DNA of 54,857 nucleotides, taken from contig JBKJPT010000098.1 in assembly GCA_046595075.1 (NCBI GenBank), positions 1-54,857 of the forward strand. Direction: 5' to 3'. This document shows, one piece after another, positions 1 to 54,857 of the stretch. The position numbers and the translations under genes are program-made. The notes below the pieces were generated by a model. The model was not told the DNA's origin. It saw only the letters and a list, made by a program, of their open reading frames with translations, and made no database searches. This DNA comes from Flavobacteriales bacterium. GTDB taxonomy: Bacteria > Bacteroidota > Bacteroidia > Flavobacteriales_F > PHOS-HE28. How positions within the stretch are numbered: position 1 is the first letter of the stretch; each line of letters starts with the position of its first letter.

Positions 1-875
1 GGATCGACAAGCTGTATGTGAAGTACCGCTATCAGCCGATCGCGAAAGGGCAGCGGCTCATGGATCTCTACAGCAAGGAACTGCTCACGGCCGAGCAGAA
101 CTATTTGTTCCTGCTGGAACAGGACAAGGACAACGCGACGATGATCGCTTCCGCTGCGGAGAAGCTTGCACTGCTGGGCTTTTCCACCGACCAGCTGAAT
201 GAATTGAAGCGCACACGGATCGCCGACCCCAAGGTGGCCGTGTACGGTGCGTACAGTGGCTATCTGATCGAGGACGATCCCACGCTTTCCACCGGAGCGA
301 AAGGCGGCATGGAAGCAGGCGCGCCGCAAGAAGAAGCGATGCGCTTGCGCGAAGGCATGTACGTGGCGAAGGGAAGCACCGTGTTCCGCATCGTGAACAC
401 CAGCACGGTCTGGGCCTCGCTCAACCTGCATTCCGGTGATGGACAGGACCGCGTGCGCAAGGGCCAGAACATTGTTCTACGCATCGATGGTCTGGACGGC
501 GATAGCGTGCCGGGCACAGTGGCTTTCCTCGAACCGGTCTACCGCGAAGGGCTCGCCACGCTCTCCCTGCGCGTGATCGTGCCGAACGCAAATGGGCACA
601 TCATCGTCGGAAGCCGGGTATCGTCGGTGATCACTGGAGACCCCGTGAGCGGTTCCTTCATCCCGGCATCGGCCGTCGTCAGCACCGGAGAACAGCAAGT
701 GGCCTTCGTGAAACACGGTGCGCGTTTCCATGCGCGCAAGATCCAACTCGGTGTTCGCTCCGGTGAATGGGTGCAGGTGCTGGCGGGCATCGCGCCCACC
801 GACACGCTTGCGGAGAACGGCCAGTTGCTCATCGACAGTGAAAGTTTCGTGCGCACAACAGGGAACGAACCATGA
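1..875 (+). CDS. Efflux RND periplasmic adaptor (membrane-fusion protein, CusB/HlyD-like). 5' end lies outside the window.
   Basis: The frame is open from the window edge (in frame from nt 3: IDKLYVKYRYQP...). The ORF-track protein 18..875 has the C-terminal beta-barrel/membrane-proximal layout of HlyD/CusB-type adaptors (GQNIVLRIDG..GTVAFLEPVY..VQVLAGI..LLIDSES). Its stop overlaps the next start (ATGA at 872-875). Confidence 0.75.
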   Translation, partial: IDKLYVKYRYQPIAKGQRLMDLYSKELLTAEQNYLFLLEQDKDNATMIASAAEKLALLGFSTDQLNELKRTRIADPKVAVYGAYSGYLIEDDPTLSTGAKGGMEAGAPQEEAMRLREGMYVAKGSTVFRIVNTSTVWASLNLHSGDGQDRVRKGQNIVLRIDGLDGDSVPGTVAFLEPVYREGLATLSLRVIVPNANGHIIVGSRVSSVITGDPVSGSFIPASAVVSTGEQQVAFVKHGARFHARKIQLGVRSGEWVQVLAGIAPTDTLAENGQLLIDSESFVRTTGNEP

Positions 876-2014
876 GAACCCTCACCATCGCGCTACTTCT
901 TCTGATGCTGTTCGCATGCGACAGCAAGGAACCCGAACAAGCCATGCCCGCCATGGCGGATATGCCGGGCATGGAGGGCATGACGGACACGTCAACGCTA
1001 ATCGCCGCGCCGGATAGCGGTCTTCACCTCAGCGATCAGCAGATCCTGCTCGGCAACATCCATGTGGATACCGTGGCCGTTCACTCCATGGGCTTGGACG
1101 TGCTGCTCAACGGCACGCTGGCGGTGGATCAGGATCGCATCAGTATGATCAGCACGCGCGTGATGGGCCGCGTGGACCAGCTCTTCGTGAAGAGCCTCGG
1201 CGAGCGCGTGGAGAAAGGACAACCGCTGTACGCCATCTACAGTGAGGACCTGAATGCCACAGTGAACGAACTGCTGCTGGCGCGCGACAAGTCGCAGCAA
1301 CTCACCACGGGCATCATCGACTTGGGCCAGCTGGTGCAGACCGCGCGCAACAAGCTCCTGTTCTACGGATTGAACGAAGCGCAAGTGGATGAATTGGCGA
1401 AAGCGGAAAAGGCACCGGTGCTGATCACCTTTCTCAGTCCGGTCAGTGGCATCGTTACCGAACTGTCGTTGCGCGAAGGTGACCGCGTGATGGAAGGCGG
1501 CGGCATCATGACCATCGCGGCCCTCAATACCCTTTGGGTGGAGGCGCAGGCCTATCCGATGGATCGCAAGCGCATCCGCCAGGGCATGTCTGCGGAAGTG
1601 CGCATTCCCGCCCGACCCGGACTCACGCTGTCGGGCACGATCAATTTCCTGAACCCGGCGCTTGATGCCGCCACCATCATCGATCCCGTGCGCATCGTGA
1701 TCAACAACACCGATGGCGAACTGCGCCCCGGCATGCAGGCGTACGTGCGCATCATCCTTCAACAGGATACAGTCCTCGCCGTGCCCACCAACGCGGTGCT
1801 TTGGGATGGTCAGGGTGCCACCGTGTGGGTGCGCACGGGGCACAACATCTTCAAGAGCGTGATGGTGAAGACCGGCATGGAAGCGGATGAACTCACGGAG
1901 ATCATCAGCGGTCTGCAACGCGGCGATGCGGTGGTGATCTCCGGTGCCTACCTGCTGAACAGCGAGTACAAGTTCAAAAGCGGAACGGATCCGATGTCGG
2001 GGATGAAGATGTAG
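872..2014 (+). CDS. Efflux RND periplasmic adaptor subunit (CusB-like lipoprotein), second tandem copy
   Basis: N-terminal lipoprotein-type signal (LLLLMLFACDS). HlyD-like core: ISTRVMGRVDQLFVKSLGERVEKGQPLYAIYSEDL, a coiled-coil hairpin segment, then PGMQAYVRI and GDAVVISGAYLLNSEY. Sits in a copper/heavy-metal gene context. Confidence 0.85.
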   Translation: MRTLTIALLLLMLFACDSKEPEQAMPAMADMPGMEGMTDTSTLIAAPDSGLHLSDQQILLGNIHVDTVAVHSMGLDVLLNGTLAVDQDRISMISTRVMGRVDQLFVKSLGERVEKGQPLYAIYSEDLNATVNELLLARDKSQQLTTGIIDLGQLVQTARNKLLFYGLNEAQVDELAKAEKAPVLITFLSPVSGIVTELSLREGDRVMEGGGIMTIAALNTLWVEAQAYPMDRKRIRQGMSAEVRIPARPGLTLSGTINFLNPALDAATIIDPVRIVINNTDGELRPGMQAYVRIILQQDTVLAVPTNAVLWDGQGATVWVRTGHNIFKSVMVKTGMEADELTEIISGLQRGDAVVISGAYLLNSEYKFKSGTDPMSGMKM

Positions 2015-2129
2015 ATCGGGAACCCATGGAACGGCACTTGCCCCTGCGGCTTGTAAGTCTTTCCCGCAACCATGTAAGGCCCACCGCCCTTGGCGAACCT
2101 TTCTTTGCACTCTATTCCACAAAACCCCT

Positions 2130-2267
2130 GTGAACACGCACACCATCACCCTCCCGATCCTCGACATGAACAGCCCGCATTGCGCCACGTGTGTGAAGAA
2201 GGCCATCACATCTGCCGGCGTAGTGAGCAATAGCTTGCGATTCAAATTGGCGAAGCTGGACAAGTGA
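2130..2267 (+). CDS. 45-codon ORF with GTG start resembling the first half of a heavy-metal-associated (HMA) domain. May be a remnant.
   Basis: My translation: VNTHTITLPILDMNSPHCATCVKKAITSAGVVSNSLRFKLAKLDK*. It contains a CxxC metal-binding loop (HCATC) in the usual beta1-loop-alpha1 position of HMA domains and stops after about 45 aa. It is too short for the supplied ORF track. Confidence 0.3.
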   Translation: MNTHTITLPILDMNSPHCATCVKKAITSAGVVSNSLRFKLAKLDK

Positions 2268-2286
2268 TCTCAACAGAACCAACGAC

Positions 2287-2670
2287 ATGAATTCTTCAAC
2301 CCTGTTCCTCCTCATTCCGATGGCCGTGCTGTTCGGTAGCTGCGGGTCGATCGACAATGCCGCTACTACCGCGGTGCTCATCAACGGAAACTGCGGCATG
2401 TGCGAGAAGACCATTGAAGCCGCTGCGGATGTGGATGGTCTCTCCACCGCCGATTGGGACAAGACCACGCGCAAGGCGGTGATCACCTACGATAGCACGC
2501 GCACCACTTCGCGTGCGATCCTTCAACGCATCGCTGCTGCTGGTTACGATAGCCAGGAGTTCCTGGCTAATGATGCAGCCTACGAGAACCTTCCCAACTG
2601 TTGCCAGTACGATCGAACGGGTACGGCCATTGCAGCACCGGACCCCAAGGATGCACGCAAGCACCATTGA
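2287..2670 (+). CDS. HMA-like metal-binding lipoprotein (CxxC plus CCQ motifs)
   Basis: Lipobox-like signal (AVLFGSCGS). INGNCGMCEKTIE is an HMA-type CxxC. A second Cys pair is in NLPNCCQYDR. It is a paralog of the N-terminal domain of the next gene. Confidence 0.8.
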   Translation: MNSSTLFLLIPMAVLFGSCGSIDNAATTAVLINGNCGMCEKTIEAAADVDGLSTADWDKTTRKAVITYDSTRTTSRAILQRIAAAGYDSQEFLANDAAYENLPNCCQYDRTGTAIAAPDPKDARKHH

Positions 2671-2689
2671 ACCAACAACCTCTATTCCG

Positions 2690-3568
2690 ATGAACACCAT
2701 GAGAACCTCCTTCTTGCCTGTCACACTCGTCGGTCTGTTGATGTGGACGGGCTGCGCCGCGCAGATGAAACACGCCAAGTCCGAAACCGTGCGCATCAAT
2801 GGCGACTGCGACATGTGCAAGACGCGGATCGAGAAGGTCGCCTTCGTGAAAGGCGAAGCACAAGCTGTGTGGGACACCGATGCGAAAACAGCCGTGGTGA
2901 CCTACGACAGTACCCGCACCACACTGGACGCCGTACTACAGCGCGTGGCGCAAGCAGGCTACGACAACCAAGCGTACCGCGCGCCAGATCCTGCTTACGC
3001 CAGTCTGCCCGGTTGCTGCCAGTACGAACGTGCGAAGCCGCGCAGCACCAGCGAAGAAGCCAACCAACAACCCGGACATGTGCATCACGATGCCCATGCC
3101 GATGTACCAGCACCAACACCCGCGACCACACAGAACGTTGTTGACCCCATCAAGCCGGTCTTCGATGCCTACTTCGCGCTGAAGAACGCGCTGGTCGCAT
3201 CGGATGGCGCCAAGGCGAAGCAACATGCTGAAGCCTTGGACGGTGCCATGCACTCCGTGGATGCCACCAAGTTGACTGCGGCTCAACAGGCCATGTGGAC
3301 CGAGGTGATGACCGCGACCATGCCTTCCTTGCATCCGTTGAGCGAGACAGCCGACCTGGAGAAGCAACGCGCGTTGTTCGTGAAACTCGCCGCACCCATG
3401 GCACAACTCGCCAAGGCCGTTCCGCAGGAGGCGGCCATCTACGTGGATCATTGCCCCATGTACAACGGTGGCGCCGACTGGCTCAGCTTGGAGAAGGGCA
3501 TCAAGAACCCATACTACGGCTCCGCGATGATGACGTGTGGTAGCGTGAAGGAAACGATCGCGAAGTGA
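2690..3568 (+). CDS. HMA-like domain fused to a DUF3347-type domain (heavy-metal-associated protein)
   Basis: The ORF-track ORF starts at 2513. I trimmed it to the ATG at 2690, which precedes a signal/lipobox (LVGLLMWTGCAAQ). Motifs: INGDCDMCKTRIE and SLPGCCQYER. The C-terminal part (YVDHCPMYNGGADWLSLEKGIKNPYYGSAMMTCGSV) is characteristic of DUF3347 proteins found in metal-resistance loci. Confidence 0.8.
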   Translation: MNTMRTSFLPVTLVGLLMWTGCAAQMKHAKSETVRINGDCDMCKTRIEKVAFVKGEAQAVWDTDAKTAVVTYDSTRTTLDAVLQRVAQAGYDNQAYRAPDPAYASLPGCCQYERAKPRSTSEEANQQPGHVHHDAHADVPAPTPATTQNVVDPIKPVFDAYFALKNALVASDGAKAKQHAEALDGAMHSVDATKLTAAQQAMWTEVMTATMPSLHPLSETADLEKQRALFVKLAAPMAQLAKAVPQEAAIYVDHCPMYNGGADWLSLEKGIKNPYYGSAMMTCGSVKETIAK

Positions 3569-5880
3569 GGGCGGCCATCGCATTGTGTGTGCTGTTCTGC
3601 GGATCAGCGATCGCGACTTTCGCACAGACGGATCATACCAGGCCGTTAGGCAGTTCGCTGATCGAAGGCGACTTCACCCCGAAGACCACGCGCTACGAAC
3701 TCACCATCAGCGATACGCTGGTGAACTTCACCGGCAAGCCACGCAAAGCCTTCGCAGTGAATGGTCAGTTGCCGATGCCCACGCTCACCTTCACCGAAGG
3801 GGACACCGCGTTGATCGTGGTACACAACGCCATGGCGAAGGAGGAAAGCTCTTTGCATTGGCACGGTCTGATCTTGCCCAACCAGTTCGACGGCGTGCCT
3901 TACCTCACCACCGCGCCGATCAAGGCCGGAACAACGGTCGAGTACAAGTTCCCGTTAGTGCAGAACGGCACTTACTGGTACCATTCGCACACCGATGTGC
4001 AGGAACAGAACGGCATGTACGGCGCGCTCATTATCCACAAGCGCGAAAAGCCAATGATGCCAGAACATGTCGTTATCCTCAGCGAATGGACGGACATGAA
4101 ACCGAAGGAAGTCCACCGTCGTCTTCACAGTGCGAACGATTGGAGCGCGATCAAGAAGCAGCGGATCCGGCCGGGCACGGTGCAGAGTTACAGCGATGCG
4201 ATCAAGGATGGTGCGTTGGGCATCAAGATCACCAACGAGTGGAAGCGCATGAACGCCATGGATGTGAGCGACGTCTACTACGACCTGCTCTTCGCCAACG
4301 GCAAGCCCGTGGATGAAGCACCGCAGTTCAAGGCTGGGGAGCGTGTGCGCGTGCGGTTGATCAACGGGGGCGCGAGCAGCTACTTCTGGATCACCTACGC
4401 CGGTGGCAAGATGACCGTGGTGGCCAGCGATGGCATCGATGTGGAGCCGGTGGAAGTGGACCGCTTCATCATGGGTGTGGCCGAGACCTACGACATCATC
4501 GTCACACTACCCGATGACAGCACTGCGTACGAACTGCTGGCCACCAGCGAAGACCGTGTGCGTTCCACTTCAGTGTGGCTCGGGTCAGGCATCAAGCAGT
4601 TGGCCATGCCGTTGGCCCCGCTCAAGTATTTCGCCGGCATGGAAATGATGAACGGCATGATGAAGATGAACGGCAACCTCGATGACATGGGGATGAACAT
4701 GAGCCTTCAACAGATGGACATGAACGTGGTGATGTACCCCGAGATCACGGGTGCGCCGCAAAAGAAGGCGAAGAGTGATAAGATGGATCATCATGAAATG
4801 CATAAGGACATGGACCACGGCGCGGGCGGAATGGGCGATATGTACAAGAGCAATGTGCTTTCGGACATCGTCACGCTCAACTACGCCATGCTGCGCGCGC
4901 CCAAGAGCACGGCCATGCCACCGGGGCCTTTGAAGGAGATGCGCTTCGAGCTCACCGGCAACATGAACCGATACCTGTGGGCCATCGACAACAAGACCGT
5001 GTCGGAGACCGACCGCATCCTGATCCGCAAGGGCGAGAACGTGCGCATCATCCTGCACAATAACAGCATGATGCGGCACCCCATGCACCTGCACGGCCAC
5101 TTCTTCCGCGTGGTGAACGGGCAAGGGGATCATTCGCCGCTGAAGAACGTGCTGGACATCATGCCGATGGAGACCGATACCATTGAGTTCGCGGCCACGG
5201 AGGATGGCGACTGGTTCTTCCACTGCCACATCCTCTACCACATGATGAGCGGCATGGGCCGCGTGTTCAGCTACGAAGGCACGCCCCCCAACCCGGCGCT
5301 GCCCGATGCGAAGAAGGCCGCCCGACTCTTCGCCCGCGACGACAAGGCTTGGCACTTCATGGCGCAGAACGACTTCGCCACGAACGGCAACGATGGTGAG
5401 GCCATGTACATGAACAAGCGCTGGAATCTGCAGAGCGAATGGCGCCTGGGCTACACGGAGATGCACGGCCAGGAGGTGGAGACCCATTTCGGCCGCTACT
5501 TCGGCAAGATGCAATGGCTCTTCGTGAACGCCGGCCTGGACTGGCGGACGCGTGACGGACACGGAGGCAAGGATCCGGAGGACAACCTCTTCGGGCAGAC
5601 CAACACCAAGAATAGCCGGAGCGTGGGGCACATCGGTTTCCAATACACCCTGCCGATGCTCCTGGTCCTTGACCTGCGCATCGACACCGATGGCCAGCTC
5701 CGCTCCCAACTGATGCGTGAGGACATCCCGCTAACGCCCCGTCTGCGCCTGGACCTGATGGGCAACACCGACCTGGAGTACATGGCCGGCTTGCGCTATG
5801 TGTTGGACAAGACGTGGGCAGTTAGAACCCACTACGATAGCGACATGGGGCTTGGGGTGGGGGTGACAGTGAACTACTAG
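3565..5880 (+). CDS. Multicopper oxidase (CopA/CueO-like) with a Met-rich insert and a roughly 200-aa C-terminal beta-rich extension
   Basis: All four copper-ligand motifs are present: HWHG, WYHSH, HPMHLHGH, HCHILYHMMSGM. Met-rich segment: MEMMNGMMKMNGNLDDMGMNMSLQQMDMNVVM. GTG start overlaps the previous stop (GTGA). Signal peptide ends ..ATFAQ. Confidence 0.9.
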   Translation: MRAAIALCVLFCGSAIATFAQTDHTRPLGSSLIEGDFTPKTTRYELTISDTLVNFTGKPRKAFAVNGQLPMPTLTFTEGDTALIVVHNAMAKEESSLHWHGLILPNQFDGVPYLTTAPIKAGTTVEYKFPLVQNGTYWYHSHTDVQEQNGMYGALIIHKREKPMMPEHVVILSEWTDMKPKEVHRRLHSANDWSAIKKQRIRPGTVQSYSDAIKDGALGIKITNEWKRMNAMDVSDVYYDLLFANGKPVDEAPQFKAGERVRVRLINGGASSYFWITYAGGKMTVVASDGIDVEPVEVDRFIMGVAETYDIIVTLPDDSTAYELLATSEDRVRSTSVWLGSGIKQLAMPLAPLKYFAGMEMMNGMMKMNGNLDDMGMNMSLQQMDMNVVMYPEITGAPQKKAKSDKMDHHEMHKDMDHGAGGMGDMYKSNVLSDIVTLNYAMLRAPKSTAMPPGPLKEMRFELTGNMNRYLWAIDNKTVSETDRILIRKGENVRIILHNNSMMRHPMHLHGHFFRVVNGQGDHSPLKNVLDIMPMETDTIEFAATEDGDWFFHCHILYHMMSGMGRVFSYEGTPPNPALPDAKKAARLFARDDKAWHFMAQNDFATNGNDGEAMYMNKRWNLQSEWRLGYTEMHGQEVETHFGRYFGKMQWLFVNAGLDWRTRDGHGGKDPEDNLFGQTNTKNSRSVGHIGFQYTLPMLLVLDLRIDTDGQLRSQLMREDIPLTPRLRLDLMGNTDLEYMAGLRYVLDKTWAVRTHYDSDMGLGVGVTVNY

Positions 5881-5913
5881 CGGCCCTCGCACCTCGTGCG
5901 CGTGGCCGGATGC

Positions 5914-6681
5914 TCATTCGCGCACGAAGCGGAACACGTGCGAGGTTGCGCCGTTGCTCGGGTCGGTGACCAGAACCGCATAGGCCCCTTCTGCAAGCGA
6001 ACCAAGTGATATGGTTTCGCCGATGCGAACGGACCGAGTGAACATCATTCGGCCTACTGCGTCCATCAATGTCATATGCATAGAACTTCCAAGGCCCCAA
6101 GGGATGCCGCTGGGCGCAAGCGAAAGGGTTGAAGTGCTTGGATCATAGTGGACATGGTGGTTGTTCTCTTGGCGTTCCCCCAGACCGATGGATAGTGCGC
6201 TGGCAATAGCCCCCTCCACATGGCTTTGAGTTGAGGGGATGTAACCGTGCTGTACCAGTAGAACTTGGTGGTCGTTGCCCGCGAGTACCACGATCGTCGG
6301 CATACCGATGCCGCCATAGTAGGCCACCTGATCCGCGCCGTTGGCGAACGTGGCCGATGGCGTGAATCCATTGTCCATGTCCCATTCCTCCATCATCGCA
6401 CAGGTGTAAGTATCGCTGTATCCCCAAGCGTACCACTTCACCAGGCCGGGATGTTCCAGCTCATGGGCGTTCAGCACATTCTGAAGTACGTTCCCAGCGT
6501 CGATGCACGGCGAACAAGCGACCATGGCGAACTCGAGGATGATGATCTTACCACCATCAAGCTCATCGAACAGGTGATGGCTCGTTCCAGTGCAATCATC
6601 CAAGGTGAAGTCCAAAGCTGTGGATTGCGCAGTGCTCGCCAACGTGGAAAGCAACAAGAGGCAAAGGCATAAGGGGCGCAT
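5914..6681 (-). CDS. Thioredoxin-fold (TlpA/redoxin-like, CSPC active site) protein with a T9SS C-terminal sorting domain
   Basis: Trimmed to the ATG at 6681 (MRPLCLCLLLLSTLASTAQS signal). Redoxin-like pattern: DFTLDDCTGTSHHLFDELDGGKIIILEFAMVACSPC ... GMPTIVVL. The last 80 aa or so have the Por_Secre_tail pattern (LMDAVGRMMF..ISLGSLAEGAYAVLV). Confidence 0.7.
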   Translation of the reverse strand: MRPLCLCLLLLSTLASTAQSTALDFTLDDCTGTSHHLFDELDGGKIIILEFAMVACSPCIDAGNVLQNVLNAHELEHPGLVKWYAWGYSDTYTCAMMEEWDMDNGFTPSATFANGADQVAYYGGIGMPTIVVLAGNDHQVLLVQHGYIPSTQSHVEGAIASALSIGLGERQENNHHVHYDPSTSTLSLAPSGIPWGLGSSMHMTLMDAVGRMMFTRSVRIGETISLGSLAEGAYAVLVTDPSNGATSHVFRFVRE

Positions 6682-6768
6682 CGGATTTCTGGTTTCGCGG
6701 CAGGCCGAAGATGGTGAAGTTCGCACTTGCGCGCTGAGAAGTGGGGCAAGCTGCTAACCTTTGCACCC

Positions 6769-7959
6769 ATGTACGGAAGCATTAAGCAGCACCTCGCCAG
6801 CGAACTCAAGTCCATTGAGGACGCCGGGCTTTTCAAGCGCGAACGCGTGATCACCAGTGATCAAGCCGCGGAGATCACCGTCAATGGCAAGCAGGTGCTG
6901 AACTTCTGCGCGAACAACTACCTAGGCCTTTCCTCACATCCCGAAGTGATCGCCGCCGCGCATGCGGCGCTGGACAGTCATGGTTTCGGCATGAGCAGCG
7001 TGCGTTTCATCTGCGGCACTCAGGACATCCACAAGGAACTGGAGCAGAAGCTCGCCGCTTTCCACGGCACAGAGGACACCATACTCTACGCCGCCTGCTT
7101 CGATGCCAATGGCGGCGTGTTCGAACCACTGCTCGGAGAGAACGACGCCATCATTAGCGATGCACTCAACCACGCCAGTATCATCGATGGCGTGCGCCTT
7201 TGCAAGGCCATGCGCTACCGGTACGCCAACAACGACATGGCCGATCTGGAGGTGCAGTTGAAGACCGCGCGTGCCGATGGTGCGCGCCACATCATCGTTG
7301 TTACCGACGGCGTCTTTAGCATGGACGGTATAGTGGCCGACCTCAAAGGCGTGTGCGACCTAGCGGACAAGTATGATGCGCTGGTGATGGTGGACGAGTG
7401 CCATGCTGCCGGCTTCATTGGCAAGACCGGTCGGGGCAGCGTGGAGCATTGTGGAGTCATGGGCCGGGTGGACATCATCACTGGCACTTTGGGCAAGGCG
7501 CTGGGCGGCGCCATGGGGGGCTACACCACGGGTCGGAAGGAGATCATCGAAATGCTCCGCCAACGTAGCAGACCCTACCTCTTTAGCAACAGCCTGGCAC
7601 CAGCCATCGTGGGTGCGTCCATCAAGGTGATCGACCTGCTCAGCGCCAGCACAGAGCTACGCGACCGGTTGGAGAAGAACGTGGACCATTTCCGCACGGG
7701 GATCGAAAAGCTGGGCTTCAAGACCCGCGGTGCTGGAGCGGCCATAGTGCCCGTGATGCTGGGCGATGCCAAGCTGAGCCAGGTGATGGCCGATGAACTT
7801 CTGAATGAGGGCATCTATGTGATCGGATTCTTCTTTCCTGTTGTGCCCAAGGACACTGCCCGCATACGCGTGCAGTTGAGCGCAGCCCACACCCCAGCCC
7901 AAATAGACCGGGCGCTTGCGGCCTTCGGCAAGGTGGGCAAGGCCCTCGGGGTGGTATAG
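6769..7959 (+). CDS. kbl: Glycine C-acetyltransferase (2-amino-3-ketobutyrate CoA ligase)
   Basis: Trimmed to [27 protein letters not shown], the typical Kbl N-terminus, which gives a family-typical length of 396 aa. Motifs: [25 protein letters not shown], and the PLP-lysine motif GTLGKALGG. Confidence 0.9.
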
Positions 7960-7997
7960 GCCGGTCGGGGTTGAAGTATTTCCGGATCCAACCACTC

Positions 7998-8030
7998 TTT
8001 GTTCGTTTCCGGGAAATGCCTCTATATTCG
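7998..8030 (+). promoter_or_regulatory. Candidate Bacteroidota-type promoter upstream of rplM
   Basis: TTTG at 7998-8001 and TATATTCG at 8023-8030 (one mismatch to the TAnnTTTG -7 element), separated by 21 nt, about 44 nt upstream of the proposed GTG start. Motif match only. Confidence 0.3.
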
Positions 8031-8073
8031 CACCCCGTTTTCAAGGACCTACCTATTCAATCCCAGCAGCCCC

Positions 8074-8529
8074 GTGGCATCTACAACACACATCACCAGC
8101 ATGGCCAACAAGGCCACCGTTCAACAGGAATGGTTGCTGGTCGACGCTGAGAACGAAGTCCTTGGTCGCCTTGCCAGTAAGGTGGCCATGCTCGTTCGTG
8201 GCAAGCACAAGACCACCTTCACTCCGCACGTGAACTGTGGCGATCATGTGATCATCCTAAACTCCGAAAAGGTGCGCCTCACGGGCACCAAAATGGAGGA
8301 CAAGGAGTACCAGCGCTACAGCCTTTACCCCGGTGGACAGACCCGCACCAAGGCCAAGGACCTGAAGGCCCGCAAGCCCGAAGCACTTCTCGAGATCGCA
8401 GTGCGCGGCATGCTCCCCAAGAACCGCTTGGGTCGTCGTCTCTTCAACAACCTGCATGTGGTGGTGGGCAACAGCCACAAGCACGAAGCCCAGAAGCCCC
8501 GCAACTTCGACCTGAACACGCTCAAGTAA
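8074..8529 (+). CDS. rplM: 50S ribosomal protein L13
   Basis: Core sequence: ANKATVQQEWLLVDAENEVLGRLASKVAMLVRGKHK..PHVNCGDHVIILN..YPGG. A GTG at 8074 gives the roughly 151-aa length and the extra N-terminal segment seen in Bacteroidota L13. The first ATG is at 8101 and would give 142 aa. The start is uncertain; the end is firm. Confidence 0.9.
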   Translation: MASTTHITSMANKATVQQEWLLVDAENEVLGRLASKVAMLVRGKHKTTFTPHVNCGDHVIILNSEKVRLTGTKMEDKEYQRYSLYPGGQTRTKAKDLKARKPEALLEIAVRGMLPKNRLGRRLFNNLHVVVGNSHKHEAQKPRNFDLNTLK

Positions 8530-8530
8530 G

Positions 8531-8917
8531 ATGGCCACTATCAACAGCCTCGGTCGCCGCAAGACCTCCATTGCCCGCGTGGTCCTCACAGAGGGCAAGG
8601 GCACCGTTACCGTGAACGGACGCGACGGCAAGGAATACTTCCCGATCACCATGCAGCAGTTCAAACTGCTGCAGCCTTTCAAGCTCACTGATACCGTGGG
8701 CAAATACGATGTCACCGCTACCGTTGGCGGTGGCGGCATCACCGGCCAAGTGGACGCCGTGCGTTTGGGCATTTCCCGCGCATTGGTGAAGATCGATGCC
8801 GAGCACAAACCGAAACTCAAGGCCGAAGAACTCATGACCCGCGATCCACGTGCTGTGGAACGGAAGAAGTTCGGGCGCAAGAAGGCGCGCAAGCGCTTCC
8901 AATTCAGCAAGCGTTAA
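8531..8917 (+). CDS. rpsI: 30S ribosomal protein S9
   Basis: GRRKTSIARVVL..GKG.VTVNGR and a C-terminal tail RDPRAVERKKFGRKKARKRFQFSKR, both typical of S9. Lies directly downstream of rplM. Confidence 0.95.
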   Translation: MATINSLGRRKTSIARVVLTEGKGTVTVNGRDGKEYFPITMQQFKLLQPFKLTDTVGKYDVTATVGGGGITGQVDAVRLGISRALVKIDAEHKPKLKAEELMTRDPRAVERKKFGRKKARKRFQFSKR

Positions 8918-9025
8918 GGTCCCTACGCTTGTTCAGGATCCAATTCGGACGGACTCACCTCACGGTGGCTACCCTCCGAATGCCTGTGTCAACGGGAACA
9001 AGGAAAGTGAACTAAACAAGAGGAA

Positions 9026-9892
9026 ATGGCACGTATCGAATTCGACCGTCTGCTGGATGCTGGTGTGCACTTTGGCCACCTGCGCCGCAAGTGGAACCCC
9101 AACATGGCCCCTTACATATTCGGGGAGAAGAAGGGTATCCACATCATCGACCTGAACAAGACCAGCGCGAAGCTGGAAGAAGCTGCTGCCGCGATGAAGC
9201 AGATCGCTCGCAGTGGAAAGAAGGTGCTCTTCGTGGCCACCAAGAAGCAAGCGAAGGACATTGTCACCGAAAAAGTGAAGCCTACCGGTATGCCCTTCGT
9301 AACCGAGCGTTGGAGCGGTGGCATGCTCACCAACTTCGGCACCATCCGCCGCACCATCAAGAAGATGGCCACGATCGACCGCATGAAGATCGATGGCACA
9401 TTCAACAACATGAGCAAGCGCGAGCGCCTGCAAGTGAGCCGCCAGCGCGAGAAGATGGAGAAGAACCTGGGTTCCATTGCCGACCTCACTCGCTTGCCCA
9501 GCGCGCTGTTCATCGTGGACATCGTGAAGGAGCACATCGCCGTGGCGGAGGCACGCAAGCTCAACATCCCCACCTTCGCTATGGTGGACACCAACAGCGA
9601 TCCTACGCTCGTTGATTTTCCGATCCCCGCCAACGACGATGCTACCAAGAGCATTGAGTTGATCGTGGACACCATGATCGCCGCCATCAACGAAGGCATG
9701 GAGGAGCGGAAGAACGACAAGACCGTCGTGGACGAAGGAACCGAAGAGGATGGTGAAGCCGTGGAAGGAGCGGAAACGCCTGCACCGGTAGCCGCTGCGG
9801 AAGTTCCCGCCACTGAAGTAGTTGCTTCGGAAGCGATCGTTGCCGAAGTGCCCGCCTCCGCTGCCGGATCGGACAGCGAGGAGAACGCCTGA
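9026..9892 (+). CDS. rpsB: 30S ribosomal protein S2 with an acidic/Ala-rich C-terminal extension
   Basis: LLDAGVHFGHLRRKWNPNMAPYIFGEKKGIHIIDL, ERWSGGMLTNF and LFIVDIVKEHIAVAEARKLNIPTFAMVDTNSDP are S2 hallmarks. Confidence 0.95.
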   Translation: MARIEFDRLLDAGVHFGHLRRKWNPNMAPYIFGEKKGIHIIDLNKTSAKLEEAAAAMKQIARSGKKVLFVATKKQAKDIVTEKVKPTGMPFVTERWSGGMLTNFGTIRRTIKKMATIDRMKIDGTFNNMSKRERLQVSRQREKMEKNLGSIADLTRLPSALFIVDIVKEHIAVAEARKLNIPTFAMVDTNSDPTLVDFPIPANDDATKSIELIVDTMIAAINEGMEERKNDKTVVDEGTEEDGEAVEGAETPAPVAAAEVPATEVVASEAIVAEVPASAAGSDSEENA

Positions 9893-9992
9893 TCCAAATT
9901 TCCTACGGGCTGTATGCGCTGAGCGAAAGCGAGGCACGGCTCCAACCCAAGATGTACGGGTCGATGATCATCGGCCCCAACCCAACCAACCA

Positions 9993-10832
9993 ATGAGCAC
10001 CATGGTCATTACCGCCGCCGATGTGAACAAGCTGCGCCAGATCACCGGCGCGGGCATGATGGATTGCAAGCAAGCCCTCTCCGAGGCCAATGGCGACTTC
10101 GATGCCGCCATCGACATCCTGCGCAAGAAGGGCCAGAAGGTGGCAGCTAAGCGCGCCGATCGCGATGCCAGCGAAGGACAGGTCATCGGCCTAACAAGCA
10201 CCGATGGAAAGCGCGGCGTGCTCGTCTGCACCAACTGCGAAACCGACTTCGTGGCCAAGAACGCCGACTTCGCAGCTATGGCCAACCGTATCACCGCGAT
10301 CGCATTGGAGAAAGGCGCCGACAGCATCGATGCGCTGAAGGCGATGGCCTTCGATAGCAATGGCATGACCGTAGCCGAGAAGCTCATTGAGCAGACCGGT
10401 GTGATCGGCGAGAAGATCGAAGTGAGCGCCTGCCACTTGATGAACGCTGAGTTCGTTTATGCCTACAATCACCCTGGCAACAAAGTGGGTAGCCTCGTGG
10501 GCCTGAGCAAAGCAGGCTTCGAGAACGTTGCCAAGGACGTAGCCATGCAAGTAGCAGCCATGGGCCCCATTGCGCTGGACAAGGCAAGCACCCCGCAAAG
10601 TGTGATCGACAAGGAACTTGAGATCGGCAAGGAACTCGCGATCCAAGAGGGCAAGCCGATCGACATGGCGGAGAAGATCGCTGCTGGGCGCCTCAACAAG
10701 TTCTTCAAGGAAAGCACCCTGCTCGCCCAGGAGTTCATCAAGGACAACAAGCTCAACGTGGAGCAGTACGTGAAGAGCGCCGACAAGGACCTTACGGTCA
10801 CCGGCTTCAAGCGGCACTCACTTACGGTCTAA
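9993..10832 (+). CDS. tsf: Translation elongation factor Ts
   Basis: ITAADVNKLRQITGAGMMDCKQALSEANGDFDAAIDILRKKG is the Ts UBA-like N-terminus. The ORF-track ORF (9822) is trimmed to the ATG at 9993. An alternative ATG is at 10002. Confidence 0.95.
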   Translation: MSTMVITAADVNKLRQITGAGMMDCKQALSEANGDFDAAIDILRKKGQKVAAKRADRDASEGQVIGLTSTDGKRGVLVCTNCETDFVAKNADFAAMANRITAIALEKGADSIDALKAMAFDSNGMTVAEKLIEQTGVIGEKIEVSACHLMNAEFVYAYNHPGNKVGSLVGLSKAGFENVAKDVAMQVAAMGPIALDKASTPQSVIDKELEIGKELAIQEGKPIDMAEKIAAGRLNKFFKESTLLAQEFIKDNKLNVEQYVKSADKDLTVTGFKRHSLTV

Positions 10833-10856
10833 TGCACATCACCAACGCATAGGAGA

Positions 10857-10886
10857 GGGGGGCTTCGGCCTCCCTTTTTCTTTTTC
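10857..10886 (+). terminator. Rho-independent terminator after tsf
   Basis: GGGGGGC-TTCG-GCCTCCC: a 7-bp stem (one G-U pair) with a UUCG tetraloop at 10857-10874, followed by TTTTTCTTTTT. Confidence 0.6.
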
Positions 10887-10909
10887 CTTTGAGCCGCACT
10901 AAAGAACAA

Positions 10910-11623
10910 ATGGCCAACCCCTACAAACGCATCCTCCTGAAGCTCTCCGGCGAAAGCCTCATGGGTAGTCAGGCCTATGGTATCGACAGTGTTAGGCTGG
11001 AGCAGTATGCCGCCGAGATCAGCGGCATTGTAAAGCAGGGTGTGCAGGTGGCGGTGGTCATCGGCGGCGGGAACATCTACCGCGGTATGCAGGCCGCCGG
11101 CAACAACATCGATCGGGTCCAGGGCGACCACATGGGGATGCTCGCCACCATGATCAATTCATTGGCGATGCAGAGCGCCTTGGAGCATCAGGGCCACAAT
11201 ACGCGACTGCTCAGTGCGATCAAGATGGACACCATAGCCGAGCCCTTCATACGCCGCCGTGCAGTTCGCCATCTGGAGAAGAGCCGCATCGTGATATTCG
11301 GTGCGGGGACGGGCAATCCGTATTTCACCACAGATACTGCCGCTTCCTTGCGGGCCATCGAGATCGAAGCCGATGTGATCCTCAAGGGCACCCGTGTGGA
11401 TGGTATCTACACCGCAGACCCCGAGAAAGACAAGACCGCCACCAAGTACGACCGCATCTCCTTTACGGAGGTCTATGACAAGGGACTGAACGTAATGGAC
11501 CTCACAGCCTTCACGCTCTGCAAGGAGAACAACCTGCCCATCATCGTCTTCGACATGAACAAGCCCGGCAACCTAGGCCGCTTGATCGCGGGTGAACATG
11601 TGGGCACCTTGGTGGAGCTGTGA
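10910..11623 (+). CDS. pyrH: UMP kinase
   Basis: [56 protein letters not shown]. The ORF-track TTG start (10889) is trimmed to the ATG at 10910. Confidence 0.95.
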
Positions 11624-11709
11624 ACGAGTTGTTCGCGAACATTGTCCCGCCGTTAATTTCGCGCTCGGGTTCGCCGAAGTCTTAACGAGAGAGCACCAAT
11701 CACAAAGCC

Positions 11710-12270
11710 ATGATCGATACCGCAGCCACCATGAAGCAGTGCGAGGAGCACATGCGCAAGGCCGTTGAACACTTGGAATTGGAGCTCACCAAGGTGCGCG
11801 CTGGTGCCGCAAGTCCCATGATGTTGGAAGGAGTGCGCGTGGACTACTATGGCCAGATGGTGCCGCTCTCACAAGTCGCGGGCATCAACACCGGCGATGC
11901 GCGCACGCTCTTCGTCAAGCCTTGGGAGAAGAAAATGATCGACGCGATCGAGAAGGCGATCATCGGTGCAAACCTCGGTTTCAATCCCAGCAACAACGGC
12001 GAGAGCGTGATCATCCATGTGCCCATGCTCACCGAAGAACGCCGAAAGGCCTTGGTGAAGACGGCTCATGCGGAGATGGAGCACGCCAAGGTGGGCATTC
12101 GCAGCAGCCGCCAGAAGGCGATGGACGCGATAAAAGCCGCGAAGAAGGACGGCCTCCCCGAGGATCACGCGAAGGACCTGGACGGTCAGGTGGAAAAGCT
12201 CACCGCTACCTACAACAAGAAGTCCGAAGAGCTGCTCGCGCTGAAGGAGAAGGACATCATGAAGGTCTAG
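11710..12270 (+). CDS. frr: Ribosome recycling factor
   Basis: LTKVRAGAASPMMLEGVRVDYYGQMVPLSQVAGINTGDARTLFVKPWEK and IHVPMLTEERRKALVK, typical of Frr. Follows pyrH as in the conserved tsf-pyrH-frr order. Confidence 0.95.
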   Translation: MIDTAATMKQCEEHMRKAVEHLELELTKVRAGAASPMMLEGVRVDYYGQMVPLSQVAGINTGDARTLFVKPWEKKMIDAIEKAIIGANLGFNPSNNGESVIIHVPMLTEERRKALVKTAHAEMEHAKVGIRSSRQKAMDAIKAAKKDGLPEDHAKDLDGQVEKLTATYNKKSEELLALKEKDIMKV

Positions 12271-12290
12271 GCGCAAGCCTTGATGGTACA

Positions 12291-12329
12291 GTGAAGGAGG
12301 AGAAGGGTGCGAGGGCGCGCCTCTTTCAC
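12291..12329. terminator. Hairpin between convergent frr and the TonB-receptor gene (possible terminator)
   Basis: GTGAAGGAGG (12291-12300) pairs with CCTCTTTCAC (12320-12329): 10 bp including one G-U, with a 19-nt loop. There is no clear U-tract. Confidence 0.3.
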
Positions 12330-12340
12330 GAACACGCTAT

Positions 12341-14608
12341 TCAGAACCGGTAGCTCACAAAGCCTTTCAAGAACAAGGGTGTGCCCGGCGTGAAGTGTAA
12401 TTCGCTCACCGGCTCGACTTCGTTCCTCAAGCGGCTCGCGGTATCGAACTGTGCCTGGTTCCATTCGGCGTTGAGAATGTTCTCCGCGCTGGCACCGATC
12501 TCGACCTTGGAGAAGCGATAGCTCACGACCGCATCGATGAGGAAGTAGCCTTTCGCAACGACCGTGTTGCTCTCGTTGGCAGGTCGGTCGGCGATGTGGC
12601 GGTAGCGCAGGCTCGCACTGAAGCCTTTGTCCTGCTTGTACGCAAGTCCGCCTATCGTCGTGAAGCGCGGAGCAAGAGGGATGGCATTCTCTCCTTCGGA
12701 CGGTCCGATGACCTTGCCATCCACTGCGTTCATGTCCAGATCGGCGAAGAGGTGACCGGTGAGCTGGTAGCGCACGCTGAGGTCGATCCCCATGCGGCGT
12801 GTCGGATCACTCGTCTCCACCACGCCACCGTCGCCCACGTACACCAGTTCGCTTTCCAGGTAGAGCGCGAAGAGGGCCGCGTTCACCAGCATACGCGGTG
12901 CAGGTTTGAAGGTGGAACCTAGGTCTGCGCCATAAGCGCGGGGGAGCGTGCGGCTCGCATCGCTCACCACCACCGCGCGTGCATCGTTGCTGTGGAACCC
13001 GATGCCCGTGCGCAAGTACAATTGCACACGATCACTGACCGCGTAGTTGAAGTTCAGCTTCGGACTGATGCGTTGCAGGGTGGCTTTGCCAGTGAGGCTA
13101 TCGACCCCTCGCGAGTCGGCGTACATGAACCGGAACACGTCCAGTCGGGCGGCCGGGTTGATGGAGAAACGCTCTGTGACCTCAAGCGTGGCGTCCACGA
13201 AGGCGCTCGCGTTCAGTTGGTCCACCGTGCCGGCAACGATGGTGTCGTAGACCACGCGCTGCACGGTGTTCTTCAGGGCGATGTCGGCCATGTCATATCG
13301 TGCGCCCACGCCTGAACTGAAATTGAGCGGCATGCTACCGAGATGCGTGCGTTGCGTGTAGGAGCCGGTGTAACCGCCGATCATGCGATCATCCGTCTGG
13401 TTGATCATATCGCCGTTCACACTGTCCGTGGCGAAGAAGGTGAAGTTGCTGTACAGGTTGAAGTCGTATTTCACGAAGTAGAGCTGGTTCTTGATCAATG
13501 CACCATTGCGCAGGCCATTGGACACCGTGGCGTACACGTTGGTGCGCGTGGTGTTGCCGCCTTCGTTGTTGTCGATTGCGCCGAAGCGGTCGATCAAGCC
13601 GCTTTCCACGGCACGCTGTGGGATCTGTCCGCTCGCGTTCCATGCTGCGCCGAACGTGCTGGCACCCAGCACGAGCCGTGTGCGTTCGCCCAACAGGCCC
13701 GTGTATTTGCCGAAGAAGTTGAACCGACCGAAATCCTGTTTGCTCTGGAAGTAGGCATCCGTGCGCGCGTATTCACCGGCGATATAGAAGTTCTCCTTGC
13801 GTTGACCGAACAGGTGCTTCTTGTCGAGCACATTGAAGAGACCAACCGCGCGGAATGTGTTGAACATGCCTCCTTCCACCTTCAGTTCTGTGCGCTCCAC
13901 CCGGTCGCGGGTCATGAACTCCACCGTACCGCTGGTGGCGAAGTCGCCGAAGCGCGCATCGTAAGGGCCCTTGTGTACCGCGAGCTTTTCGATCGTTTCT
14001 GGTATCGTGAAGTGCAGGTCGGCGTAGCCCTGGCCGTGCGCATGGCTCACCATATTCACTGGCATGCCGTCCACGCTCACCTGCAGATCGGTGCCGTGGT
14101 CTATATCGAAGCCCCGGAAGAAGATCTGTTCGGCCTTGCCACCACCGGCGTGCTGCGCAATGAAGAGCCCCGGCACAAGCGTCAGAAGGTCTTGTGAAGT
14201 GTTGATCGGCCGCGTGCGCATGTCCAACGCATGGATCACTTCGGTCTGTGACGCGGCCTGGTCGGGGGCTACGGTAACCTCCTTGAGATCGATCGTAGAG
14301 GCCACTAGCTGTATCGACAGGTCCATATCCTTACTCAGTGTGACATGCTGCTCCGCGGGCGAGAAACCCAGCGACTGCACTTTGATGGTGTGCTCGCCTT
14401 CGGGCAGCTTGGTGAAGGCAAAGTGGCCGAACACATCCACCACTGCGCCTACATTGAGGTCGGTGATGATCACACTCGCGCCTATGATAGGATCGCCACC
14501 ACTGTTCTGCACCGTGCCGGTGAGACGATAGTTCTGTGCCGAAGCGAGGAGGGCGAGCGAGGCGGCAGATGCAGCGAGCAGGATCCGTAAGTGTAGCGAT
14601 GGTTGCAT
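12341..14608 (-). CDS. TonB-dependent receptor with an N-terminal carboxypeptidase-regulatory-like domain
   Basis: Signal peptide, then NYRLTGTVQNSGGDPIIGASVII..GHFAF..LPEGEHTIKV (CarboxypepD_reg). Plug motifs: LLTLVPGLFIAQHAGGGKAEQIFFRGFD, VDGMPVN. Long beta-barrel ending in ..GFVSYRF, with a terminal aromatic residue. Confidence 0.9.
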   Translation of the reverse strand: MQPSLHLRILLAASAASLALLASAQNYRLTGTVQNSGGDPIIGASVIITDLNVGAVVDVFGHFAFTKLPEGEHTIKVQSLGFSPAEQHVTLSKDMDLSIQLVASTIDLKEVTVAPDQAASQTEVIHALDMRTRPINTSQDLLTLVPGLFIAQHAGGGKAEQIFFRGFDIDHGTDLQVSVDGMPVNMVSHAHGQGYADLHFTIPETIEKLAVHKGPYDARFGDFATSGTVEFMTRDRVERTELKVEGGMFNTFRAVGLFNVLDKKHLFGQRKENFYIAGEYARTDAYFQSKQDFGRFNFFGKYTGLLGERTRLVLGASTFGAAWNASGQIPQRAVESGLIDRFGAIDNNEGGNTTRTNVYATVSNGLRNGALIKNQLYFVKYDFNLYSNFTFFATDSVNGDMINQTDDRMIGGYTGSYTQRTHLGSMPLNFSSGVGARYDMADIALKNTVQRVVYDTIVAGTVDQLNASAFVDATLEVTERFSINPAARLDVFRFMYADSRGVDSLTGKATLQRISPKLNFNYAVSDRVQLYLRTGIGFHSNDARAVVVSDASRTLPRAYGADLGSTFKPAPRMLVNAALFALYLESELVYVGDGGVVETSDPTRRMGIDLSVRYQLTGHLFADLDMNAVDGKVIGPSEGENAIPLAPRFTTIGGLAYKQDKGFSASLRYRHIADRPANESNTVVAKGYFLIDAVVSYRFSKVEIGASAENILNAEWNQAQFDTASRLRNEVEPVSELHFTPGTPLFLKGFVSYRF

Positions 14609-14690
14609 GTGTGTATTCCGCTTCAGCGGAGGGAGTTGGTTCTGGTGGTAGGGTGATCCATGTACAAGATCAGGGATCCCATTGGATCGG

Positions 14691-15362
14691 TCAGGTGTAG
14701 AAGATCCGCTCCACGGTCCAATAGCCTGCTATGAGCATTATCACAGCCGAGAGGGGCACCACGATAACGCGGCGGTAGTAGGGCTTCTCCCGGAACCAAA
14801 GTCCGAAGAGCAGGAAGGCGAGCAGGATCACGGTGATCTGTCCAAGTTCAACACCCACATTGAAGGTGATGAGCGTTGTGAGGAAGTGCTTGGGCGGTAG
14901 GCCGAGTTCGGACAGCGCCCCAGCGAAACCCAGACCGTGGATGAGGCCGAAGAAGAATACTACGCCGATACGTGATCTGCGCAATCCCTGCGAGATGATG
15001 TTCTCCAGCGCGACCACCATGATGCTTATGGCGATGAGCGGCTCTACGATCGCCGGTGGGGGGGTGATAACCCCGTACATCGCCAGTCCAAGGGTGATCG
15101 AGTGCGCCACAGTGAACGCTGTGGCCTGCCAGAGGATCGGCTTCCACTTTGGACTGAGCAAGTATAGGCTCAACACGAAGAGGATGTGATCGAAGCCTAA
15201 GGGTAGAATGTGCAGATAGCCCTGTTTCAGAAAGTACCAGCTTGCTTCAGGACCGGTGAGCAATTCCAACTCGTTGAAAGCCACGTGTGCGCTGGCCGGC
15301 AGCGCCGCAAGGAGCGAAGCTCCAAGAGTGAGCAGGATCCTATGTCCGCTTGTAGTGAGCAT
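14691..15362 (-). CDS. HupE/UreJ-family membrane protein (putative Ni/Co/metal permease family)
   Basis: Signal ..ALPASAHV, then GYLHILPLGFDHILFVLSLYLL and several TM helices (GLIHGLGFAGAL, GVELGQITVILLAFLL). This pattern is typical of the HupE_UreJ_2-type family. Confidence 0.8.
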   Translation of the reverse strand: MLTTSGHRILLTLGASLLAALPASAHVAFNELELLTGPEASWYFLKQGYLHILPLGFDHILFVLSLYLLSPKWKPILWQATAFTVAHSITLGLAMYGVITPPPAIVEPLIAISIMVVALENIISQGLRRSRIGVVFFFGLIHGLGFAGALSELGLPPKHFLTTLITFNVGVELGQITVILLAFLLFGLWFREKPYYRRVIVVPLSAVIMLIAGYWTVERIFYT

Positions 15363-15383
15363 GCGAATGGGCGATGGAGCCGA

Positions 15384-16748
15384 TCAGTTGCCCAGCACGA
15401 GCCGCGCCTCTTCGGCGAACGGATGGTGCTGGTAGGGATCCAACTTGAAGCTCTCGGCGATCAGCGCCTTGCCTTTGGAAGCGTCGCCGTTCTTGGCGGT
15501 GATCAATCCATCTAGGCATTGCAAATACGCATCGTTGGAGTTGGTGCGCTTGGCACGTGCGATGAAACCCGCAGCGGTCGCAGCATCGCCTTTGGCGTAG
15601 TGGATGGCCGCTAGTGTCCCGTTCACATCGTTGTTGTTCGCGCGGTGCGTGGCTTCGTGTTGTGCATTGATCAGTGCGTTCTCCAGGTCCTTTGCGAACT
15701 CCAGCTGATAGCGGGCCATTTCCAAGCCCACTTGGTGGCTATGTCCTTCGCCACCCTTGGCTAGACCGGCTAGCACGAGCCCAGCGTTGCGCACAGCCTC
15801 GTCGCGCAGATCGGTCTTGTTTTGTGCGCTATAAACGCGCGCCAGTTCTTGGTGGAAGCCCGCGTCCGGCATCAAGGCGATGGCCGCGTTCAGTTGTTTC
15901 TCTGCTTCGGGATAGTTCTTCAGTTTGCCCGCCACACGACCAAGCGCTGCGAGCGCGAACGGGTAGTTAGGTCGCTCGGCCAGTGCTTGTTCGTACTGCT
16001 GTTGTGCGGTTGCTAGATCCCCAGTGCGTTCGCTGAGGCCTCCTAGTTGCACGCGGCACCAGCTGTGGTCCTCGCTGCCGGGATAGCCCGCCTGCACGGC
16101 CATGTCCATGGCTTGCATCGCGCCGGGCACATCGCCATGGATCTCGCGCAGGTAGCTCACGCGGCTGTAACTACGCAGGTCCGGACGGATGGTGACCATC
16201 TTGTCGCTCATGGCAACGGCCGTGGCGTAATCGCCCAGCTCCACATTGGCATCCACGAGAATGCCATAGTTGAACGCGCGGTGGGGATCCAGCGCCACTG
16301 CTTCTGCGCCCAGGGTGAGCGCCTCTTGGAATTCGTGCTGGCTCAATTTGATGAGCGCCTTCAAGGTGAGCGCCTCGCTACGCAAATTCACGCTGGGTCC
16401 GGTCTTGGTGGTTGTCTTGGCCAACACACGATCCAAGATCGTGAGCGCGGCGCTGTAGTTGGGCGCGTAGTTGCCGGTGATGCGTGCTTCGGTGATGAAT
16501 ACCTCGCTAAGCTTCAACCAGCTCTTGAGGTCATCGGGCTGTATGCCCAGGTGTTCCTTCAAGGTGGTATACGTGGTGCGTAGGTTCTCCGCCTCGCCCG
16601 GCATACCGGTTTGGACGGTTCGTGCAGGTAGATCGGGAACGAGCGACGCGGTTGCGTTCGGCATTCGCGCATTTGCTCCACTGCTGTCAGTGCAGGAAGC
16701 GAGCATTCCGCAGAAGCCAATAATGAGAAGGGAGTTGAGAGTTTTCAT
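15384..16748 (-). CDS. Tetratricopeptide-repeat lipoprotein
   Basis: Lipobox LIIGFCGMLASCTD. Repeated 34-aa A/L/Y-rich helical units throughout (..AFNYGILVDANVELGDYATAVAMSDKMVTIRPD.., ..ALAALGRVAGKLKNYPEAEKQLNAAIALMPD..). Confidence 0.75.
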   Translation of the reverse strand: MKTLNSLLIIGFCGMLASCTDSSGANARMPNATASLVPDLPARTVQTGMPGEAENLRTTYTTLKEHLGIQPDDLKSWLKLSEVFITEARITGNYAPNYSAALTILDRVLAKTTTKTGPSVNLRSEALTLKALIKLSQHEFQEALTLGAEAVALDPHRAFNYGILVDANVELGDYATAVAMSDKMVTIRPDLRSYSRVSYLREIHGDVPGAMQAMDMAVQAGYPGSEDHSWCRVQLGGLSERTGDLATAQQQYEQALAERPNYPFALAALGRVAGKLKNYPEAEKQLNAAIALMPDAGFHQELARVYSAQNKTDLRDEAVRNAGLVLAGLAKGGEGHSHQVGLEMARYQLEFAKDLENALINAQHEATHRANNNDVNGTLAAIHYAKGDAATAAGFIARAKRTNSNDAYLQCLDGLITAKNGDASKGKALIAESFKLDPYQHHPFAEEARLVLGN

Positions 16749-16832
16749 GGCGGTGGTGGTTGTATGGGGACCGCTTTGCCCCGGAGCACTGACCTTACGG
16801 GGTCGGTGCTCCGGGGGAACGGTGGTTTTGGA

Positions 16833-18893
16833 CTACTGCTTCGTCAATTTCATTGCGCCCAACAGCGCGCCTTGGGCGTCCACTGCTTTGGCCAGATAAG
16901 TGCCCGCTGCGATGCCGCTCGCGTCCCATGTGATGGTGCGCGTGCCGCTACTCATTTTGCCAGCGAACGGTGTTGCGATGAGCTTGCCGGTCACGGAGTA
17001 GATCTCCATGCGCACGACGCCATCAGCCTTCAGGTTGAACTGGAAGGTGGTGCGATCAGCGATCGGGTTCGGGAACGCGGTGAGTAGCACAGCGCCGCCG
17101 CTCAGGTCGTTCACGCCAACAGTGCCGTCGCTCGGATCGAGAATGGCAGGCTGCGTGTAGTTGATCGCGAGGCCACTGCAATCGCCAGTGCCGCGGTTCG
17201 GCGCTGCCAAGTATGGGAACTCCGCTTGGAAGGGCTGATCGTTCGCATCGATGCCGGTGCTGTACGTGAGCACATCCATCAGGTCCTGCGTTACGGGGTT
17301 GGGGTCGCCATTGGTGTAGTCATCGTACCACAGACCGATCGCGGCCAGTGCCACGCCTCCTACTGCTTGCAGCTCAATGCGCGTTACATCATCCTCCAGG
17401 CGACGACCGTTCGGGAAGCCGTCCATGTTGGGGATGAATTGCAGCGAAGCATCGGCGTTGTACAGCGGATCGGTAAGGCCCGAGACCGCAGCGGCAATAA
17501 TACCCAGAGGGCTAAAAGCGGGATCATTGCGCTGCGTCACTGGTACCGCCATGTTCAAGCGTAGCATATCGCCACCGTTGGGCAGGAAGTTGTTGATGAA
17601 GGGCTTGCCCACGGCGAGCGGGTTGCCCATTTTGCCGGTGGCGAGTTGATACGGTGCCAGGTTCGGCACGCCGGTATGGAAGATCGGCCACAGGTCCACG
17701 CTGCGTGGGCTGTTGTCCGCAGGAAGAAGAAGCGTTCCGAAGATCGCATCGTCCAACGCGGTGCCAGCAACGGCAGCGGTGTTCTTCAAGGGCCACAGGC
17801 CGCTTTGCCCGTTGCCAAAGTCGAAGCCCTGCAAGCTGTTGCGCTGAATGCGCAGCGGCGCGAAGGCCGGCACGGCACCGCCGAAGAGATCATCATCCAT
17901 GTACAGCGCCAGTTCGGGGTTGTAGAAGTAGTTACCGAAGGTGCCAATGTTCGCGAGGTCTTCGTAAGGCGTCAAGCCGTTCCACAGGTCCTTGCTGCCG
18001 ATGGGGATCACCACTTCGTTGGTCAAGGGCATACCCAAGCGCGATACCTGTACCCAAGCACCCATATAGTCCTGTGTGCCATCGGTGTTCAGCGTGCGCA
18101 TGGTCCGGCGACTTGCGCTGGCCCAAACACCGATCACGAAGTCGGGGTCAAGGATGCTCGTAGCCGAACTCACGCTCAATCCGTCCTTCTGCAAGGTGCT
18201 GATCGGGATCTTCAGCACGATCGCGCTCACGTTCAAGCAGGCAAGGCCGTCCTTCGGCGTGCCGTTCTGCCGGGGCAGATCGCCCAGGTCGAACACACCC
18301 GCTAGGTCCACATAGAAGGGATCGTCCACCGGACCGCAGAACACCGTTTCGCCGGTGCTCGTTGGGTGGTAGGCGCTCGACATCAGTTGGGCGTAGTTCG
18401 TGTTCAAACCCGCAGAACCCGTGATGCTGCGCGCACCGATATTGTTGGGCGGAACAATGCCGTTCAACTTGATCGCTTGGAAGCTCGCGCCTCCATCTAT
18501 GCTGCGCTCCAGCGTGTAGGTCGTCTTCAGGTTCTGTTGGCCCAAGCGTACGTTGAAGAAGGTGCTTGGGTCCTCATTCTCCTTGAAGAAGGTAAAGCGG
18601 TAGATGATGTCATCACCGGCAGTGGTCACATCATTGTCGATGTGGATCTCGTACCGGATGTTCTGCCCGAACGAGTAATAGTTGGGTCCGCCGTGGGGCA
18701 GTTGCATCGGAACGTAGTTCGCGATGATGATGATCGAGTTGGGATCATCAGGGCTGCGGAAGGCGTACACGTCCGTGTTGTCGGCCAGCGGATCATTGGC
18801 GATCAGCGGTGCCTCACGGTGGCTGCTGGCGCTGGCCACGCTCGCTAGGAGCAGGCCGCCGACCAGAGCGAGGTTCTTGAGTTGGTTTTTCAT
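16833..18893 (-). CDS. DUF4331-family protein with a T9SS C-terminal sorting domain
   Basis: Trimmed to the ATG at 18893 (MKNQLKNLALVGGLLLASVASA signal). Mature N-terminus SSHREAPLIANDPLADNTDVYAFRSPDDPN is the DUF4331 signature. C-terminal tail FPNPIADRTTFQFNL..MEIYSVTGKLI..GTYLAKAV is Por_Secre_tail-like. Confidence 0.85.
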   Translation of the reverse strand: MKNQLKNLALVGGLLLASVASASSHREAPLIANDPLADNTDVYAFRSPDDPNSIIIIANYVPMQLPHGGPNYYSFGQNIRYEIHIDNDVTTAGDDIIYRFTFFKENEDPSTFFNVRLGQQNLKTTYTLERSIDGGASFQAIKLNGIVPPNNIGARSITGSAGLNTNYAQLMSSAYHPTSTGETVFCGPVDDPFYVDLAGVFDLGDLPRQNGTPKDGLACLNVSAIVLKIPISTLQKDGLSVSSATSILDPDFVIGVWASASRRTMRTLNTDGTQDYMGAWVQVSRLGMPLTNEVVIPIGSKDLWNGLTPYEDLANIGTFGNYFYNPELALYMDDDLFGGAVPAFAPLRIQRNSLQGFDFGNGQSGLWPLKNTAAVAGTALDDAIFGTLLLPADNSPRSVDLWPIFHTGVPNLAPYQLATGKMGNPLAVGKPFINNFLPNGGDMLRLNMAVPVTQRNDPAFSPLGIIAAAVSGLTDPLYNADASLQFIPNMDGFPNGRRLEDDVTRIELQAVGGVALAAIGLWYDDYTNGDPNPVTQDLMDVLTYSTGIDANDQPFQAEFPYLAAPNRGTGDCSGLAINYTQPAILDPSDGTVGVNDLSGGAVLLTAFPNPIADRTTFQFNLKADGVVRMEIYSVTGKLIATPFAGKMSSGTRTITWDASGIAAGTYLAKAVDAQGALLGAMKLTKQ
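17335..17850. repeat. Copy A of a roughly 515-bp near-identical block shared by the two DUF4331 paralogs
   Basis: By-eye alignment to 19127-19642 (offset 1792). It includes a 92-nt exact run (17665-17756 = 19457-19548). The encoded ~170 aa are almost identical, while the flanking parts of the paralogs are clearly more diverged. Confidence 0.8.
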
Positions 18894-18963
18894 TTTGTGA
18901 ATGGGTTGGGGCGCGAGACCTCTCGCCCATACCTGGGCGCAAGCGGCTCTTGCCATGGGCCGA

Positions 18964-20697
18964 TCAGATATCCGTACCCCTCCAAGGAGCGGCCACGTAA
19001 GGGAATGTGTTTCCAAAATCCGCGTCGTTCGCTTCCACGCCAGTGCTGTATTGGAGCGTGTTGATGAGCAGGTTCGTCACCGGGCTTTGGTTGGGGTTGC
19101 CAGCGTTGTAGTCGTCCATCCACAGGCCAATTGCGGCCAGTGCGACACCACCCACGGCTTGCAGCTCAATGCGCGTTACGTCATCCTCCAAGCGACGCCC
19201 GTTGGGGAAGCCGTCCATGTTGGGAATGAACTGGAGCGAAGCATCGGCGTTGTAAGCAGGATCGGTGAGGCCCGAAACCGCAGCTGCCACGATGCCGAGC
19301 GAACTGAAGGCAGGGTCGTTACGCTGGGTAACAGGCACCGCCATGTTCAAGCGCAGCATATCGCCACCGTTGGGCAGGAAGTTGTTGATGAAGGGCTTGC
19401 CTACGGCGAGCGGGTTGCCCATTTTGCCCGTGGCCAATTGGTATGGAGCCAGGTTGGGCACGCCGGTATGGAAGATCGGCCACAGGTCCACGCTGCGTGG
19501 GCTGTTGTCCGCAGGAAGAAGAAGCGTTCCGAAGATCGCATCGTCCAATGCGGTGCCAGCAACGGCAGCGGTATTCTTTAAGGGCCAAAGGCCGCTTTGC
19601 CCGTTGCCGAAGTCGAAGCCTTGCAAGCTGTTGCGCTGGATACGTAGACCAGCAAAGGCGGGTACCGCTCCACCGAACTGATCGTCATCCATGTACAGCG
19701 CCAGCTCCGGGTTGTAGAAGTAGTTGCCGAAAGTGGCCAGGTTCGCGAGGTCCTCATAAGGGGTGAGTGCGTTCCAGTAGTCCTTGCTGCCGATGGGGAT
19801 CACCGCTTCGTTGGTCAAGGGCATGCCGAGGCGCGACACTTGCACCCAGTTGCCGCTCTCGGAGTAACCGCTGGCATCAAGCGTGCGCATTGCAGGGCGA
19901 CTTGCACTGGCCCATACACCGATCACGAAATCGGGATCGAGGATAGTGGTGGCCATGCTCACGTCCATGCCGTTCTTCTGCAACAGGCTGATGGGGATCT
20001 TCAGACAGATGCTGTGCACGTTGGTGCGTGCAACACCGTCGCGCACAATGCCGCCGTTGTTCTGGCGGGGTGCATCACCCAAGTCAAAAATGCCACCGAG
20101 GTCCACGAAGAAGGGATCATCAGCTGGGCCGCAGTAAACGGTCTCGCCAGAGCTGGCGGTACTGATGGCTGCGATGATCAGCGATTGATAGCTCGCAGCT
20201 CCCAACCCTGCACCGCCTTCGATGCTGCGCGGGCCGATGTTCGGCGGCGGCACTTTGCCGTTGCTGAGCACCGTGGTCCACGTTGCACCGCCGTCCGTGC
20301 TCTTCTCCATCGTGTACATGGTCAGCAGGTTCTGCTGGCCTAGGCGGATGTTGAAGAAGGTGGTGGGATCCTGGTTCGTCTTCGTGAAGGTGAAGCGGTA
20401 GGTCACATCATCACCAGGGGTCATGGTGTTGTTGTCGATGTGGATCTCGTACCGGATCCCTTCGCCGAAGCTGGCGTAGTTAGGGCCACCGAACGCGAGT
20501 TGCGCCGGTATGTAGTTGGCAATGATGGTGATGTAGTTTGGATCATCGGGACTGCGGAAGCAGTACAGATCCGTGTTGTCGGCCAACGGGTCGTTGGCGA
20601 TCAGTGGTGCTTCGCGGTGACTGCTGGCCCAGGCACTTGGCCCGGAGAAAGCACCCAACGCGACCCACGCACTAACAAGCAGCGTCTTGTAGTTCAT
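18964..20697 (-). CDS. DUF4331-family protein (no T9SS tail)
   Basis: Trimmed from the ORF-track start 21012 to the ATG at 20697 (MNYKTLLVSAWVALGAFSGPSAWA signal). This is directly followed by SSHREAPLIANDPLADNTDLYCFRSPDDPN. The protein ends ..FPYVAAPWRGTDI with no sorting domain. Confidence 0.85.
   Translation of the reverse strand: MNYKTLLVSAWVALGAFSGPSAWASSHREAPLIANDPLADNTDLYCFRSPDDPNYITIIANYIPAQLAFGGPNYASFGEGIRYEIHIDNNTMTPGDDVTYRFTFTKTNQDPTTFFNIRLGQQNLLTMYTMEKSTDGGATWTTVLSNGKVPPPNIGPRSIEGGAGLGAASYQSLIIAAISTASSGETVYCGPADDPFFVDLGGIFDLGDAPRQNNGGIVRDGVARTNVHSICLKIPISLLQKNGMDVSMATTILDPDFVIGVWASASRPAMRTLDASGYSESGNWVQVSRLGMPLTNEAVIPIGSKDYWNALTPYEDLANLATFGNYFYNPELALYMDDDQFGGAVPAFAGLRIQRNSLQGFDFGNGQSGLWPLKNTAAVAGTALDDAIFGTLLLPADNSPRSVDLWPIFHTGVPNLAPYQLATGKMGNPLAVGKPFINNFLPNGGDMLRLNMAVPVTQRNDPAFSSLGIVAAAVSGLTDPAYNADASLQFIPNMDGFPNGRRLEDDVTRIELQAVGGVALAAIGLWMDDYNAGNPNQSPVTNLLINTLQYSTGVEANDADFGNTFPYVAAPWRGTDI
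19127..19642. repeat. Copy B of the roughly 515-bp near-identical block shared by the two DUF4331 paralogs
   Basis: See copy A. The exact 92-nt run is at 19457-19548. Confidence 0.8.
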
Positions 20698-21053
20698 CGG
20701 TTTTTGGTTTTGGTTCGGGCGGCGGAGAGTTCCGGCGTCCGGGATCACATACGGGAGAATTAGGCCGATCGGATCGGCAGGGGCTGCTATTGCCGATCCC
20801 TCCTCGATCCTGGGCGGGTGTGTAGCTGGGATCCGCTGCTGGTCGGGGAAACCCGTGTTCACCATTGTGGCCCGAGCGTATTGCGCACGTGGCCTAGGAA
20901 CAATCCGACGGGGCATATTTTCACCAACACGGGAAGCACTGTACACGCTCTGTGGCAGACAATACCGCGAACGATCTTGGCTGCTGGGACCTCCCGAGGA
21001 TCGGATTCCCACCGAAGGCGCATATCCGGATCAAGCCCGACGTGACAAATGCC

Positions 21054-22100
21054 TTACGCCCAAACCGGGCTCCCCTCACTGCAATTCCGGCACATCTCAA
21101 TGCTGCTGCGCGACTTCAGCAGCGTGCTGCGGAAGTCGTTGTAGGCATCGCTGTGCCATAACTCGCGGAAGCTGTGCGTGCGCAGATCGCCGAGGACATG
21201 GTGTGCATCCTTATCGAAGCAGCAGGGTACCACACGCCCGTCCCAAGTGATCACGCAGCTGTGCCACATTTTCCAGCAATTGTCCTCCAACTTATTTCCC
21301 GCAGAGCCGGGACGTTTCCGCTTCAACTCCCACACGCCGTTCGCGTTGCGTCGGTAGCGGGCGTATTTGTCCTGCGTAGGGATCAGCGGGTGATCGTCCT
21401 TCGGCTCGTAGATCTGCGCGGTCTTCAGCCACAGGTCGTCCACGCCGATCTGCTTGGCAAGGGCACGCGCCTCGGGGATCTGGTGTTCGTTCGGTTTCAC
21501 CACCAGGAACTGGAAGACCACGTGAGGGGTGAGGCTCTTTAGCTTCTTCTTCCACTTCACGATCCGTTCCGCGCCCTCGATCACCTTGGCCAGTTCGCCT
21601 TCACGTCGGTAAGCAGAGTAGGTGTCCTGCGTGGTGCCATCGAGCGAGATGATCAATCGCGATAGTCCGCTGCGAACAGTGGCTTCCGCTTTCTCTTCGG
21701 TAAGGAAGTGCGCGTTGGTGCTGGTGTTGGTGTACAGCCCGCGATCGCTGGCGATGCGAACCATGTCCAGGAAGTTGGGATTGATGTACGGCTCCCCTTG
21801 GAAGTAGAATGTGAGGGCCCATAGGTCCGGAGCGAGCTCATCGATCACGCGCGTGAAGAGGTCTTGCTTGAGGTTGCCGGTGGGGCGGGTGAAGGACCGC
21901 AGCCCGCTCGGGCATTCGGGGCACCGCAGGTTGCAGGCCGTGGTAGGCTCGAAGCTGATGCTGAAAGGCAGCCCACCGATGCGTGGATCACCACTGCGCT
22001 TTGCACGCTGGTAGCTCGTCCATAAGCCAGCCGCGTTGCTTAAGCGCCGTGGCGTGGTCTTGCGTGACCACTCGAAGGCATCGCGTGTGCTAGCGAACAT
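21054..22100 (-). CDS. Radical SAM enzyme with a C-terminal SPASM-type auxiliary Fe-S domain
   Basis: CNLRCPEC is a CxxxCxxC motif, in FEPTTACNLRCPECPSG. C-terminal Cys cluster: CWKMWHSCVITWDGRVVPCCFD...MCRNCSEG. The ORF-track TTG start (22109) is trimmed to the ATG at 22100. Confidence 0.85.
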   Translation of the reverse strand: MFASTRDAFEWSRKTTPRRLSNAAGLWTSYQRAKRSGDPRIGGLPFSISFEPTTACNLRCPECPSGLRSFTRPTGNLKQDLFTRVIDELAPDLWALTFYFQGEPYINPNFLDMVRIASDRGLYTNTSTNAHFLTEEKAEATVRSGLSRLIISLDGTTQDTYSAYRREGELAKVIEGAERIVKWKKKLKSLTPHVVFQFLVVKPNEHQIPEARALAKQIGVDDLWLKTAQIYEPKDDHPLIPTQDKYARYRRNANGVWELKRKRPGSAGNKLEDNCWKMWHSCVITWDGRVVPCCFDKDAHHVLGDLRTHSFRELWHSDAYNDFRSTLLKSRSSIEMCRNCSEGSPVWA

Positions 22101-22171
22101 GGCTTGCAAGGTAGAGTGATGACGCAGGTCGTTCCGTTAGGTGGCTACCTTCCCCATCCAATTCCAACGGT

Positions 22172-23962
22172 ATGCGCGGTATTCTCCTCCTGGCAATGGT
22201 CGCTACGCAAGCGCTGCACGCGCAGTTCAGCAATATTTCCTGCACGAACGCAGAGGCATTGCAGGCCATGAAGGGTTTGCACGATCCTGCGGACTATGCG
22301 GCCACAACTGTGATCGACGACCACGAGGCCATCCTCTGTGCACTGCGCAGCGAAGTAAATGCCGATTCGATCAAGGCGGATCTTGAGCGCATCGTGGGTT
22401 TCGGAACGCGACAGACGTATTCCGATACTATGAGCAACACCACGGGTATCGGTGCTGCGCGCCGCTGGGCCTTCGAGCGGTTCCAGCAGTTTTCGGCAGT
22501 GAACGAGGATCGCTTACTGCCTGCTTACTTGCAGTTCGATTATGCGAATGAGGCGGGCGGATGCGGTAGCGCCCAAGGCTGGCGCGATGTGTTGGCCGTA
22601 CTACCAGGTTCGCAGACCACAGGCCATCGCGTCATCATCATCGAAGCGCACCTCGATAGCCGCTGTGCCGACAATTGCGATCCGGCTTGCGAAGCGAACG
22701 GGGCAGAGGACAACGGCAGCGGCAGTGCGCTGGTGTTAGAACTCGCACGCGTGTTGAGCAAGTACACCTTCAACCACACCATCGTGTTCATGCTCGTCAC
22801 CGGCGAAGAGCACGGATTGCTCGGCTCTCGCGCCATGGCCCAGTTCTGTGGAACACAGGGCATCGCCATCAAAGGCGTGCTCAACAACGACATCGTGGGT
22901 GGCATCCTCTGTGGCCACACTGCTTCGCCGCCGGGTTGCGGCGTGCTGGACGAGGTGGACAGTTTGCAAGTGCGCCTCTTCTCGCACATGACCACGCGCG
23001 GCTTGGCGCAGACAACGGCGCTCAGCTACCGCGAAAAGCTGCAAGGAGAAGTGCCAGTGCCCATGTTGGTCACTGTAATGGATCGCGAGGATCGGATCGG
23101 CCGTGGCAGCGATCACATCCCGTTCCGTGAAGCTGGTTACCAGAGTATCCGCATATGCGCGGCCAACGAGCATGGTGATGGTGACCCCAGTGTGGAGGGC
23201 TATGATGATCGCCAGCACACCAGCAACGACATTCTCGGAGTGGACACCGACGGTGATCTGCTCGTCGATAGCTTCTTCGTGGACTTCAACTACCTGCAAC
23301 GTAACGCTGTGATCAATGGTATGGAGGCCACCTTGCTAGCCCTTGGCCCTGGAACGCCGACCTATATGGTGCTCGATGAACCTACTGGATTGCGCGTGGT
23401 GATCAATGGCGGTCCACAATGGGTGCAATACCGCGTAGGTGTGCGCGGCCTCAATTCGCCACCAGCGTTCGACTACATGTATCGCACAGACCAGACCAGC
23501 TACCTCGTTCCGGGCCTCAACGGTTCCGCCGTGTACTATGTGAGCGTGGCTGGCGTAGATGCCGAAGGGATCACCGGCATCTTCGGACCGGAGCAAGTGC
23601 GCGGCAATGATGTGGCCACACCTGCGGCCGCGATCGATGACCTGCCCTTTGGTCTTTCGTGCATGCCTATTGGGATCAGCGAGAACCAGAGCGCATCTGA
23701 AGTTCATATGCTGGAGTGCAACCCTAACCCGTTCTGTCTTACGGCTGCGATCAGGCTCACGGCTGCGGCCCCTACTGATGGAAGGGCCTTCATCGTGGTG
23801 CGCGATATGTTCGGCCGCACTGTGGAGCAACTTCCACTGGCGCTTCGAACTGCTGGCACGCTGGTGCAATACCATCACACGCGATCGCCGGGCCTGTTCG
23901 TGGCCGCTCTGATGGTCGATGGCCAGAGCGTTGACATGATCCGCATCGTGGCCGTGGAGTGA
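22172..23962 (+). CDS. M28-family zinc aminopeptidase with a T9SS C-terminal sorting domain
   Basis: IIIEAHLDSR, GAEDNGSGSALVLELARVL, FMLVTGEEHGLLGSRA and SDHIPF are M28 metal-ligand/active-site motifs. The tail is NPNPF..IVVRDMFGRTV..GLFVAALMVDG. Confidence 0.85.
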   Translation: MRGILLLAMVATQALHAQFSNISCTNAEALQAMKGLHDPADYAATTVIDDHEAILCALRSEVNADSIKADLERIVGFGTRQTYSDTMSNTTGIGAARRWAFERFQQFSAVNEDRLLPAYLQFDYANEAGGCGSAQGWRDVLAVLPGSQTTGHRVIIIEAHLDSRCADNCDPACEANGAEDNGSGSALVLELARVLSKYTFNHTIVFMLVTGEEHGLLGSRAMAQFCGTQGIAIKGVLNNDIVGGILCGHTASPPGCGVLDEVDSLQVRLFSHMTTRGLAQTTALSYREKLQGEVPVPMLVTVMDREDRIGRGSDHIPFREAGYQSIRICAANEHGDGDPSVEGYDDRQHTSNDILGVDTDGDLLVDSFFVDFNYLQRNAVINGMEATLLALGPGTPTYMVLDEPTGLRVVINGGPQWVQYRVGVRGLNSPPAFDYMYRTDQTSYLVPGLNGSAVYYVSVAGVDAEGITGIFGPEQVRGNDVATPAAAIDDLPFGLSCMPIGISENQSASEVHMLECNPNPFCLTAAIRLTAAAPTDGRAFIVVRDMFGRTVEQLPLALRTAGTLVQYHHTRSPGLFVAALMVDGQSVDMIRIVAVE

Positions 23963-23965
23963 GGG

Positions 23966-25063
23966 TCAACGCGGGGCTACACGCGCCTTCGCCAGCTCGG
24001 AATAGAAGCCTCCTCCGTTCGCTACCCGTTGGTAGGCAGCGATCGATCCGGGGTCGTCCATGCGGTCCAACGTCAGCGCATGGTACCAGGATGCTTCTTC
24101 ATCGAACACGTTCACGGGATGCGTGGCGGCGCGCTGCAAAAAGGTGCGCGCTCGTTCGTAGAGTCCAAGGTTGTACGAACATAGCCCAGCATAGAACAGT
24201 GCGTTCACATCGTCGGGATATTGTGAGAGAACGAATCGCAGATCGTCCAAGCAGCCTTTGTGGTCGTTGTTGCTAAAGCGGTACAGTGCCTCGTCCATGA
24301 ATTCAGTGTATGAGAGCAGGACATCCTGCGCACGAAGGCTGTCCCTTCGTGCGGCATCGGCGAAACGTGCCGCCACATGTTCATCTGAGAGCTCCAAGGC
24401 CGGGTCGTTGCCGTAGAGTTCTTTCGGATGAACGAGCTTCAGGTCGTGCAGGAAGAGCAATTGTCTGTTGGTGTGGGAACGACCCGCCGATCTCACTGAA
24501 GTGGGTGATGTGGTGCTGCTCAGGTCTGTCTTGCGCGGATCCACTCGTTCGATCGTGGTCTCTCGCGGCACTGCCAGTCGGGCGGCTTCACGTGTGTGCA
24601 AGGCCATTCGTTCGTGGCCGATGCGTTCAGGTCGTGGTTGCTCCACGGCTGCAAGGATCTCGGCATTGGCCAGTGGTGCACCATCGTGATCGGTGATGGT
24701 GGATCCCTCGATGCGAGGTGTAGTGGACTCGGCGATCTGCTTCTCCGGTTCCGATGATGAAATGAAGTAGGCGGTGCCCACTACCGCTAGGATCACCGCA
24801 GTACCACCGCCGATCCACCAAGCGTTTTGCACACCGCGCGGTGCAGCTGGGCGCATGTGATCCAGTGAACGAGCCGCATCTACCGCTCCCGTGTATTTCA
24901 ATCCCTCCACGGCATCGCGAACCAGCGGGTCGTGTTCCATGTGGGCTTCTACAGCGTGTTGTTCCGCAGGCGAGAGCTGGCCTTGCGCGTACGCAAGCAA
25001 TTCTTCCCGCGTGGGTGGTCCGGCGCGATCGAAGGGGTGCATGTCAGGCGTTCTGGTCGGCAT
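23966..25063 (-). CDS. Anti-sigma-factor-like single-pass membrane protein with a C-terminal TPR-like domain
   Basis: N-terminus ..REELLAYAQGQLSPAEQHAVEAHMEHDPLVRDAVEGL resembles anti-sigma N-terminal helices. One TM segment (WWIGGGTAVILAVVGTAYFI). Lies directly downstream of and overlapping an ECF sigma gene. The start is ambiguous: ATG at 25063 or at 25042. Confidence 0.6.
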   Translation of the reverse strand: MPTRTPDMHPFDRAGPPTREELLAYAQGQLSPAEQHAVEAHMEHDPLVRDAVEGLKYTGAVDAARSLDHMRPAAPRGVQNAWWIGGGTAVILAVVGTAYFISSSEPEKQIAESTTPRIEGSTITDHDGAPLANAEILAAVEQPRPERIGHERMALHTREAARLAVPRETTIERVDPRKTDLSSTTSPTSVRSAGRSHTNRQLLFLHDLKLVHPKELYGNDPALELSDEHVAARFADAARRDSLRAQDVLLSYTEFMDEALYRFSNNDHKGCLDDLRFVLSQYPDDVNALFYAGLCSYNLGLYERARTFLQRAATHPVNVFDEEASWYHALTLDRMDDPGSIAAYQRVANGGGFYSELAKARVAPR

Positions 25064-25610
25064 GACGGTGTAGGTAAAGGCCCAGGTTGCGGCGGCCGTT
25101 CTGCAAATGGCTGCGCACTTGTTCAATGCTGAAGCCCGTGAGCTCGGCGGTGCGCTCGTAGCTCTGGCGTTCGAGGTGGAAGTGCCGGATGCAATTGCGC
25201 TGCGCCTCGTTCAGCGTCTCGATGGCGCGTTCAAGCTGTTGCAAAGTGGCTTCGTGCAATCGAGCCTCCTCGCTGTTCTCGTCGGAAGCTTGCAGCAATT
25301 CTTCTGGGATCGCGCTGGAGCGGAGGTCCTTCCGCAAGACCATGAGGCAGCGGTTGCGCATCACCGTATGCACCCATGCACGGAAGTGCTCCACTTCATG
25401 TTTCCGCACCAGCTCCGGTAGTGTGGTGAAGAGGTCCACCACGGTGTCCTGAGCCTGTTCGGTGTCCTTCAGGTATTTCATGCCTACACCGAAGAGCAGA
25501 TGCGCATAGCGGTCCCAGAGGTCGCCCAACGCACTCTGGTGCCCACCACGGATGGCGAGCACCAGGTCTTCATCGCTCGTGGCGATCGTGGTGCGGCTGC
25601 GCTGGAACAT
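25044..25610 (-). CDS. ECF-type RNA polymerase sigma-70 family factor
   Basis: Region 2 (LWDRYAHLLFGVGMKYLKD..AQDTVVDLF, FRAWVHTVMRNRCL) and region 4 (LNEAQRNCIRHFHLERQSYERTAELTGFSIEQVRSHLQNGRRNL). Confidence 0.9.
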   Translation of the reverse strand: MFQRSRTTIATSDEDLVLAIRGGHQSALGDLWDRYAHLLFGVGMKYLKDTEQAQDTVVDLFTTLPELVRKHEVEHFRAWVHTVMRNRCLMVLRKDLRSSAIPEELLQASDENSEEARLHEATLQQLERAIETLNEAQRNCIRHFHLERQSYERTAELTGFSIEQVRSHLQNGRRNLGLYLHRHADQNA

Positions 25611-25613
25611 GGA

Positions 25614-26369
25614 TCAGTCCGCAAGTTCGCGCTCCTCCGCTTCTTCACGCGCTTTGCGTTGCGCGTAATGGTACATCTCTGCGTAGGTCTTGGTCTCGAT
25701 CACGATCACGCCGCCGGTCACGTCGCCATAGCGGGCGGGCAATCCACCGGTGTACACGCTCACGCTACTGATCGCCGATGGCGGCACGCGCGGCACGGCC
25801 CCGCTCACCTTCACCCCATCGATGTAGCTCGCCATGTTCTCCGTCCGCGATCCGCGGAAGTAGAGTCCATCGCCGTTGGGTGCGGCAGTGACACCAGCGA
25901 ATTGCGAACTTACCAAGCCGAGGGTGTTCTTGGCGGTGGGCACTTTCTCGATCTCTGATGCCAGGAGCGTCATGACCCCGGGATTGTTCGGTTCGATCAA
26001 GGGGCGGCGATAAATGATGAACTCTGGAATGCTGTCCAGCCCAGCGCTTGCGATCATGTGTTGGTTGGGCAGAAAGGTGATCCGATCGGCGATCACCTCC
26101 ACGCCCTGCACGGTGATCGGCTTGGTGCCCACGTAGGAGATCTTGACGCTATACACACCCGGCTCCAGCGGTTTCAGGATGAAGCGACCATCAATATCCG
26201 TAACGGTGCCGAAGAGAGCGCCGTCACGATCGATGTACACGTTGGCCCCGACCTGTTCGGTGCCGTCTGGTGCGATGATCTTGCCGCGGATCTCGCCGAG
26301 GTTCTGTGCTTCGAGGAGGGAAGGGCTGCTGAGCGCGGTAAGCAGTAGGAGTGATTTCAAGGTGCGCAT
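25614..26369 (-). CDS. Carboxypeptidase-regulatory-like domain plus TonB-receptor plug domain, with no beta-barrel
   Basis: Signal peptide, then IRGKIIAPDG..GANVYI..TDIDGRFILKPLEPGVYSVKISYVG (CarboxypepD_reg). Plug motifs: YFRGSRTENMASYIDGVKVSG, VYTGGLPARYGDVTGGVIVIETK. The protein ends after 251 aa with a charged tail. Confidence 0.75.
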   Translation of the reverse strand: MRTLKSLLLLTALSSPSLLEAQNLGEIRGKIIAPDGTEQVGANVYIDRDGALFGTVTDIDGRFILKPLEPGVYSVKISYVGTKPITVQGVEVIADRITFLPNQHMIASAGLDSIPEFIIYRRPLIEPNNPGVMTLLASEIEKVPTAKNTLGLVSSQFAGVTAAPNGDGLYFRGSRTENMASYIDGVKVSGAVPRVPPSAISSVSVYTGGLPARYGDVTGGVIVIETKTYAEMYHYAQRKAREEAEERELAD

Positions 26370-26418
26370 CGTGGTTCGTTTCCACTAGGATGCGCGAGCG
26401 ACCCGGATCGCACAAGCC

Positions 26419-27048
26419 CTACAACTCTTCTGCAACTACTTCCCTAACGCCCGGCACCTCGTGCTTCAGCATGTTCTCGATGCCTTGCTTTAGGGTAACC
26501 ATACTGCTGGGGCAGCCGCTGCACGCGCCGCGTAGTGTTACGGTGACCACACCTTCCTCGAAGGAGCGGAACGCGATGTGACCGCCATCTCCTTCCACCG
26601 CCGGACGGATGTACTCCTCCAGCACGCGGATGATCTTCTCCTCTTCGGGGTTCTTCGCTTCGGAATGCGTCGTTGCGCGCTCGTTGGCATCGGCAAGTGC
26701 GTGGGCGGGCGCATCATCGTACACCACGCGACCATCGGCGTTCAGGTAGTCCTGGATGTACTCACGCAATTCTAGATGCACCAAGTCCCAAGTGACCGAG
26801 GTGTTCTTGGTCACGGTGATGAAATTGCTGCTGATGAACACGCCCGTAACGAAGGGCAGGTTGAAGACCTTTTCAGCCAGCGGCGAAACACCTGCGGGCT
26901 CCTCTGGTGCGCGGAACTCCAACAAACGACCGTCCTGCACCAACATGCGGCTGCTCACGAACCGCATGGTGGCGGGGTTCGGGGTGCTTTCGGCGTACAC
27001 CGAAACTGGCGGGCGCTTGCTGCTATTGGTGGTGGTCGTTGCTTCCAT
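26419..27048 (-). CDS. NifU/Nfu-family Fe-S cluster assembly protein (Nfu_N plus NifU C-terminal domain)
   Basis: VYAESTPNPATMRF (Nfu N-terminal domain), IRPAVEGDGGHIAF and LRGACSGCPSSMVTLKQGIENMLK (CxxC NifU domain). Trimmed to the ATG at 27048. Confidence 0.85.
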   Translation of the reverse strand: MEATTTTNSSKRPPVSVYAESTPNPATMRFVSSRMLVQDGRLLEFRAPEEPAGVSPLAEKVFNLPFVTGVFISSNFITVTKNTSVTWDLVHLELREYIQDYLNADGRVVYDDAPAHALADANERATTHSEAKNPEEEKIIRVLEEYIRPAVEGDGGHIAFRSFEEGVVTVTLRGACSGCPSSMVTLKQGIENMLKHEVPGVREVVAEEL

Positions 27049-27145
27049 GGGGCTAAAGGTACTGGCATGGCATACCAAGCCATTGACGATCGCTAACACG
27101 GCATGGGCCCCTAGGCGTCTCGGGCAGCCCTACTTTCGCCCCGTT

Positions 27146-27547
27146 ATGCGCCGCCTCCTGCAACACCACCGATGGATCACCTGCTTGGTGGCGTGCTTGC
27201 TGTTGTTCGCTACCAGCGGGCTTTCGCTCTCGCGCATGACCTGCCTCATGGGCGGGCACAGCGTGTTGAGCGTAGGGCTCAGCGGCGATTGCTGTCCGCA
27301 CGAGGAGCATGAGTCCAGCGCCACGATACAGGCTACATGTTGCGCAATGACCCAGGTCGCGGCGGATAGCGCACAGCTTCTGCAGTCGACCACGCTCGAT
27401 CTGAGCGTTCTCCTGATCGCACTCGATGCGGCACCCATGATGGTGGTAGAGTCCCCGATGCATGTGCCACTGCGTTGGCTGGATAGTCGCCCGCCTCCAC
27501 GCACTGCACCGGACCGCCTCGCATCGCTTCGTTCATTGTTGATCTGA
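27146..27547 (+). CDS. Small Cys-rich membrane-anchored protein resembling the Bacteroidota HYC_CC_PP family
   Basis: The 263-aa ORF-track ORF, whose 5' part is antisense to nfu, is trimmed to the ATG at 27146. One N-terminal TM helix, then SRMTCLMGGH, GDCCPHEE, ATCCAM, RPPP, and a C-terminal ..SLLI. The position directly upstream of a TonB receptor plus HMA gene matches the usual context of that family. This is a divergent member, so the assignment is tentative. Confidence 0.55.
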   Translation: MRRLLQHHRWITCLVACLLLFATSGLSLSRMTCLMGGHSVLSVGLSGDCCPHEEHESSATIQATCCAMTQVAADSAQLLQSTTLDLSVLLIALDAAPMMVVESPMHVPLRWLDSRPPPRTAPDRLASLRSLLI

Positions 27548-27618
27548 TCCGTGTTCATTCGCCGCATGGCGAAGGGCTTTGCCCGGGGTGTTCCCTCTCA
27601 CACGCTTTTCAGTTCAAC

Positions 27619-29880
27619 ATGATCCAGTTCCGAAGTCCATTCCTTTTCCTCCTGTTCGGCCTGTGCTCCGCTGCTATGGCCCAGCCCATAACGGGTCGGG
27701 TGCTTGGTGCCGATGCGCGTGGAAGCACTCCATTGCCGGGCGCGAACCTGCATTGGGCAGGGACCACCGTGGGCGCCAGCTCCGATGCCGACGGTCACTT
27801 CAGCTTGTTGCCCCCCGAGCAATGGCCTGCGAAGCTGGTGACCTCGTTCGTGGGCTACGCACCCGACACGCTTGCTTTATCGGGTCCATCCACATCGCCC
27901 ATTGTGATCACGCTACGCAGCACCGTGGAGATCGGTGAGGTGGAAGTGGTGGAGCGCGTTCAAGGTACCCAGTTGAGCACGCGCACGATCAACGCGAGCG
28001 AGAACTTGGGCCCAAAGGAACTTAAGCGCGCCGCGTGCTGCGACCTCAGTGAGAGTTTTGAAACGAACGCGACGGTGGATGTGAGCTTCAGCGATGCCGT
28101 TTCGGGGACGAAGACGATCCGCATGTTGGGGCTCGATGGCAAGTACGCGCAGATGAGCTTGGAGAACATTCCGTTCATCCGAGGCTTGTCCATCTCTTCA
28201 GGTCTCACGCTCATCCCCGGCACGTGGATCAACGACATAAACCTGAGCAAGGGCGTGGGCACGGCAGTGAACGGCCCCAATGCCATAACGGGCCAGATCG
28301 ATCTGTGCTTGGTGAACCCGCTCTCACAACCGACGCTGTTCGTCAACGTCTACGGCAACAGCCAAGGCCGAGCGGAACTGAACGTACATACGGCACAAGC
28401 CACAGGCAAGCACAGTGCGAACCTGCTGCTCCTGCACGGCAACTGGTTCGATCAAGAGATGGATCAGAACAGCGACGGCTTCATGGACCAACCGCGCACG
28501 CGCCGGATCAACGTCATGGACCGATGGATGCATCAGGGCGAACGAAAGAGCGGACAGGTCACCCTGCGCGTAGTGGAGGACGAACGCCTGGGCGGACAAA
28601 CCGCCATGCGCATGAACGAACCAACGCATGTGCATGATCCGCGTGGACCTTACACCATTGAAGCCACCAACCGCCTGGTGGATGCCTTCGGCAAGCATGG
28701 CTGGGTCTTCGAGAACGACGCCACCAAGAGCATTGGCCTCATTGCTGCCTTGCGTAGGCACGAGGTGGACTACCGCTACGGAGCGCGCACCTACGATGGC
28801 CAGCAGCAAAGCGCCTACGCAAGCATGGTTTACCAGCAGTTGCTAGGCACGGGCACCGACCAGATCAAGGCGGGCCTCAGTTTCCAGTACGATGACTACG
28901 AGGAGCGCTTCACCAACGACACCTTGCTGGTGCTGGACCTCGGCCGCACAGAACGCATGCCGGGCGCTTTCGCCGAGCACACGTTGAAGCGCGAAGGCCT
29001 GACGTTGGTTACCGGTGTGCGCGTGGACGTGAACGACCTGTATGGCACTGTAGCTAGTCCGCGTGTGCACGCCAAGTACGATATAGGTCCGCTCACCACT
29101 GTCCGTGCATCGGTAGGTCACGGCTTCCGCACAGCCAACCCGCTGATGGAGAGCAGCGCGGTGATGGCGAGCTCGCGCACAGTGCTCGTGGATCCGCTGG
29201 ACATGGAGCGCGCTTGGAACTTCGGTGCTTCGCTGCTGCACAAGTTCAAATGGCTGGATCGCAAATGGGCCATTGGCGCTGATGCCTATCATACGCGCTT
29301 CACCGCACAAGTGGTGAACGACCTCGATCGCGACCCTCAGTTGATCGCGTTCTACATGCTCGATGGCGCATCCTATTCCAACAGCCTGCTCACCGATGTG
29401 CAGGTGGAGCTTTCGAGAAGGCTCCAATTGAAAACGAGCTACCGTTATTATGACGTGCGCACCACTTACGATGGCAAGCTGTTGGAACGCCCGTTCACCC
29501 CCGTGCATCGGGGCCTCATCGATCTGGCCTATGCGGACATCAAGGAGCATTGGCGCTTCGACATCAACCTCAACATCTTCGGCGAGAGCCGGATCCCATC
29601 CACTGCCAGCAACCCCGAAGGTCTGCGCTTCGCGGAACGTGCTCCTGCGTACAGCACGTTGCACGCACAACTCACCCGGATCATCGGGGCATGGGAGTTC
29701 TATCTCGGCGCCGAGAACATCACCAGCACCCTGCAACAACAGCAGATCATCGCCGCCGATGATCCCTATGGCCCGTACTTTGACACCAGTTTGATCTGGG
29801 GACCCACCAATAAAGCCATGCTTTACGGCGGACTTCGCTTCACCATCGACCGAAAACACAACACCACCCGCGAACCATGA
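27619..29880 (+). CDS. TonB-dependent receptor with a CarboxypepD_reg N-terminal domain
   Basis: Signal ..SAAMAQ, then ITGRVLGADARGSTPLPGANLHWAGTTVGASSDADGHFSL. Plug motifs: CCDLSESFETNATVDVSFSDAVSGTKTIRMLGLDGKYAQM. Long barrel. Confidence 0.9.
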   Translation: MIQFRSPFLFLLFGLCSAAMAQPITGRVLGADARGSTPLPGANLHWAGTTVGASSDADGHFSLLPPEQWPAKLVTSFVGYAPDTLALSGPSTSPIVITLRSTVEIGEVEVVERVQGTQLSTRTINASENLGPKELKRAACCDLSESFETNATVDVSFSDAVSGTKTIRMLGLDGKYAQMSLENIPFIRGLSISSGLTLIPGTWINDINLSKGVGTAVNGPNAITGQIDLCLVNPLSQPTLFVNVYGNSQGRAELNVHTAQATGKHSANLLLLHGNWFDQEMDQNSDGFMDQPRTRRINVMDRWMHQGERKSGQVTLRVVEDERLGGQTAMRMNEPTHVHDPRGPYTIEATNRLVDAFGKHGWVFENDATKSIGLIAALRRHEVDYRYGARTYDGQQQSAYASMVYQQLLGTGTDQIKAGLSFQYDDYEERFTNDTLLVLDLGRTERMPGAFAEHTLKREGLTLVTGVRVDVNDLYGTVASPRVHAKYDIGPLTTVRASVGHGFRTANPLMESSAVMASSRTVLVDPLDMERAWNFGASLLHKFKWLDRKWAIGADAYHTRFTAQVVNDLDRDPQLIAFYMLDGASYSNSLLTDVQVELSRRLQLKTSYRYYDVRTTYDGKLLERPFTPVHRGLIDLAYADIKEHWRFDINLNIFGESRIPSTASNPEGLRFAERAPAYSTLHAQLTRIIGAWEFYLGAENITSTLQQQQIIAADDPYGPYFDTSLIWGPTNKAMLYGGLRFTIDRKHNTTREP

Positions 29881-30236
29881 GAACCCTTATGACCATTTGC
29901 CTGCTAGCCGTCGGCCTTAGCGGCATCGCACAGGACAAGAAGACCGCACACCTCGCCATTGTCAGCAGTACTGTGTGTGATATGTGCCAGCAGACCATCG
30001 AGAGCAACATGATCTATGAGAAAGGCGTGAAGAAGGTAACAGTGGACCTTGCCACGAGCACCGTGCATGTGGATTACGATGCGAAGAAGAACGACCCCGA
30101 GGCTCTTCGTAAGGCACTGATCATGATGGGCTACGCCGCTGATGGTGTGCCCGGTGATCCGAAGGCCTTCGCCAAGTTACCGGCGTGCTGCCAGAAGGAA
30201 GGTTGCGGCAAACTGCATGAGAAAGGAACGCATTGA
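29877..30236 (+). CDS. HMA-like metal-binding protein (CxxC plus CCQ motifs)
   Basis: ATGA overlap with the receptor gene. Signal peptide, then SSTVCDMCQQTIE and KLPACCQKEGCG. Same architecture as 2287..2670 and the N-terminal domain of 2690..3568. Confidence 0.8.
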   Translation: MRTLMTICLLAVGLSGIAQDKKTAHLAIVSSTVCDMCQQTIESNMIYEKGVKKVTVDLATSTVHVDYDAKKNDPEALRKALIMMGYAADGVPGDPKAFAKLPACCQKEGCGKLHEKGTH

Positions 30237-30238
30237 CC

Positions 30239-30757
30239 ATGGCATTGGTCCGCAGCGTGCGCGGCTTCACGCCCAAGTTCGGGGAGGACTGTTTCCTGGC
30301 CGAGACGGCTGTGGTGATCGGTGATACGGCAATGGGTGATCACTGTAGCGTGTGGTACAACGCCGTGGTGCGCGGCGATGTGAACAGCATCCGCATCGGC
30401 GACCGCGTGAACATCCAGGATGGCGCTGTGCTGCACTGCACCTACGAACGCGCGGCGCTTACCATCGGCAACGACGTGAGCATCGGCCACAACGCGATCG
30501 TCCACGGCTGCACGATCAAGGATAAAGTGCTCATCGGTATGGGGTCCATCGTCATGGACCACGCCGTGATCGGTGAGGGCAGCGTGATCGCCGCCGGCGC
30601 GGTGGTGCTGCAGAACACCGTGGTGGAGCCCGGCAGCTTGATGGCGGGTGTGCCAGCGAAGCGCGTTGGGCCCGTGAGCGCGGAACTCTCGCAGAACGAG
30701 ATCGAGCGCATTGCGAAGAACTACCGGATGTATGCGGGGTGGTTCAAGGAAGAGTGA
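30239..30757 (+). CDS. Gamma-carbonic-anhydrase-family / left-handed beta-helix (hexapeptide repeat) protein
   Basis: MALVRSVRGFTPKFGEDCFLAETAVVIGD.., then NIQDGAVLH and hexapeptide repeats. The ORF-track TTG start (30233) is trimmed to the ATG at 30239. Confidence 0.85.
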   Translation: MALVRSVRGFTPKFGEDCFLAETAVVIGDTAMGDHCSVWYNAVVRGDVNSIRIGDRVNIQDGAVLHCTYERAALTIGNDVSIGHNAIVHGCTIKDKVLIGMGSIVMDHAVIGEGSVIAAGAVVLQNTVVEPGSLMAGVPAKRVGPVSAELSQNEIERIAKNYRMYAGWFKEE

Positions 30758-31562
30758 GCTTTCCTTCGGCCCAGTTGCCGCTTCGCACTAGCGTCCGCTC
30801 CATTCCTATCCGTTCCATCATTCTCGCGAACTCTCCTGGGTCGCCGCTTGTCCAATGCGTTGCGCTGCCTTGCGTGTTGCTCGCTGGTGCGTGATGGTCT
30901 TGTTCCAATAACCGCTTCACCTGCCTGGCGATCGCCGGTGCGGGATCGATCACACGTACACCGGGGCCCACGATGCGTTCGATAAGGGTGCGTACGATGG
31001 GGTAGTGGGTGCAGCCGAGCACCAGTGCATCGATGTTCTTTGCCGTCATCGGCTCCAGCCAACCACGCAGCATGGCTTCGGTCTTCGGAGTATCGAACTC
31101 GCCGGCTTCGATCTGCTTCACCAGGCCCGGACATGGCTGATGCAGCACTTCTACCCCCTTTGAGAAGCGTTCCACCACCGAGGCGTACAATGCGCTCTGG
31201 AAGGTGGCCACCGTGGCGATCACACCTACGACACCGGTGTTCGTGTGTTCCACTGCGGGCTTCACCGCAGGCTCCATGCCCACGAATGACATGTGTGGAA
31301 AGCCTTCGCGCAAGCTGGCGAGGGCCGCAGCGCTAGCGGTGTTGCATGCGATCACGATCAGCTTGCAGTCAAGAGCGATCAGCGCTTGTGTGATGGCAAG
31401 GCTGAAGCCACGCACCTCCTCCAAGCTGCGCGGTCCGTAAGGCACGTGTGCATTGTCACCGAAATAGAACAGGCGCTCCGCGGGGAGCGCCTGCCGTATC
31501 GCTTGCAACACAGTAAGTCCGCCGATACCGGAATCGAAGATGCCGATGGGACGGGGATCCAC
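30744..31562 (-). CDS. murI: Glutamate racemase
   Basis: IGIFDSGIGGLTV, VIACNTASA and LGCTHYP are the catalytic Cys motifs of MurI. Confidence 0.9.
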   Translation of the reverse strand: MDPRPIGIFDSGIGGLTVLQAIRQALPAERLFYFGDNAHVPYGPRSLEEVRGFSLAITQALIALDCKLIVIACNTASAAALASLREGFPHMSFVGMEPAVKPAVEHTNTGVVGVIATVATFQSALYASVVERFSKGVEVLHQPCPGLVKQIEAGEFDTPKTEAMLRGWLEPMTAKNIDALVLGCTHYPIVRTLIERIVGPGVRVIDPAPAIARQVKRLLEQDHHAPASNTQGSATHWTSGDPGEFARMMERIGMERTLVRSGNWAEGKLTLP

Positions 31563-31572
31563 GGTGTGATCG

Positions 31573-32082
31573 CTATTGTATGCCGAGCTTGGCCTTCACC
31601 AGGGGCATGATGTCCTCGCCCTTGTCGAAGTAGAGCACGAAGCCCGTGCTGGTGTCGAAGATGTAGGTGAAGTTATTGGTGGCCGCCACTTCGTTGATCG
31701 CCGTGTTGGCCTTATCCACCATGGGGCGCAGCAGTTCTTCCTCCTGCTTGGCCAGATCCTCTTGCGCTTTCTCCTGTGCGGCTTTGATGCGGCCTTCGAG
31801 TTCCTGGATCTCGCTCACTGCGCTCTCTTTTTCGGTCTGGGTCATGGCTTCGGCACGAGCTTGCGCTGCGGCAACCTTGGCCTCGTATTCAGCACCCATG
31901 GCCTTCAAACGGTCGTCGAGGGTCTTGGCGAAATCCTGCATGCGCTTTTCAGCGGCGCCACGCTCGGGCAGGGCGAGCATGAGTTGCTGCCGGTCTATGT
32001 GACCGAGCTTGATGGTTTGTTGTGCGCTGGCGGGTGCGAGCGTGGTAAGCGCAAGGGCCGCGGCTATGATGAACTGCTTCAT
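31573..32082 (-). CDS. OmpH/Skp-family periplasmic chaperone
   Basis: Signal peptide, then KLGHIDRQQLMLALPE and a long coiled-coil segment rich in A/E/K/Q. Located downstream of bamA. Confidence 0.85.
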   Translation of the reverse strand: MKQFIIAAALALTTLAPASAQQTIKLGHIDRQQLMLALPERGAAEKRMQDFAKTLDDRLKAMGAEYEAKVAAAQARAEAMTQTEKESAVSEIQELEGRIKAAQEKAQEDLAKQEEELLRPMVDKANTAINEVAATNNFTYIFDTSTGFVLYFDKGEDIMPLVKAKLGIQ

Positions 32083-32096
32083 TGTGTTGATATCAC

Positions 32097-32783
32097 TTAT
32101 CGGGGTTGTTTCTCTGGGGGAGGGGTGCTTCCGCCTCCATCGGGTTGTGTGCCGCCATCGCCGCCGCCACCATCGCGCGTGCCGTCCTTCGGGGGATCAC
32201 CACCGTTGGGTTGTGGTTCACCATCTTCCTCGCTTCCTCCACCGGTGCCTTCACGATCGGGTCGTATGCCGAGCTTGCGCAGTACGCTGTCGCTCTTATC
32301 GTACTTGTCGCTGGCAAAGAGCAGGCCACCACCGTTGGAGCCGCTGAGGTCGAACACCGCCACGTAGCTGGTGCCCGCCACTTCCTTGATCGCCGTGTAC
32401 ACGCGGTCCTGTATGGGTTGGATCAGTTCCTGCCTCTTCTTGAAGAGGTCGCCTTCAACACCGAAACGCTTCTTCTGCATATCGCGTGCTTCGCGTTCGC
32501 GGCGATCGATCTCGTCCAGTCGCGAGCGGCGCATCTCCTCGGTGAGGAGGATCGCTTCGGCGTTGTACGATTCCCGTTGCCGCTTGATCTGCAGATAGCG
32601 TTCATCGATCTCGTCCTGCCATTGTTTGCTCAGGCGATCGAGCTCCTTCTGCGCGGTCTCGTACTCCGGCATCTGCTCCAGGATGTACTTGGTGTTGACG
32701 AACGCGATGCGTTGCGCGCGCACTTCAGCGATCGGGAGCATCGCCACGATCAGCGCGACTGCGTAGAGGATCGTACGGTTCAT
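32097..32783 (-). CDS. OmpH/Skp-family periplasmic chaperone with a Gly/Asp/Pro-rich C-terminal tail
   Basis: RIAFVNTKYILEQMPEYETAQKELDRLSKQWQDEID.., a Skp-like coiled coil. The last 54 aa or so are low complexity (GTGGGSEEDGEPQPNGGDPPKDGTRDGGGGDGGTQPDGGGSTPPPEKQPR). Confidence 0.85.
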   Translation of the reverse strand: MNRTILYAVALIVAMLPIAEVRAQRIAFVNTKYILEQMPEYETAQKELDRLSKQWQDEIDERYLQIKRQRESYNAEAILLTEEMRRSRLDEIDRREREARDMQKKRFGVEGDLFKKRQELIQPIQDRVYTAIKEVAGTSYVAVFDLSGSNGGGLLFASDKYDKSDSVLRKLGIRPDREGTGGGSEEDGEPQPNGGDPPKDGTRDGGGGDGGTQPDGGGSTPPPEKQPR

Positions 32784-32813
32784 CGGGAGGGTGTCGAAAG
32801 TAGGTGATGTGCT

Positions 32814-35351
32814 CTAAAGCTCGCCAAGATCGATGCCGATCGTGAAGTGGAACTGGCTGCGTGCCATGTTGGGGGCAGTGGGTACATCGTCCAAGCGCCA
32901 ACCATAGTCGAGCCCCATGGGACCGAACATGGGCAGGTACAAGCGCAGGCCCACGCCGGCGCTGCGATAGAGCCGGAACGGATCGAAGTTGTCGAAATCG
33001 TTCCAGGTGTTGCCGGCCTGGGCGAAGGCGAGGGTGTAGATCGTGGCCTGCGGATTCAGCGAGACCGGGAAGCGCAGCTCAGCCGTGTACTTGCTCACGA
33101 TGAAATTGCCCGTCTGTGGCGAAAGCGAGAAATCGTCGTAACCGCGCAAGCCCACGATCTCGCGACCATCCAGCTGGAAACCCGTGAGCGCCGCACCGCC
33201 GAGGTAGAAGCGCTCGAAGGGCGAATCGCCGATGGCATCGCTATAGTGGCCCAAGAAGCCCCAGCCCGCGCGGGCCATGAACACCAGGTTGTGCTGCGTT
33301 TTGCTATTGGTGAGTTTCTGGAACCATTGCGTGGTGAACTTCCACTTGTGGAACTCCGCGAACTTGTAGAGGTCGGAAGGTTCCAGCGACGCATAGTCCT
33401 TTCCGGGGTTGAAGAGGGAGTATGGCGGGGTGGCCTTTACACTGAAGGTGACATCGGATCCGCTACGCGCGAAGAAGGGCTGATCCACCGAATTGCGCGA
33501 GAGCTGGAACTGGCCCGCGATCACGTTGCTAGTGCCGTTGTTGAAGGAGAAGACCACCTGCCCGCTGCTGTAATTACGCAGATCATAGCGCTGGTACGAC
33601 CCCGTGAGGCGCATGATGAAGAAGTCATCGGGCCATGGCAATCGCTTGCCGAAGCCGAGCGTGGTACCCCAGATGATCAGCGATTGTCGCAAGGGGTTGG
33701 CCACACGACCAAGTTCGCTGTCGACGTAACGTGGAACACCGTTGGACTGTACGCTGACGTAGCCCGAGAAGCTGAGCGAATTTGCTTTGCGGCCACCGAG
33801 CCAGGGCTCCACGAAGCTGAGGCTGTAGCTCTGGAAGAAGCGACCGTTGGTCTGCGCACGCACGTTCAGCGTTTGCCCATCGCCGCTAGGCAATGGCTGG
33901 TAAGCCTTGGGGTCGGCGACCTTGCGCAGGCTGAAGTTGGTGAACGAAAGACCGATGCTCAGTACCAACCGGCCAGCGCCCCAGCCGCCGCTCAGTTCCA
34001 ATCGGTCGCTGGGTTTCTCTTCCACGGTGTACTCCAGATCAACGGTGCCGGTGCGTTGGTCCTGTATGGGGTTCACGCCCAGCGATTCGGGATTGAAGTA
34101 GCCCAAGTTGCTCAGTTCCCGCTGCGTGCGTATCACGTCGCTGCGGTTGAAGAGCTGGCCGGGCTTGGTGCGGATCTCCCGGCGCACCACATGCTCGTTC
34201 GTTTTGGAATTGCCCTTGATGTACACGTTGCGAATGCGGAACTGTCGCCCTTCGCGGATGCGGATCTCCAGATCGATGCTGTCGCCTTCGGCAAGCACCT
34301 CCACCGGATCGGGGTAGAAGCCGAGGTAGCCATCGTCCATGTACAACGAGCTGATGTCGCCGCCGTTGGCGCTCATGAAGAGGCGGCTATCCAGAAGGCG
34401 CTTGTTGTACACATCGCCGCGTTTGATGCCAAGCATCTTGGGCAACGTATCGCCGGTGTATTTGGTGTTGCCCGTAAAGGTGATGTTGCGGAAGTAGAAG
34501 CGCTGGCCTTCGTCCACGTCCACTTCAACACGCACGCGCTTGGGCGATACCTGGTACATGGTGTCGCGCACGATGGTGGCGTTGCGGTAGCCAGCGTTGT
34601 TGTACGCCTCGCGCACTTTAACCTGATCGGCCTCGAAATCGCTGGCAATGAACTTGCTCGACCCGAAGATGTTGTACCAGCGTTTGCGACGCGTCTCCTT
34701 CATGGCCTTGCGCAGCTTCTTGTCGCTGAGTGCTTCGTTGCCGTTGAAGACCACGTCCTGGATCCGCACACGCTGCCCGCGTACCACATCGAAGTAGAGC
34801 ACCACGCTGTTCTCCATGCCACGGTCCATGGTGTCTGCCAGGTCGCGCACAGTTACACTGGCGTTCAGGTAACCCTTGTCCACGTAGTAGCGGCGTATGG
34901 TCTGGCGCGATCGCGCGATCACCGCCTCGTTCACCTGCTGCCCGCGTTGCAGGTCTACTTCGTCATAGAGCTTGTCGGCCTCGCTCTTGCTCACGTTCTC
35001 GAACTTGAAACGGGAGAGGCGCGGCTTCTCCAGCACCACGATGTGCAGGAAGACCACGCGACCGCGGAACTCGGCGGCTTCGATCTTCACATCGCTGAAG
35101 AGCTTCTGGTCCCACAGGTTGCGCACAGCGCGCGCAATGCGATCACCGGGCAGTTCGATCTTGTCACCCACCTGAAGGCCGGCAAAAAGCTTTACCGCAC
35201 CGGGATCCACCGATATGGTGCCGCTAACGGTGATGCCGCCGATCTCGTAGGTCTGCGGCAGGTTATAGTCCATCACCGGTTGCTTGCCGGGCTGGGCGAT
35301 CGCCACGGTGGCGCCCAGTGCGCACAAGAGGAATGCGAAAAGCGCGCGCAT
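32814..35351 (-). CDS. bamA: Outer membrane protein assembly factor BamA
   Basis: Trimmed to the ATG at 35351 (MRALFAFLLCALGATVAIAQ signal). Five POTRA-like repeats (YEIGGITVSG.., ..IQDVVFNGNEALSDKKLRK.., ..FRNITFTGNTKY.., ..IRNVYIKGNSKTNEHVVRRE..). Omp85 barrel ending ..HFTIGIDLGEL. Lies one nt downstream of the uppS stop. Confidence 0.9.
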   Translation of the reverse strand: MRALFAFLLCALGATVAIAQPGKQPVMDYNLPQTYEIGGITVSGTISVDPGAVKLFAGLQVGDKIELPGDRIARAVRNLWDQKLFSDVKIEAAEFRGRVVFLHIVVLEKPRLSRFKFENVSKSEADKLYDEVDLQRGQQVNEAVIARSRQTIRRYYVDKGYLNASVTVRDLADTMDRGMENSVVLYFDVVRGQRVRIQDVVFNGNEALSDKKLRKAMKETRRKRWYNIFGSSKFIASDFEADQVKVREAYNNAGYRNATIVRDTMYQVSPKRVRVEVDVDEGQRFYFRNITFTGNTKYTGDTLPKMLGIKRGDVYNKRLLDSRLFMSANGGDISSLYMDDGYLGFYPDPVEVLAEGDSIDLEIRIREGRQFRIRNVYIKGNSKTNEHVVRREIRTKPGQLFNRSDVIRTQRELSNLGYFNPESLGVNPIQDQRTGTVDLEYTVEEKPSDRLELSGGWGAGRLVLSIGLSFTNFSLRKVADPKAYQPLPSGDGQTLNVRAQTNGRFFQSYSLSFVEPWLGGRKANSLSFSGYVSVQSNGVPRYVDSELGRVANPLRQSLIIWGTTLGFGKRLPWPDDFFIMRLTGSYQRYDLRNYSSGQVVFSFNNGTSNVIAGQFQLSRNSVDQPFFARSGSDVTFSVKATPPYSLFNPGKDYASLEPSDLYKFAEFHKWKFTTQWFQKLTNSKTQHNLVFMARAGWGFLGHYSDAIGDSPFERFYLGGAALTGFQLDGREIVGLRGYDDFSLSPQTGNFIVSKYTAELRFPVSLNPQATIYTLAFAQAGNTWNDFDNFDPFRLYRSAGVGLRLYLPMFGPMGLDYGWRLDDVPTAPNMARSQFHFTIGIDLGEL

Positions 35352-35352
35352 A

Positions 35353-36123
35353 TCAGCGAGTGGGGAGTTGTTCGCTGGTCTTGCCAAAACGCCGTTCGCG
35401 GTTCTGGTAGTCCAGCACCGCTTCATAGAGGTGCTCCTTCCGGAAATCCGGCCAGAGCACCGGCGTGAACCACAGTTCGGCGTAGGCGATCTGCCAAAGG
35501 AGGAAGTTGCTGATGCGTTGCTCACCGCTGGTGCGTATGAGCAGTTCGGGATCGGGCATGCCCTTCGTGCACAAATGGTCCGCTATGGTTTCCTCGGTGA
35601 TCGTGGCCGGATCCAAGGTGCCGGTGCGTGCTTCCTCGCCTATGGTGCGCGCCATGCGCAGGATCTCCCAGCGGGCGCTGTAGCTAAGGGCGAGGGTGAG
35701 CGTGATGCGGTCGTTCTTCGCCGTGCGCGCAATGGCATCGCTCAGCGTGCGACGGCAGTTCTCCGGCAAACTTTCCAGATCTCCGATGGCGTTCAGGCGC
35801 ACGCTGTTCTTGTGCAGTTCGTCGATCTCGTCCACCACGGTCTTCACCAGCAGGTCCATCAGCGCTTCAACCTCATGGCGTGGCCGGTTCCAGTTCTCAG
35901 TGCTGAAGGCGTAGAGCGTGAGGTAGCGCACGCCGATATCCGTGGCACCCGTGAGGGCTTCGCGTACGCTGCGCACGCCGCTCATGTGGCCCACGATCCG
36001 GTGCTCGCCCTGCTGCTTGGCCCAGCGGCCGTTACCGTCCATGATAATGGCCACATGCTGCGGCACGCGCTCGTTGTCTATGCGCCCCTTCAGTTCGTCA
36101 GCGATATGTGTGGCCTTTTCCAA
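35353..36123 (-). CDS. uppS: Isoprenyl transferase (undecaprenyl-diphosphate synthase)
   Basis: PQHVAIIMDGNGRWA, LTLYAFSTENWNRP, IRTSGEQRISNFLLWQIAYAEL. Confidence 0.95.
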   Translation of the reverse strand: MEKATHIADELKGRIDNERVPQHVAIIMDGNGRWAKQQGEHRIVGHMSGVRSVREALTGATDIGVRYLTLYAFSTENWNRPRHEVEALMDLLVKTVVDEIDELHKNSVRLNAIGDLESLPENCRRTLSDAIARTAKNDRITLTLALSYSARWEILRMARTIGEEARTGTLDPATITEETIADHLCTKGMPDPELLIRTSGEQRISNFLLWQIAYAELWFTPVLWPDFRKEHLYEAVLDYQNRERRFGKTSEQLPTR

Positions 36124-36157
36124 AAGGAGCGCGAAGGTCGGTGAACGGCGCGTACGA

Positions 36158-37009
36158 TCAGTGCTTGCGCTTCATCCAGTTGTACTGCTCCTCGCAGTCG
36201 CTGAACTTGCTCATGATGTAGGTGATCGACAGGCCCGAGTACACGTACCAGTCGCGCGTATTGGAATCGCCACGGGCGCGGCCCGCATTAGTTTCGGCCA
36301 AGGCACTGGGATCGGCCAGTTGCGCGGCGAGCGGACCGTTCTCAAAAGCCAGTTGCGCGTTGTCCACGTAAACGCCGCTCACATCGTCGATGTAGTCGGT
36401 GTAGGTGCGGCGCAGACCCCATTCCAGCTGGAAGTCCACGCGGCCTGCGTTCAGTTTCAGACCCGCGCCAAAGGGGATGCAGATCATGTCGCGCGCGTAG
36501 CTCTCACCACCGGCCGAGCTGCCTTGCCCCTCGGTGCCCAGCGGTTGCAGTTCGTACCAGGTATCGTCCAGCTGGGCGTGGGGGTTGAAGTGGAAATAGG
36601 CCAGCCCGCCGAACACGAAGGGGGTCCACTTGCGACCCTCCTTGCCGCGGGTGCGGTACTTGAAGAAGTTGATCTCCAACAGCAACGAGGTTTCTATGAA
36701 CTTGCTACGGAAGTGCAGGCCGCGCAGCAGTTGCAGGGAGTCCTTCGAATCGCCGTCATAGGCCTGCAGCGTGCCGTAAATCCCTTGCAGGCGCAGGGCG
36801 TAGCGGTCGTTGAAGTTGTACCGGTAAACGATCCCGCCCGCCAATTTGGTATCGCGCGGGTAATGGCGGTAAGGGTTCAGGTCGCCGATGTAGTAGCTGG
36901 CGCCTATGGTGCCGCCCAACTCGCTCACCTGTGCAGTTGAAGCAAGGCCGCAGAGGAGGGCAAGGATCAAGAGGTGCCGGCGGTGCATCGGTGGCCTAAC
37001 GTGGGCCAT
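36158..37009 (-). CDS. Outer-membrane beta-barrel-like protein (DUF6089-like)
   Basis: Signal ..LLCGLASTAQV, then alternating beta-strand pattern (GGTIGASYYIGDLNPY.., GGIVYRYNFNDRYALRLQG..). Occupies the conserved Bacteroidota slot between nadK and uppS. An alternative ATG is at 36988. Confidence 0.65.
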   Translation of the reverse strand: MAHVRPPMHRRHLLILALLCGLASTAQVSELGGTIGASYYIGDLNPYRHYPRDTKLAGGIVYRYNFNDRYALRLQGIYGTLQAYDGDSKDSLQLLRGLHFRSKFIETSLLLEINFFKYRTRGKEGRKWTPFVFGGLAYFHFNPHAQLDDTWYELQPLGTEGQGSSAGGESYARDMICIPFGAGLKLNAGRVDFQLEWGLRRTYTDYIDDVSGVYVDNAQLAFENGPLAAQLADPSALAETNAGRARGDSNTRDWYVYSGLSITYIMSKFSDCEEQYNWMKRKH

Positions 37010-37090
37010 TGGTGTATGGTATCCACCGGCGGCCGGGGCCGAAGATATCCGAAGCTCCCGAGGGACCGGAAAGGGCTGGGAACGTGGCCG

Positions 37091-37993
37091 TTAAGGATCG
37101 TGAAAAGGGGTTCCGCTTCCTCCGCTCCTTAAATCCAACCCCCAGTTCAATTTGGTCCTTAGCGTGCGCAGGAAGTCGTGCCCTTCAAGCTGCACCATTT
37201 TCACGGTGAAGGGTGCGCGGCGTATGGTCACGGTGCTTTGCCCGCCGATGGAGGTGCTGCGGGCATCGAGGTTCAGCAGGCAGAGGTCCGTGCGGGCATC
37301 CAGTTGCAGGCGTATGGTGAAGTGATCGGGCACCACGAAGGGGCGCACGTTGAGGTTGTGTGGCGAAATGGGGTTGATCACCAACGCATCGCTGGTAGGG
37401 TATAGCACGGGACCGCCGCAGCTGAGCGAGTAGGCGGTGGATCCGGTGGGCGTGGCAATGATGAGGCCATCGCTCCAATAGGTGTTCAGGTAATCGTTGC
37501 CCAAGTGCACATGCACGCTGATCATGCTGGCGGTATCGCGCTTGTGTATGCTCACCTCGTTCAGCGCGAAGTTGCTCGTGCCCAGTTCCGGCACATCGAT
37601 CACTTCCAGTAGCGAGCGATCCTGCAATGCGTAGCGGCCATCCTTCAACGCGCTCAGGGCGCTGTCCACTTCTTCCAAACGCACGTTGCTGAGAAAGCCC
37701 AGCCGACCCAGGTTGATGCCAAGCACCGGAATGCCCGCGCGGCCCACGAGCGCCACTGTGTCCAGCAAGGTGCCATCTCCGCCGAGGCCTATGCAGAGGT
37801 CGAGGTCCTGCTTGGAGAGGTCACCTTCCGCTAGGACTTTGTCCTGCACGGGAACACCATGCTCGGTGAGCCATTGTGCCAGTGCAGATGTCAGTTGCGG
37901 TTCCAGTCCGGCCTTGCGCATGCTGGCCAGCACGGTGGAGACCACCGGGGCCATGCCGCTCTCCATCCCACGTCCGTTCACCGCTGTGCGCAT
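37091..37993 (-). CDS. nadK: NAD kinase
   Basis: GGDGTLL, NLGRLGFL, and TPTGSTAYSLSCGGPVL. Trimmed to the ATG at 37993 (MRTAVNGRG..), giving about 300 aa. The upstream part of the ORF-track ORF runs through a palindromic repeat. Confidence 0.85.
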   Translation of the reverse strand: MRTAVNGRGMESGMAPVVSTVLASMRKAGLEPQLTSALAQWLTEHGVPVQDKVLAEGDLSKQDLDLCIGLGGDGTLLDTVALVGRAGIPVLGINLGRLGFLSNVRLEEVDSALSALKDGRYALQDRSLLEVIDVPELGTSNFALNEVSIHKRDTASMISVHVHLGNDYLNTYWSDGLIIATPTGSTAYSLSCGGPVLYPTSDALVINPISPHNLNVRPFVVPDHFTIRLQLDARTDLCLLNLDARSTSIGGQSTVTIRRAPFTVKMVQLEGHDFLRTLRTKLNWGLDLRSGGSGTPFHDP

Positions 37994-38010
37994 CGTGCTG
38001 TTCGGGTATT

Positions 38011-38104
38011 CACCACAGAGGCACAGAGACACAGAGTATGACAGCGCCCGATGCCGATAGCGCGCATGAACCATTCTTCTCCGTGTCTCTGTGCCTCTGT
38101 GGTG
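38011..38104. repeat. Perfect 22-bp inverted repeat (REP/MITE-like palindromic element) in the intergenic region upstream of nadK
   Basis: CACCACAGAGGCACAGAGACAC at 38011-38032 is the exact reverse complement of GTGTCTCTGTGCCTCTGTGGTG at 38083-38104. The spacer is 50 nt. The element lies between the stop of the BamA-like gene (38111) and the nadK start (37993). Confidence 0.75.
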
Positions 38105-38110
38105 AGTTCA

Positions 38111-39547
38111 TTAGAAAGGTTGAGTGAAATGTAGGAAGAAGCCGTGCTCGCCCAGCGCGTTGAAGGTGTACTCACCGCGCAGCACTTGATCATAGCTGGT
38201 CACCAGGTCCAGACCGAGGCCGTAGCCGCTCATCCATTCGTTCGCGAGGAAGTTGGCTTCGTGGTAGCGACTGTCCCACACGCGACCGGCATCCACAAAT
38301 AGGTCCAGGTAGAGCGCGAAGTAGAGCGTGCGGAAGGCCTCTATGGGCATGGATTCCACGCGTTGTGAGCGCGGCTTGAAGAGCTGCATGATCACGTTGC
38401 ACTTGCCCAGCGCAAAGCTCTCGCCATCGATCACATAGTACTCGTAGCCACGCACGAAGTTGGAGTAGCCCAGACCTTCCTGCACATAGTAGGGGGGTGT
38501 GCCCCACGTGTGCTTGCCGCGCAAGCTGATCGCGAGGGTAAAGAGCTCGCTCATCTTCCACCAGCGCTTGGTTGTTGCGTAGGCCGTGGCGATGTTAGGT
38601 GCGTTCTTCCCCAGCAGTCCAAGGCCGAGCTGATCGATACGGATCTCCTCATAGTGCCCATCGCGCGGATAGATCTTCATGTCGCGCTTGTCCCACACCA
38701 CCGCGTAGCCGAAGGTGAGGTAACGCGTATTCGTACTCGTGGGTCCGCTGAAGTAGTCCAACGCCGTACGCGTAATGGTGTCGTTCACTTCGGCCTGTGC
38801 GAACCCGAGCCGCCAGTAGTGACGGATGTCGTGGCTGCGGCGCAGGCTCAGCTCAACATCTGCTTTCTGCTCGTTGCGCATGGGGCCAAGGGAACGTTCA
38901 TCGCTCACCAGTATCCGATTGTTACCCACGGTACCCGCTGTCACTTCGGCCTGTTCGGTGTAGCTGCCACCTGCGCTTATGCCCCAACGGTGGTGCCGAT
39001 CGACGTAGGGTACACGGTAGCGCAGTCCGAACTGCTTGGTGTATCCGAACTGCGCTTTGATGTATACCGTCTCGTTGCGTCCGCGGAAATTGTACTTGTA
39101 CAAGTAGGCCCCGAAATTGACGCGGTCGAAGTCCTTGGTGAGCCACCACGTGTTGAAGTTGGGGTCGGCCAGCTGGAATATCGGCGAGGGCCAGATGGTC
39201 CAGCGTTCGTTCACGGTCACTTCCACCACCACATGCTGCATGTCCAGATACAGCGGCAACAACACAACGGTGTTGAAGAGGCTGGTGTTGATGAGGTTCT
39301 GCCTGCTGCGCTCCAACTTTTCCTGAAGGACCGCGCTGCTGAACGAATCGCCTTCCTGCAAAAGCATCTCGCGCAAGATGATGTGGTCCTTGGTGATCTT
39401 GTTGCCGTCGATGGTGATGCCCATGACCTGCACGAACCGCGCAACAGAAGTGCTATCGGCGTTTATGGCGGGCACAGTGACCTGGGCATGCGTGATCGCA
39501 CAACAAAGGATAAAGGGCAATAGAAAGAAGTGGCGGGCCAGGGCCAT
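38111..39547 (-). CDS. BamA/TamA-family outer membrane protein (POTRA plus surface-antigen barrel)
   Basis: Signal ..CAITHAQ. POTRA-like ITIDGNKITKDHIILREMLLQEGDSF. Barrel with C-terminal ..GFFLHFTQPF (terminal Phe). Confidence 0.8.
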   Translation of the reverse strand: MALARHFFLLPFILCCAITHAQVTVPAINADSTSVARFVQVMGITIDGNKITKDHIILREMLLQEGDSFSSAVLQEKLERSRQNLINTSLFNTVVLLPLYLDMQHVVVEVTVNERWTIWPSPIFQLADPNFNTWWLTKDFDRVNFGAYLYKYNFRGRNETVYIKAQFGYTKQFGLRYRVPYVDRHHRWGISAGGSYTEQAEVTAGTVGNNRILVSDERSLGPMRNEQKADVELSLRRSHDIRHYWRLGFAQAEVNDTITRTALDYFSGPTSTNTRYLTFGYAVVWDKRDMKIYPRDGHYEEIRIDQLGLGLLGKNAPNIATAYATTKRWWKMSELFTLAISLRGKHTWGTPPYYVQEGLGYSNFVRGYEYYVIDGESFALGKCNVIMQLFKPRSQRVESMPIEAFRTLYFALYLDLFVDAGRVWDSRYHEANFLANEWMSGYGLGLDLVTSYDQVLRGEYTFNALGEHGFFLHFTQPF

Positions 39548-39556
39548 GCCCGAAGG

Positions 39557-40219
39557 TCAGAGGTTGATGAAGCGCATCAGCTCTTCGTAGCGCCCGCGCA
39601 GGTCATCCTGCAATTTCGACCCCTGGTAGGTGGTCTTCACAAAGTACTCATACCGTTCGAAACTGCGCAGGATGTCACTGATGTCCTCGCGGTTGATCTT
39701 CAAGGTCACTTCCACTCGCGTGGAAGTCGGGAGCACATGGGTGTACACACTGAGTACCCGACCATCATTGGCCTCCACCAGTCGCGCGATCTCGTGCAAA
39801 CTGTAATCCACCTGGTTCATCTCCAGCACCACGATGCTGCCCGGTTCGCTGATGTTGGTCACTTCGGCAAGTCGCTTCAACGCTTGGTGTTCGGTGATGC
39901 AACCGAGATAGCGGCCCATATCGTCGAGCACGGGCACAACGGTGAGGCCGCGTTCGCTGAAGAGCTTCATCACTTCGTAGATGTGCTGGCCTCCGCGTAC
40001 GAAAGGGACTTCGACCTGTTCCATGGCGGCGCTCACCGCTGCGCGCGCATCGTTGCGGTCCACCAGGTCCTGATCCTTCACCAAGCCCACCAAGCGGCCG
40101 TCATCCACCACGGGCAGGTGGCCCACTTTGAACTCCTCCATCCAGTCCATGGCACGGCCCAGATCGTCCTGCGGTCGGAGCGGTGGAATGTCGGGCGTGA
40201 TGAGGTCGATAGCGTGCAT
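39557..40219 (-). CDS. CBS-domain pair protein
   Basis: Two CBS motifs (..FKVGHLPVVDDGRLVGLVKDQDLV.. and ..ERGLTVVPVLDDMGRYLGCITEHQALK..) followed by an ACT-like tail. Divergent from pdxJ, as commonly seen in Flavobacteriia. Confidence 0.85.
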   Translation of the reverse strand: MHAIDLITPDIPPLRPQDDLGRAMDWMEEFKVGHLPVVDDGRLVGLVKDQDLVDRNDARAAVSAAMEQVEVPFVRGGQHIYEVMKLFSERGLTVVPVLDDMGRYLGCITEHQALKRLAEVTNISEPGSIVVLEMNQVDYSLHEIARLVEANDGRVLSVYTHVLPTSTRVEVTLKINREDISDILRSFERYEYFVKTTYQGSKLQDDLRGRYEELMRFINL

Positions 40220-40288
40220 GACTGAGGCGCGGGGGACTGGCTTCTACTTTTGTGCTCCGCGAAGTACGGTAACGAAGCGATGCGACCG

Positions 40289-41002
40289 ATGGTGAGACTG
40301 AGCGTCAACATCAACAAAATGGCCACACTGCGCAATGCGCGTGGCGGCAACAACCCCGATGTGGTGCGTTGGGCGCAGGACATCGAGCGCTTCGGCGCGC
40401 AGGGGATCACGGTGCATCCACGGCCCGATGAGCGGCACATCCGGCGCACCGATGTGCGTGCCCTGAAAGAGGTCGTCACCACCGAGTTCAACATTGAAGG
40501 TTATCCCGGCGAGGATTTCATTGCGCTGATACTCGAAGTGAAGCCGCATCAAGTGACGCTGGTTCCTGATCCGCCCGGCGTGCTCACAAGCAACGCCGGT
40601 TGGGATGCGCGCGCGCAAAAGATCTTCTTGAAGGATGTGGTCGAGCGTTTCAAGGGCGCGGGCATCCGCACTTCGCTCTTCATGGGCACCGATCCGGAGT
40701 TGATCGCGCATGCTGCGGATACCGGCACCGATCGCATCGAACTGTACACCGAACCCTACGCGGAGAACTTCGTTCGCTCCCGCGAAGCTGCAGTGGCTCC
40801 GTTCACTGTTGCTGCGCACCGCGCGGGTGAACTCGGTCTTGGACTGAACGCCGGGCATGATCTCGATCGGCACAACCTGGCCTTCTTCAGCAGGAACGTC
40901 CCTGGTCTGCTGGAAGTATCCATCGGGCATGCGTTGGTGTGCGATGCGCTCACCTTCGGCATGGAGAACGCCGTGGCTCTTTACTTGCGCGAACTGCGAT
41001 GA
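40289..41002 (+). CDS. pdxJ: Pyridoxine 5'-phosphate synthase
   Basis: [69 protein letters not shown]. Trimmed to the ATG at 40289, giving about 237 aa. Confidence 0.9.
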
Positions 41003-41796
41003 GCGCGGTTGAACTGCACTACCGGCGCCTTGGTCCGCAAGGCGCAACGCCCATCGTGATCCTGCACGGCCTCTTCGGCTCGTCGGACAATCTGGCCAGC
41101 GTGGCGCGCGAACTCGCTGAACCCTCGGAAGCGGATGTTCCTGCGTACGATGTGATCGTGGCCGATCTTCGGGATCATGGTCGTTCACCGCACACCACGG
41201 CGAGCACCTACCCCCTCATGGCCGAGGACGTGCATGCGTTGGTGGCAAAGCTCGGCCTGGTGGACATCTTGCTGGTTGGCCACAGCATGGGCGGCAAGGC
41301 GGCCATGCTCTTCGCGCAGCGCTGGCCGCAGTTGTTGAAGCGGTTGGTCGTGATCGACATCAGTCCCAAGGAGCACACGAACAACCAGGCCCCTATCGTT
41401 CATGCCTTGCGCACCGCCGACCTCTCCCCCGGCCGCACGCGCAAGGAAGTGGAAGCGCACATCGCCAAGCACGTGAAGGAACCTGGCGTGGTGCAGTTCC
41501 TACTGAAGAACCTCTACTGGAAGAATGAAGGCGAGCTCGCCTGGCGCATGAACGTGGAAGGACTTGCCCGCGACCTGGATCATATCCTCGCCGCCATCGG
41601 CCCGGAGACGGTGCGTGTGCCCACGCTCTTCATTCGCGGTGGGCAGAGCGATTACATCATGCGCGAGGACCTGCCCGCGATCAAGGAGCAGTTCCCCAAC
41701 AGCCGCGTGGAAACGATCGCCTATGCGGGCCATTGGGTGCACGCACAAGCACCCGACGAAGTAGTGGACCTTATCCGCAATGAAGCACGCGCATGA
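40999..41796 (+). CDS. Alpha/beta-fold hydrolase
   Basis: ATGA overlap with the pdxJ stop. [14 protein letters not shown], nucleophile elbow VGHSMGG, and C-terminal [12 protein letters not shown]. Confidence 0.8.
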
Positions 41797-42422
41797 GAGC
41801 CTTCCTCTTCATAGTTGGGTTGATCATTTCATGTGCAGCGATCGCACAAGCCGATACCATGTGGGTTCCCTATCACGGCGGCATGGATCTCCGCGAAGGC
41901 GTGTACCGCGACTTCCATGCTTTCCGAATGAACACGCCTTCGATCCCTCAGGCTAGGTTGCGCGATGATCAAGGTCTGCCCGTGCGCGACATCCGGCAGG
42001 TGTTGAGCAAGCTCTACTACCAACCCGACAGCGGCGGCGTGCAGGCCCTGCGCATGGACCGCATCTGGGGCTTTTGCCACAACGATGTGGTGTACGTAGC
42101 GGCGGGTAACGGCTTTTACCGCATCGGCCTTATGGGTGGCATTGCGCACATGGTGTACGAGCAGAACTACCGGGACTGGGATCCCTACCTCTATGGTTAT
42201 GGTACCGTTACGCGCACGGTGCTTTTGCAACAGATCATCGACATGGAGACCGGTGCCGTGCTGGCTTTCAATGCGTCGGGGATGCACACAGCCATGGAGA
42301 TCGACCCAGTGTTGCAGGAGGAGTTCGATCTGCTTCCGAGGAAACAACGCAATAGCGACGAGGCGCTCTTCCGCTTCCTGCGCATGTTCAACGAGCGGCA
42401 TCCATTGTTGTTGCCGCAGTAG
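41793..42422 (+). CDS. Hypothetical secreted protein
   Basis: ATGA overlap with the upstream gene. Signal-like N-terminus (FLFIVGLIISCAAIAQA). I recognise no family. Confidence 0.5.
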   Translation: MRAFLFIVGLIISCAAIAQADTMWVPYHGGMDLREGVYRDFHAFRMNTPSIPQARLRDDQGLPVRDIRQVLSKLYYQPDSGGVQALRMDRIWGFCHNDVVYVAAGNGFYRIGLMGGIAHMVYEQNYRDWDPYLYGYGTVTRTVLLQQIIDMETGAVLAFNASGMHTAMEIDPVLQEEFDLLPRKQRNSDEALFRFLRMFNERHPLLLPQ

Positions 42423-42489
42423 CTGGCACGATCTTCGACCGGCACGCGCCACGGTCTACTTTCGCCCCGCGTTGCTCCAAGCTCCCACC

Positions 42490-43524
42490 ATGCGCTCCAC
42501 GTTCTTCATCCTGCTCGCTGCTTCTCTCCCCCTTATCGCCTGCGGCCAGGCCAAACAGGAATACGTTCCCGCGCTCGTGGGTTTCTACAACGTGGAGAAC
42601 CTCTACGATACGCTGGACCAAGAGGGCGTTGACGATGCTGAGTTCCTGCCGGGCAGTGCGAAGCAATGGGGCAGTCAACGCTATTGGCACAAGCAGGAGA
42701 AGATGGCCCGTGTGATCGCCAGCATGGGCAAGGACCTGCACCCGCAAGGGCTTGCGATCCTGGGCCTCTCCGAGGTGGAGAACCGTTCGGTGGTGGAGGA
42801 CCTCGTAAGCCGCGAACCGCTGAAAGCGCGTGGCTACAACGTGGTGCACGTTGATGGTCCCGATGTGCGTGGCGTGGACGTGGCGCTGGTATACAACCCG
42901 GCTTTGTACAAAGTCTACGCGCACAAGAGCATTCGACTGCACATGGCCGACACGTCGTTCCGCACGCGCGATCAATTGCTCGTGAGCGGTGTGCTCGACG
43001 GCGACACCGTGCACGTGATCGTGGCGCACTGGCCCAGCCGACGTGGTGGTGAGAAACGCAGTGAACCCAAGCGGAGGGCCGCGGCCGAGCTCGGTCGGCA
43101 CATCATCGATTCGCTGCTCGCGATCAACGCCAACGCGCGCATCATGTACATGGGCGACCTCAACGATGATCCAGTGAACGTGAGCGTGGGTCACTTCCTA
43201 AGAACCAGCGGCGAAAAGGCCAAGGCGGTCAACGGCACCATGTTCAACCCCATGTACGATCCTTACCAAAAGGGCATCGGCACACTGGCCTGGCGCGACT
43301 CATGGAACCTCTTCGATCAGATCGTCGTCTCACCGTCGCTCGTGAGCGGCGCTGGCGGCGCGTACAAGTACTACGGCGTGCGCATCTTCAACGAATCGTA
43401 CCTTCGACAGACGGAGGGCAACTTCGCTGGCTATCCCAACCGCACCTTCGTGGGTGATACGTACCAGGATGGCTACAGTGATCATTACCCGGTGTTCCTG
43501 ATCCTTGTGAAGGAGGTGAAGTGA
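42490..43524 (+). CDS. Endonuclease/exonuclease/phosphatase (EEP) family protein, secreted or lipoprotein
   Basis: Trimmed to the ATG at 42490 (MRSTFFILLAASLPLIACGQ). FYNVENLYD, GLSEVEN, HWPSRRGG, GDLND and SDHYPV are EEP catalytic motifs. Confidence 0.8.
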   Translation: MRSTFFILLAASLPLIACGQAKQEYVPALVGFYNVENLYDTLDQEGVDDAEFLPGSAKQWGSQRYWHKQEKMARVIASMGKDLHPQGLAILGLSEVENRSVVEDLVSREPLKARGYNVVHVDGPDVRGVDVALVYNPALYKVYAHKSIRLHMADTSFRTRDQLLVSGVLDGDTVHVIVAHWPSRRGGEKRSEPKRRAAAELGRHIIDSLLAINANARIMYMGDLNDDPVNVSVGHFLRTSGEKAKAVNGTMFNPMYDPYQKGIGTLAWRDSWNLFDQIVVSPSLVSGAGGAYKYYGVRIFNESYLRQTEGNFAGYPNRTFVGDTYQDGYSDHYPVFLILVKEVK

Positions 43525-43533
43525 TCCCACGAT

Positions 43534-43577
43534 AACAGAACGCCCCGCTTCGATGATCCGAAGCGGGGCGTTCTGTT
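43534..43577. terminator. Strong hairpin between convergent genes (bidirectional terminator candidate)
   Basis: AACAGAACGCCCCGCTTCG (43534-43552) and CGAAGCGGGGCGTTCTGTT (43559-43577) form a perfect 19-bp stem with a 6-nt loop. It starts 10 nt after the EEP stop and ends 12 nt before the convergent gene's stop. Confidence 0.65.
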
Positions 43578-43588
43578 CGAAGCTCTTT

Positions 43589-44920
43589 CTAGCGCTGCAC
43601 CATCACCCGCGCCATGCGCACGCCATCGCTGCTGCGCAGTGCGAGCGTGTAAAGGCCGTTGGTCAGTTCATCAAGGGAGAGCACATTGCTCGCGAGCGAT
43701 CCGCTCTTCGCCACACGCCCGGTTGCATCCACCAGCGTGTACTCCACACGACCGTTGATCGCGCCGAGATCCATGCGGATGATGTCATTGGCAGGGTTGG
43801 GGTAGAAACCGATCGTTGCAATGTTCGCTTCGCCAATGCCGGATCCCACGGCGATATCCGCTAGGAAGCGCGGCTCGATCTTGCGCTCGGCGAAGGTGAA
43901 TGTGAGCACGCCCGTTACGCTGTAGTAGTTGCCCACCACGGGTGTGTATAGGTACATGAGGTCATCGACCAGGATGGATCCCGCCGTGTTGCTCGTGCCG
44001 GTCCATTGGTTGTTGCCATCCAATCCTGTTGTGCAACCGATGTCCACCAACATTGCGAGCACACCTTCCCACTGCTCGTCCTGCGCGGCGGCCGGGGTCA
44101 GCATTTCAGGGGCGGGTACCGGGTGTTGTCCTTCCACCACCACGTTGCTCACAGCGGTCAACTCAGTAAGCCCTTGGTATTCGCTCACGGTGGCTTGCAA
44201 GGTCACGCTGTCGCCGATGTTCACCACGGATACCGCATCGAAACAGTAGATGCCGCTCCAAGGGCCGGTACCGGCCTGGATGAAGTACGAGTTGGCGCCG
44301 AGCGTATCCACACCCGTTACAATGCCGCCGGTCGTGATGATCTGGCCGAGCAGGGGCGAGTTGCCACTGACGTCGGCCGTGTATTGTATCTCGTATACGC
44401 TCGCAGTCACGGGCGCACCACCACCGGTGATGCTCACGTCGTCCAACACCAAATGCTCGGGGCCTCCAGTGCTTTGCACGCTGAGGATGAATTCCGCAGT
44501 TGCGAAATCCATGGCGGCGGCGATCTGCTGCGTCACTTCCGTCCACGTGTTGCCCGTGCTGTTGTAGTAGGCGTTGTAGCTGGAGTATCCGCTGCCGGTG
44601 GGGCGGTTATCGTACAAGCCCGTGCGGATGTTGCCTTGACCACGCACCCAAAAGCTGATGGTGTAAATGGTGCCGTTGGTAACAGCTGTGGGCTGCGTGG
44701 TGAAGCGCTTGTGAGTGGTGGTGCTGTTCTGCAGGCGTGCAGCGTATGCGCCACCGTGCACATTGGTGCTCACTTGGATCACGCTATCCGCGTTAAGGGT
44801 GGTCTTGCTGCCCATCCAATCGGAGGGTACGGTATCGGGCCAGTTCTCGAAGCCGCTGGCAAATTGGGCGCTCGCTGCTGTGGTGGCGAAAAGGACGAGG
44901 GAGAGTAATGCTGTTCTCAT
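43589..44920 (-). CDS. Secreted T9SS-sorted protein: jelly-roll-like N-terminal domain plus an OB-fold-like region resembling the N-terminus of ExeM/NucH extracellular nucleases
   Basis: Signal ..TAASAQ. VYEIQYTADVSGNSPLLGQIITTGGIVTG...GDSVTLQATVSEYQGLTELT resembles the nuclease-associated OB region. The tail FYPNPANDIIRMDL..YTLVDATGRV..NGLYTLAL is Por_Secre_tail-like. Confidence 0.7.
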   Translation of the reverse strand: MRTALLSLVLFATTAASAQFASGFENWPDTVPSDWMGSKTTLNADSVIQVSTNVHGGAYAARLQNSTTTHKRFTTQPTAVTNGTIYTISFWVRGQGNIRTGLYDNRPTGSGYSSYNAYYNSTGNTWTEVTQQIAAAMDFATAEFILSVQSTGGPEHLVLDDVSITGGGAPVTASVYEIQYTADVSGNSPLLGQIITTGGIVTGVDTLGANSYFIQAGTGPWSGIYCFDAVSVVNIGDSVTLQATVSEYQGLTELTAVSNVVVEGQHPVPAPEMLTPAAAQDEQWEGVLAMLVDIGCTTGLDGNNQWTGTSNTAGSILVDDLMYLYTPVVGNYYSVTGVLTFTFAERKIEPRFLADIAVGSGIGEANIATIGFYPNPANDIIRMDLGAINGRVEYTLVDATGRVAKSGSLASNVLSLDELTNGLYTLALRSSDGVRMARVMVQR

Positions 44921-44945
44921 GTGCGTTTGGTATGGAAGGATGCTG

Positions 44946-46238
44946 TTACTGGATCACCACATCATCGATGCGGAAGTTGGTGGTTTCGCCATTGGGGTCG
45001 CTACCGGTGTATTTGAACCCGATCACGAAGCTGCCGGTGTAACCGGGAGGAAGCACGGTGCTGAGGTCGATGTTGCCGCTCGGCACCCATACCTGATCGG
45101 CGGTGCTTGGTGTTGCATAGGCGCATGGTACAGGAGCCCAGTTCGCGGTCGCTAGGTTGATGAGGGTGTAGTTGGTGCTGATGAAGAGGCCGAAGGGATC
45201 ATGGGTTGGCACTCCGAAACCACGTTGTGACCGGAAGTTCAAGGTCATGCCAGGAACATAGGTGGTAGGGGGAGTGACGAACCAAGCCACTTCGGTGGCG
45301 TTGCTGCTGCCATAAGCCGTGGCTTGTGCACACAGGTCGCTACTTACCGAATAACCGCGCCAGTAGCGGCTACCTGTTTGCGGTCTGTTGCTCCAGCAAG
45401 TGAGGTTGATGTCGATGTTCGCAGTGGTGGTGGCGAAGCTCTCGTTCACACCCGTGCCGGGCGCGCACAACGTCGGGCATTCTTGGCCCGCGCAACGCGG
45501 TCCGTTCATGTTGACCTCACCAAGACTGCGGTTGCTTAGCTGTATCGTGCTGCCGAAGATGCCCGCGATGCATAGTATCGAACCCTTGCCCATTGGCAAT
45601 ACCTGGCCTGCGTAGCTGGCATATCCGCTTGTGCGCACCATCACCGGCGTCAAACTACAATCCTCCACATAGCGCTCGCCGGTGGCTTGGTTGGCTGCAT
45701 CTGCCCAAGTGACACCGTTGCATGCATCCGTTAATGTGAATTCCACATCGTTCAATTGGATCAGCATGCTCTGGATGGTATCCAACGCCGCTGGGGTCAA
45801 TTGTGCGATGGTGCGCACCAGCGGCTCCACGTGAACGAGGGTGGCTTGCTTCACTGTGTTGTTGTCCACATCCACGCTGTCCAGTTGCATCAACCCGTTG
45901 TAAGGCGAAAGCACAGTGCCGGGCAGGTAAATGCGAATGCTATCACCGACATACAGACCGCCGCTGTTCAGCAAGCGCAAGGTGATGCCACCCGTGTGGT
46001 CCTGCACGCTGATGTTCTTGTAGAAGTTGCCATCGTTCTCATCCGAAGTCACCACGGCATACACGCTCTTCGCTTCAGAGAAGTGCACTGCCGTACCGGT
46101 CCACAGGTCCTTCAGTTGTGCTACGGTGAGGATATCGCCCACGGGCAATGTCCGCTCCGGCGGTGTATCCAGTTCCTTTTCGCAGGAAACGCCCAGCGCG
46201 GCGATGGCGGTAAGTAGAAGGAGGTTGCGCATGTTCAT
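44946..46238 (-). CDS. DUF5689-like lipoprotein with a C-terminal choice-of-anchor-J-like domain
   Basis: Lipobox ALGVSCEK. ILTVAQLKDLW..VYAVVTSDENDGNFYKNISVQDHTGGITLRL..GDSIRIYL..LSPYNGLMQL is DUF5689-type. C-terminal ..WFVTPP..LNFRSQ..GFKYTG..FRIDDVVIQ. Lies immediately downstream of a TonB receptor. Confidence 0.7.
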   Translation of the reverse strand: MNMRNLLLLTAIAALGVSCEKELDTPPERTLPVGDILTVAQLKDLWTGTAVHFSEAKSVYAVVTSDENDGNFYKNISVQDHTGGITLRLLNSGGLYVGDSIRIYLPGTVLSPYNGLMQLDSVDVDNNTVKQATLVHVEPLVRTIAQLTPAALDTIQSMLIQLNDVEFTLTDACNGVTWADAANQATGERYVEDCSLTPVMVRTSGYASYAGQVLPMGKGSILCIAGIFGSTIQLSNRSLGEVNMNGPRCAGQECPTLCAPGTGVNESFATTTANIDINLTCWSNRPQTGSRYWRGYSVSSDLCAQATAYGSSNATEVAWFVTPPTTYVPGMTLNFRSQRGFGVPTHDPFGLFISTNYTLINLATANWAPVPCAYATPSTADQVWVPSGNIDLSTVLPPGYTGSFVIGFKYTGSDPNGETTNFRIDDVVIQ

Positions 46239-46253
46239 GTCTTGTCGGAGTGC

Positions 46254-48800
46254 TTAGAAGCTGAAGGTCACCATGGCGAAGTAGGTACGACCGAAGAGGT
46301 AGCTGTACTTGGGTGGAAAACGGTCGGGCTGCATGCTGTCGTAGCGCAGTTGTTCGAAACCACCCACTTTGAATTCCTGGTTGTCCAGCACGTTGCTCAC
46401 TGATAGGTTGAGCGCAATGCGGTATTTGCGTTGGATCATCCACGATTTGCCGGCGTAGAGGTCCACGGTGTACTGGTCGTCCAGCCTCGTTTGGTCCAGC
46501 AGCGCATCCCATTGGGGATCGTTGGTCACCAGGTCCGCCACTGCTTCGGAGGTGCGGCGATCGGGATTAGGGTCCAGGTAGATGTCGCCGAACCAGTTCG
46601 CATTGAAACCGGCGAACCAGAATTTCGGTGAGTTGTACTTGAGCCCTAGCGACGCAGCGCTCTGCGGCATGCCGCCCACACGATAACCTTTCCAATAGAT
46701 CGTGCGGTCCGCGCCAAAGACCTCATTGCTGTTATTGCGCGTGATGGTGGCAACGGGACGTGAATCGTAGGTGTAGTTGCCACCTGCGTAAACAGCGGTA
46801 AGCACCCACGTGCTGGTGAGGTTGGCCTCTACACCGAGTTCCACGCCGCTATGCACCTGGTCCACACCTGTCATGGCGTAGTTCACAATGGTGAGATACT
46901 CCTCGTGGTAGTAGCTGCGATTCCAGATCTGGTCGGCAATGCGCGTGTAGTAGAGCGTGGCGCGGCCTTTCAGTCGCGGTGCGCGCACGATGTAGCTGAT
47001 GTCTCCGCTCATGGCGTTCTCCGTGGTGATGCCTGGGATCACGGCATCGCGCACACGCGGAGAGAGGAATGAAGTATTGGCAGCTGGCGGGCGCACGATG
47101 TACGCTGCGTTGGCGCCAATGAAGTGCCGACCAGTGAGCTTGTAGAGGGCACCAGTCTTCAGGCCGTACCCGAAGAAGTTGTTCTTCTCGCCTTCGCCCT
47201 CCGAGTCATCGGGAAAGCGGCCGTTCTGCACACGGCCATTGCGCCAGAAGCTGGTGTGCGAAAGATCGATGCCCGCGTACACTTCCATGCGCGTCCACTT
47301 GTGTTCCACTTGTGCGAACACGTTCGCGTAGCGAGTGTGTATGTCGTAGTCCCAGCCGAAGACGTCACCTTCCTCTACTAACTTGTTCGTAACGCTCAGG
47401 TCGTTCTGTGCAACCTGGCTATCCGGGAAATCACGATCGGCGAACTGGTCGATGTCCACCCAGAAGTCGCCACCGAGCAGATCGTCCACCACCTTGAAAT
47501 AGTGCGTGCGCTGCTTGTGCGCGCTGCCGCCGATAGTGAGCTGTGTTTCGGGCTTCAATGCTTTGGTCCAAACGCTGTTCACCCCGAAGCGGGTTGGATC
47601 CGCCCGCATTTCCTCCACAATATACTTGCTGCGGTTGCCCGTGATGGTGTTGCCGCTGATGCCGTTGGCATCCTGCACGCTGTAGAGGTTCTTGCCATTA
47701 GCGAGGTAGAGCTGGTCCCAATCGATCTGGCTGGTGCTCGTGTTGCCCCATGCCGCCAAGCGTTCATTGTAGAGTTCGGGGTTTTCGCTGCGGTAATAGC
47801 TCGGGAGGTAGCGGTAGTAATCGGGGCGTGGATCCTTCGCATCGAACCAATTGAGACCTGTGAGGCCGTCGCGACCAAAGGTGTAATAGGCGCTGGTGGT
47901 GAGCTTGGCCGTCTCGCTGACTTTGAAGGTGTGCGCCAACAGGATCATCGGCTTGTGATCGTGGCTCATTTTGGCGTTGCGCTTCTCGCCGTTCTGCAAA
48001 CCCCAATTGGGGTTGTAGAAGGAGTTTCCGGTAAGGTCATAGGCCTCCTGCACCGCGAGCGCCTGGCGCCCTTGGCGAATGGTGGCTCCGAAGCCGCTGA
48101 GGCTTATGGTATGCCGGTCGTTGATCTTCTTTTCTGCAGCGAGGTAATACGAGTATGCGTTGAAGGGTGTGCCTTCTACATACCCTTCATCGGCCCAACG
48201 GCGTGAACCGCTGATCGCAAAGGCCCAGCCCTTGGCGTTCATGCCCGTGGCGTAGGTGAACATGAGCCGGTTACGGTAGGCGCGGTTCGCCGAAGCAAAG
48301 GATGTACGCACGCCCTTGCGCAACGAACTTGCTTGTATGTTCAGGTCCGTGGCACCGCCGATGCTACCGAAGTTGATCCGGCTTGCCCCGATCCCTGTGC
48401 GCACCTGCATCCACCGCGTTACATCATTAAGGCCCGCCCAGTTGCTCCAACTGGCCCAGCCCGTTTCGAAGTCGTTCACGAGCACACCATTGATGCTCAC
48501 CAAGGTGTTCTCACTGTCGTATCCCCGTATGCGGAAGCGTGCCTGACCGAAATTGAATCCGGCCACAGAGGTGAACACATCGCGGCTGCTCTGCAGGAGC
48601 CCGCTGATGTCCTGGTTACCCAGTTCGCCATCGAGGTCGTCCGTCGTGAGGGTGAAGACCGGCAATCGCGGGTTGTTCTTCGTGTCGGATGTGTCAGCCT
48701 GTGGAGCGTTCAGCAGGGTATCGGACTGGGCCGCGCCCACCATTGGCAATAAAGCGATGAAGCCTACGAGTAAGGGGTGCTTTGCGTTCCTATGCGCCAT
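46254..48800 (-). CDS. TonB-dependent receptor
   Basis: Signal ..MVGAAQS. Plug-type sequence: DISGLLQSSRDVFTSVAGFNFGQARFRIRGYDSENTLVSINGVLVND. Large barrel ending ..YFAMVTFSF (terminal Phe). Confidence 0.9.
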   Translation of the reverse strand: MAHRNAKHPLLVGFIALLPMVGAAQSDTLLNAPQADTSDTKNNPRLPVFTLTTDDLDGELGNQDISGLLQSSRDVFTSVAGFNFGQARFRIRGYDSENTLVSINGVLVNDFETGWASWSNWAGLNDVTRWMQVRTGIGASRINFGSIGGATDLNIQASSLRKGVRTSFASANRAYRNRLMFTYATGMNAKGWAFAISGSRRWADEGYVEGTPFNAYSYYLAAEKKINDRHTISLSGFGATIRQGRQALAVQEAYDLTGNSFYNPNWGLQNGEKRNAKMSHDHKPMILLAHTFKVSETAKLTTSAYYTFGRDGLTGLNWFDAKDPRPDYYRYLPSYYRSENPELYNERLAAWGNTSTSQIDWDQLYLANGKNLYSVQDANGISGNTITGNRSKYIVEEMRADPTRFGVNSVWTKALKPETQLTIGGSAHKQRTHYFKVVDDLLGGDFWVDIDQFADRDFPDSQVAQNDLSVTNKLVEEGDVFGWDYDIHTRYANVFAQVEHKWTRMEVYAGIDLSHTSFWRNGRVQNGRFPDDSEGEGEKNNFFGYGLKTGALYKLTGRHFIGANAAYIVRPPAANTSFLSPRVRDAVIPGITTENAMSGDISYIVRAPRLKGRATLYYTRIADQIWNRSYYHEEYLTIVNYAMTGVDQVHSGVELGVEANLTSTWVLTAVYAGGNYTYDSRPVATITRNNSNEVFGADRTIYWKGYRVGGMPQSAASLGLKYNSPKFWFAGFNANWFGDIYLDPNPDRRTSEAVADLVTNDPQWDALLDQTRLDDQYTVDLYAGKSWMIQRKYRIALNLSVSNVLDNQEFKVGGFEQLRYDSMQPDRFPPKYSYLFGRTYFAMVTFSF

Positions 48801-48898
48801 GCGAGCGGTTTCGGTTGGGGAGCTTTCGATGGCTACCCATCGGGATCGCGTTGTGGTAAGCAGGCGCGGGCCGGAGGAGAGCGGTTATTCGGGGAGCG

Positions 48899-48906
48899 CA
48901 AAAGTA
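48899..48906 (-). promoter_or_regulatory. Candidate -7 promoter element for the TonB receptor / DUF5689 operon
   Basis: The minus strand reads TACTTTTG, a perfect TAnnTTTG, about 98 nt upstream of the ATG at 48800. No convincing -33 TTTG at the canonical spacing. Motif match only. Confidence 0.25.
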
Positions 48907-49034
48907 GGATCGTGGGCCATGCCGCCTCCATCACCGGGATGTTAATTGAAAGGGAGGGTCAGGCGCCTTTGCAAATGGCCTTAGGAAGCCATTGTTGACA
49001 GGTACGTAACGTGCTGAAGCGGAACGAGTTTGAA

Positions 49035-49042
49035 TACATTTG
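49035..49042 (+). promoter_or_regulatory. Candidate -7 promoter element for the giant repeat-protein gene
   Basis: TACATTTG, a perfect TAnnTTTG, ends 16 nt before the ATG at 49059. No clear -33 element. Motif match only. Confidence 0.25.
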
Positions 49043-49058
49043 CCGGTCGCTCCGGTAC

Positions 49059-52000
49059 ATGCCTTCCAAGCCCTGCAGCCCGTTGCCGTCACAGGCGGTT
49101 TTCAACATTCGCTCACTGCGGCGTGCGTTGCTATGGTGCGCTTTGGCATTTGCTTCGACCTCGGCCCGTGCTGATCACTACTCTGGCGCCAACATCACCT
49201 ACGAGTGTGTGGGCCCTAACCAGTACCGGATCACGCTCGATCTATACCTTGACTGTTCAGGGGCGGGCATCACCCCACAGAGCCTGAACTTCAGCAACAA
49301 CTGCGGCGTGTCTTTCACGCTGAACAACCTGCCGATGACCCTCAACGAGGAGGTGTCGCAGCTATGCGCAGCACAGTTGGTGAACAGCACCTGCAATGGC
49401 GGTTTCGAGCCAGGCATCCAGCACTATCAGTTCCAGACGACACTCGTGCTTTCACCCTGCAACGCGTGGACGATCGGCTGGAGCATCTGCTGCCGTAATA
49501 CCACCAACAACGTACAACTCACGCCGGGCATGTACGTACAGGCCACGCTCAACAATCTGGGCGGTTTGTGTGACGACTCCCCCACGTTCGGGGACAACAC
49601 GATCCCGTACGTGTGTGTGAACGAACCTGTGAACTACAACCCACAGGTCATCGACCCCGACGGCAACACGCTGGTGTACTCGCTGATCGGGGCCCGTTAC
49701 GCATCCCCGCTGCCTGCACCAGTGCTTTACACGGGTGGCTTTTCCGGTGCCATCCCCATACCCGGCATCGTGTTCGATCCCGCCACGGGGCAAATGGATT
49801 TCACACCTACACTGATCGGCAACTACGTGGTCGTCGTTCAAGTGGCTTCGTACAACTCCTCCGGTGTGTTGATCGGCACGGTGATGCGCGATTTCCTCTT
49901 CGTGGTGATCGATTGCACGAACCCACCTGCTGACAATCTCGGCCCCACGAACATCACGAACGGGATCATCACCAGTAGCAACGGCATCGAAGTATGCGAA
50001 GGGGTGCCATTCTGTGTGGACATCAGCTTCTCGGATATCGATCCAGCGGCGGTGATCACACTTACCGGTGCGATCACCGGACAGCTTCCGGGCTCGTCCC
50101 TGAACTTCTCCGGTACCAATCCGGCGGTGGCTACTATCTGCTGGACACCCGACATCACCCTTTCGCCAATATCGATCCTGCTCGGGGTGAGCGACAACGC
50201 ATGCCCGATCCCGAACCTCTCCTCATACCCGCTCACAATTACTGTGGTGGATCCGCCGCCGGTGCCTCCCGATCCCGGGACACCGACCAGCATCAATAGT
50301 TGCACCAACTCGCCCAATATCAACCTATTCAACCAACTGGGAGGAACACCTGACGTTGGTGGCAATTGGACAGGCCCCAATGGAGCTGCACATTCTGGCA
50401 TCTTCATTCCTTCTGCCGATCTGTTCGGTGTATACACCTACACAGTGGGCACGGGCTGCCTAAATGCTTCGGCAACGGTAACGATCACGCAGACCGTCTC
50501 GCCGAACGCAGGCATCAACGCGTCGTTCAGCACCTGCGGCAACAGCGCCAGTACCAACATGTTGACCCTCCTTGGTGGCACAGCCCAAGCGGGGGGGGCG
50601 TGGAGCGGTCCTAGCGCGGTGTCGGGCAACCTGTACGATCCGGCTACCATGACCCCGGGCGTGTACACATACACGGTAACAGGTACGCCACCCTGCGCAA
50701 ACGCGACTGCTACGGTGACCGTTGCCGAAAGCGTAGCCCCCAACGCAGGCGTCAACGCCTCCCTCACGTTGTGCAGCAACAGCGCTGCCACGAGCATGTT
50801 CGCACAACTTGGTGGTGGCGCGCAAGTCGGTGGTACATGGAGCGGCCCAAGTCCTGTGGGGGGTTCTAGCAACTACAATCCGGCTACCATGAACCCCGGG
50901 GTGTACACCTACACGATCACCGGCGTGGCACCATGCGTGAATGCGACAGCCACAGTGACGGTGACGGAGAATGCTGCCGTGAGTGCAGGTAGCAATGGCA
51001 ATCTGGCTACCTGTTCCAACGCCTTACCTGTAGCGTTGTACGCGAGCCTCGGGGGCACGCCCAATGCCGGTGGTGCTTGGAGCGGACCCAGCCCTGTGGT
51101 TGGTGGCATGTACGATCCAGCGACGATGACCGCCGGAGTGTACACCTATACGGTTACTGGCACAGCACCGTGCGCGAACTCCAACGCCACGGTCACGGTG
51201 GTGGAGAATGTTGCGCCGAATGCTGGAACCAATGGCAACTTGAATATATGTAGTACAGCTGCGGCAGTGAGCTTGCTCGCCCAACTCGGTGGAGGACCAG
51301 CAGCAGGCGGCACATGGAGCGGTCCAAGTCCGGTGGGTGGCGCGGGCAACTACAACCCGGCTACCATGACCCCCGGGGTGTACACCTATACGATCACCGG
51401 TTTGGCGCCTTGTACCAACTCCACGGCGACCGTCACTGTGGCCGAAACAGCTGTGGCCAGCGCTGGTTCCAACGGTAACCTCACGATCTGCGCGAACGGT
51501 GCAGCGGTTGCGATGAGTGCAAGCCTTGGCGGAACACCGGCCGCTGGCGGCGCCTGGAGCGGGCCTTCACCAGTCGTCGGGGGTAGTTATGATCCCGCAA
51601 CGATGATCGCCGGTGTGTACACCTATACCGTAACAGGCACGGCGCCCTGCCCGAACGCATCAGCAACGGTGACGGTAGTAGAGAACCCGCCTCCGAACGC
51701 GGGAACCAATGGCAGCCTCACTATTTGCAGCAATGCAGCATCTACAAGTTTGATCGCACAACTAGGTGGGGGGCCAGCTGCTGGCGGCACATGGAGTGGC
51801 CCAAGCCCAGTGGGTGGTGCGGGCAACTACAACCCGGCAACGATGAACCCTGGCGTGTACACTTACACACTCGTTGGCATTGCGCCGTGCAGCAATTCCA
51901 CTGCAACGGTCACTGTAACGGAGAACGCACCACCCGTTGCTGGTTCGAACGGCAATCTGGCGACATGCGCTAACGGCGCCTCTGTTGCATTGATCACCGG

Positions 52001-54857
52001 CCTTGGTGGAACACCAGATGCTGGCGGCGCATGGAGCGGACCATCGCCAGTTGTTGGTGGCAACTACGATCCCTCGACGATGCTCGCCGGTGTTTACACC
52101 TACACCGTAGCGGGTGTTGCGCCATGCGCTAACGCCACAGCAACTGTGACGGTGACAGAGAGCGCACCAACGAACGCGGGAACGAACGGCATGCTCACGT
52201 TGTGCAGCAACAGCGCAACAACAGGCATGTTCGCGCAACTTGGCGGTGGCCCGCAAGCGGGCGGCGCATGGAGTGGACCTAGCCCAGTTGGTGGTACGGG
52301 CAACTACAACCCGGCAACGATGAACCCTGGCGTGTACACCTACACGGTCACAGGAGTTGCGCCTTGTGCGAACGCAACGGCCACGGTAACGGTGACAGAG
52401 AACAACGCTCCCGTTGCAGGCTCGAACGGGACGCTCACCGTGTGCGCGAATGGCGCTGCTGTTACGCTTAGCACCGGCTTGGGCGGAGCGCCCGATGCTG
52501 GCGGCGCGTGGAGTGGACCGTCACCTGTTGGTGGAGGTAATTACGATCCCGCGACGATGCTCGCCGGTATTTACACTTACACGGTAACAGGTGTTGCGCC
52601 TTGCACCAACGCAACGGCAACGGTAACGGTCACGGAGAACGCACCAACGAACGCCGGAACGAACGGCACGCTCACATTGTGTAGCAATAGCGCAACAACA
52701 AGCATGTTCGCGCAGCTCGGTGGCGGCCCTCAAGCTGGTGGCGCATGGAGCGGGCCCAGCCCAGTCGTTGGGGGCAATTACGATCCCGCCACAATGGTCG
52801 CTGGTGTTTATACCTACACCGTTACGGGTGTTGCGCCATGCGCGAACTCAAGCGCAACGTTGACGGTGACAGAGAATGCCGCGACCAATGCAGGCACGAA
52901 CGGGACGCTCACCGTTTGCAGCAATAATGCAGCGGTGAGCCTATCCGCACAGCTCGGTGGTGCGCCACAAGCAGGTGGTGCTTGGAGCGGACCCTCGCCT
53001 GTTGTTGGAGGTATTTACGATCCCGCAACGATGACTGCCGGGGTTTATACATACACCATTATTGGCGCGGCGCCATGCGCGAACGCGAATGCAACGGTTA
53101 CGGTCACCGAGAGCATTGCGACTGACGCAGGTAGCAATGGAACGCTCACGGTGTGCAGCAATAGTGCAACCGCAGGTCTCTTGGCGCAATTGGGCGGTGC
53201 ACCCCAAGCAGGTGGTGCATGGAGCGGACCCAGCCCAGTTGTTGGGGGCAATTACGATCCCACGACGATGATCGCCGGAGTTTACACGTACACGGTTGCG
53301 GGCGTCGATCCTTGCGGGAATTCAAGTGCTACTGTAGCGGTCACGGAGAACATCGCTGCGAACTCCGGCACCAATGGCACACTCACTATTTGTTCCAGCA
53401 ATGCTGCTGCTTCGCTCTTTGCACAGCTCGGAGGCGCGCCGCAGGCAGGTGGTGCGTGGAGCGGCCCAAGCCCTGTTGTTGGCGGCAACTACGATCCCGC
53501 GACGATGAGCGCCGGTGTGTATACGTACACGATCACCGGAGTAGCACCATGCGTGAATTCAAGTGCAACGGTTACCGTTACCGAGAACACCGCCGCGAGC
53601 GCAGGTTCCAACGGAACGTTGACGGTGTGCAGTAATGGGGTTGTGGTGGCGTTGAACAGCGCCCTTGGCGGTGCCCCGGATCCTGGCGGCGCTTGGAGCG
53701 GGCCTTCGCCTGTTGTGGGTGGAAACTACGATCCCGTTACGATGGTCGCTGGCGTGTACACATACTCGGTTGCAGGCATTGATCCGTGCGTGAACGCGAC
53801 AGCAACCGTGACTGTAACGGAGTACGCTGCAACGAATGCAGGTGTAAACGGATCGGTTTTGCTTTGTTCCAGCGATGCCGTGATCTCGCTCTTTGCGCAA
53901 CTCGGTGGTGCCCCCCAGGGCGGTGGTGCCTGGAGCGGCCCCAGTCCTGTTGTCGGTGGCAACTACGACCCCGCGACGATGACAGCTGGAGTGTACACGT
54001 ATACAATAACTGGAGTAGCGCCTTGCGCGAATGCTACAGCAAACGTTACGGTCACGGAGAACACAGCAACGAACGCAGGCACTAATGGCTCGGTCACCGT
54101 GTGCGACATCGGTGGTGCGGTGAACATCTTCAACCAGCTCGGCGGTGGCCCAACCGCTGGTGGTGCTTGGAGCGGTCCTTCTCCTGTGGTCGGCAACAAC
54201 TATGATCCGGCGACAATGAGTCCCGGCGTTTACACATACACAGTAGCGGGTGTAGCGCCGTGCACGAACGCGACTGCAACAGTGACTGTGAACGAAACAA
54301 GTTCGCCCAACGCAGGAAGCAATGGGAACGTGACGGTCTGTGGCAACGGCGCGATCACCGATCTGTTCACCGTCCTCGGCGGCGCACCGCAAGTAGGCGG
54401 CACCTGGAGCGGACCGAGTGCGATCGTCGGTGGTAACTACGATCCGGCGACAATGAACCCCGGCGTGTATACGTACACGCTCACTGCCACGCTGCCTTGC
54501 GTGAGTGCAAGTGCTACGGTGACAGTGACGGAGAACGCAGCAACGAACGCAGGCACTAATGGCTCGGTCACCGTGTGCGACATCGGTGGTGCGGTGAACC
54601 TCTTCAACCAGCTCGGCGGTGGCCCAACCGCTGGTGGTGCTTGGAGCGGTCCTAGTCCTGTGGTGGGCAATAGCTATGATCCGGCCACGATGAGCCCCGG
54701 TGTTTACACCTACACGGTTGCGGGTGTAGCGCCCTGCGCGAACGCAAGTGCAACAGTGACTGTGAACGAAACGAGTTCGCCCAACGCAGGAAGCAATGGG
54801 AACGTGACGGTCTGTGGCAACGGCGCGATCACCGATCTGTTCACCGTCCTCGGCGGC
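49059..54857 (+). CDS. Giant secreted cell-surface repeat protein (adhesin-like). 3' end lies beyond the window; at least 1933 codons are seen.
   Basis: Not in the supplied ORF track. My translation of the frame containing 49059 has no stop from 48999 to the last base of the window, and 49059-54857 is exactly 1933 codons. It begins MPSKPCSPLPSQAVFNIRSLRRALLWCALAFASTSARA/DHYSGANITYECVGPNQYRITLDLYLDCSG.., i.e. a signal peptide and a Cys-rich domain including SPCNAWTIGWSICCRN. Next comes a DPDGNTLVYSL cadherin/Ig-like segment, then 19 tandem 79-80 aa repeats. None of the + strand ORFs listed in this interval is in this frame. Confidence 0.85.
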   Translation, partial: MPSKPCSPLPSQAVFNIRSLRRALLWCALAFASTSARADHYSGANITYECVGPNQYRITLDLYLDCSGAGITPQSLNFSNNCGVSFTLNNLPMTLNEEVSQLCAAQLVNSTCNGGFEPGIQHYQFQTTLVLSPCNAWTIGWSICCRNTTNNVQLTPGMYVQATLNNLGGLCDDSPTFGDNTIPYVCVNEPVNYNPQVIDPDGNTLVYSLIGARYASPLPAPVLYTGGFSGAIPIPGIVFDPATGQMDFTPTLIGNYVVVVQVASYNSSGVLIGTVMRDFLFVVIDCTNPPADNLGPTNITNGIITSSNGIEVCEGVPFCVDISFSDIDPAAVITLTGAITGQLPGSSLNFSGTNPAVATICWTPDITLSPISILLGVSDNACPIPNLSSYPLTITVVDPPPVPPDPGTPTSINSCTNSPNINLFNQLGGTPDVGGNWTGPNGAAHSGIFIPSADLFGVYTYTVGTGCLNASATVTITQTVSPNAGINASFSTCGNSASTNMLTLLGGTAQAGGAWSGPSAVSGNLYDPATMTPGVYTYTVTGTPPCANATATVTVAESVAPNAGVNASLTLCSNSAATSMFAQLGGGAQVGGTWSGPSPVGGSSNYNPATMNPGVYTYTITGVAPCVNATATVTVTENAAVSAGSNGNLATCSNALPVALYASLGGTPNAGGAWSGPSPVVGGMYDPATMTAGVYTYTVTGTAPCANSNATVTVVENVAPNAGTNGNLNICSTAAAVSLLAQLGGGPAAGGTWSGPSPVGGAGNYNPATMTPGVYTYTITGLAPCTNSTATVTVAETAVASAGSNGNLTICANGAAVAMSASLGGTPAAGGAWSGPSPVVGGSYDPATMIAGVYTYTVTGTAPCPNASATVTVVENPPPNAGTNGSLTICSNAASTSLIAQLGGGPAAGGTWSGPSPVGGAGNYNPATMNPGVYTYTLVGIAPCSNSTATVTVTENAPPVAGSNGNLATCANGASVALITGLGGTPDAGGAWSGPSPVVGGNYDPSTMLAGVYTYTVAGVAPCANATATVTVTESAPTNAGTNGMLTLCSNSATTGMFAQLGGGPQAGGAWSGPSPVGGTGNYNPATMNPGVYTYTVTGVAPCANATATVTVTENNAPVAGSNGTLTVCANGAAVTLSTGLGGAPDAGGAWSGPSPVGGGNYDPATMLAGIYTYTVTGVAPCTNATATVTVTENAPTNAGTNGTLTLCSNSATTSMFAQLGGGPQAGGAWSGPSPVVGGNYDPATMVAGVYTYTVTGVAPCANSSATLTVTENAATNAGTNGTLTVCSNNAAVSLSAQLGGAPQAGGAWSGPSPVVGGIYDPATMTAGVYTYTIIGAAPCANANATVTVTESIATDAGSNGTLTVCSNSATAGLLAQLGGAPQAGGAWSGPSPVVGGNYDPTTMIAGVYTYTVAGVDPCGNSSATVAVTENIAANSGTNGTLTICSSNAAASLFAQLGGAPQAGGAWSGPSPVVGGNYDPATMSAGVYTYTITGVAPCVNSSATVTVTENTAASAGSNGTLTVCSNGVVVALNSALGGAPDPGGAWSGPSPVVGGNYDPVTMVAGVYTYSVAGIDPCVNATATVTVTEYAATNAGVNGSVLLCSSDAVISLFAQLGGAPQGGGAWSGPSPVVGGNYDPATMTAGVYTYTITGVAPCANATANVTVTENTATNAGTNGSVTVCDIGGAVNIFNQLGGGPTAGGAWSGPSPVVGNNYDPATMSPGVYTYTVAGVAPCTNATATVTVNETSSPNAGSNGNVTVCGNGAITDLFTVLGGAPQVGGTWSGPSAIVGGNYDPATMNPGVYTYTLTATLPCVSASATVTVTENAATNAGTNGSVTVCDIGGAVNLFNQLGGGPTAGGAWSGPSPVVGNSYDPATMSPGVYTYTVAGVAPCANASATVTVNETSSPNAGSNGNVTVCGNGAITDLFTVLGG
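50271..54857 (+). repeat. Coding tandem repeat array, unit 237/240 nt (79-80 aa); about 19 units, cut off by the window end
   Basis: Consensus unit: NAG.NG.L..C.N.A....L...LGG.P.AGG.WSGPSPV.GG.YDPATM..GVYTYTVTG.APC.N..ATVTV.E. I counted 19 G[VI]YTY[TS] motifs. The periodic spacing of the antisense ORF-track entries (for example 51146, 51623, 52100; then 53045, 53282; then 53726, 53963) mirrors the 237/477-nt periodicity. Confidence 0.9.

Follow-up and report, generated by a model that had tools for sequence, protein, structure and literature searches.

The window, a 54.8-kb stretch of a Flavobacteriales genome, harbors a cluster of five minus-strand genes at positions 12341-20697 (Table 1). 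Open reading frames and domain searches place them in the order DUF4331 (copy A), DUF4331 with a T9SS tail (copy B), TPR lipoprotein, HupE/UreJ-2 membrane protein, and TonB-dependent receptor, separated by 70, 84, 21, and 82 nt, and no terminator-like sites were found between them on the minus strand. The original prediction of five genes 21-84 nt apart is thereby confirmed in coordinates and domains alike. A radical-SAM gene directly upstream lies outside the conserved set. The arrangement is more than chance, since dozens of genomes carry the five-gene set, again in one direction. Another group of genes in the window resembles a copper-resistance set (a multicopper oxidase, an HMA protein, and two CusB-type ORFs); 6.4 kb with housekeeping genes separates it from the cluster.

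The sequence ATCC-N17-CGTA, a candidate ECF-sigma-type promoter, matches at a single site in the window, upstream of copy A. Among 80 related loci, 12 carry the motif with the same 17-nt spacing ahead of their first DUF4331 gene, compared with 0.46 expected (Poisson p ~6e-15), and an ECF sigma/anti-sigma pair adjoins the DUF4331 cluster in 15 related loci. The motif may act as an ECF promoter, from which the five genes would be expressed as one transcription unit.

Table 1. Features of the cluster and its upstream region (arrows mark predicted cleavage sites)
Feature	Position	Strand	Basis or remark
TonB-dependent receptor, 755 aa: CarboxypepD_reg, plug, 22-strand-type barrel	12341..14608	-	Pfam domains
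HupE/UreJ-2 family membrane protein, 223 aa	14691..15362	-	PF13795, E 2e-47
HupE/UreJ-2 signal peptide end ...PASA↓H26, His codon	15285-15287	-	mature N-terminal His, predicted
TPR lipoprotein, 454 aa, lipobox ...LAS↓C19 (Cys19)	15384..16748	-	TPR families
DUF4331-B, 686 aa, signal peptide residues 1-22	16833..18893	-	PF14224, E 2e-129
DUF4331-B C-terminal T9SS type-A sorting domain	~16869-17075	-	Por_Secre_tail and TIGR04183
DUF4331-B mature Ser-Ser-His (predicted)	18819-18827	-	
DUF4331-A, 577 aa	18964..20697	-	PF14224, E 3e-128
Probable gene-conversion tract, copy A	19353..19622	-	partner tract in copy B ~17561-17830
DUF4331-A predicted mature N-terminus Ser25-Ser26-His27	20617-20625	-	signal-peptide cleavage predicted
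DUF4331-A Sec signal peptide, residues 1-24	20626-20697	-	predicted
Candidate ECF-sigma-type promoter ATCC-N17-CGTA	20750..20774	-	53 nt upstream of DUF4331-A start codon

Components of the cluster

The two DUF4331 copies are 79% identical and have in common the mature N-terminus SSHREAP that had originally been proposed, the predicted cleavage sites being AWA↓SSH and ASA↓SSH. Such a two-copy arrangement is found in 27 of 40 related loci. Copy A, in which an anchoring domain is absent, is presumably periplasmic. Copy B is presumably surface-attached or secreted, as judged from its T9SS sorting domain, which scores 28.9 bits with TIGR04183 (cut-off 23) and lies narrowly above the Pfam cut-off for Por_Secre_tail (27.3 vs 27 bits). 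Over a tract of ~270 nt, nucleotide identity between the paralogues rises to 93-97%, compared with 54-83% elsewhere in both genes, probably reflecting gene conversion. Beyond the FCB group, orthologues of the TPR lipoprotein with 26-30% identity adjoin DUF4331 in Eisenbacteria, Paceibacterota, Streptomyces, and Miltoncostaea, as well as on two metagenome contigs of unassigned origin; residues H138, D166, E170, Y174, R196, Y199, W230, and R369 are invariant among 64 aligned sequences.

The HupE/UreJ-2 protein of the window, also matched by PF04955 (E 7e-8), has no extra N-terminal domain, and ~18 residues separate its predicted His1 from the first membrane helix. All DUF4331 membrane partners examined are HupE/UreJ-2 or RcnA/NicO-like proteins, and in all of them the signal peptide ends ...A↓H, which predicts a mature His1. 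The RcnA/NicO-like partners match best the NCBIfam RcnA "nickel/cobalt efflux" model. All 31 aligned HupE/UreJ-2 partners share A25, H26, H51, D58, H59, H87, E107, H142, N168, and E172. Long HupE/UreJ-2 partners from Proteobacteria place a non-cytoplasmic domain of ~170 aa between a signal peptide with His1 and the membrane domain; phmmer found no match for these forms among PDB chains. Their layout is that of the Ang-1/Ang-2 "anglerase"-HupE/UreJ-2 proteins (Franco Cairo et al. 2025, Nat Commun, PMC12537917; PDB 9GCE), whose conserved His1 domains bind Cu2+ (Kd 62-74 nM) and Ni2+ (220 nM) and for which metal capture for import was proposed. The window protein likewise has a PF13795 membrane domain and a signal peptide after which His1 is fully conserved, but lacks the Ang domain. 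That study covers neither the TPR partner nor DUF4331, save for one entry (count 2) in its supplementary neighbour table. Classical HupE/UreJ nickel permeases, exemplified by Rhizobium leguminosarum HupE (Brito et al. 2010, as cited in PMC12537917), form a related family in which a His likewise becomes N-terminal behind the signal peptide and His/Asp residues of the membrane domain are conserved. However, their genes reside in hydrogenase/urease clusters rather than beside DUF4331, TPR, and TonB receptor genes, and the window protein belongs to the PF13795 branch, whose transport activity is putative.

The TonB receptor stays below the cut-off of every substrate-specific NCBIfam model (TonB-copper, 30.7 bits vs 472; SusC/RagA, 50 bits vs 368), and a SusD partner is absent from the cluster. 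Receptor orthologues adjoining DUF4331 score 550-1200 bits; an Eisenbacteria receptor was rejected as an orthologue. Comparison of 32 orthologues revealed invariant His153, His171, His189, and His191 in the plug, together with His539, and the absence of Cys. The plug region gives weak matches to OprC and BtuB. TonB-dependent metal importers are known for copper (OprC/NosA), zinc (ZnuD), and nickel (FrpB4). The window receptor resembles them in plug and barrel, metal context, and invariant plug histidines, but has no Cys/Met copper site and bears a CarboxypepD_reg domain at its N-terminus.

Linkage across phyla and divergent subfamilies

Among 40 FCB-group loci with full flanks, an orthologue of the TPR gene adjoins DUF4331 in 38, of the TonB receptor in 25, and of HupE/UreJ-2 in 17, nearly always co-directionally; more than half of these clusters lack HupE. 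The TPR gene is thus a near-obligate partner of DUF4331, which HupE and TonB receptor genes accompany often but not universally. While the neighbourhood check upholds the genes as a unit, the outer-membrane gate plus inner-membrane permease originally envisaged applies only to part of the FCB group, with the TPR protein as the universal partner. DUF4331, TPR, and a HupE/UreJ-2 or RcnA/NicO-like membrane protein form the core in Actinomycetota, Proteobacteria, Paceibacterota, and others. Because the RcnA/NicO-like partners in other phyla are named for efflux, the transport direction is not fixed as import.

Leaderless actinobacterial DUF4331 genes follow a different plan: a Tat-signal mini-protein ("caddie") is encoded upstream in 4/4 loci and a His-rich protein downstream in 3/4, and neither TPR nor transporter genes were found beside them in these four loci. 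The leaderless proteins appear to be exported folded through Tat together with the caddie. This recalls the MelC1/MelC2 tyrosinase system of Streptomyces (PMC2758597), since the DUF4331 protein has no signal and a small upstream gene bears the Tat signal; the caddie (~50 residues mature) is, however, unrelated to MelC1, the likeness is limited to relatives of the window genes, and co-export is putative. The caddie and the His-rich protein suggest that DUF4331 may act not as a shuttle but as an exoprotein that contains metal. In the Roseobacter group, DUF4331 genes lie inside T2SS clusters without any transporter. Surface anchoring recurs across the family, by T9SS tail, peptidoglycan-binding domain, neighbouring sortase gene, or FlgD_Ig.

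The mature N-terminus and fold of DUF4331

The DUF4331 family comprises 4,059 clusters at 50% identity, its proteins measuring 450-550 aa with 49 invariant columns across phyla (~450 aa at ~40% identity between phyla). The histidine flagged near the extreme N-terminus by the original prediction proved to be the key feature: X-Ser-His stands exactly at the predicted mature end in 352/352 N-termini examined, extended to SSHREAP in 336. Residue 1 is Ala in four and Thr in one, whereas Ser2 and His3 are invariant, also in subfamilies without a TPR partner. At position -1, 344/352 have Ala, Gly, Ser, or Thr, and the residue at -3 is small or aliphatic, in line with the signal peptidase I rule. In eight leaderless clusters the initiator Met directly precedes SSH, so that Met excision would again yield NH2-X-X-His. 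The Pfam model PF14224 begins exactly at mature residue 1, and conservation reaches through R4-E5-A6-P7-x-I9 (SSHREAPxI).

ATCUN sites require an unblocked N-terminal amine, two leading residues of any kind except that Pro is barred from the second place, and a His as the third residue; examples, mostly eukaryotic peptides and proteins, include serum albumin (Asp-Ala-His) and human Ctr1 (Met-Asp-His). At the sequence level, the mature X-Ser-His of DUF4331 displays all three features and is an ATCUN-type Cu(II)/Ni(II) motif (defined in PMC12509749). Unlike the known examples, it would arise when the signal peptide is cut off, and it occurs throughout a large bacterial family as part of a longer invariant stretch. 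Processing also exposes the N-terminal-amine metal centers of NiSOD (Ni-hook), of LPMO, CopC, and YcnI (His-brace), and of HypA (Met-His-Glu), and the nine-residue NiSOD hook is disordered without metal. The DUF4331 site would similarly depend on the exact mature N-terminus. Structure prediction, originally suggested as a way to find an N-terminal metal site, gave high-confidence DUF4331 models. Low confidence is confined to the first 9-10 residues, which are invariant, in a model of pLDDT 91, and the AlphaFold2 model of copy A (pTM 0.86) has its N-terminal residues 1-9 at pLDDT < 50, paralleling this disorder. In contrast to the X-X-His3 of DUF4331, NiSOD and His-brace centers use His1 or Cys ligands, and there is no sequence or fold relationship. 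PDB fold searches with the models gave no match (for copy A, best E 0.085, TM ~0.1), so that DUF4331 is, by these models, a secreted protein whose fold is not represented in the PDB. In agreement with the earlier statement that the family has no assigned function, PDB sequence relatives were not found and no paper of the literature searched mentions it.

A putative extracytoplasmic Cu/Ni module

The cluster most likely represents a widely conserved, uncharacterised Cu/Ni-type module that moves or uses metal outside the cytoplasm. The ATCUN motif and the His1 of 31/31 HupE/UreJ-2 partners support the metal link first proposed; with efflux-named RcnA/NicO-like partners, however, transport may run either way, and the leaderless subfamily agrees better with a metal-containing exoprotein than with uptake. 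Ni(II) would be the metal common to ATCUN chemistry and the HupE/NicO families, whereas Cu(II) would be favored by analogy with the binding measured in 2025 for N-terminal domains of HupE/UreJ-2 proteins.

The preferred reading, with a probability of roughly 40%, is an ECF-driven module around DUF4331 that handles Cu(II)/Ni(II)-type metal outside the cytoplasm in a surface-to-cytoplasm relay. Cleaved DUF4331 would expose a flexible hook, NH2-Ser-Ser-His-Arg-Glu-Ala-Pro, whose free amine, two backbone amides, and His3 would form a square-planar ATCUN-type site. Copy B, exported by T9SS, would capture the ion at the cell surface; the ion would cross the outer membrane via the TonB receptor with its His-rich plug, be taken up by periplasmic copy A, and pass to His1 of the HupE/UreJ-2 permease and across the inner membrane, the membrane-anchored TPR protein serving as a docking or chaperone partner of DUF4331. 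This relay is favored by the universal X-S-H, leaderless clusters included, by the His1 of all membrane partners together with the published Cu2+/Ni2+ binding, by linkage conserved in the FCB group and other phyla, and by the invariant plug histidines. Recurrent surface anchoring resembles relays such as Isd or hemophores, the low-confidence yet invariant N-terminus is as expected of a metal-dependent hook, and an ECF-type promoter motif is enriched upstream. Against the relay, the conserved R4, E5, A6, P7, and I9 extend beyond what an ATCUN site needs, and with its length and 49 invariant columns DUF4331 looks more like an enzyme than like a metal carrier. The slow release of Cu(II) from ATCUN sites sits poorly with a shuttle role, and ECF sigma control, commoner for stress responses than for metal-starvation regulons, also argues against acquisition. 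The Tat caddie and His-rich protein point to export of a folded, possibly metal-loaded protein, and the transporter-free T2SS clusters, the efflux-model matches of NicO-type partners, and the frequent absence of HupE weigh in the same direction.

Somewhat less probable is the reading that DUF4331 is itself the end user, a metalloprotein that is secreted or sits on the surface and probably works as an enzyme or redox protein. The nine-residue hook would be its metal center, much like the NiSOD Ni-hook or the LPMO His-brace. TPR protein and His1 transporter would be maturation machinery that hands over metal on the extracytoplasmic side, the TonB receptor of Bacteroidota would supply scarce metal to the periplasm, as NosA/OprC do for copper enzymes, and in Actinomycetota a putative intracellular His-rich chaperone would load the metal before the caddie exports the folded protein, by analogy with MelC1 and MelC2, its precedent. 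The accessory sets are indeed complementary (TPR and transporter with Sec-type, caddie and His-rich protein with leaderless DUF4331), 49 invariant columns are distributed over ~450 aa and N-terminal conservation extends through I9, DUF4331 appears to be dedicated T2SS cargo in the Roseobacter group and is anchored by sortase, peptidoglycan-binding domain, or T9SS tail, its near-obligate neighbour is the TPR gene rather than a transporter, and RcnA-like partners belong to an efflux-named family. However, neither a catalytic motif nor a known enzyme fold was found in DUF4331, we know of no natural enzyme that uses an X-X-His ATCUN site, and the published model has the extracytoplasmic His1 of HupE/UreJ-2 capturing metal for import (PMC12537917).

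It is quite unlikely that the cluster detoxifies or buffers metal, with an ECF factor sensing envelope Cu/Ni excess, the DUF4331 ATCUN site sequestering it tightly at the surface and in the periplasm, and the LysE-superfamily membrane protein exporting it from the cytoplasm. The ECF-type motif with neighbouring sigma/anti-sigma pairs, the efflux-named RcnA-like partners, and the copper-resistance-like set in the window would suit such a role, as would the tight, slow binding that is established ATCUN chemistry. Yet a TonB-dependent receptor is an importer without a role in detoxification, a large single-site protein is a poor buffer, housekeeping genes separate the copper genes, none of which was seen beside DUF4331 in other loci examined, and the occurrence of DUF4331 in Paceibacterota, with their small genomes, speaks against an accessory for resistance. 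Rather improbable, too, is a PUL-like locus in which DUF4331, on the surface and in the periplasm, hydrolyses or binds an organic substrate and its N-terminus is a nucleophile or a TPR docking peptide. Surface copy, TonB receptor, and periplasmic copy make up a typical Bacteroidota nutrient-locus layout, TPR domains bind short peptides and the DUF4331 N-terminal peptide is predicted to be free, and Ser1 could in principle be a nucleophile. Nevertheless, SusD is missing and the SusC/RagA score is low, residue 1 varies while Ser2 and His3 do not, the fold differs from the Ntn sandwich, the motif persists where TPR is lacking, and the recurrent third gene always encodes a member of a metal-transporter family with an N-terminal His.

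Gene cluster in the window and its conservation

The five co-directional minus-strand reading frames of the original prediction were all recovered with the domains ascribed to them, separated by gaps of 70, 84, 21, and 82 nt, in line with the predicted spacing of 21-84 nt. Both DUF4331 proteins cover positions 1-421 of the 421-position PF14224 model with scores of 429 and 433 bits (cut-off 27), and the T9SS tail ascribed to the second copy was verified by TIGR04183 (28.9 bits, cut-off 23) and PF18962 (27.3 bits, cut-off 27); the same tail is also found on relatives. The top database matches of the cluster proteins, 85-91% identical, stem from metagenome-assembled genomes (MAGs) of Flavobacteriales. 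A terminator scan returned no terminator-like site between the cluster genes on the minus strand; the output of the sigma-70 promoter and terminator scan did not exceed shuffle expectation, its models being ill-suited to Bacteroidota. Over a tract of ~270 nt encoding ~110 consecutive identical amino acids, the two DUF4331 genes share 93-97% DNA identity, compared with 54-83% elsewhere, which looks like a recent gene conversion between the tandem paralogues.

Coordinates of features in the window and in related DUF4331 loci of other genomes (L numbers)
Feature	Source	Position (nt)	Strand	Assignment
DUF4331-A	window	18964-20697	-	PF14224 over entire model, E 3e-128
DUF4331-B	window	16833-18893	-	PF14224 over entire model, E 2e-129; C-terminal T9SS sorting domain
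TPR protein	window	15384-16748	-	TPR repeats; lipoprotein signal ...LAS/C19
HupE_UreJ_2 protein	window	14691-15362	-	PF13795, E 2e-47
TonB-dependent receptor	window	12341-14608	-	N-terminal CarboxypepD_reg, plug, barrel
High-identity tract	window	19353-19622 and ~17561-17830	-	shared by the DUF4331 paralogues
ATCC-N17-CGTA	window	20750-20774		53 nt upstream of DUF4331-A start codon
Radical-SAM/SPASM gene	window	21054-22109	-	directly upstream of cluster
Three-ORF locus	window	23966-26369	-	
ECF sigma	window	25044-25610	-	
Anti-sigma	window	23966-25126	-	zf-HC2/TPR; overlaps ECF sigma
Plug ORF	window	25614-26369	-	251 aa; CarboxypepD_reg and Plug, no barrel
Second TonB receptor	window	27619-29880	+	CarboxypepD_reg
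Copper-resistance-like set	window	18-5880	+	
Membrane-fusion ORFs	window	18-875, 872-2014	+	CusB/HlyD-type
HMA protein	window	2513-3568	+	HMA and DUF3347
Multicopper oxidase	window	3565-5880	+	three-domain
Surface/receptor locus	window	43589-44920, 44946-48800	-	T9SS-tailed CBM_4_9 and Por_Secre_tail protein, DUF5689 protein, 848-aa plug-domain ORF
Small membrane ORF (one of eight loci)	L042	16348-16716		
Small membrane ORF	L046	16046-16519		
Small membrane ORF	L065	16020-16478		
Downstream His-rich protein	L098	8550-9020		
Downstream His-rich protein	L099	8377-8754		
Downstream His-rich protein	L101	6386-6793		

Three close relatives (a Flavobacteriales MAG, a Lewinellaceae genome, and Fluviicola) keep the order DUF4331, DUF4331 with T9SS tail, TPR, and TonB receptor, and HupE is absent from the cluster in all three. 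In a scan of one genome per species, the best 80 loci all belonged to the FCB group, including Flavobacteriales, Saprospiraceae, Chitinophagaceae, Cytophagales, Hymenobacter, Rhodothermia, Kapaibacteria, and Calditrichia; the six-frame ORFs of these loci were then searched with the window proteins, and neighbours were counted in the 40 loci with at least 7 kb on either side. An orthologous TPR gene lies near DUF4331 in 38 of the 40, an orthologous TonB receptor (550-1200 bits) in 25, and HupE/UreJ-2 in 17, nearly all of them co-directional with DUF4331, and two tandem DUF4331 copies occur in 27. The TPR gene is therefore a near-obligate partner, while HupE and the receptor are common neighbours that can be missing. 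The proposed linkage of DUF4331 to HupE/UreJ and TonB receptors thus recurs across genomes, although the linkage to the TPR gene is the tighter one. Clustering of all remaining ORFs of the FCB loci picked out an ECF sigma factor (15 loci), frequently accompanied by an RskA-type anti-sigma, and a Cupin_2 protein (6 loci). Eight Chitinophagaceae-type loci harbor, between HupE/UreJ-2 and the receptor, a small membrane-anchored ORF (~120-160 aa) with an invariant D..H..H..VH..G..H..E pattern. This protein, which has no Pfam match and is absent from the window, may be an additional metal-binding component.

The sequence ATCC-N17-CGTA has its sole match in the window upstream of DUF4331-A and recurs upstream of DUF4331 in related loci, with 12 occurrences in 80 stretches of 290 nt against 0.46 expected (p ~6e-15) and a spacing of 17 nt in all 12. 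Genes for ECF sigma and anti-sigma factors adjoin many loci, also in Pseudoalteromonas and two metagenome contigs. Taken together, the enrichment and the adjacent regulators suggest that the motif is an ECF-type promoter of the cluster. The ECF sigma factor encoded in the window was dropped as the cognate regulator, as its similarity to the DUF4331-adjacent ECF sigmas is only generic and does not mark it as a clear orthologue, and an Rfam search of the cluster region detected no riboswitch. For the radical-SAM/SPASM gene, the best NCBIfam match is a tungsten-cofactor oxidoreductase maturase (133 bits, under cut-off). A role as maturase of the DUF4331 N-terminus was considered and dropped, since no homologue of this gene was found in 86 DUF4331 loci searched. 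A homologue scoring 72 bits occurs in Miltoncostaea (locus L096), at a distance of 5 kb upstream from its DUF4331 gene.

The DUF4331 N-terminus and its membrane partners

The original prediction placed His and Glu at the extreme N-terminus of mature DUF4331, which is borne out by the 352 family sequences in which this region is present: SSHREAP is present in 336 and X-Ser-His in all 352, and in both window copies SSHREAP directly follows the signal peptide (ending AWA in copy A and ASA in copy B). The residue before X-Ser-His is Ala in 303 cases, Gly in 33, Ser in 7, and Thr in 1; position -3 is occupied by Ala, Ser, Thr, Val, Leu, Gly, or Ile, so that, family-wide, the predicted cleavage sites agree with the signal peptidase I rule. 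The PF14224 model itself starts at the first Ser of SSHREAP. In eight leaderless DUF4331 clusters, the initiator Met precedes Ser-Ser-His; Met excision is efficient before Ser, and its removal would again yield a mature chain beginning X-X-His. With His at position 3 and a residue other than Pro at position 2, the predicted mature N-terminus matches, at the level of sequence, the amino-terminal Cu(II)/Ni(II) (ATCUN) motif (defined in PMC12509749). Such a site further requires a free alpha-amine at residue 1, which cleavage at the predicted position would expose, and would bind Cu(II) or Ni(II) through four nitrogens (4N) in square-planar geometry. R4, E5, A6, P7, and I9 are also invariant or nearly so, and since this stretch is longer than ATCUN needs, the peptide probably does more than chelate. 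An assignment to the N-terminal-nucleophile (Ntn) hydrolases was rejected because residue 1 is variable (Ala in 4 of 352), no Ntn fold (alpha-beta-beta-alpha) was matched, and both models leave the N-terminal segment as a free tail.

AlphaFold2 yielded confident models for mature DUF4331-A (pTM 0.86, mean pLDDT 77) and for a short leaderless relative (pTM 0.91, pLDDT 90.9). The invariant N-terminal 9-10 residues, which include the SSHRE segment, are, insertions aside, the sole consistently low-confidence stretch in both models. A hook that becomes ordered through contact with a metal or a partner would be expected to look like this, invariant yet unplaced, although the pattern is proof of neither. 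Across 100 aligned DUF4331 sequences from several phyla, 51 columns are invariant, many of them Asp, Asn, Arg, or Glu. Foldseek comparison of the two models with the PDB gave no match (best E 0.085 and 0.018, TM-scores <=0.14), a PDB sequence search was empty, a permissive Pfam scan returned PF14224 alone, and no paper mentioning DUF4331, PF14224, or HupE_UreJ_2 was found in the library searched. The statement that DUF4331 has no assigned function therefore stands.

The HupE/UreJ-2 protein of the window scores 161 bits against PF13795 (cut-off 24.5), and none of the NCBIfam models matched it. To our knowledge, Ni or Co transport has been measured solely for PF04955-type HupE. In all partner transporters examined, which comprise short HupE/UreJ-2 proteins (Bacteroidota, Paceibacterota), long HupE/UreJ-2 proteins (Proteobacteria), and RcnA/NicO-like proteins, the signal peptide ends in ...A/H, giving a predicted mature N-terminal histidine (His1). 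The corresponding junction in the window is ...PASA/H26; among 31 aligned HupE/UreJ-2 partners, H26 is found in 31 and A25 in 28, and H51, D58, H59, H87, E107, H142, N168, and E172 are also invariant. Complete conservation of His1 in PF13795 proteins (100%) was found independently in 2025 (PMC12537917). In the same study, anglerase domains appended N-terminally to PF13795 proteins bound Cu2+ with a Kd of 62-74 nM and Ni2+ with 220 nM through a mono-histidine brace (PDB 9GCE), and metal capture for import was proposed; the commonest HupE/UreJ-2 neighbours were given as "unknown function", and DUF4331 appears in a single supplementary-table entry with a count of 2 (PMC12537917). The Ang-1/Ang-2 anglerase-HupE/UreJ-2 proteins carry a non-cytoplasmic beta-sandwich of ~170 aa after His1, whereas the window protein (223 aa, PF13795 from residue 44) has none. 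The anglerase layout, including such a domain, is also seen in the long proteobacterial HupE/UreJ-2 proteins beside DUF4331, which have no sequence match to any PDB chain. Literature searches for HupE with ECF or TonB found nothing relevant.

The TonB-dependent receptor possesses both plug (PF07715, 60.5 bits) and barrel (PF00593, 82.7 bits). None of the substrate-specific NCBIfam models (heme, B12, copper, siderophore, SusC/RagA) reached its cut-off: the best score was obtained with TonB-hemin (78 bits, cut-off 317), while SusC/RagA gave 50 bits (cut-off 368) and TonB-copper 31 bits (cut-off 472); a SusC/SusD-type PUL was dropped as a reading, since no SusD is present and the SusC model score lies far under cut-off. 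Among solved structures, PqqU/YncD comes closest to the barrel and BtuB/OprC to the plug, all of them weak matches, and KEVTVAP at residues 109-115 resembles, by eye and unscored, an xTxxV-type TonB box. The plug residues His153, His171, His189, and His191, together with His539, are invariant in 32 orthologues, and the receptor contains no Cys, a pattern compatible with, but not diagnostic of, a metal or metal-chelate cargo. Its association with DUF4331 is confined to the FCB group; a TonB receptor in Eisenbacteria is unrelated to that of the window and was rejected as an orthologue.

DUF4331 loci outside the FCB group

The DUF4331 family comprises 4,059 clusters at 50% identity (E 1e-3 or better) from Bacteroidota, Actinomycetota, Proteobacteria, Chloroflexota, Acidobacteriota, Eisenbacteria, and CPR bacteria; no relatives were found in viral contigs. 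Nineteen loci were sampled outside the FCB group, 15 with Sec-type and 4 with leaderless DUF4331. A TPR-type partner is present in 11 and a transporter in 9 of the 15 Sec-type loci. The orthologous TPR protein follows DUF4331 in an Eisenbacteria MAG, two metagenome contigs, Paceibacterota, Streptomyces, a second Streptomycetaceae strain, and Miltoncostaea; these orthologues are 26-30% identical to the window protein, with H138, D166, E170, Y174, R196, Y199, W230, and R369 invariant. The third gene encodes HupE/UreJ-2 in Paceibacterota and a NicO-family protein (507-626 aa) in the two metagenome contigs and both Streptomycetaceae. The top model for the three NicO-type proteins scanned is RcnA, a "nickel/cobalt efflux transporter" (117-163 bits, cut-off 195). 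In Marinobacter, Pseudoalteromonas, a Comamonadaceae strain, and Lichenicola, DUF4331 is followed, in some cases after a small ORF, by a protein of 330-425 aa, with TPR repeats in 3 of 3 loci scanned, and next by a long HupE/UreJ-2 of 366-406 aa.

Four loci of the Roseobacter group place DUF4331 inside a type II secretion (T2SS) gene cluster, without a TPR or transporter gene, and DUF4331 looks like a dedicated cargo of this system. These loci (L094, L103, L104, and L105; Sulfitobacter, Marinovum, Jannaschia, and Paracoccus plasmids) carry A24 prepilin peptidase and GspD/E/F/J/K, followed by an ORF of 70-75 aa. One Streptomycetaceae locus contains an inserted class F sortase gene, and DUF4331 is often fused to a peptidoglycan-binding, FlgD_Ig, SdrD_B, or T9SS domain. 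The T2SS setting, the sortase gene, and the anchoring-domain fusions thus indicate that DUF4331 is consistently bound for the cell surface or the medium.

DUF4331 proteins starting Met-Ser-Ser-His come from Actinomycetota, among them Nakamurella, Kribbella, and Terrabacter, and their loci lack the TPR gene and the transporter in 4 of 4 cases. Instead, all four contain an upstream ORF of 78-102 aa, ending 1-125 nt before the DUF4331 start, in which a textbook twin-arginine signal of SRRxF[LIM]K type (SDRRTFIK, SRRGFLV, SRRGFMK, or SRRSFLA) precedes a mature domain of ~50 residues; the Tat signal scores 18.7 bits against PF10518, under the cut-off of 22.7. Three of the four also have a downstream ORF of 125-156 aa with a long His-rich tract (e.g., HDDHDHPHSHDHPHTHD) and no Pfam family. 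The His-rich proteins share the frame ENPxAGxG..LDIGGDIGA..., ...PHVAVV.RP...G...L.V.V.GG.VT...WP around this tract. A signal-less large subunit adjacent to a twin-arginine small subunit, as in Tat hitchhiking, is thus encoded by the leaderless relatives only; the window copies, in contrast, bear Sec signals. MelC1, a helper with a Tat signal, loads copper into leaderless MelC2 and carries it out of the cell. The leaderless DUF4331 loci resemble the Streptomyces tyrosinase operon MelC1/MelC2 in gene arrangement (PMC2758597), and leaderless DUF4331 would by this analogy exit the cell folded, perhaps already metal-loaded. Such export would sit uneasily with a role purely as an uptake shuttle. 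The two accessory sets, a TPR protein and transporter outside versus a His-rich protein and caddie inside, suggest alternative maturation routes of one metalloprotein.

Possible functions and further loci in the window

Four features, namely the ATCUN-type N-terminus, the His1 partners drawn from Ni/Co transporter families, a His-rich accessory protein, and the His-rich plug, all speak for a metal of Cu(II)/Ni(II) type handled in the extracytoplasmic space, and we put the probability that the system is metal-centred at about 0.8. ATCUN chemistry and the HupE/NicO families have Ni(II) in common, the published binding data speak for Cu(II), and neither metal is preferred here. The simplest reading of the Bacteroidota layout is the uptake relay of the original prediction, which would run from surface DUF4331 through the TonB receptor and periplasmic DUF4331 to the His1 permease. 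We consider such a relay plausible, if somewhat short of even odds: the metal pointers and the Bacteroidota layout speak for it, whereas the family-wide pattern argues that DUF4331 itself is a metalloprotein. That DUF4331 is such a metalloprotein, served by the other cluster genes, is a tentative alternative, favoured by the size and conservation of DUF4331 and its long invariant hook, by the Tat, T2SS, and sortase variants, and by the TPR gene being the tightest partner and some partners being of efflux type. Both readings are placed above a function unrelated to metals, which seems unlikely, and above detoxification, which is more improbable still.

DUF4331 might even constitute a new, very widespread class of secreted N-terminal-hook metalloproteins with a fold not seen in the PDB, a possibility that we regard as doubtful but real. 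The metal centre would be the hook NH2-Ser-Ser-His-Arg-Glu-Ala-Pro, made by removal of the signal peptide or of Met; maturation would proceed outside the cell with a TPR chaperone and a His1 LysE-superfamily transporter, or inside the cell with a His-rich chaperone and subsequent Tat hitchhiking on a caddie protein. If true, DUF4331 would be the first family of natural bacterial proteins to rest on a Cu/Ni site of ATCUN type, and, if it is an enzyme, would enlarge the short list of N-terminal metal centres (NiSOD, LPMO, and CopC) by a new kind. While a parts list of receptor, permease, and secreted binding protein is already known as a kind of system, nothing in the searchable literature describes the DUF4331 family, its fold, the N-terminal motif, the near-obligate TPR partner, or the two alternative accessory sets. 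If borne out, the hypothesis of His3-dependent Cu(II)/Ni(II) binding would provide a function for three families, namely DUF4331, the TPR partner, and the PF13795/RcnA-like His1 transporters. The proposed hand-over of metal, in either direction, between the DUF4331 N-terminus and His1 of HupE/UreJ-2 would likewise carry the 2025 anglerase finding beyond fused domains to a partner secreted on its own, and would show how environmental bacteria, including T9SS-exporting Flavobacteria, obtain or deploy Cu/Ni outside the cytoplasm.

Elsewhere in the window, a distance of ~6.4 kb that contains housekeeping genes (aminotransferase, rplM, rpsB, tsf, pyrH, and frr) lies between the copper-resistance-like gene set and the end of the cluster; no such set was seen beside DUF4331 in other loci. 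The plug-only ORF next to the ECF sigma gene encodes either a receptor that has been truncated or a plug protein that stands alone. The surface/receptor locus with the T9SS-tailed CBM_4_9 protein is unrelated to the DUF4331 cluster.

Follow-up and report, generated by a model that had tools for sequence, protein, structure and literature searches.

The gliding adhesin SprB of Flavobacterium johnsoniae (6497 aa) is a giant surface fibril of Ig-like repeats, which bears a type B sorting domain and is held by the PorP-like protein SprF. Its gene sits in the sprCDBF operon. The grappling-hook protein GhpA of Aureispira sp. CCB-QB1 (5898 aa) carries 52 Ig-like repeats and is exported by the T9SS; its conserved cysteines form disulfides between neighbouring domains, and its distal N-terminal module is distinct. 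It is heavily glycosylated, and ghpB/C, encoding PorP/PorE homologues, lie downstream of ghpA (10.1101/2024.01.29.577165). More generally, PorP-like proteins anchor type B cargo (PMC9143113; PMC12635249; 10.1101/2024.01.29.577165).

Here, we describe a gene of this kind at the end of a window (the whole stretch of DNA analysed) of 54,857 nt. Positions 49059-54857 on the plus strand hold its 5' part, 1933 codons long and perhaps half to two-thirds of the whole. We consider it probable, at about 0.8, that the gene encodes a giant T9SS-exported and outer-membrane-anchored fibrillar adhesin of an uncultured member of the Flavobacteriales with ~60% GC, composed of a Cys-rich head on an Ig-like stalk. 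Since its product belongs to the same broad type as SprB and GhpA, this is an ordinary kind of gene in an uncharacterised family: the type is common in Bacteroidota and complete homologues have already been annotated generically.

How might such a protein reach the cell surface? Following the type B cargo pairs SprB-SprF, PG1035-PorP and GhpA-GhpB/C, the Sec pathway would carry the protein into the periplasm, where the T9SS would recognise its C-terminal domain and pass it through the outer-membrane translocon, and a PorP/SprF-like protein of the outer membrane, whose gene would lie elsewhere in the genome, would retain it on the cell. By analogy with the same described systems, the head may be presented at the distal end of a stalk of ~100-150 nm and serve as the adhesin, and the stalk, acidic and devoid of basic residues, would probably be disulfide-stapled.

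Orthologous loci and the 3' end of the gene

The sorting domain and the stop codon would lie beyond the window, so what can be said of the C-terminus comes from orthologues whose heads share 66-81% identity with that of the window protein. Exact look-ups of the proteins of two neighbouring genes, and of a 50-mer (54738-54787) in metagenome contigs, found no match that would extend the window. Related loci were scanned for with a 16-sequence alignment. At the orthologous loci, 29-44 units precede PKD and CHU_C / T9SS type B sorting domains, and the next genes are that for a GT2 glycosyltransferase and pyrC. Three upstream genes, encoding a TonB-dependent receptor, a DUF5689 lipoprotein and a CBM/T9SS type A protein, occur in the same order in loci L001-L004, L007 and L017. 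Counted from the mature N-terminus, the product of the intact locus L003 has 2920 aa and includes 29 units; its tail matches PKD_4 (5.7e-9) and CHU_C (PF13585, 39.4 bits with a cut-off of 27), and scores slightly below the cut-off for TIGR04131 (33.1 bits, cut-off 35). Another member of the family, P0231 (2871 aa), reaches 52.2 bits for CHU_C (cut-off 27). Twelve loci end in the tail ...G(H/S)V(T/S/M)(L/V)xR, with 10-29 units in all of them except L079, which has no units; L080 has 37 units and then the full tail, and nanopore loci with frameshifts have 35-44 units ahead of the same tail. We infer that the array of the window gene would likewise run to ~29-44 units and lead into PKD and CHU_C / T9SS type B domains. 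Given the unit numbers and the PKD/CHU_C tails of the orthologues, the full protein probably measures ~3000-3500 aa. The sequence-only reading had proposed a truncated giant protein of the gliding/T9SS surface kind found in Bacteroidota, and this is borne out by homologues that come from Bacteroidota only, by the PKD and CHU_C tails of the syntenic orthologues and by 'gliding motility-associated C-terminal domain-containing protein', the name that complete relatives bear in NCBI.

With the cargo recognised by TIGR04131 or CHU_C PF13585, the window protein shares a Bacteroidota host, a predicted Sec signal peptide and a huge all-beta repeat body and, through its relatives, the PKD plus CHU_C ending and the gliding name. 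It differs in that its head and its 79-aa unit have no curated model and in that its own sorting domain falls beyond the window. Moreover, a cognate PorP/SprF-like partner gene is often found next to the gene of a type B cargo protein, whereas no PorP/SprF- or PorE-like gene adjoins the cargo gene in any orthologous locus, and none of the 24 window ORFs scanned matches PorP_SprF. The window has no core T9SS gene, but the product of a neighbouring gene (43589-44920) matches the type A sorting domain model TIGR04183 (30.7 bits, cut-off 23), which would fit a host with a T9SS. No tRNA or Rfam match was obtained across the window.

Could the protein be a mobile gliding adhesin of the SprB type, which an SprF-like carrier drags along the helical gliding track so that the cell is propelled? 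The NCBI label of the relatives points in this direction, as does a Marivirga protein, P0323, in which the 79-aa module stands alongside Pfam SprB repeats, and such co-occurrence is found in some Cytophagia giants. However, the label derives from the C-terminal domain alone, and the SprB repeat PF13573 was not detected on the whole window protein (E<=1) or on its separate pieces, even at E<=10. The window protein would also be about half the size of SprB, with a different N-terminal head. In contrast to the sprCDBF arrangement, in which sprF lies downstream, 23 related loci have GT2 and pyrC downstream and no sprF-like gene there, and at the orthologous loci a divergent gene lies upstream. A propulsive role is unlikely in our view, and we favour a fibrillar adhesin that is anchored on the cell.

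Start, head and stalk of the window protein

The 258-nt intergenic region ahead of the gene was searched for the pattern TAnnTTTG, which we take to be the Bacteroidota -7 promoter consensus. A candidate promoter, TACATTTG (49035..49042, plus strand), matches this pattern and ends 17 nt before the ATG, and a second match on the minus strand at 48906 faces the divergent upstream gene. No sigma-70-type promoter or terminator was found in a scan of the upstream region. The start codon and a predicted Sec-type signal peptide occupy 49059..49172 on the plus strand (aa 1-38). Read by eye from the translation, the peptide has a basic n-region ahead of the hydrophobic stretch ALLWCALAFAST, which leads to the site ARA/DH, with cleavage after ARA; the homologues keep the same N-terminal layout, with a mature protein that begins ADH. 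These features agree with the signal peptide noted earlier from the sequence.

The head module follows at 49173..50273 on the plus strand (aa 39-405, 367 aa) and contains 15 conserved cysteines, or 4.1% of its residues, in line with the Cys-rich N-terminal region of ~400 aa that the sequence-only reading had described. Its AF2 model, based on an 88-sequence alignment, is all-beta (pLDDT 90.9, pTM 0.82) and predicts three beta-sandwich domains, Ig/cadherin-like, at approximately 49173-49577, 49578-49922 and 49923-50273. Foldseek comparison of this model with the PDB returned only generic tandem Ig/cadherin arrays (E ~1e-6), a head profile found nothing significant among PDB sequences, and no Pfam or NCBIfam model matched the head above threshold. 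We found 203 head homologues, almost all without names and all from MAGs of Flavobacteriales/Bacteroidota, with 81% head identity for the nearest GTDB representative. A repeat-free paralogue of ~550 aa with the same type of three-domain head is additionally encoded in at least eight of these genomes. Only some members of this short paralogue match the model of the type A sorting domain at their C-terminus, and these near threshold; we do not claim a strict rule by which the short paralogue is type A and the long one type B.

The stalk comprises 19 complete units, each 78-80 aa long (50274-54785), and the initial 24 aa of unit 20 (54786..54857, plus strand), which is cut at the window end, where the gene runs on. 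Each complete unit has two invariant cysteines and the motif GG.WSGPSPV.GG.YDPATM..GVYTYTVTG.APC, so that the earlier count of at least 19 tandem modules of 79-80 aa stands, with one further unit cut and one complete unit of 78 aa. The latter is unit 1 (50274..50507, plus strand), a divergent copy that is 46% identical to unit 11, whereas units 2-19 (50508..54785, plus strand) are Ig-like modules of 79-80 aa. Periods of 237 and 474/477 nt, with 69-76% matches, were obtained with Tandem Repeats Finder. Units 3, 5, 7 and 9 have 80 aa (...GGxGNYNP...) and alternate with 79-aa units, which gives the 477-nt double period; units 10-19 all have 79 aa. A recent duplication of two units is seen at 54075..54857 on the plus strand, where units 17-18 (54075-54548) recur in the form of unit 19 and partial unit 20 (54549-54857). 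Units 17 and 19 share 92% DNA identity, compared with a median of 65% for other pairs.

Structure prediction of two to three consecutive units had been suggested as a check, and the AF2 model of units 10-12 shows all-beta beads (pLDDT 96.7, pTM 0.80), according to which at least 19 small Ig-like domains are strung in a line along the stalk. Profile searches with the N-terminal region and the repeat, likewise suggested, yielded no Pfam or NCBIfam model for either; for the units this applies above threshold to the whole protein and to its pieces, and it agrees with the earlier view that the repeat fits no named family. NCBIfam matches to PRK15446 and Lsa66 fall far under the cut-offs of these models and were set aside as compositional noise. 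Cysteine loss is rare (~3%) among 2529 units from 176 proteins, with no association of co-loss within or between units. The odd count of 15 cysteines in the head and the NAGTC motif at the start of the PKD tail of L003 hint at a staggered pairing, in which C63 of one unit would bond with C10 of the next, as opposed to C10-C63 pairs inside each unit. The stalk is acidic and, over aa 406-1933 (1528 aa), contains not a single Lys or Arg. The Lys/Arg-free stalk is an unexplained property that holds across the module family, and a search of the literature on Lys/Arg-free surface proteins found nothing relevant.

PKD and K319L-like PKD domains (PF22352, PF18911) are small beta-sandwiches of a size similar to the unit. 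The K319L-like_PKD model reaches the window protein only below threshold (E 0.011, 16.1 bits against a cut-off of 27), the KIAA0319L chain is a weak match of the unit profile among PDB sequences (E 0.019), and K319L-like_PKD scores add up to 99.5 bits over the module region of P0323. Specific to the module described here are the two-Cys pattern and the GGxWSGPS...GVYTYTV motif. All scores in the window protein stay under the curated thresholds, and we do not assign the unit to either PKD family.

The closest structural match to the unit model is GhpA, with which the window protein shares a tandem Ig-like stalk, conserved cysteines and a distinct N-terminal module. We consider it rather improbable that the family is an undescribed type of long surface appendage of uncultured activated-sludge Flavobacteriales, with the Cys-rich head as a specific ligand-binding tip on a protease-proof, Lys/Arg-free and disulfide-stapled stalk, possibly multimeric as in GhpA, which would act in floc attachment or prey capture and which the product of the conserved downstream GT2 gene might modify. 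Improbable, too, is a rigid multimeric appendage built like that of GhpA itself, in which parallel chains would form a hollow stalk and Cys-rich heads would catch cells or particles. Seven GhpA stalk fragments (9g8b, 9flu, 9flv, 9flw, 9flx, 9fls and 9fly) are the top PDB matches of the unit model by Foldseek, with E 1e-6 to 1e-5 and 14-19% identity, and tens of Ig-like repeats with inter-domain disulfides also mark GhpA, itself a T9SS substrate. However, the Ig arrays of titin, NCAM and contactin score nearly as high, so the match reflects a generic fold, and the unit profile found nothing significant among PDB sequences, with no GhpA chain at E<=1. Neighbours resembling ghpB and ghpC, the downstream PorP/PorE homologues of the GhpA system, are missing at the orthologous loci, and the window protein lacks the Bacteroidota O-glycosylation motif D(S/T)(A/I/L/V/M/T), whereas GhpA is heavily glycosylated. 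The stem of GhpA is heptameric and hollow.

Reading frame and coding signal

As the sequence-only reading had stated, the frame of 49059 is open on the plus strand from 48999 to the last base of the window (54857). In translation it comprises 1953 codons with zero stops, compared with 19-92 stops in each of the remaining five frames over 48999-54857, and the probability that such a frame is open by chance, estimated from the regional base composition, is ~1e-28. From the ATG at 49059 it gives a 1933-aa product up to the window end. The same reading had pointed out that the frame is missing from the ORF track, which over 49059-54857 contains solely short out-of-frame and antisense ORFs; this is because the lister skips ORFs that run past the source end. 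Across the 14 units with a length of exactly 79 aa, differences at codon positions 1, 2 and 3 amount to 0.23, 0.19 and 0.59, the median dN/dS between units is 0.13 and synonymous sites are almost saturated. Changes between units are thus mostly synonymous, a bias whose lack had been named beforehand as an argument against coding, and 49059-54857 is a real gene under purifying selection.

That the region is no functional gene, being a decaying pseudogene, a chance-open GC-rich non-coding tandem repeat or a misassembled repeat, is close to refuted. In favour of this reading, antisense open stretches of up to 432 codons in the same region show that GC-rich repeats can remain open by chance, and many database relatives are fragmented; against it stand the stop-free frame, the strong purifying selection on the units and an order of unit types that roughly parallels that in the orthologues. 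Collapse or misassembly is unlikely since the units are just ~65% identical in DNA and follow this shared order, and the relatives are fragmented as a result of contig ends in short-read MAGs and of frameshifts in nanopore MAGs, in which the repeats resume in another frame.

Detection of the family and possible role

Genes of this type are systematically lost or fragmented by stop-delimited ORF finders and in short-read MAGs, and most database relatives are fragments, ended by a contig end or a frameshift, that are labelled 'hypothetical protein'. Two domain families could be defined, as neither the 79-aa module, present in 3168 protein clusters at E<=0.001, nor the head, present in >200 proteins, has a Pfam or NCBIfam model. 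Module-bearing fragments also occur in Flavobacterium piscinae. Because it has no Lys or Arg, the stalk would be missed by standard trypsin proteomics. The bacteria that carry these genes come from activated-sludge and freshwater metagenomes, and a fibril of ~100 nm with a distal head could plausibly take part in floc attachment or cell-cell contact.

An open frame with coding signal

The giant gene at 49059–54857 (+) is a real coding gene whose product combines a signal peptide, a Cys-rich head and a stalk of Ig-like repeat units. As the sequence-only reading had claimed, its frame stays open to the final base of the window: translation from 48999 onward meets no stop in 1953 codons, the remaining five frames over 48999–54857 contain 19–92 stops, and the probability of such an open frame, given the base composition, is ~1e-28. 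That reading was also right that the ORF track omits the gene, as the lister skips ORFs that run off the source and therefore shows only short out-of-frame and antisense ORFs here. The test it had proposed, a synonymous bias among the units, clearly favours coding: between the 14 units of exactly 79 aa, differences at codon positions 1/2/3 amount to 0.23/0.19/0.59 and the median dN/dS is 0.13, with synonymous sites near saturation. Antisense ORFs within the repeat region (49452–54392 (-), e.g. 53559–54392, 277 aa, with open runs of up to 432 codons) were rejected as genes; they arise from the codon-biased, GC-rich sequence of the repeats.

Translation starting at the ATG at 49059 gives a 1933-aa product. 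The expected signal peptide and roughly 400-aa Cys-rich N-terminal region are present, as aa 1–38 with cleavage after ARA and a mature head of aa 39–405 with 15 Cys. Of the predicted array of at least 19 tandem 79–80-aa modules, the number holds, with 19 complete units (50274–54785) and a 20th cut at the window end after its first 24 aa, and the length range has to be widened to 78–80 aa. The motif GGxWSGPS...YDPATM..GVYTYTV.G.APC and the two invariant Cys are indeed present in every complete unit. With Tandem Repeats Finder, the array shows periods of 237 and 474/477 nt; the double period arises because 80-aa and 79-aa unit types alternate in units 3–10. DNA identity among units is only ~65% (median for pairs), so the array is old and assemblable. 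A two-unit duplication at 54075–54857, in which units 17–18 were copied as units 19–20, is recent, units 17 and 19 sharing 92% DNA identity against that median.

Relatives and the C-terminal tail

There are 203 detectable homologues of the head, nearly all 'hypothetical proteins' from Flavobacteriales MAGs, and a scan of GTDB species-representative genomes returned 80 related loci (L001–L080). All belong to uncultured Flavobacteriales or Bacteroidota, with 81% identity at best, so the window's own genome is absent from that set. Comparison of these loci splits the family into short and long paralogues. Short paralogues (~545–560 aa from the mature N-terminus) consist of the head and a ~170-aa C-terminal region with no units; in some of them a type A sorting domain scores at or close to threshold. 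Long paralogues contain the head, 10–44 units and a conserved ~300-aa tail ending in ...G(H/S)V(T/S/M)(L/V)xR; this spread in unit number implies that the array expands and contracts. The window holds the long form only, and at least eight MAGs encode both (short/long pairs L071/L001, L057/L017, L068/L010, L044/L004, L050/L008, L036/L005, L039/L006 and L070/L011). From this distribution, the head seems to be used in two ways, close to the cell and borne on a long stalk.

What does the complete protein look like? The window's three upstream genes are present in identical order and orientation in L001–L004, L007 and L017, which are therefore orthologous loci. The giant gene of L003 is intact; counted from the mature N-terminus, its product has 2920 aa and 29 units, and the tail matches PKD_4 (5.7e-9) and the type B sorting domain model CHU_C PF13585 (39.4 bits, cut-off 27), scoring 33.1 bits with TIGR04131, under the cut-off of 35. 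In P0231, a 2871-aa protein of the same family, Pfam shows PKD_4 and CHU_C only. We infer from these orthologues that the window protein likewise ends in PKD and a type B sorting domain. The initial assignment to gliding/T9SS surface proteins thus agrees with the PKD and CHU_C tails and with the NCBI name 'gliding motility-associated C-terminal domain-containing protein' borne by complete relatives. When unit types are matched, the window's last units fall near unit 19–20 of 37 in L017 and unit 20–28 of 36 in L001, so that the full protein is probably ~3000–3500 aa long.

Nanopore-derived loci carry 35–44 units before the common tail, with frameshifts after which units resume in another frame (L001, L002, L004, L007, L009, L010, L012, L017, L054 and L072). 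These frameshifts are probably sequencing errors and not pseudogenes. Public annotation splits the frameshifted genes into many 'hypothetical protein' fragments, e.g. P0121–P0230.

The stalk (aa 406–1933, 50274–54857) contains neither Lys nor Arg in 1528 aa, and the head contains no Lys and four Arg, against a background of 3.4% Lys and 6.4% Arg in nine other window proteins. Similarly depleted stalks occur in L003, L033, L046, L048, L063 and L067; complete relatives have 0–3 Arg and no Lys over stalks as long as 2341 aa, and their C-terminal 300 aa (PKD/CTD tails) have normal contents of both. Across 175 module proteins, 420 Lys and 663 Arg were counted in 192,226 module residues (0.56%), and 75 of the 175 have neither. 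Resistance to trypsin-like proteases, repulsion by the anionic cell surface or a translocation constraint are possible causes. Proteomics based on tryptic digestion would fail to detect the stalk. No copy of D(S/T)(A/I/L/V/M/T), the O-glycosylation motif of Bacteroidota, is present in the 1933 aa.

Two domain families without a curated model

Searches with the whole protein, the head, and single and double units against Pfam and NCBIfam gave no match above threshold, the best being a sub-threshold K319L-like PKD (E 0.011); the 79-aa module, which could not initially be placed in a named repeat family, and the head are thus domain families without a curated model. The AlphaFold2 model of the head (88 homologues in the alignment; pLDDT 90.9, pTM 0.82) is all-beta with three beta-sandwich domains. 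For this model Foldseek retrieved only generic tandem Ig/cadherin arrays, and the head profile matched no PDB sequence. Structure prediction of two to three consecutive units, which the sequence-only reading had suggested, was run on units 10–12 (42 sequences; pLDDT 96.7, pTM 0.80) and yielded a row of three small Ig-like beads. In the PDB this model best matches seven cryo-EM fragments of the Aureispira sp. CCB-QB1 grappling-hook protein GhpA (E 1e-6 to 1e-5, 14–19% identity), but generic Ig arrays from titin, NCAM and contactin rank nearly equal, and the unit profile found no GhpA match among PDB sequences.

A profile of the 19 window units, searched against 1.84 billion proteins, matched 3168 cluster representatives at E<=0.001 and 654 at E<=1e-30, with up to 61 copies in one 6321-aa protein. 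The module is found behind DUF7948 and beta-propeller repeats in P0258 and behind SprB repeats in the Marivirga protein P0323, and usually lies ahead of CHU_C. As such it is a general component of Bacteroidota T9SS giants for which no model yet exists.

The giant protein is most likely a T9SS type B cargo in the broad sense and, by analogy, may work like GhpA, the Flavobacterium johnsoniae gliding adhesin SprB and CHU-type giants. Membership of the SprB family was rejected, as the window protein lacks SprB repeats and the related long loci lack an sprF neighbour, as was membership of the GhpA family, given the lack of sequence similarity and, in those loci, of ghpB/C neighbours. Proteins of this type are well known, and complete relatives already carry generic annotations.

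Proposed export and gene neighbourhood

The organism probably uses a T9SS, as the neighbouring 43589–44920 product has a type A sorting domain. By analogy with published type B cargo, the T9SS would export the giant protein and a PorP/SprF-like outer-membrane protein would retain it on the cell. Documented cargo pairs are SprB–SprF and PG1035–PorP–PorE (PMC9143113), SprF being the carrier that anchors SprB (PMC12635249), and GhpA pairs with GhpB/C (10.1101/2024.01.29.577165). This would leave the C-terminus next to the membrane, with the head at the stalk's far end. Taking ~4 nm per Ig-like domain, estimated from GhpA (a 240-nm hook, 52 repeats; 10.1101/2024.01.29.577165), 30–40 units would form a fibril of >100 nm. 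Such a fibril may be static, may move as SprB does or may bundle as GhpA does.

No PorP/SprF- or PorE-like gene lies downstream of the giant gene in the 23 long loci. Directly 3' of it, in 23 of the 23 long loci that reach that far, lies a GT2 glycosyltransferase gene of the polyprenyl-phosphate type (238–278 codons, 70–91% identical), followed in most by pyrC; these loci include L001–L004, L012, L016, L031, L033–L035, L040, L042, L046, L048, L058, L059, L063 and L067. Conservation is higher in the GT2 protein than in the giant protein's head. Their adjacency may reflect functional linkage, e.g. fibril glycosylation, or conserved gene order alone.

Divergent from the giant gene lies a cluster (43589–48800 (-) and 42136–43524 (+)) encoding a TonB-dependent receptor (Plug), a DUF5689/choice-of-anchor J lipoprotein and a CBM_4_9 and ExeM/NucH-like protein with a T9SS type A sorting domain, adjoined by an Exo_endo_phos_3 enzyme gene. 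The cluster resembles a locus for taking up extracellular nucleic acids or polymers, and in six related MAGs its first three genes keep their synteny with the giant gene. Two matches to TAnnTTTG, the -7 promoter consensus of Bacteroidota, lie in the intergenic region 48801–49058, at 49035–49042 (+) and 48906 (-), each facing one divergent gene (chance expectation ~0.06 per strand), and are candidate promoters. Elsewhere in the window, 30744–39547 is an outer-membrane biogenesis neighbourhood, with glutamate racemase (30744–31562), OmpH-like (32097–32783) and BamA-like, POTRA-containing (32814–35525) proteins, a second Omp85/POTRA protein (38111–39547), a DUF6089 protein and NAD kinase.
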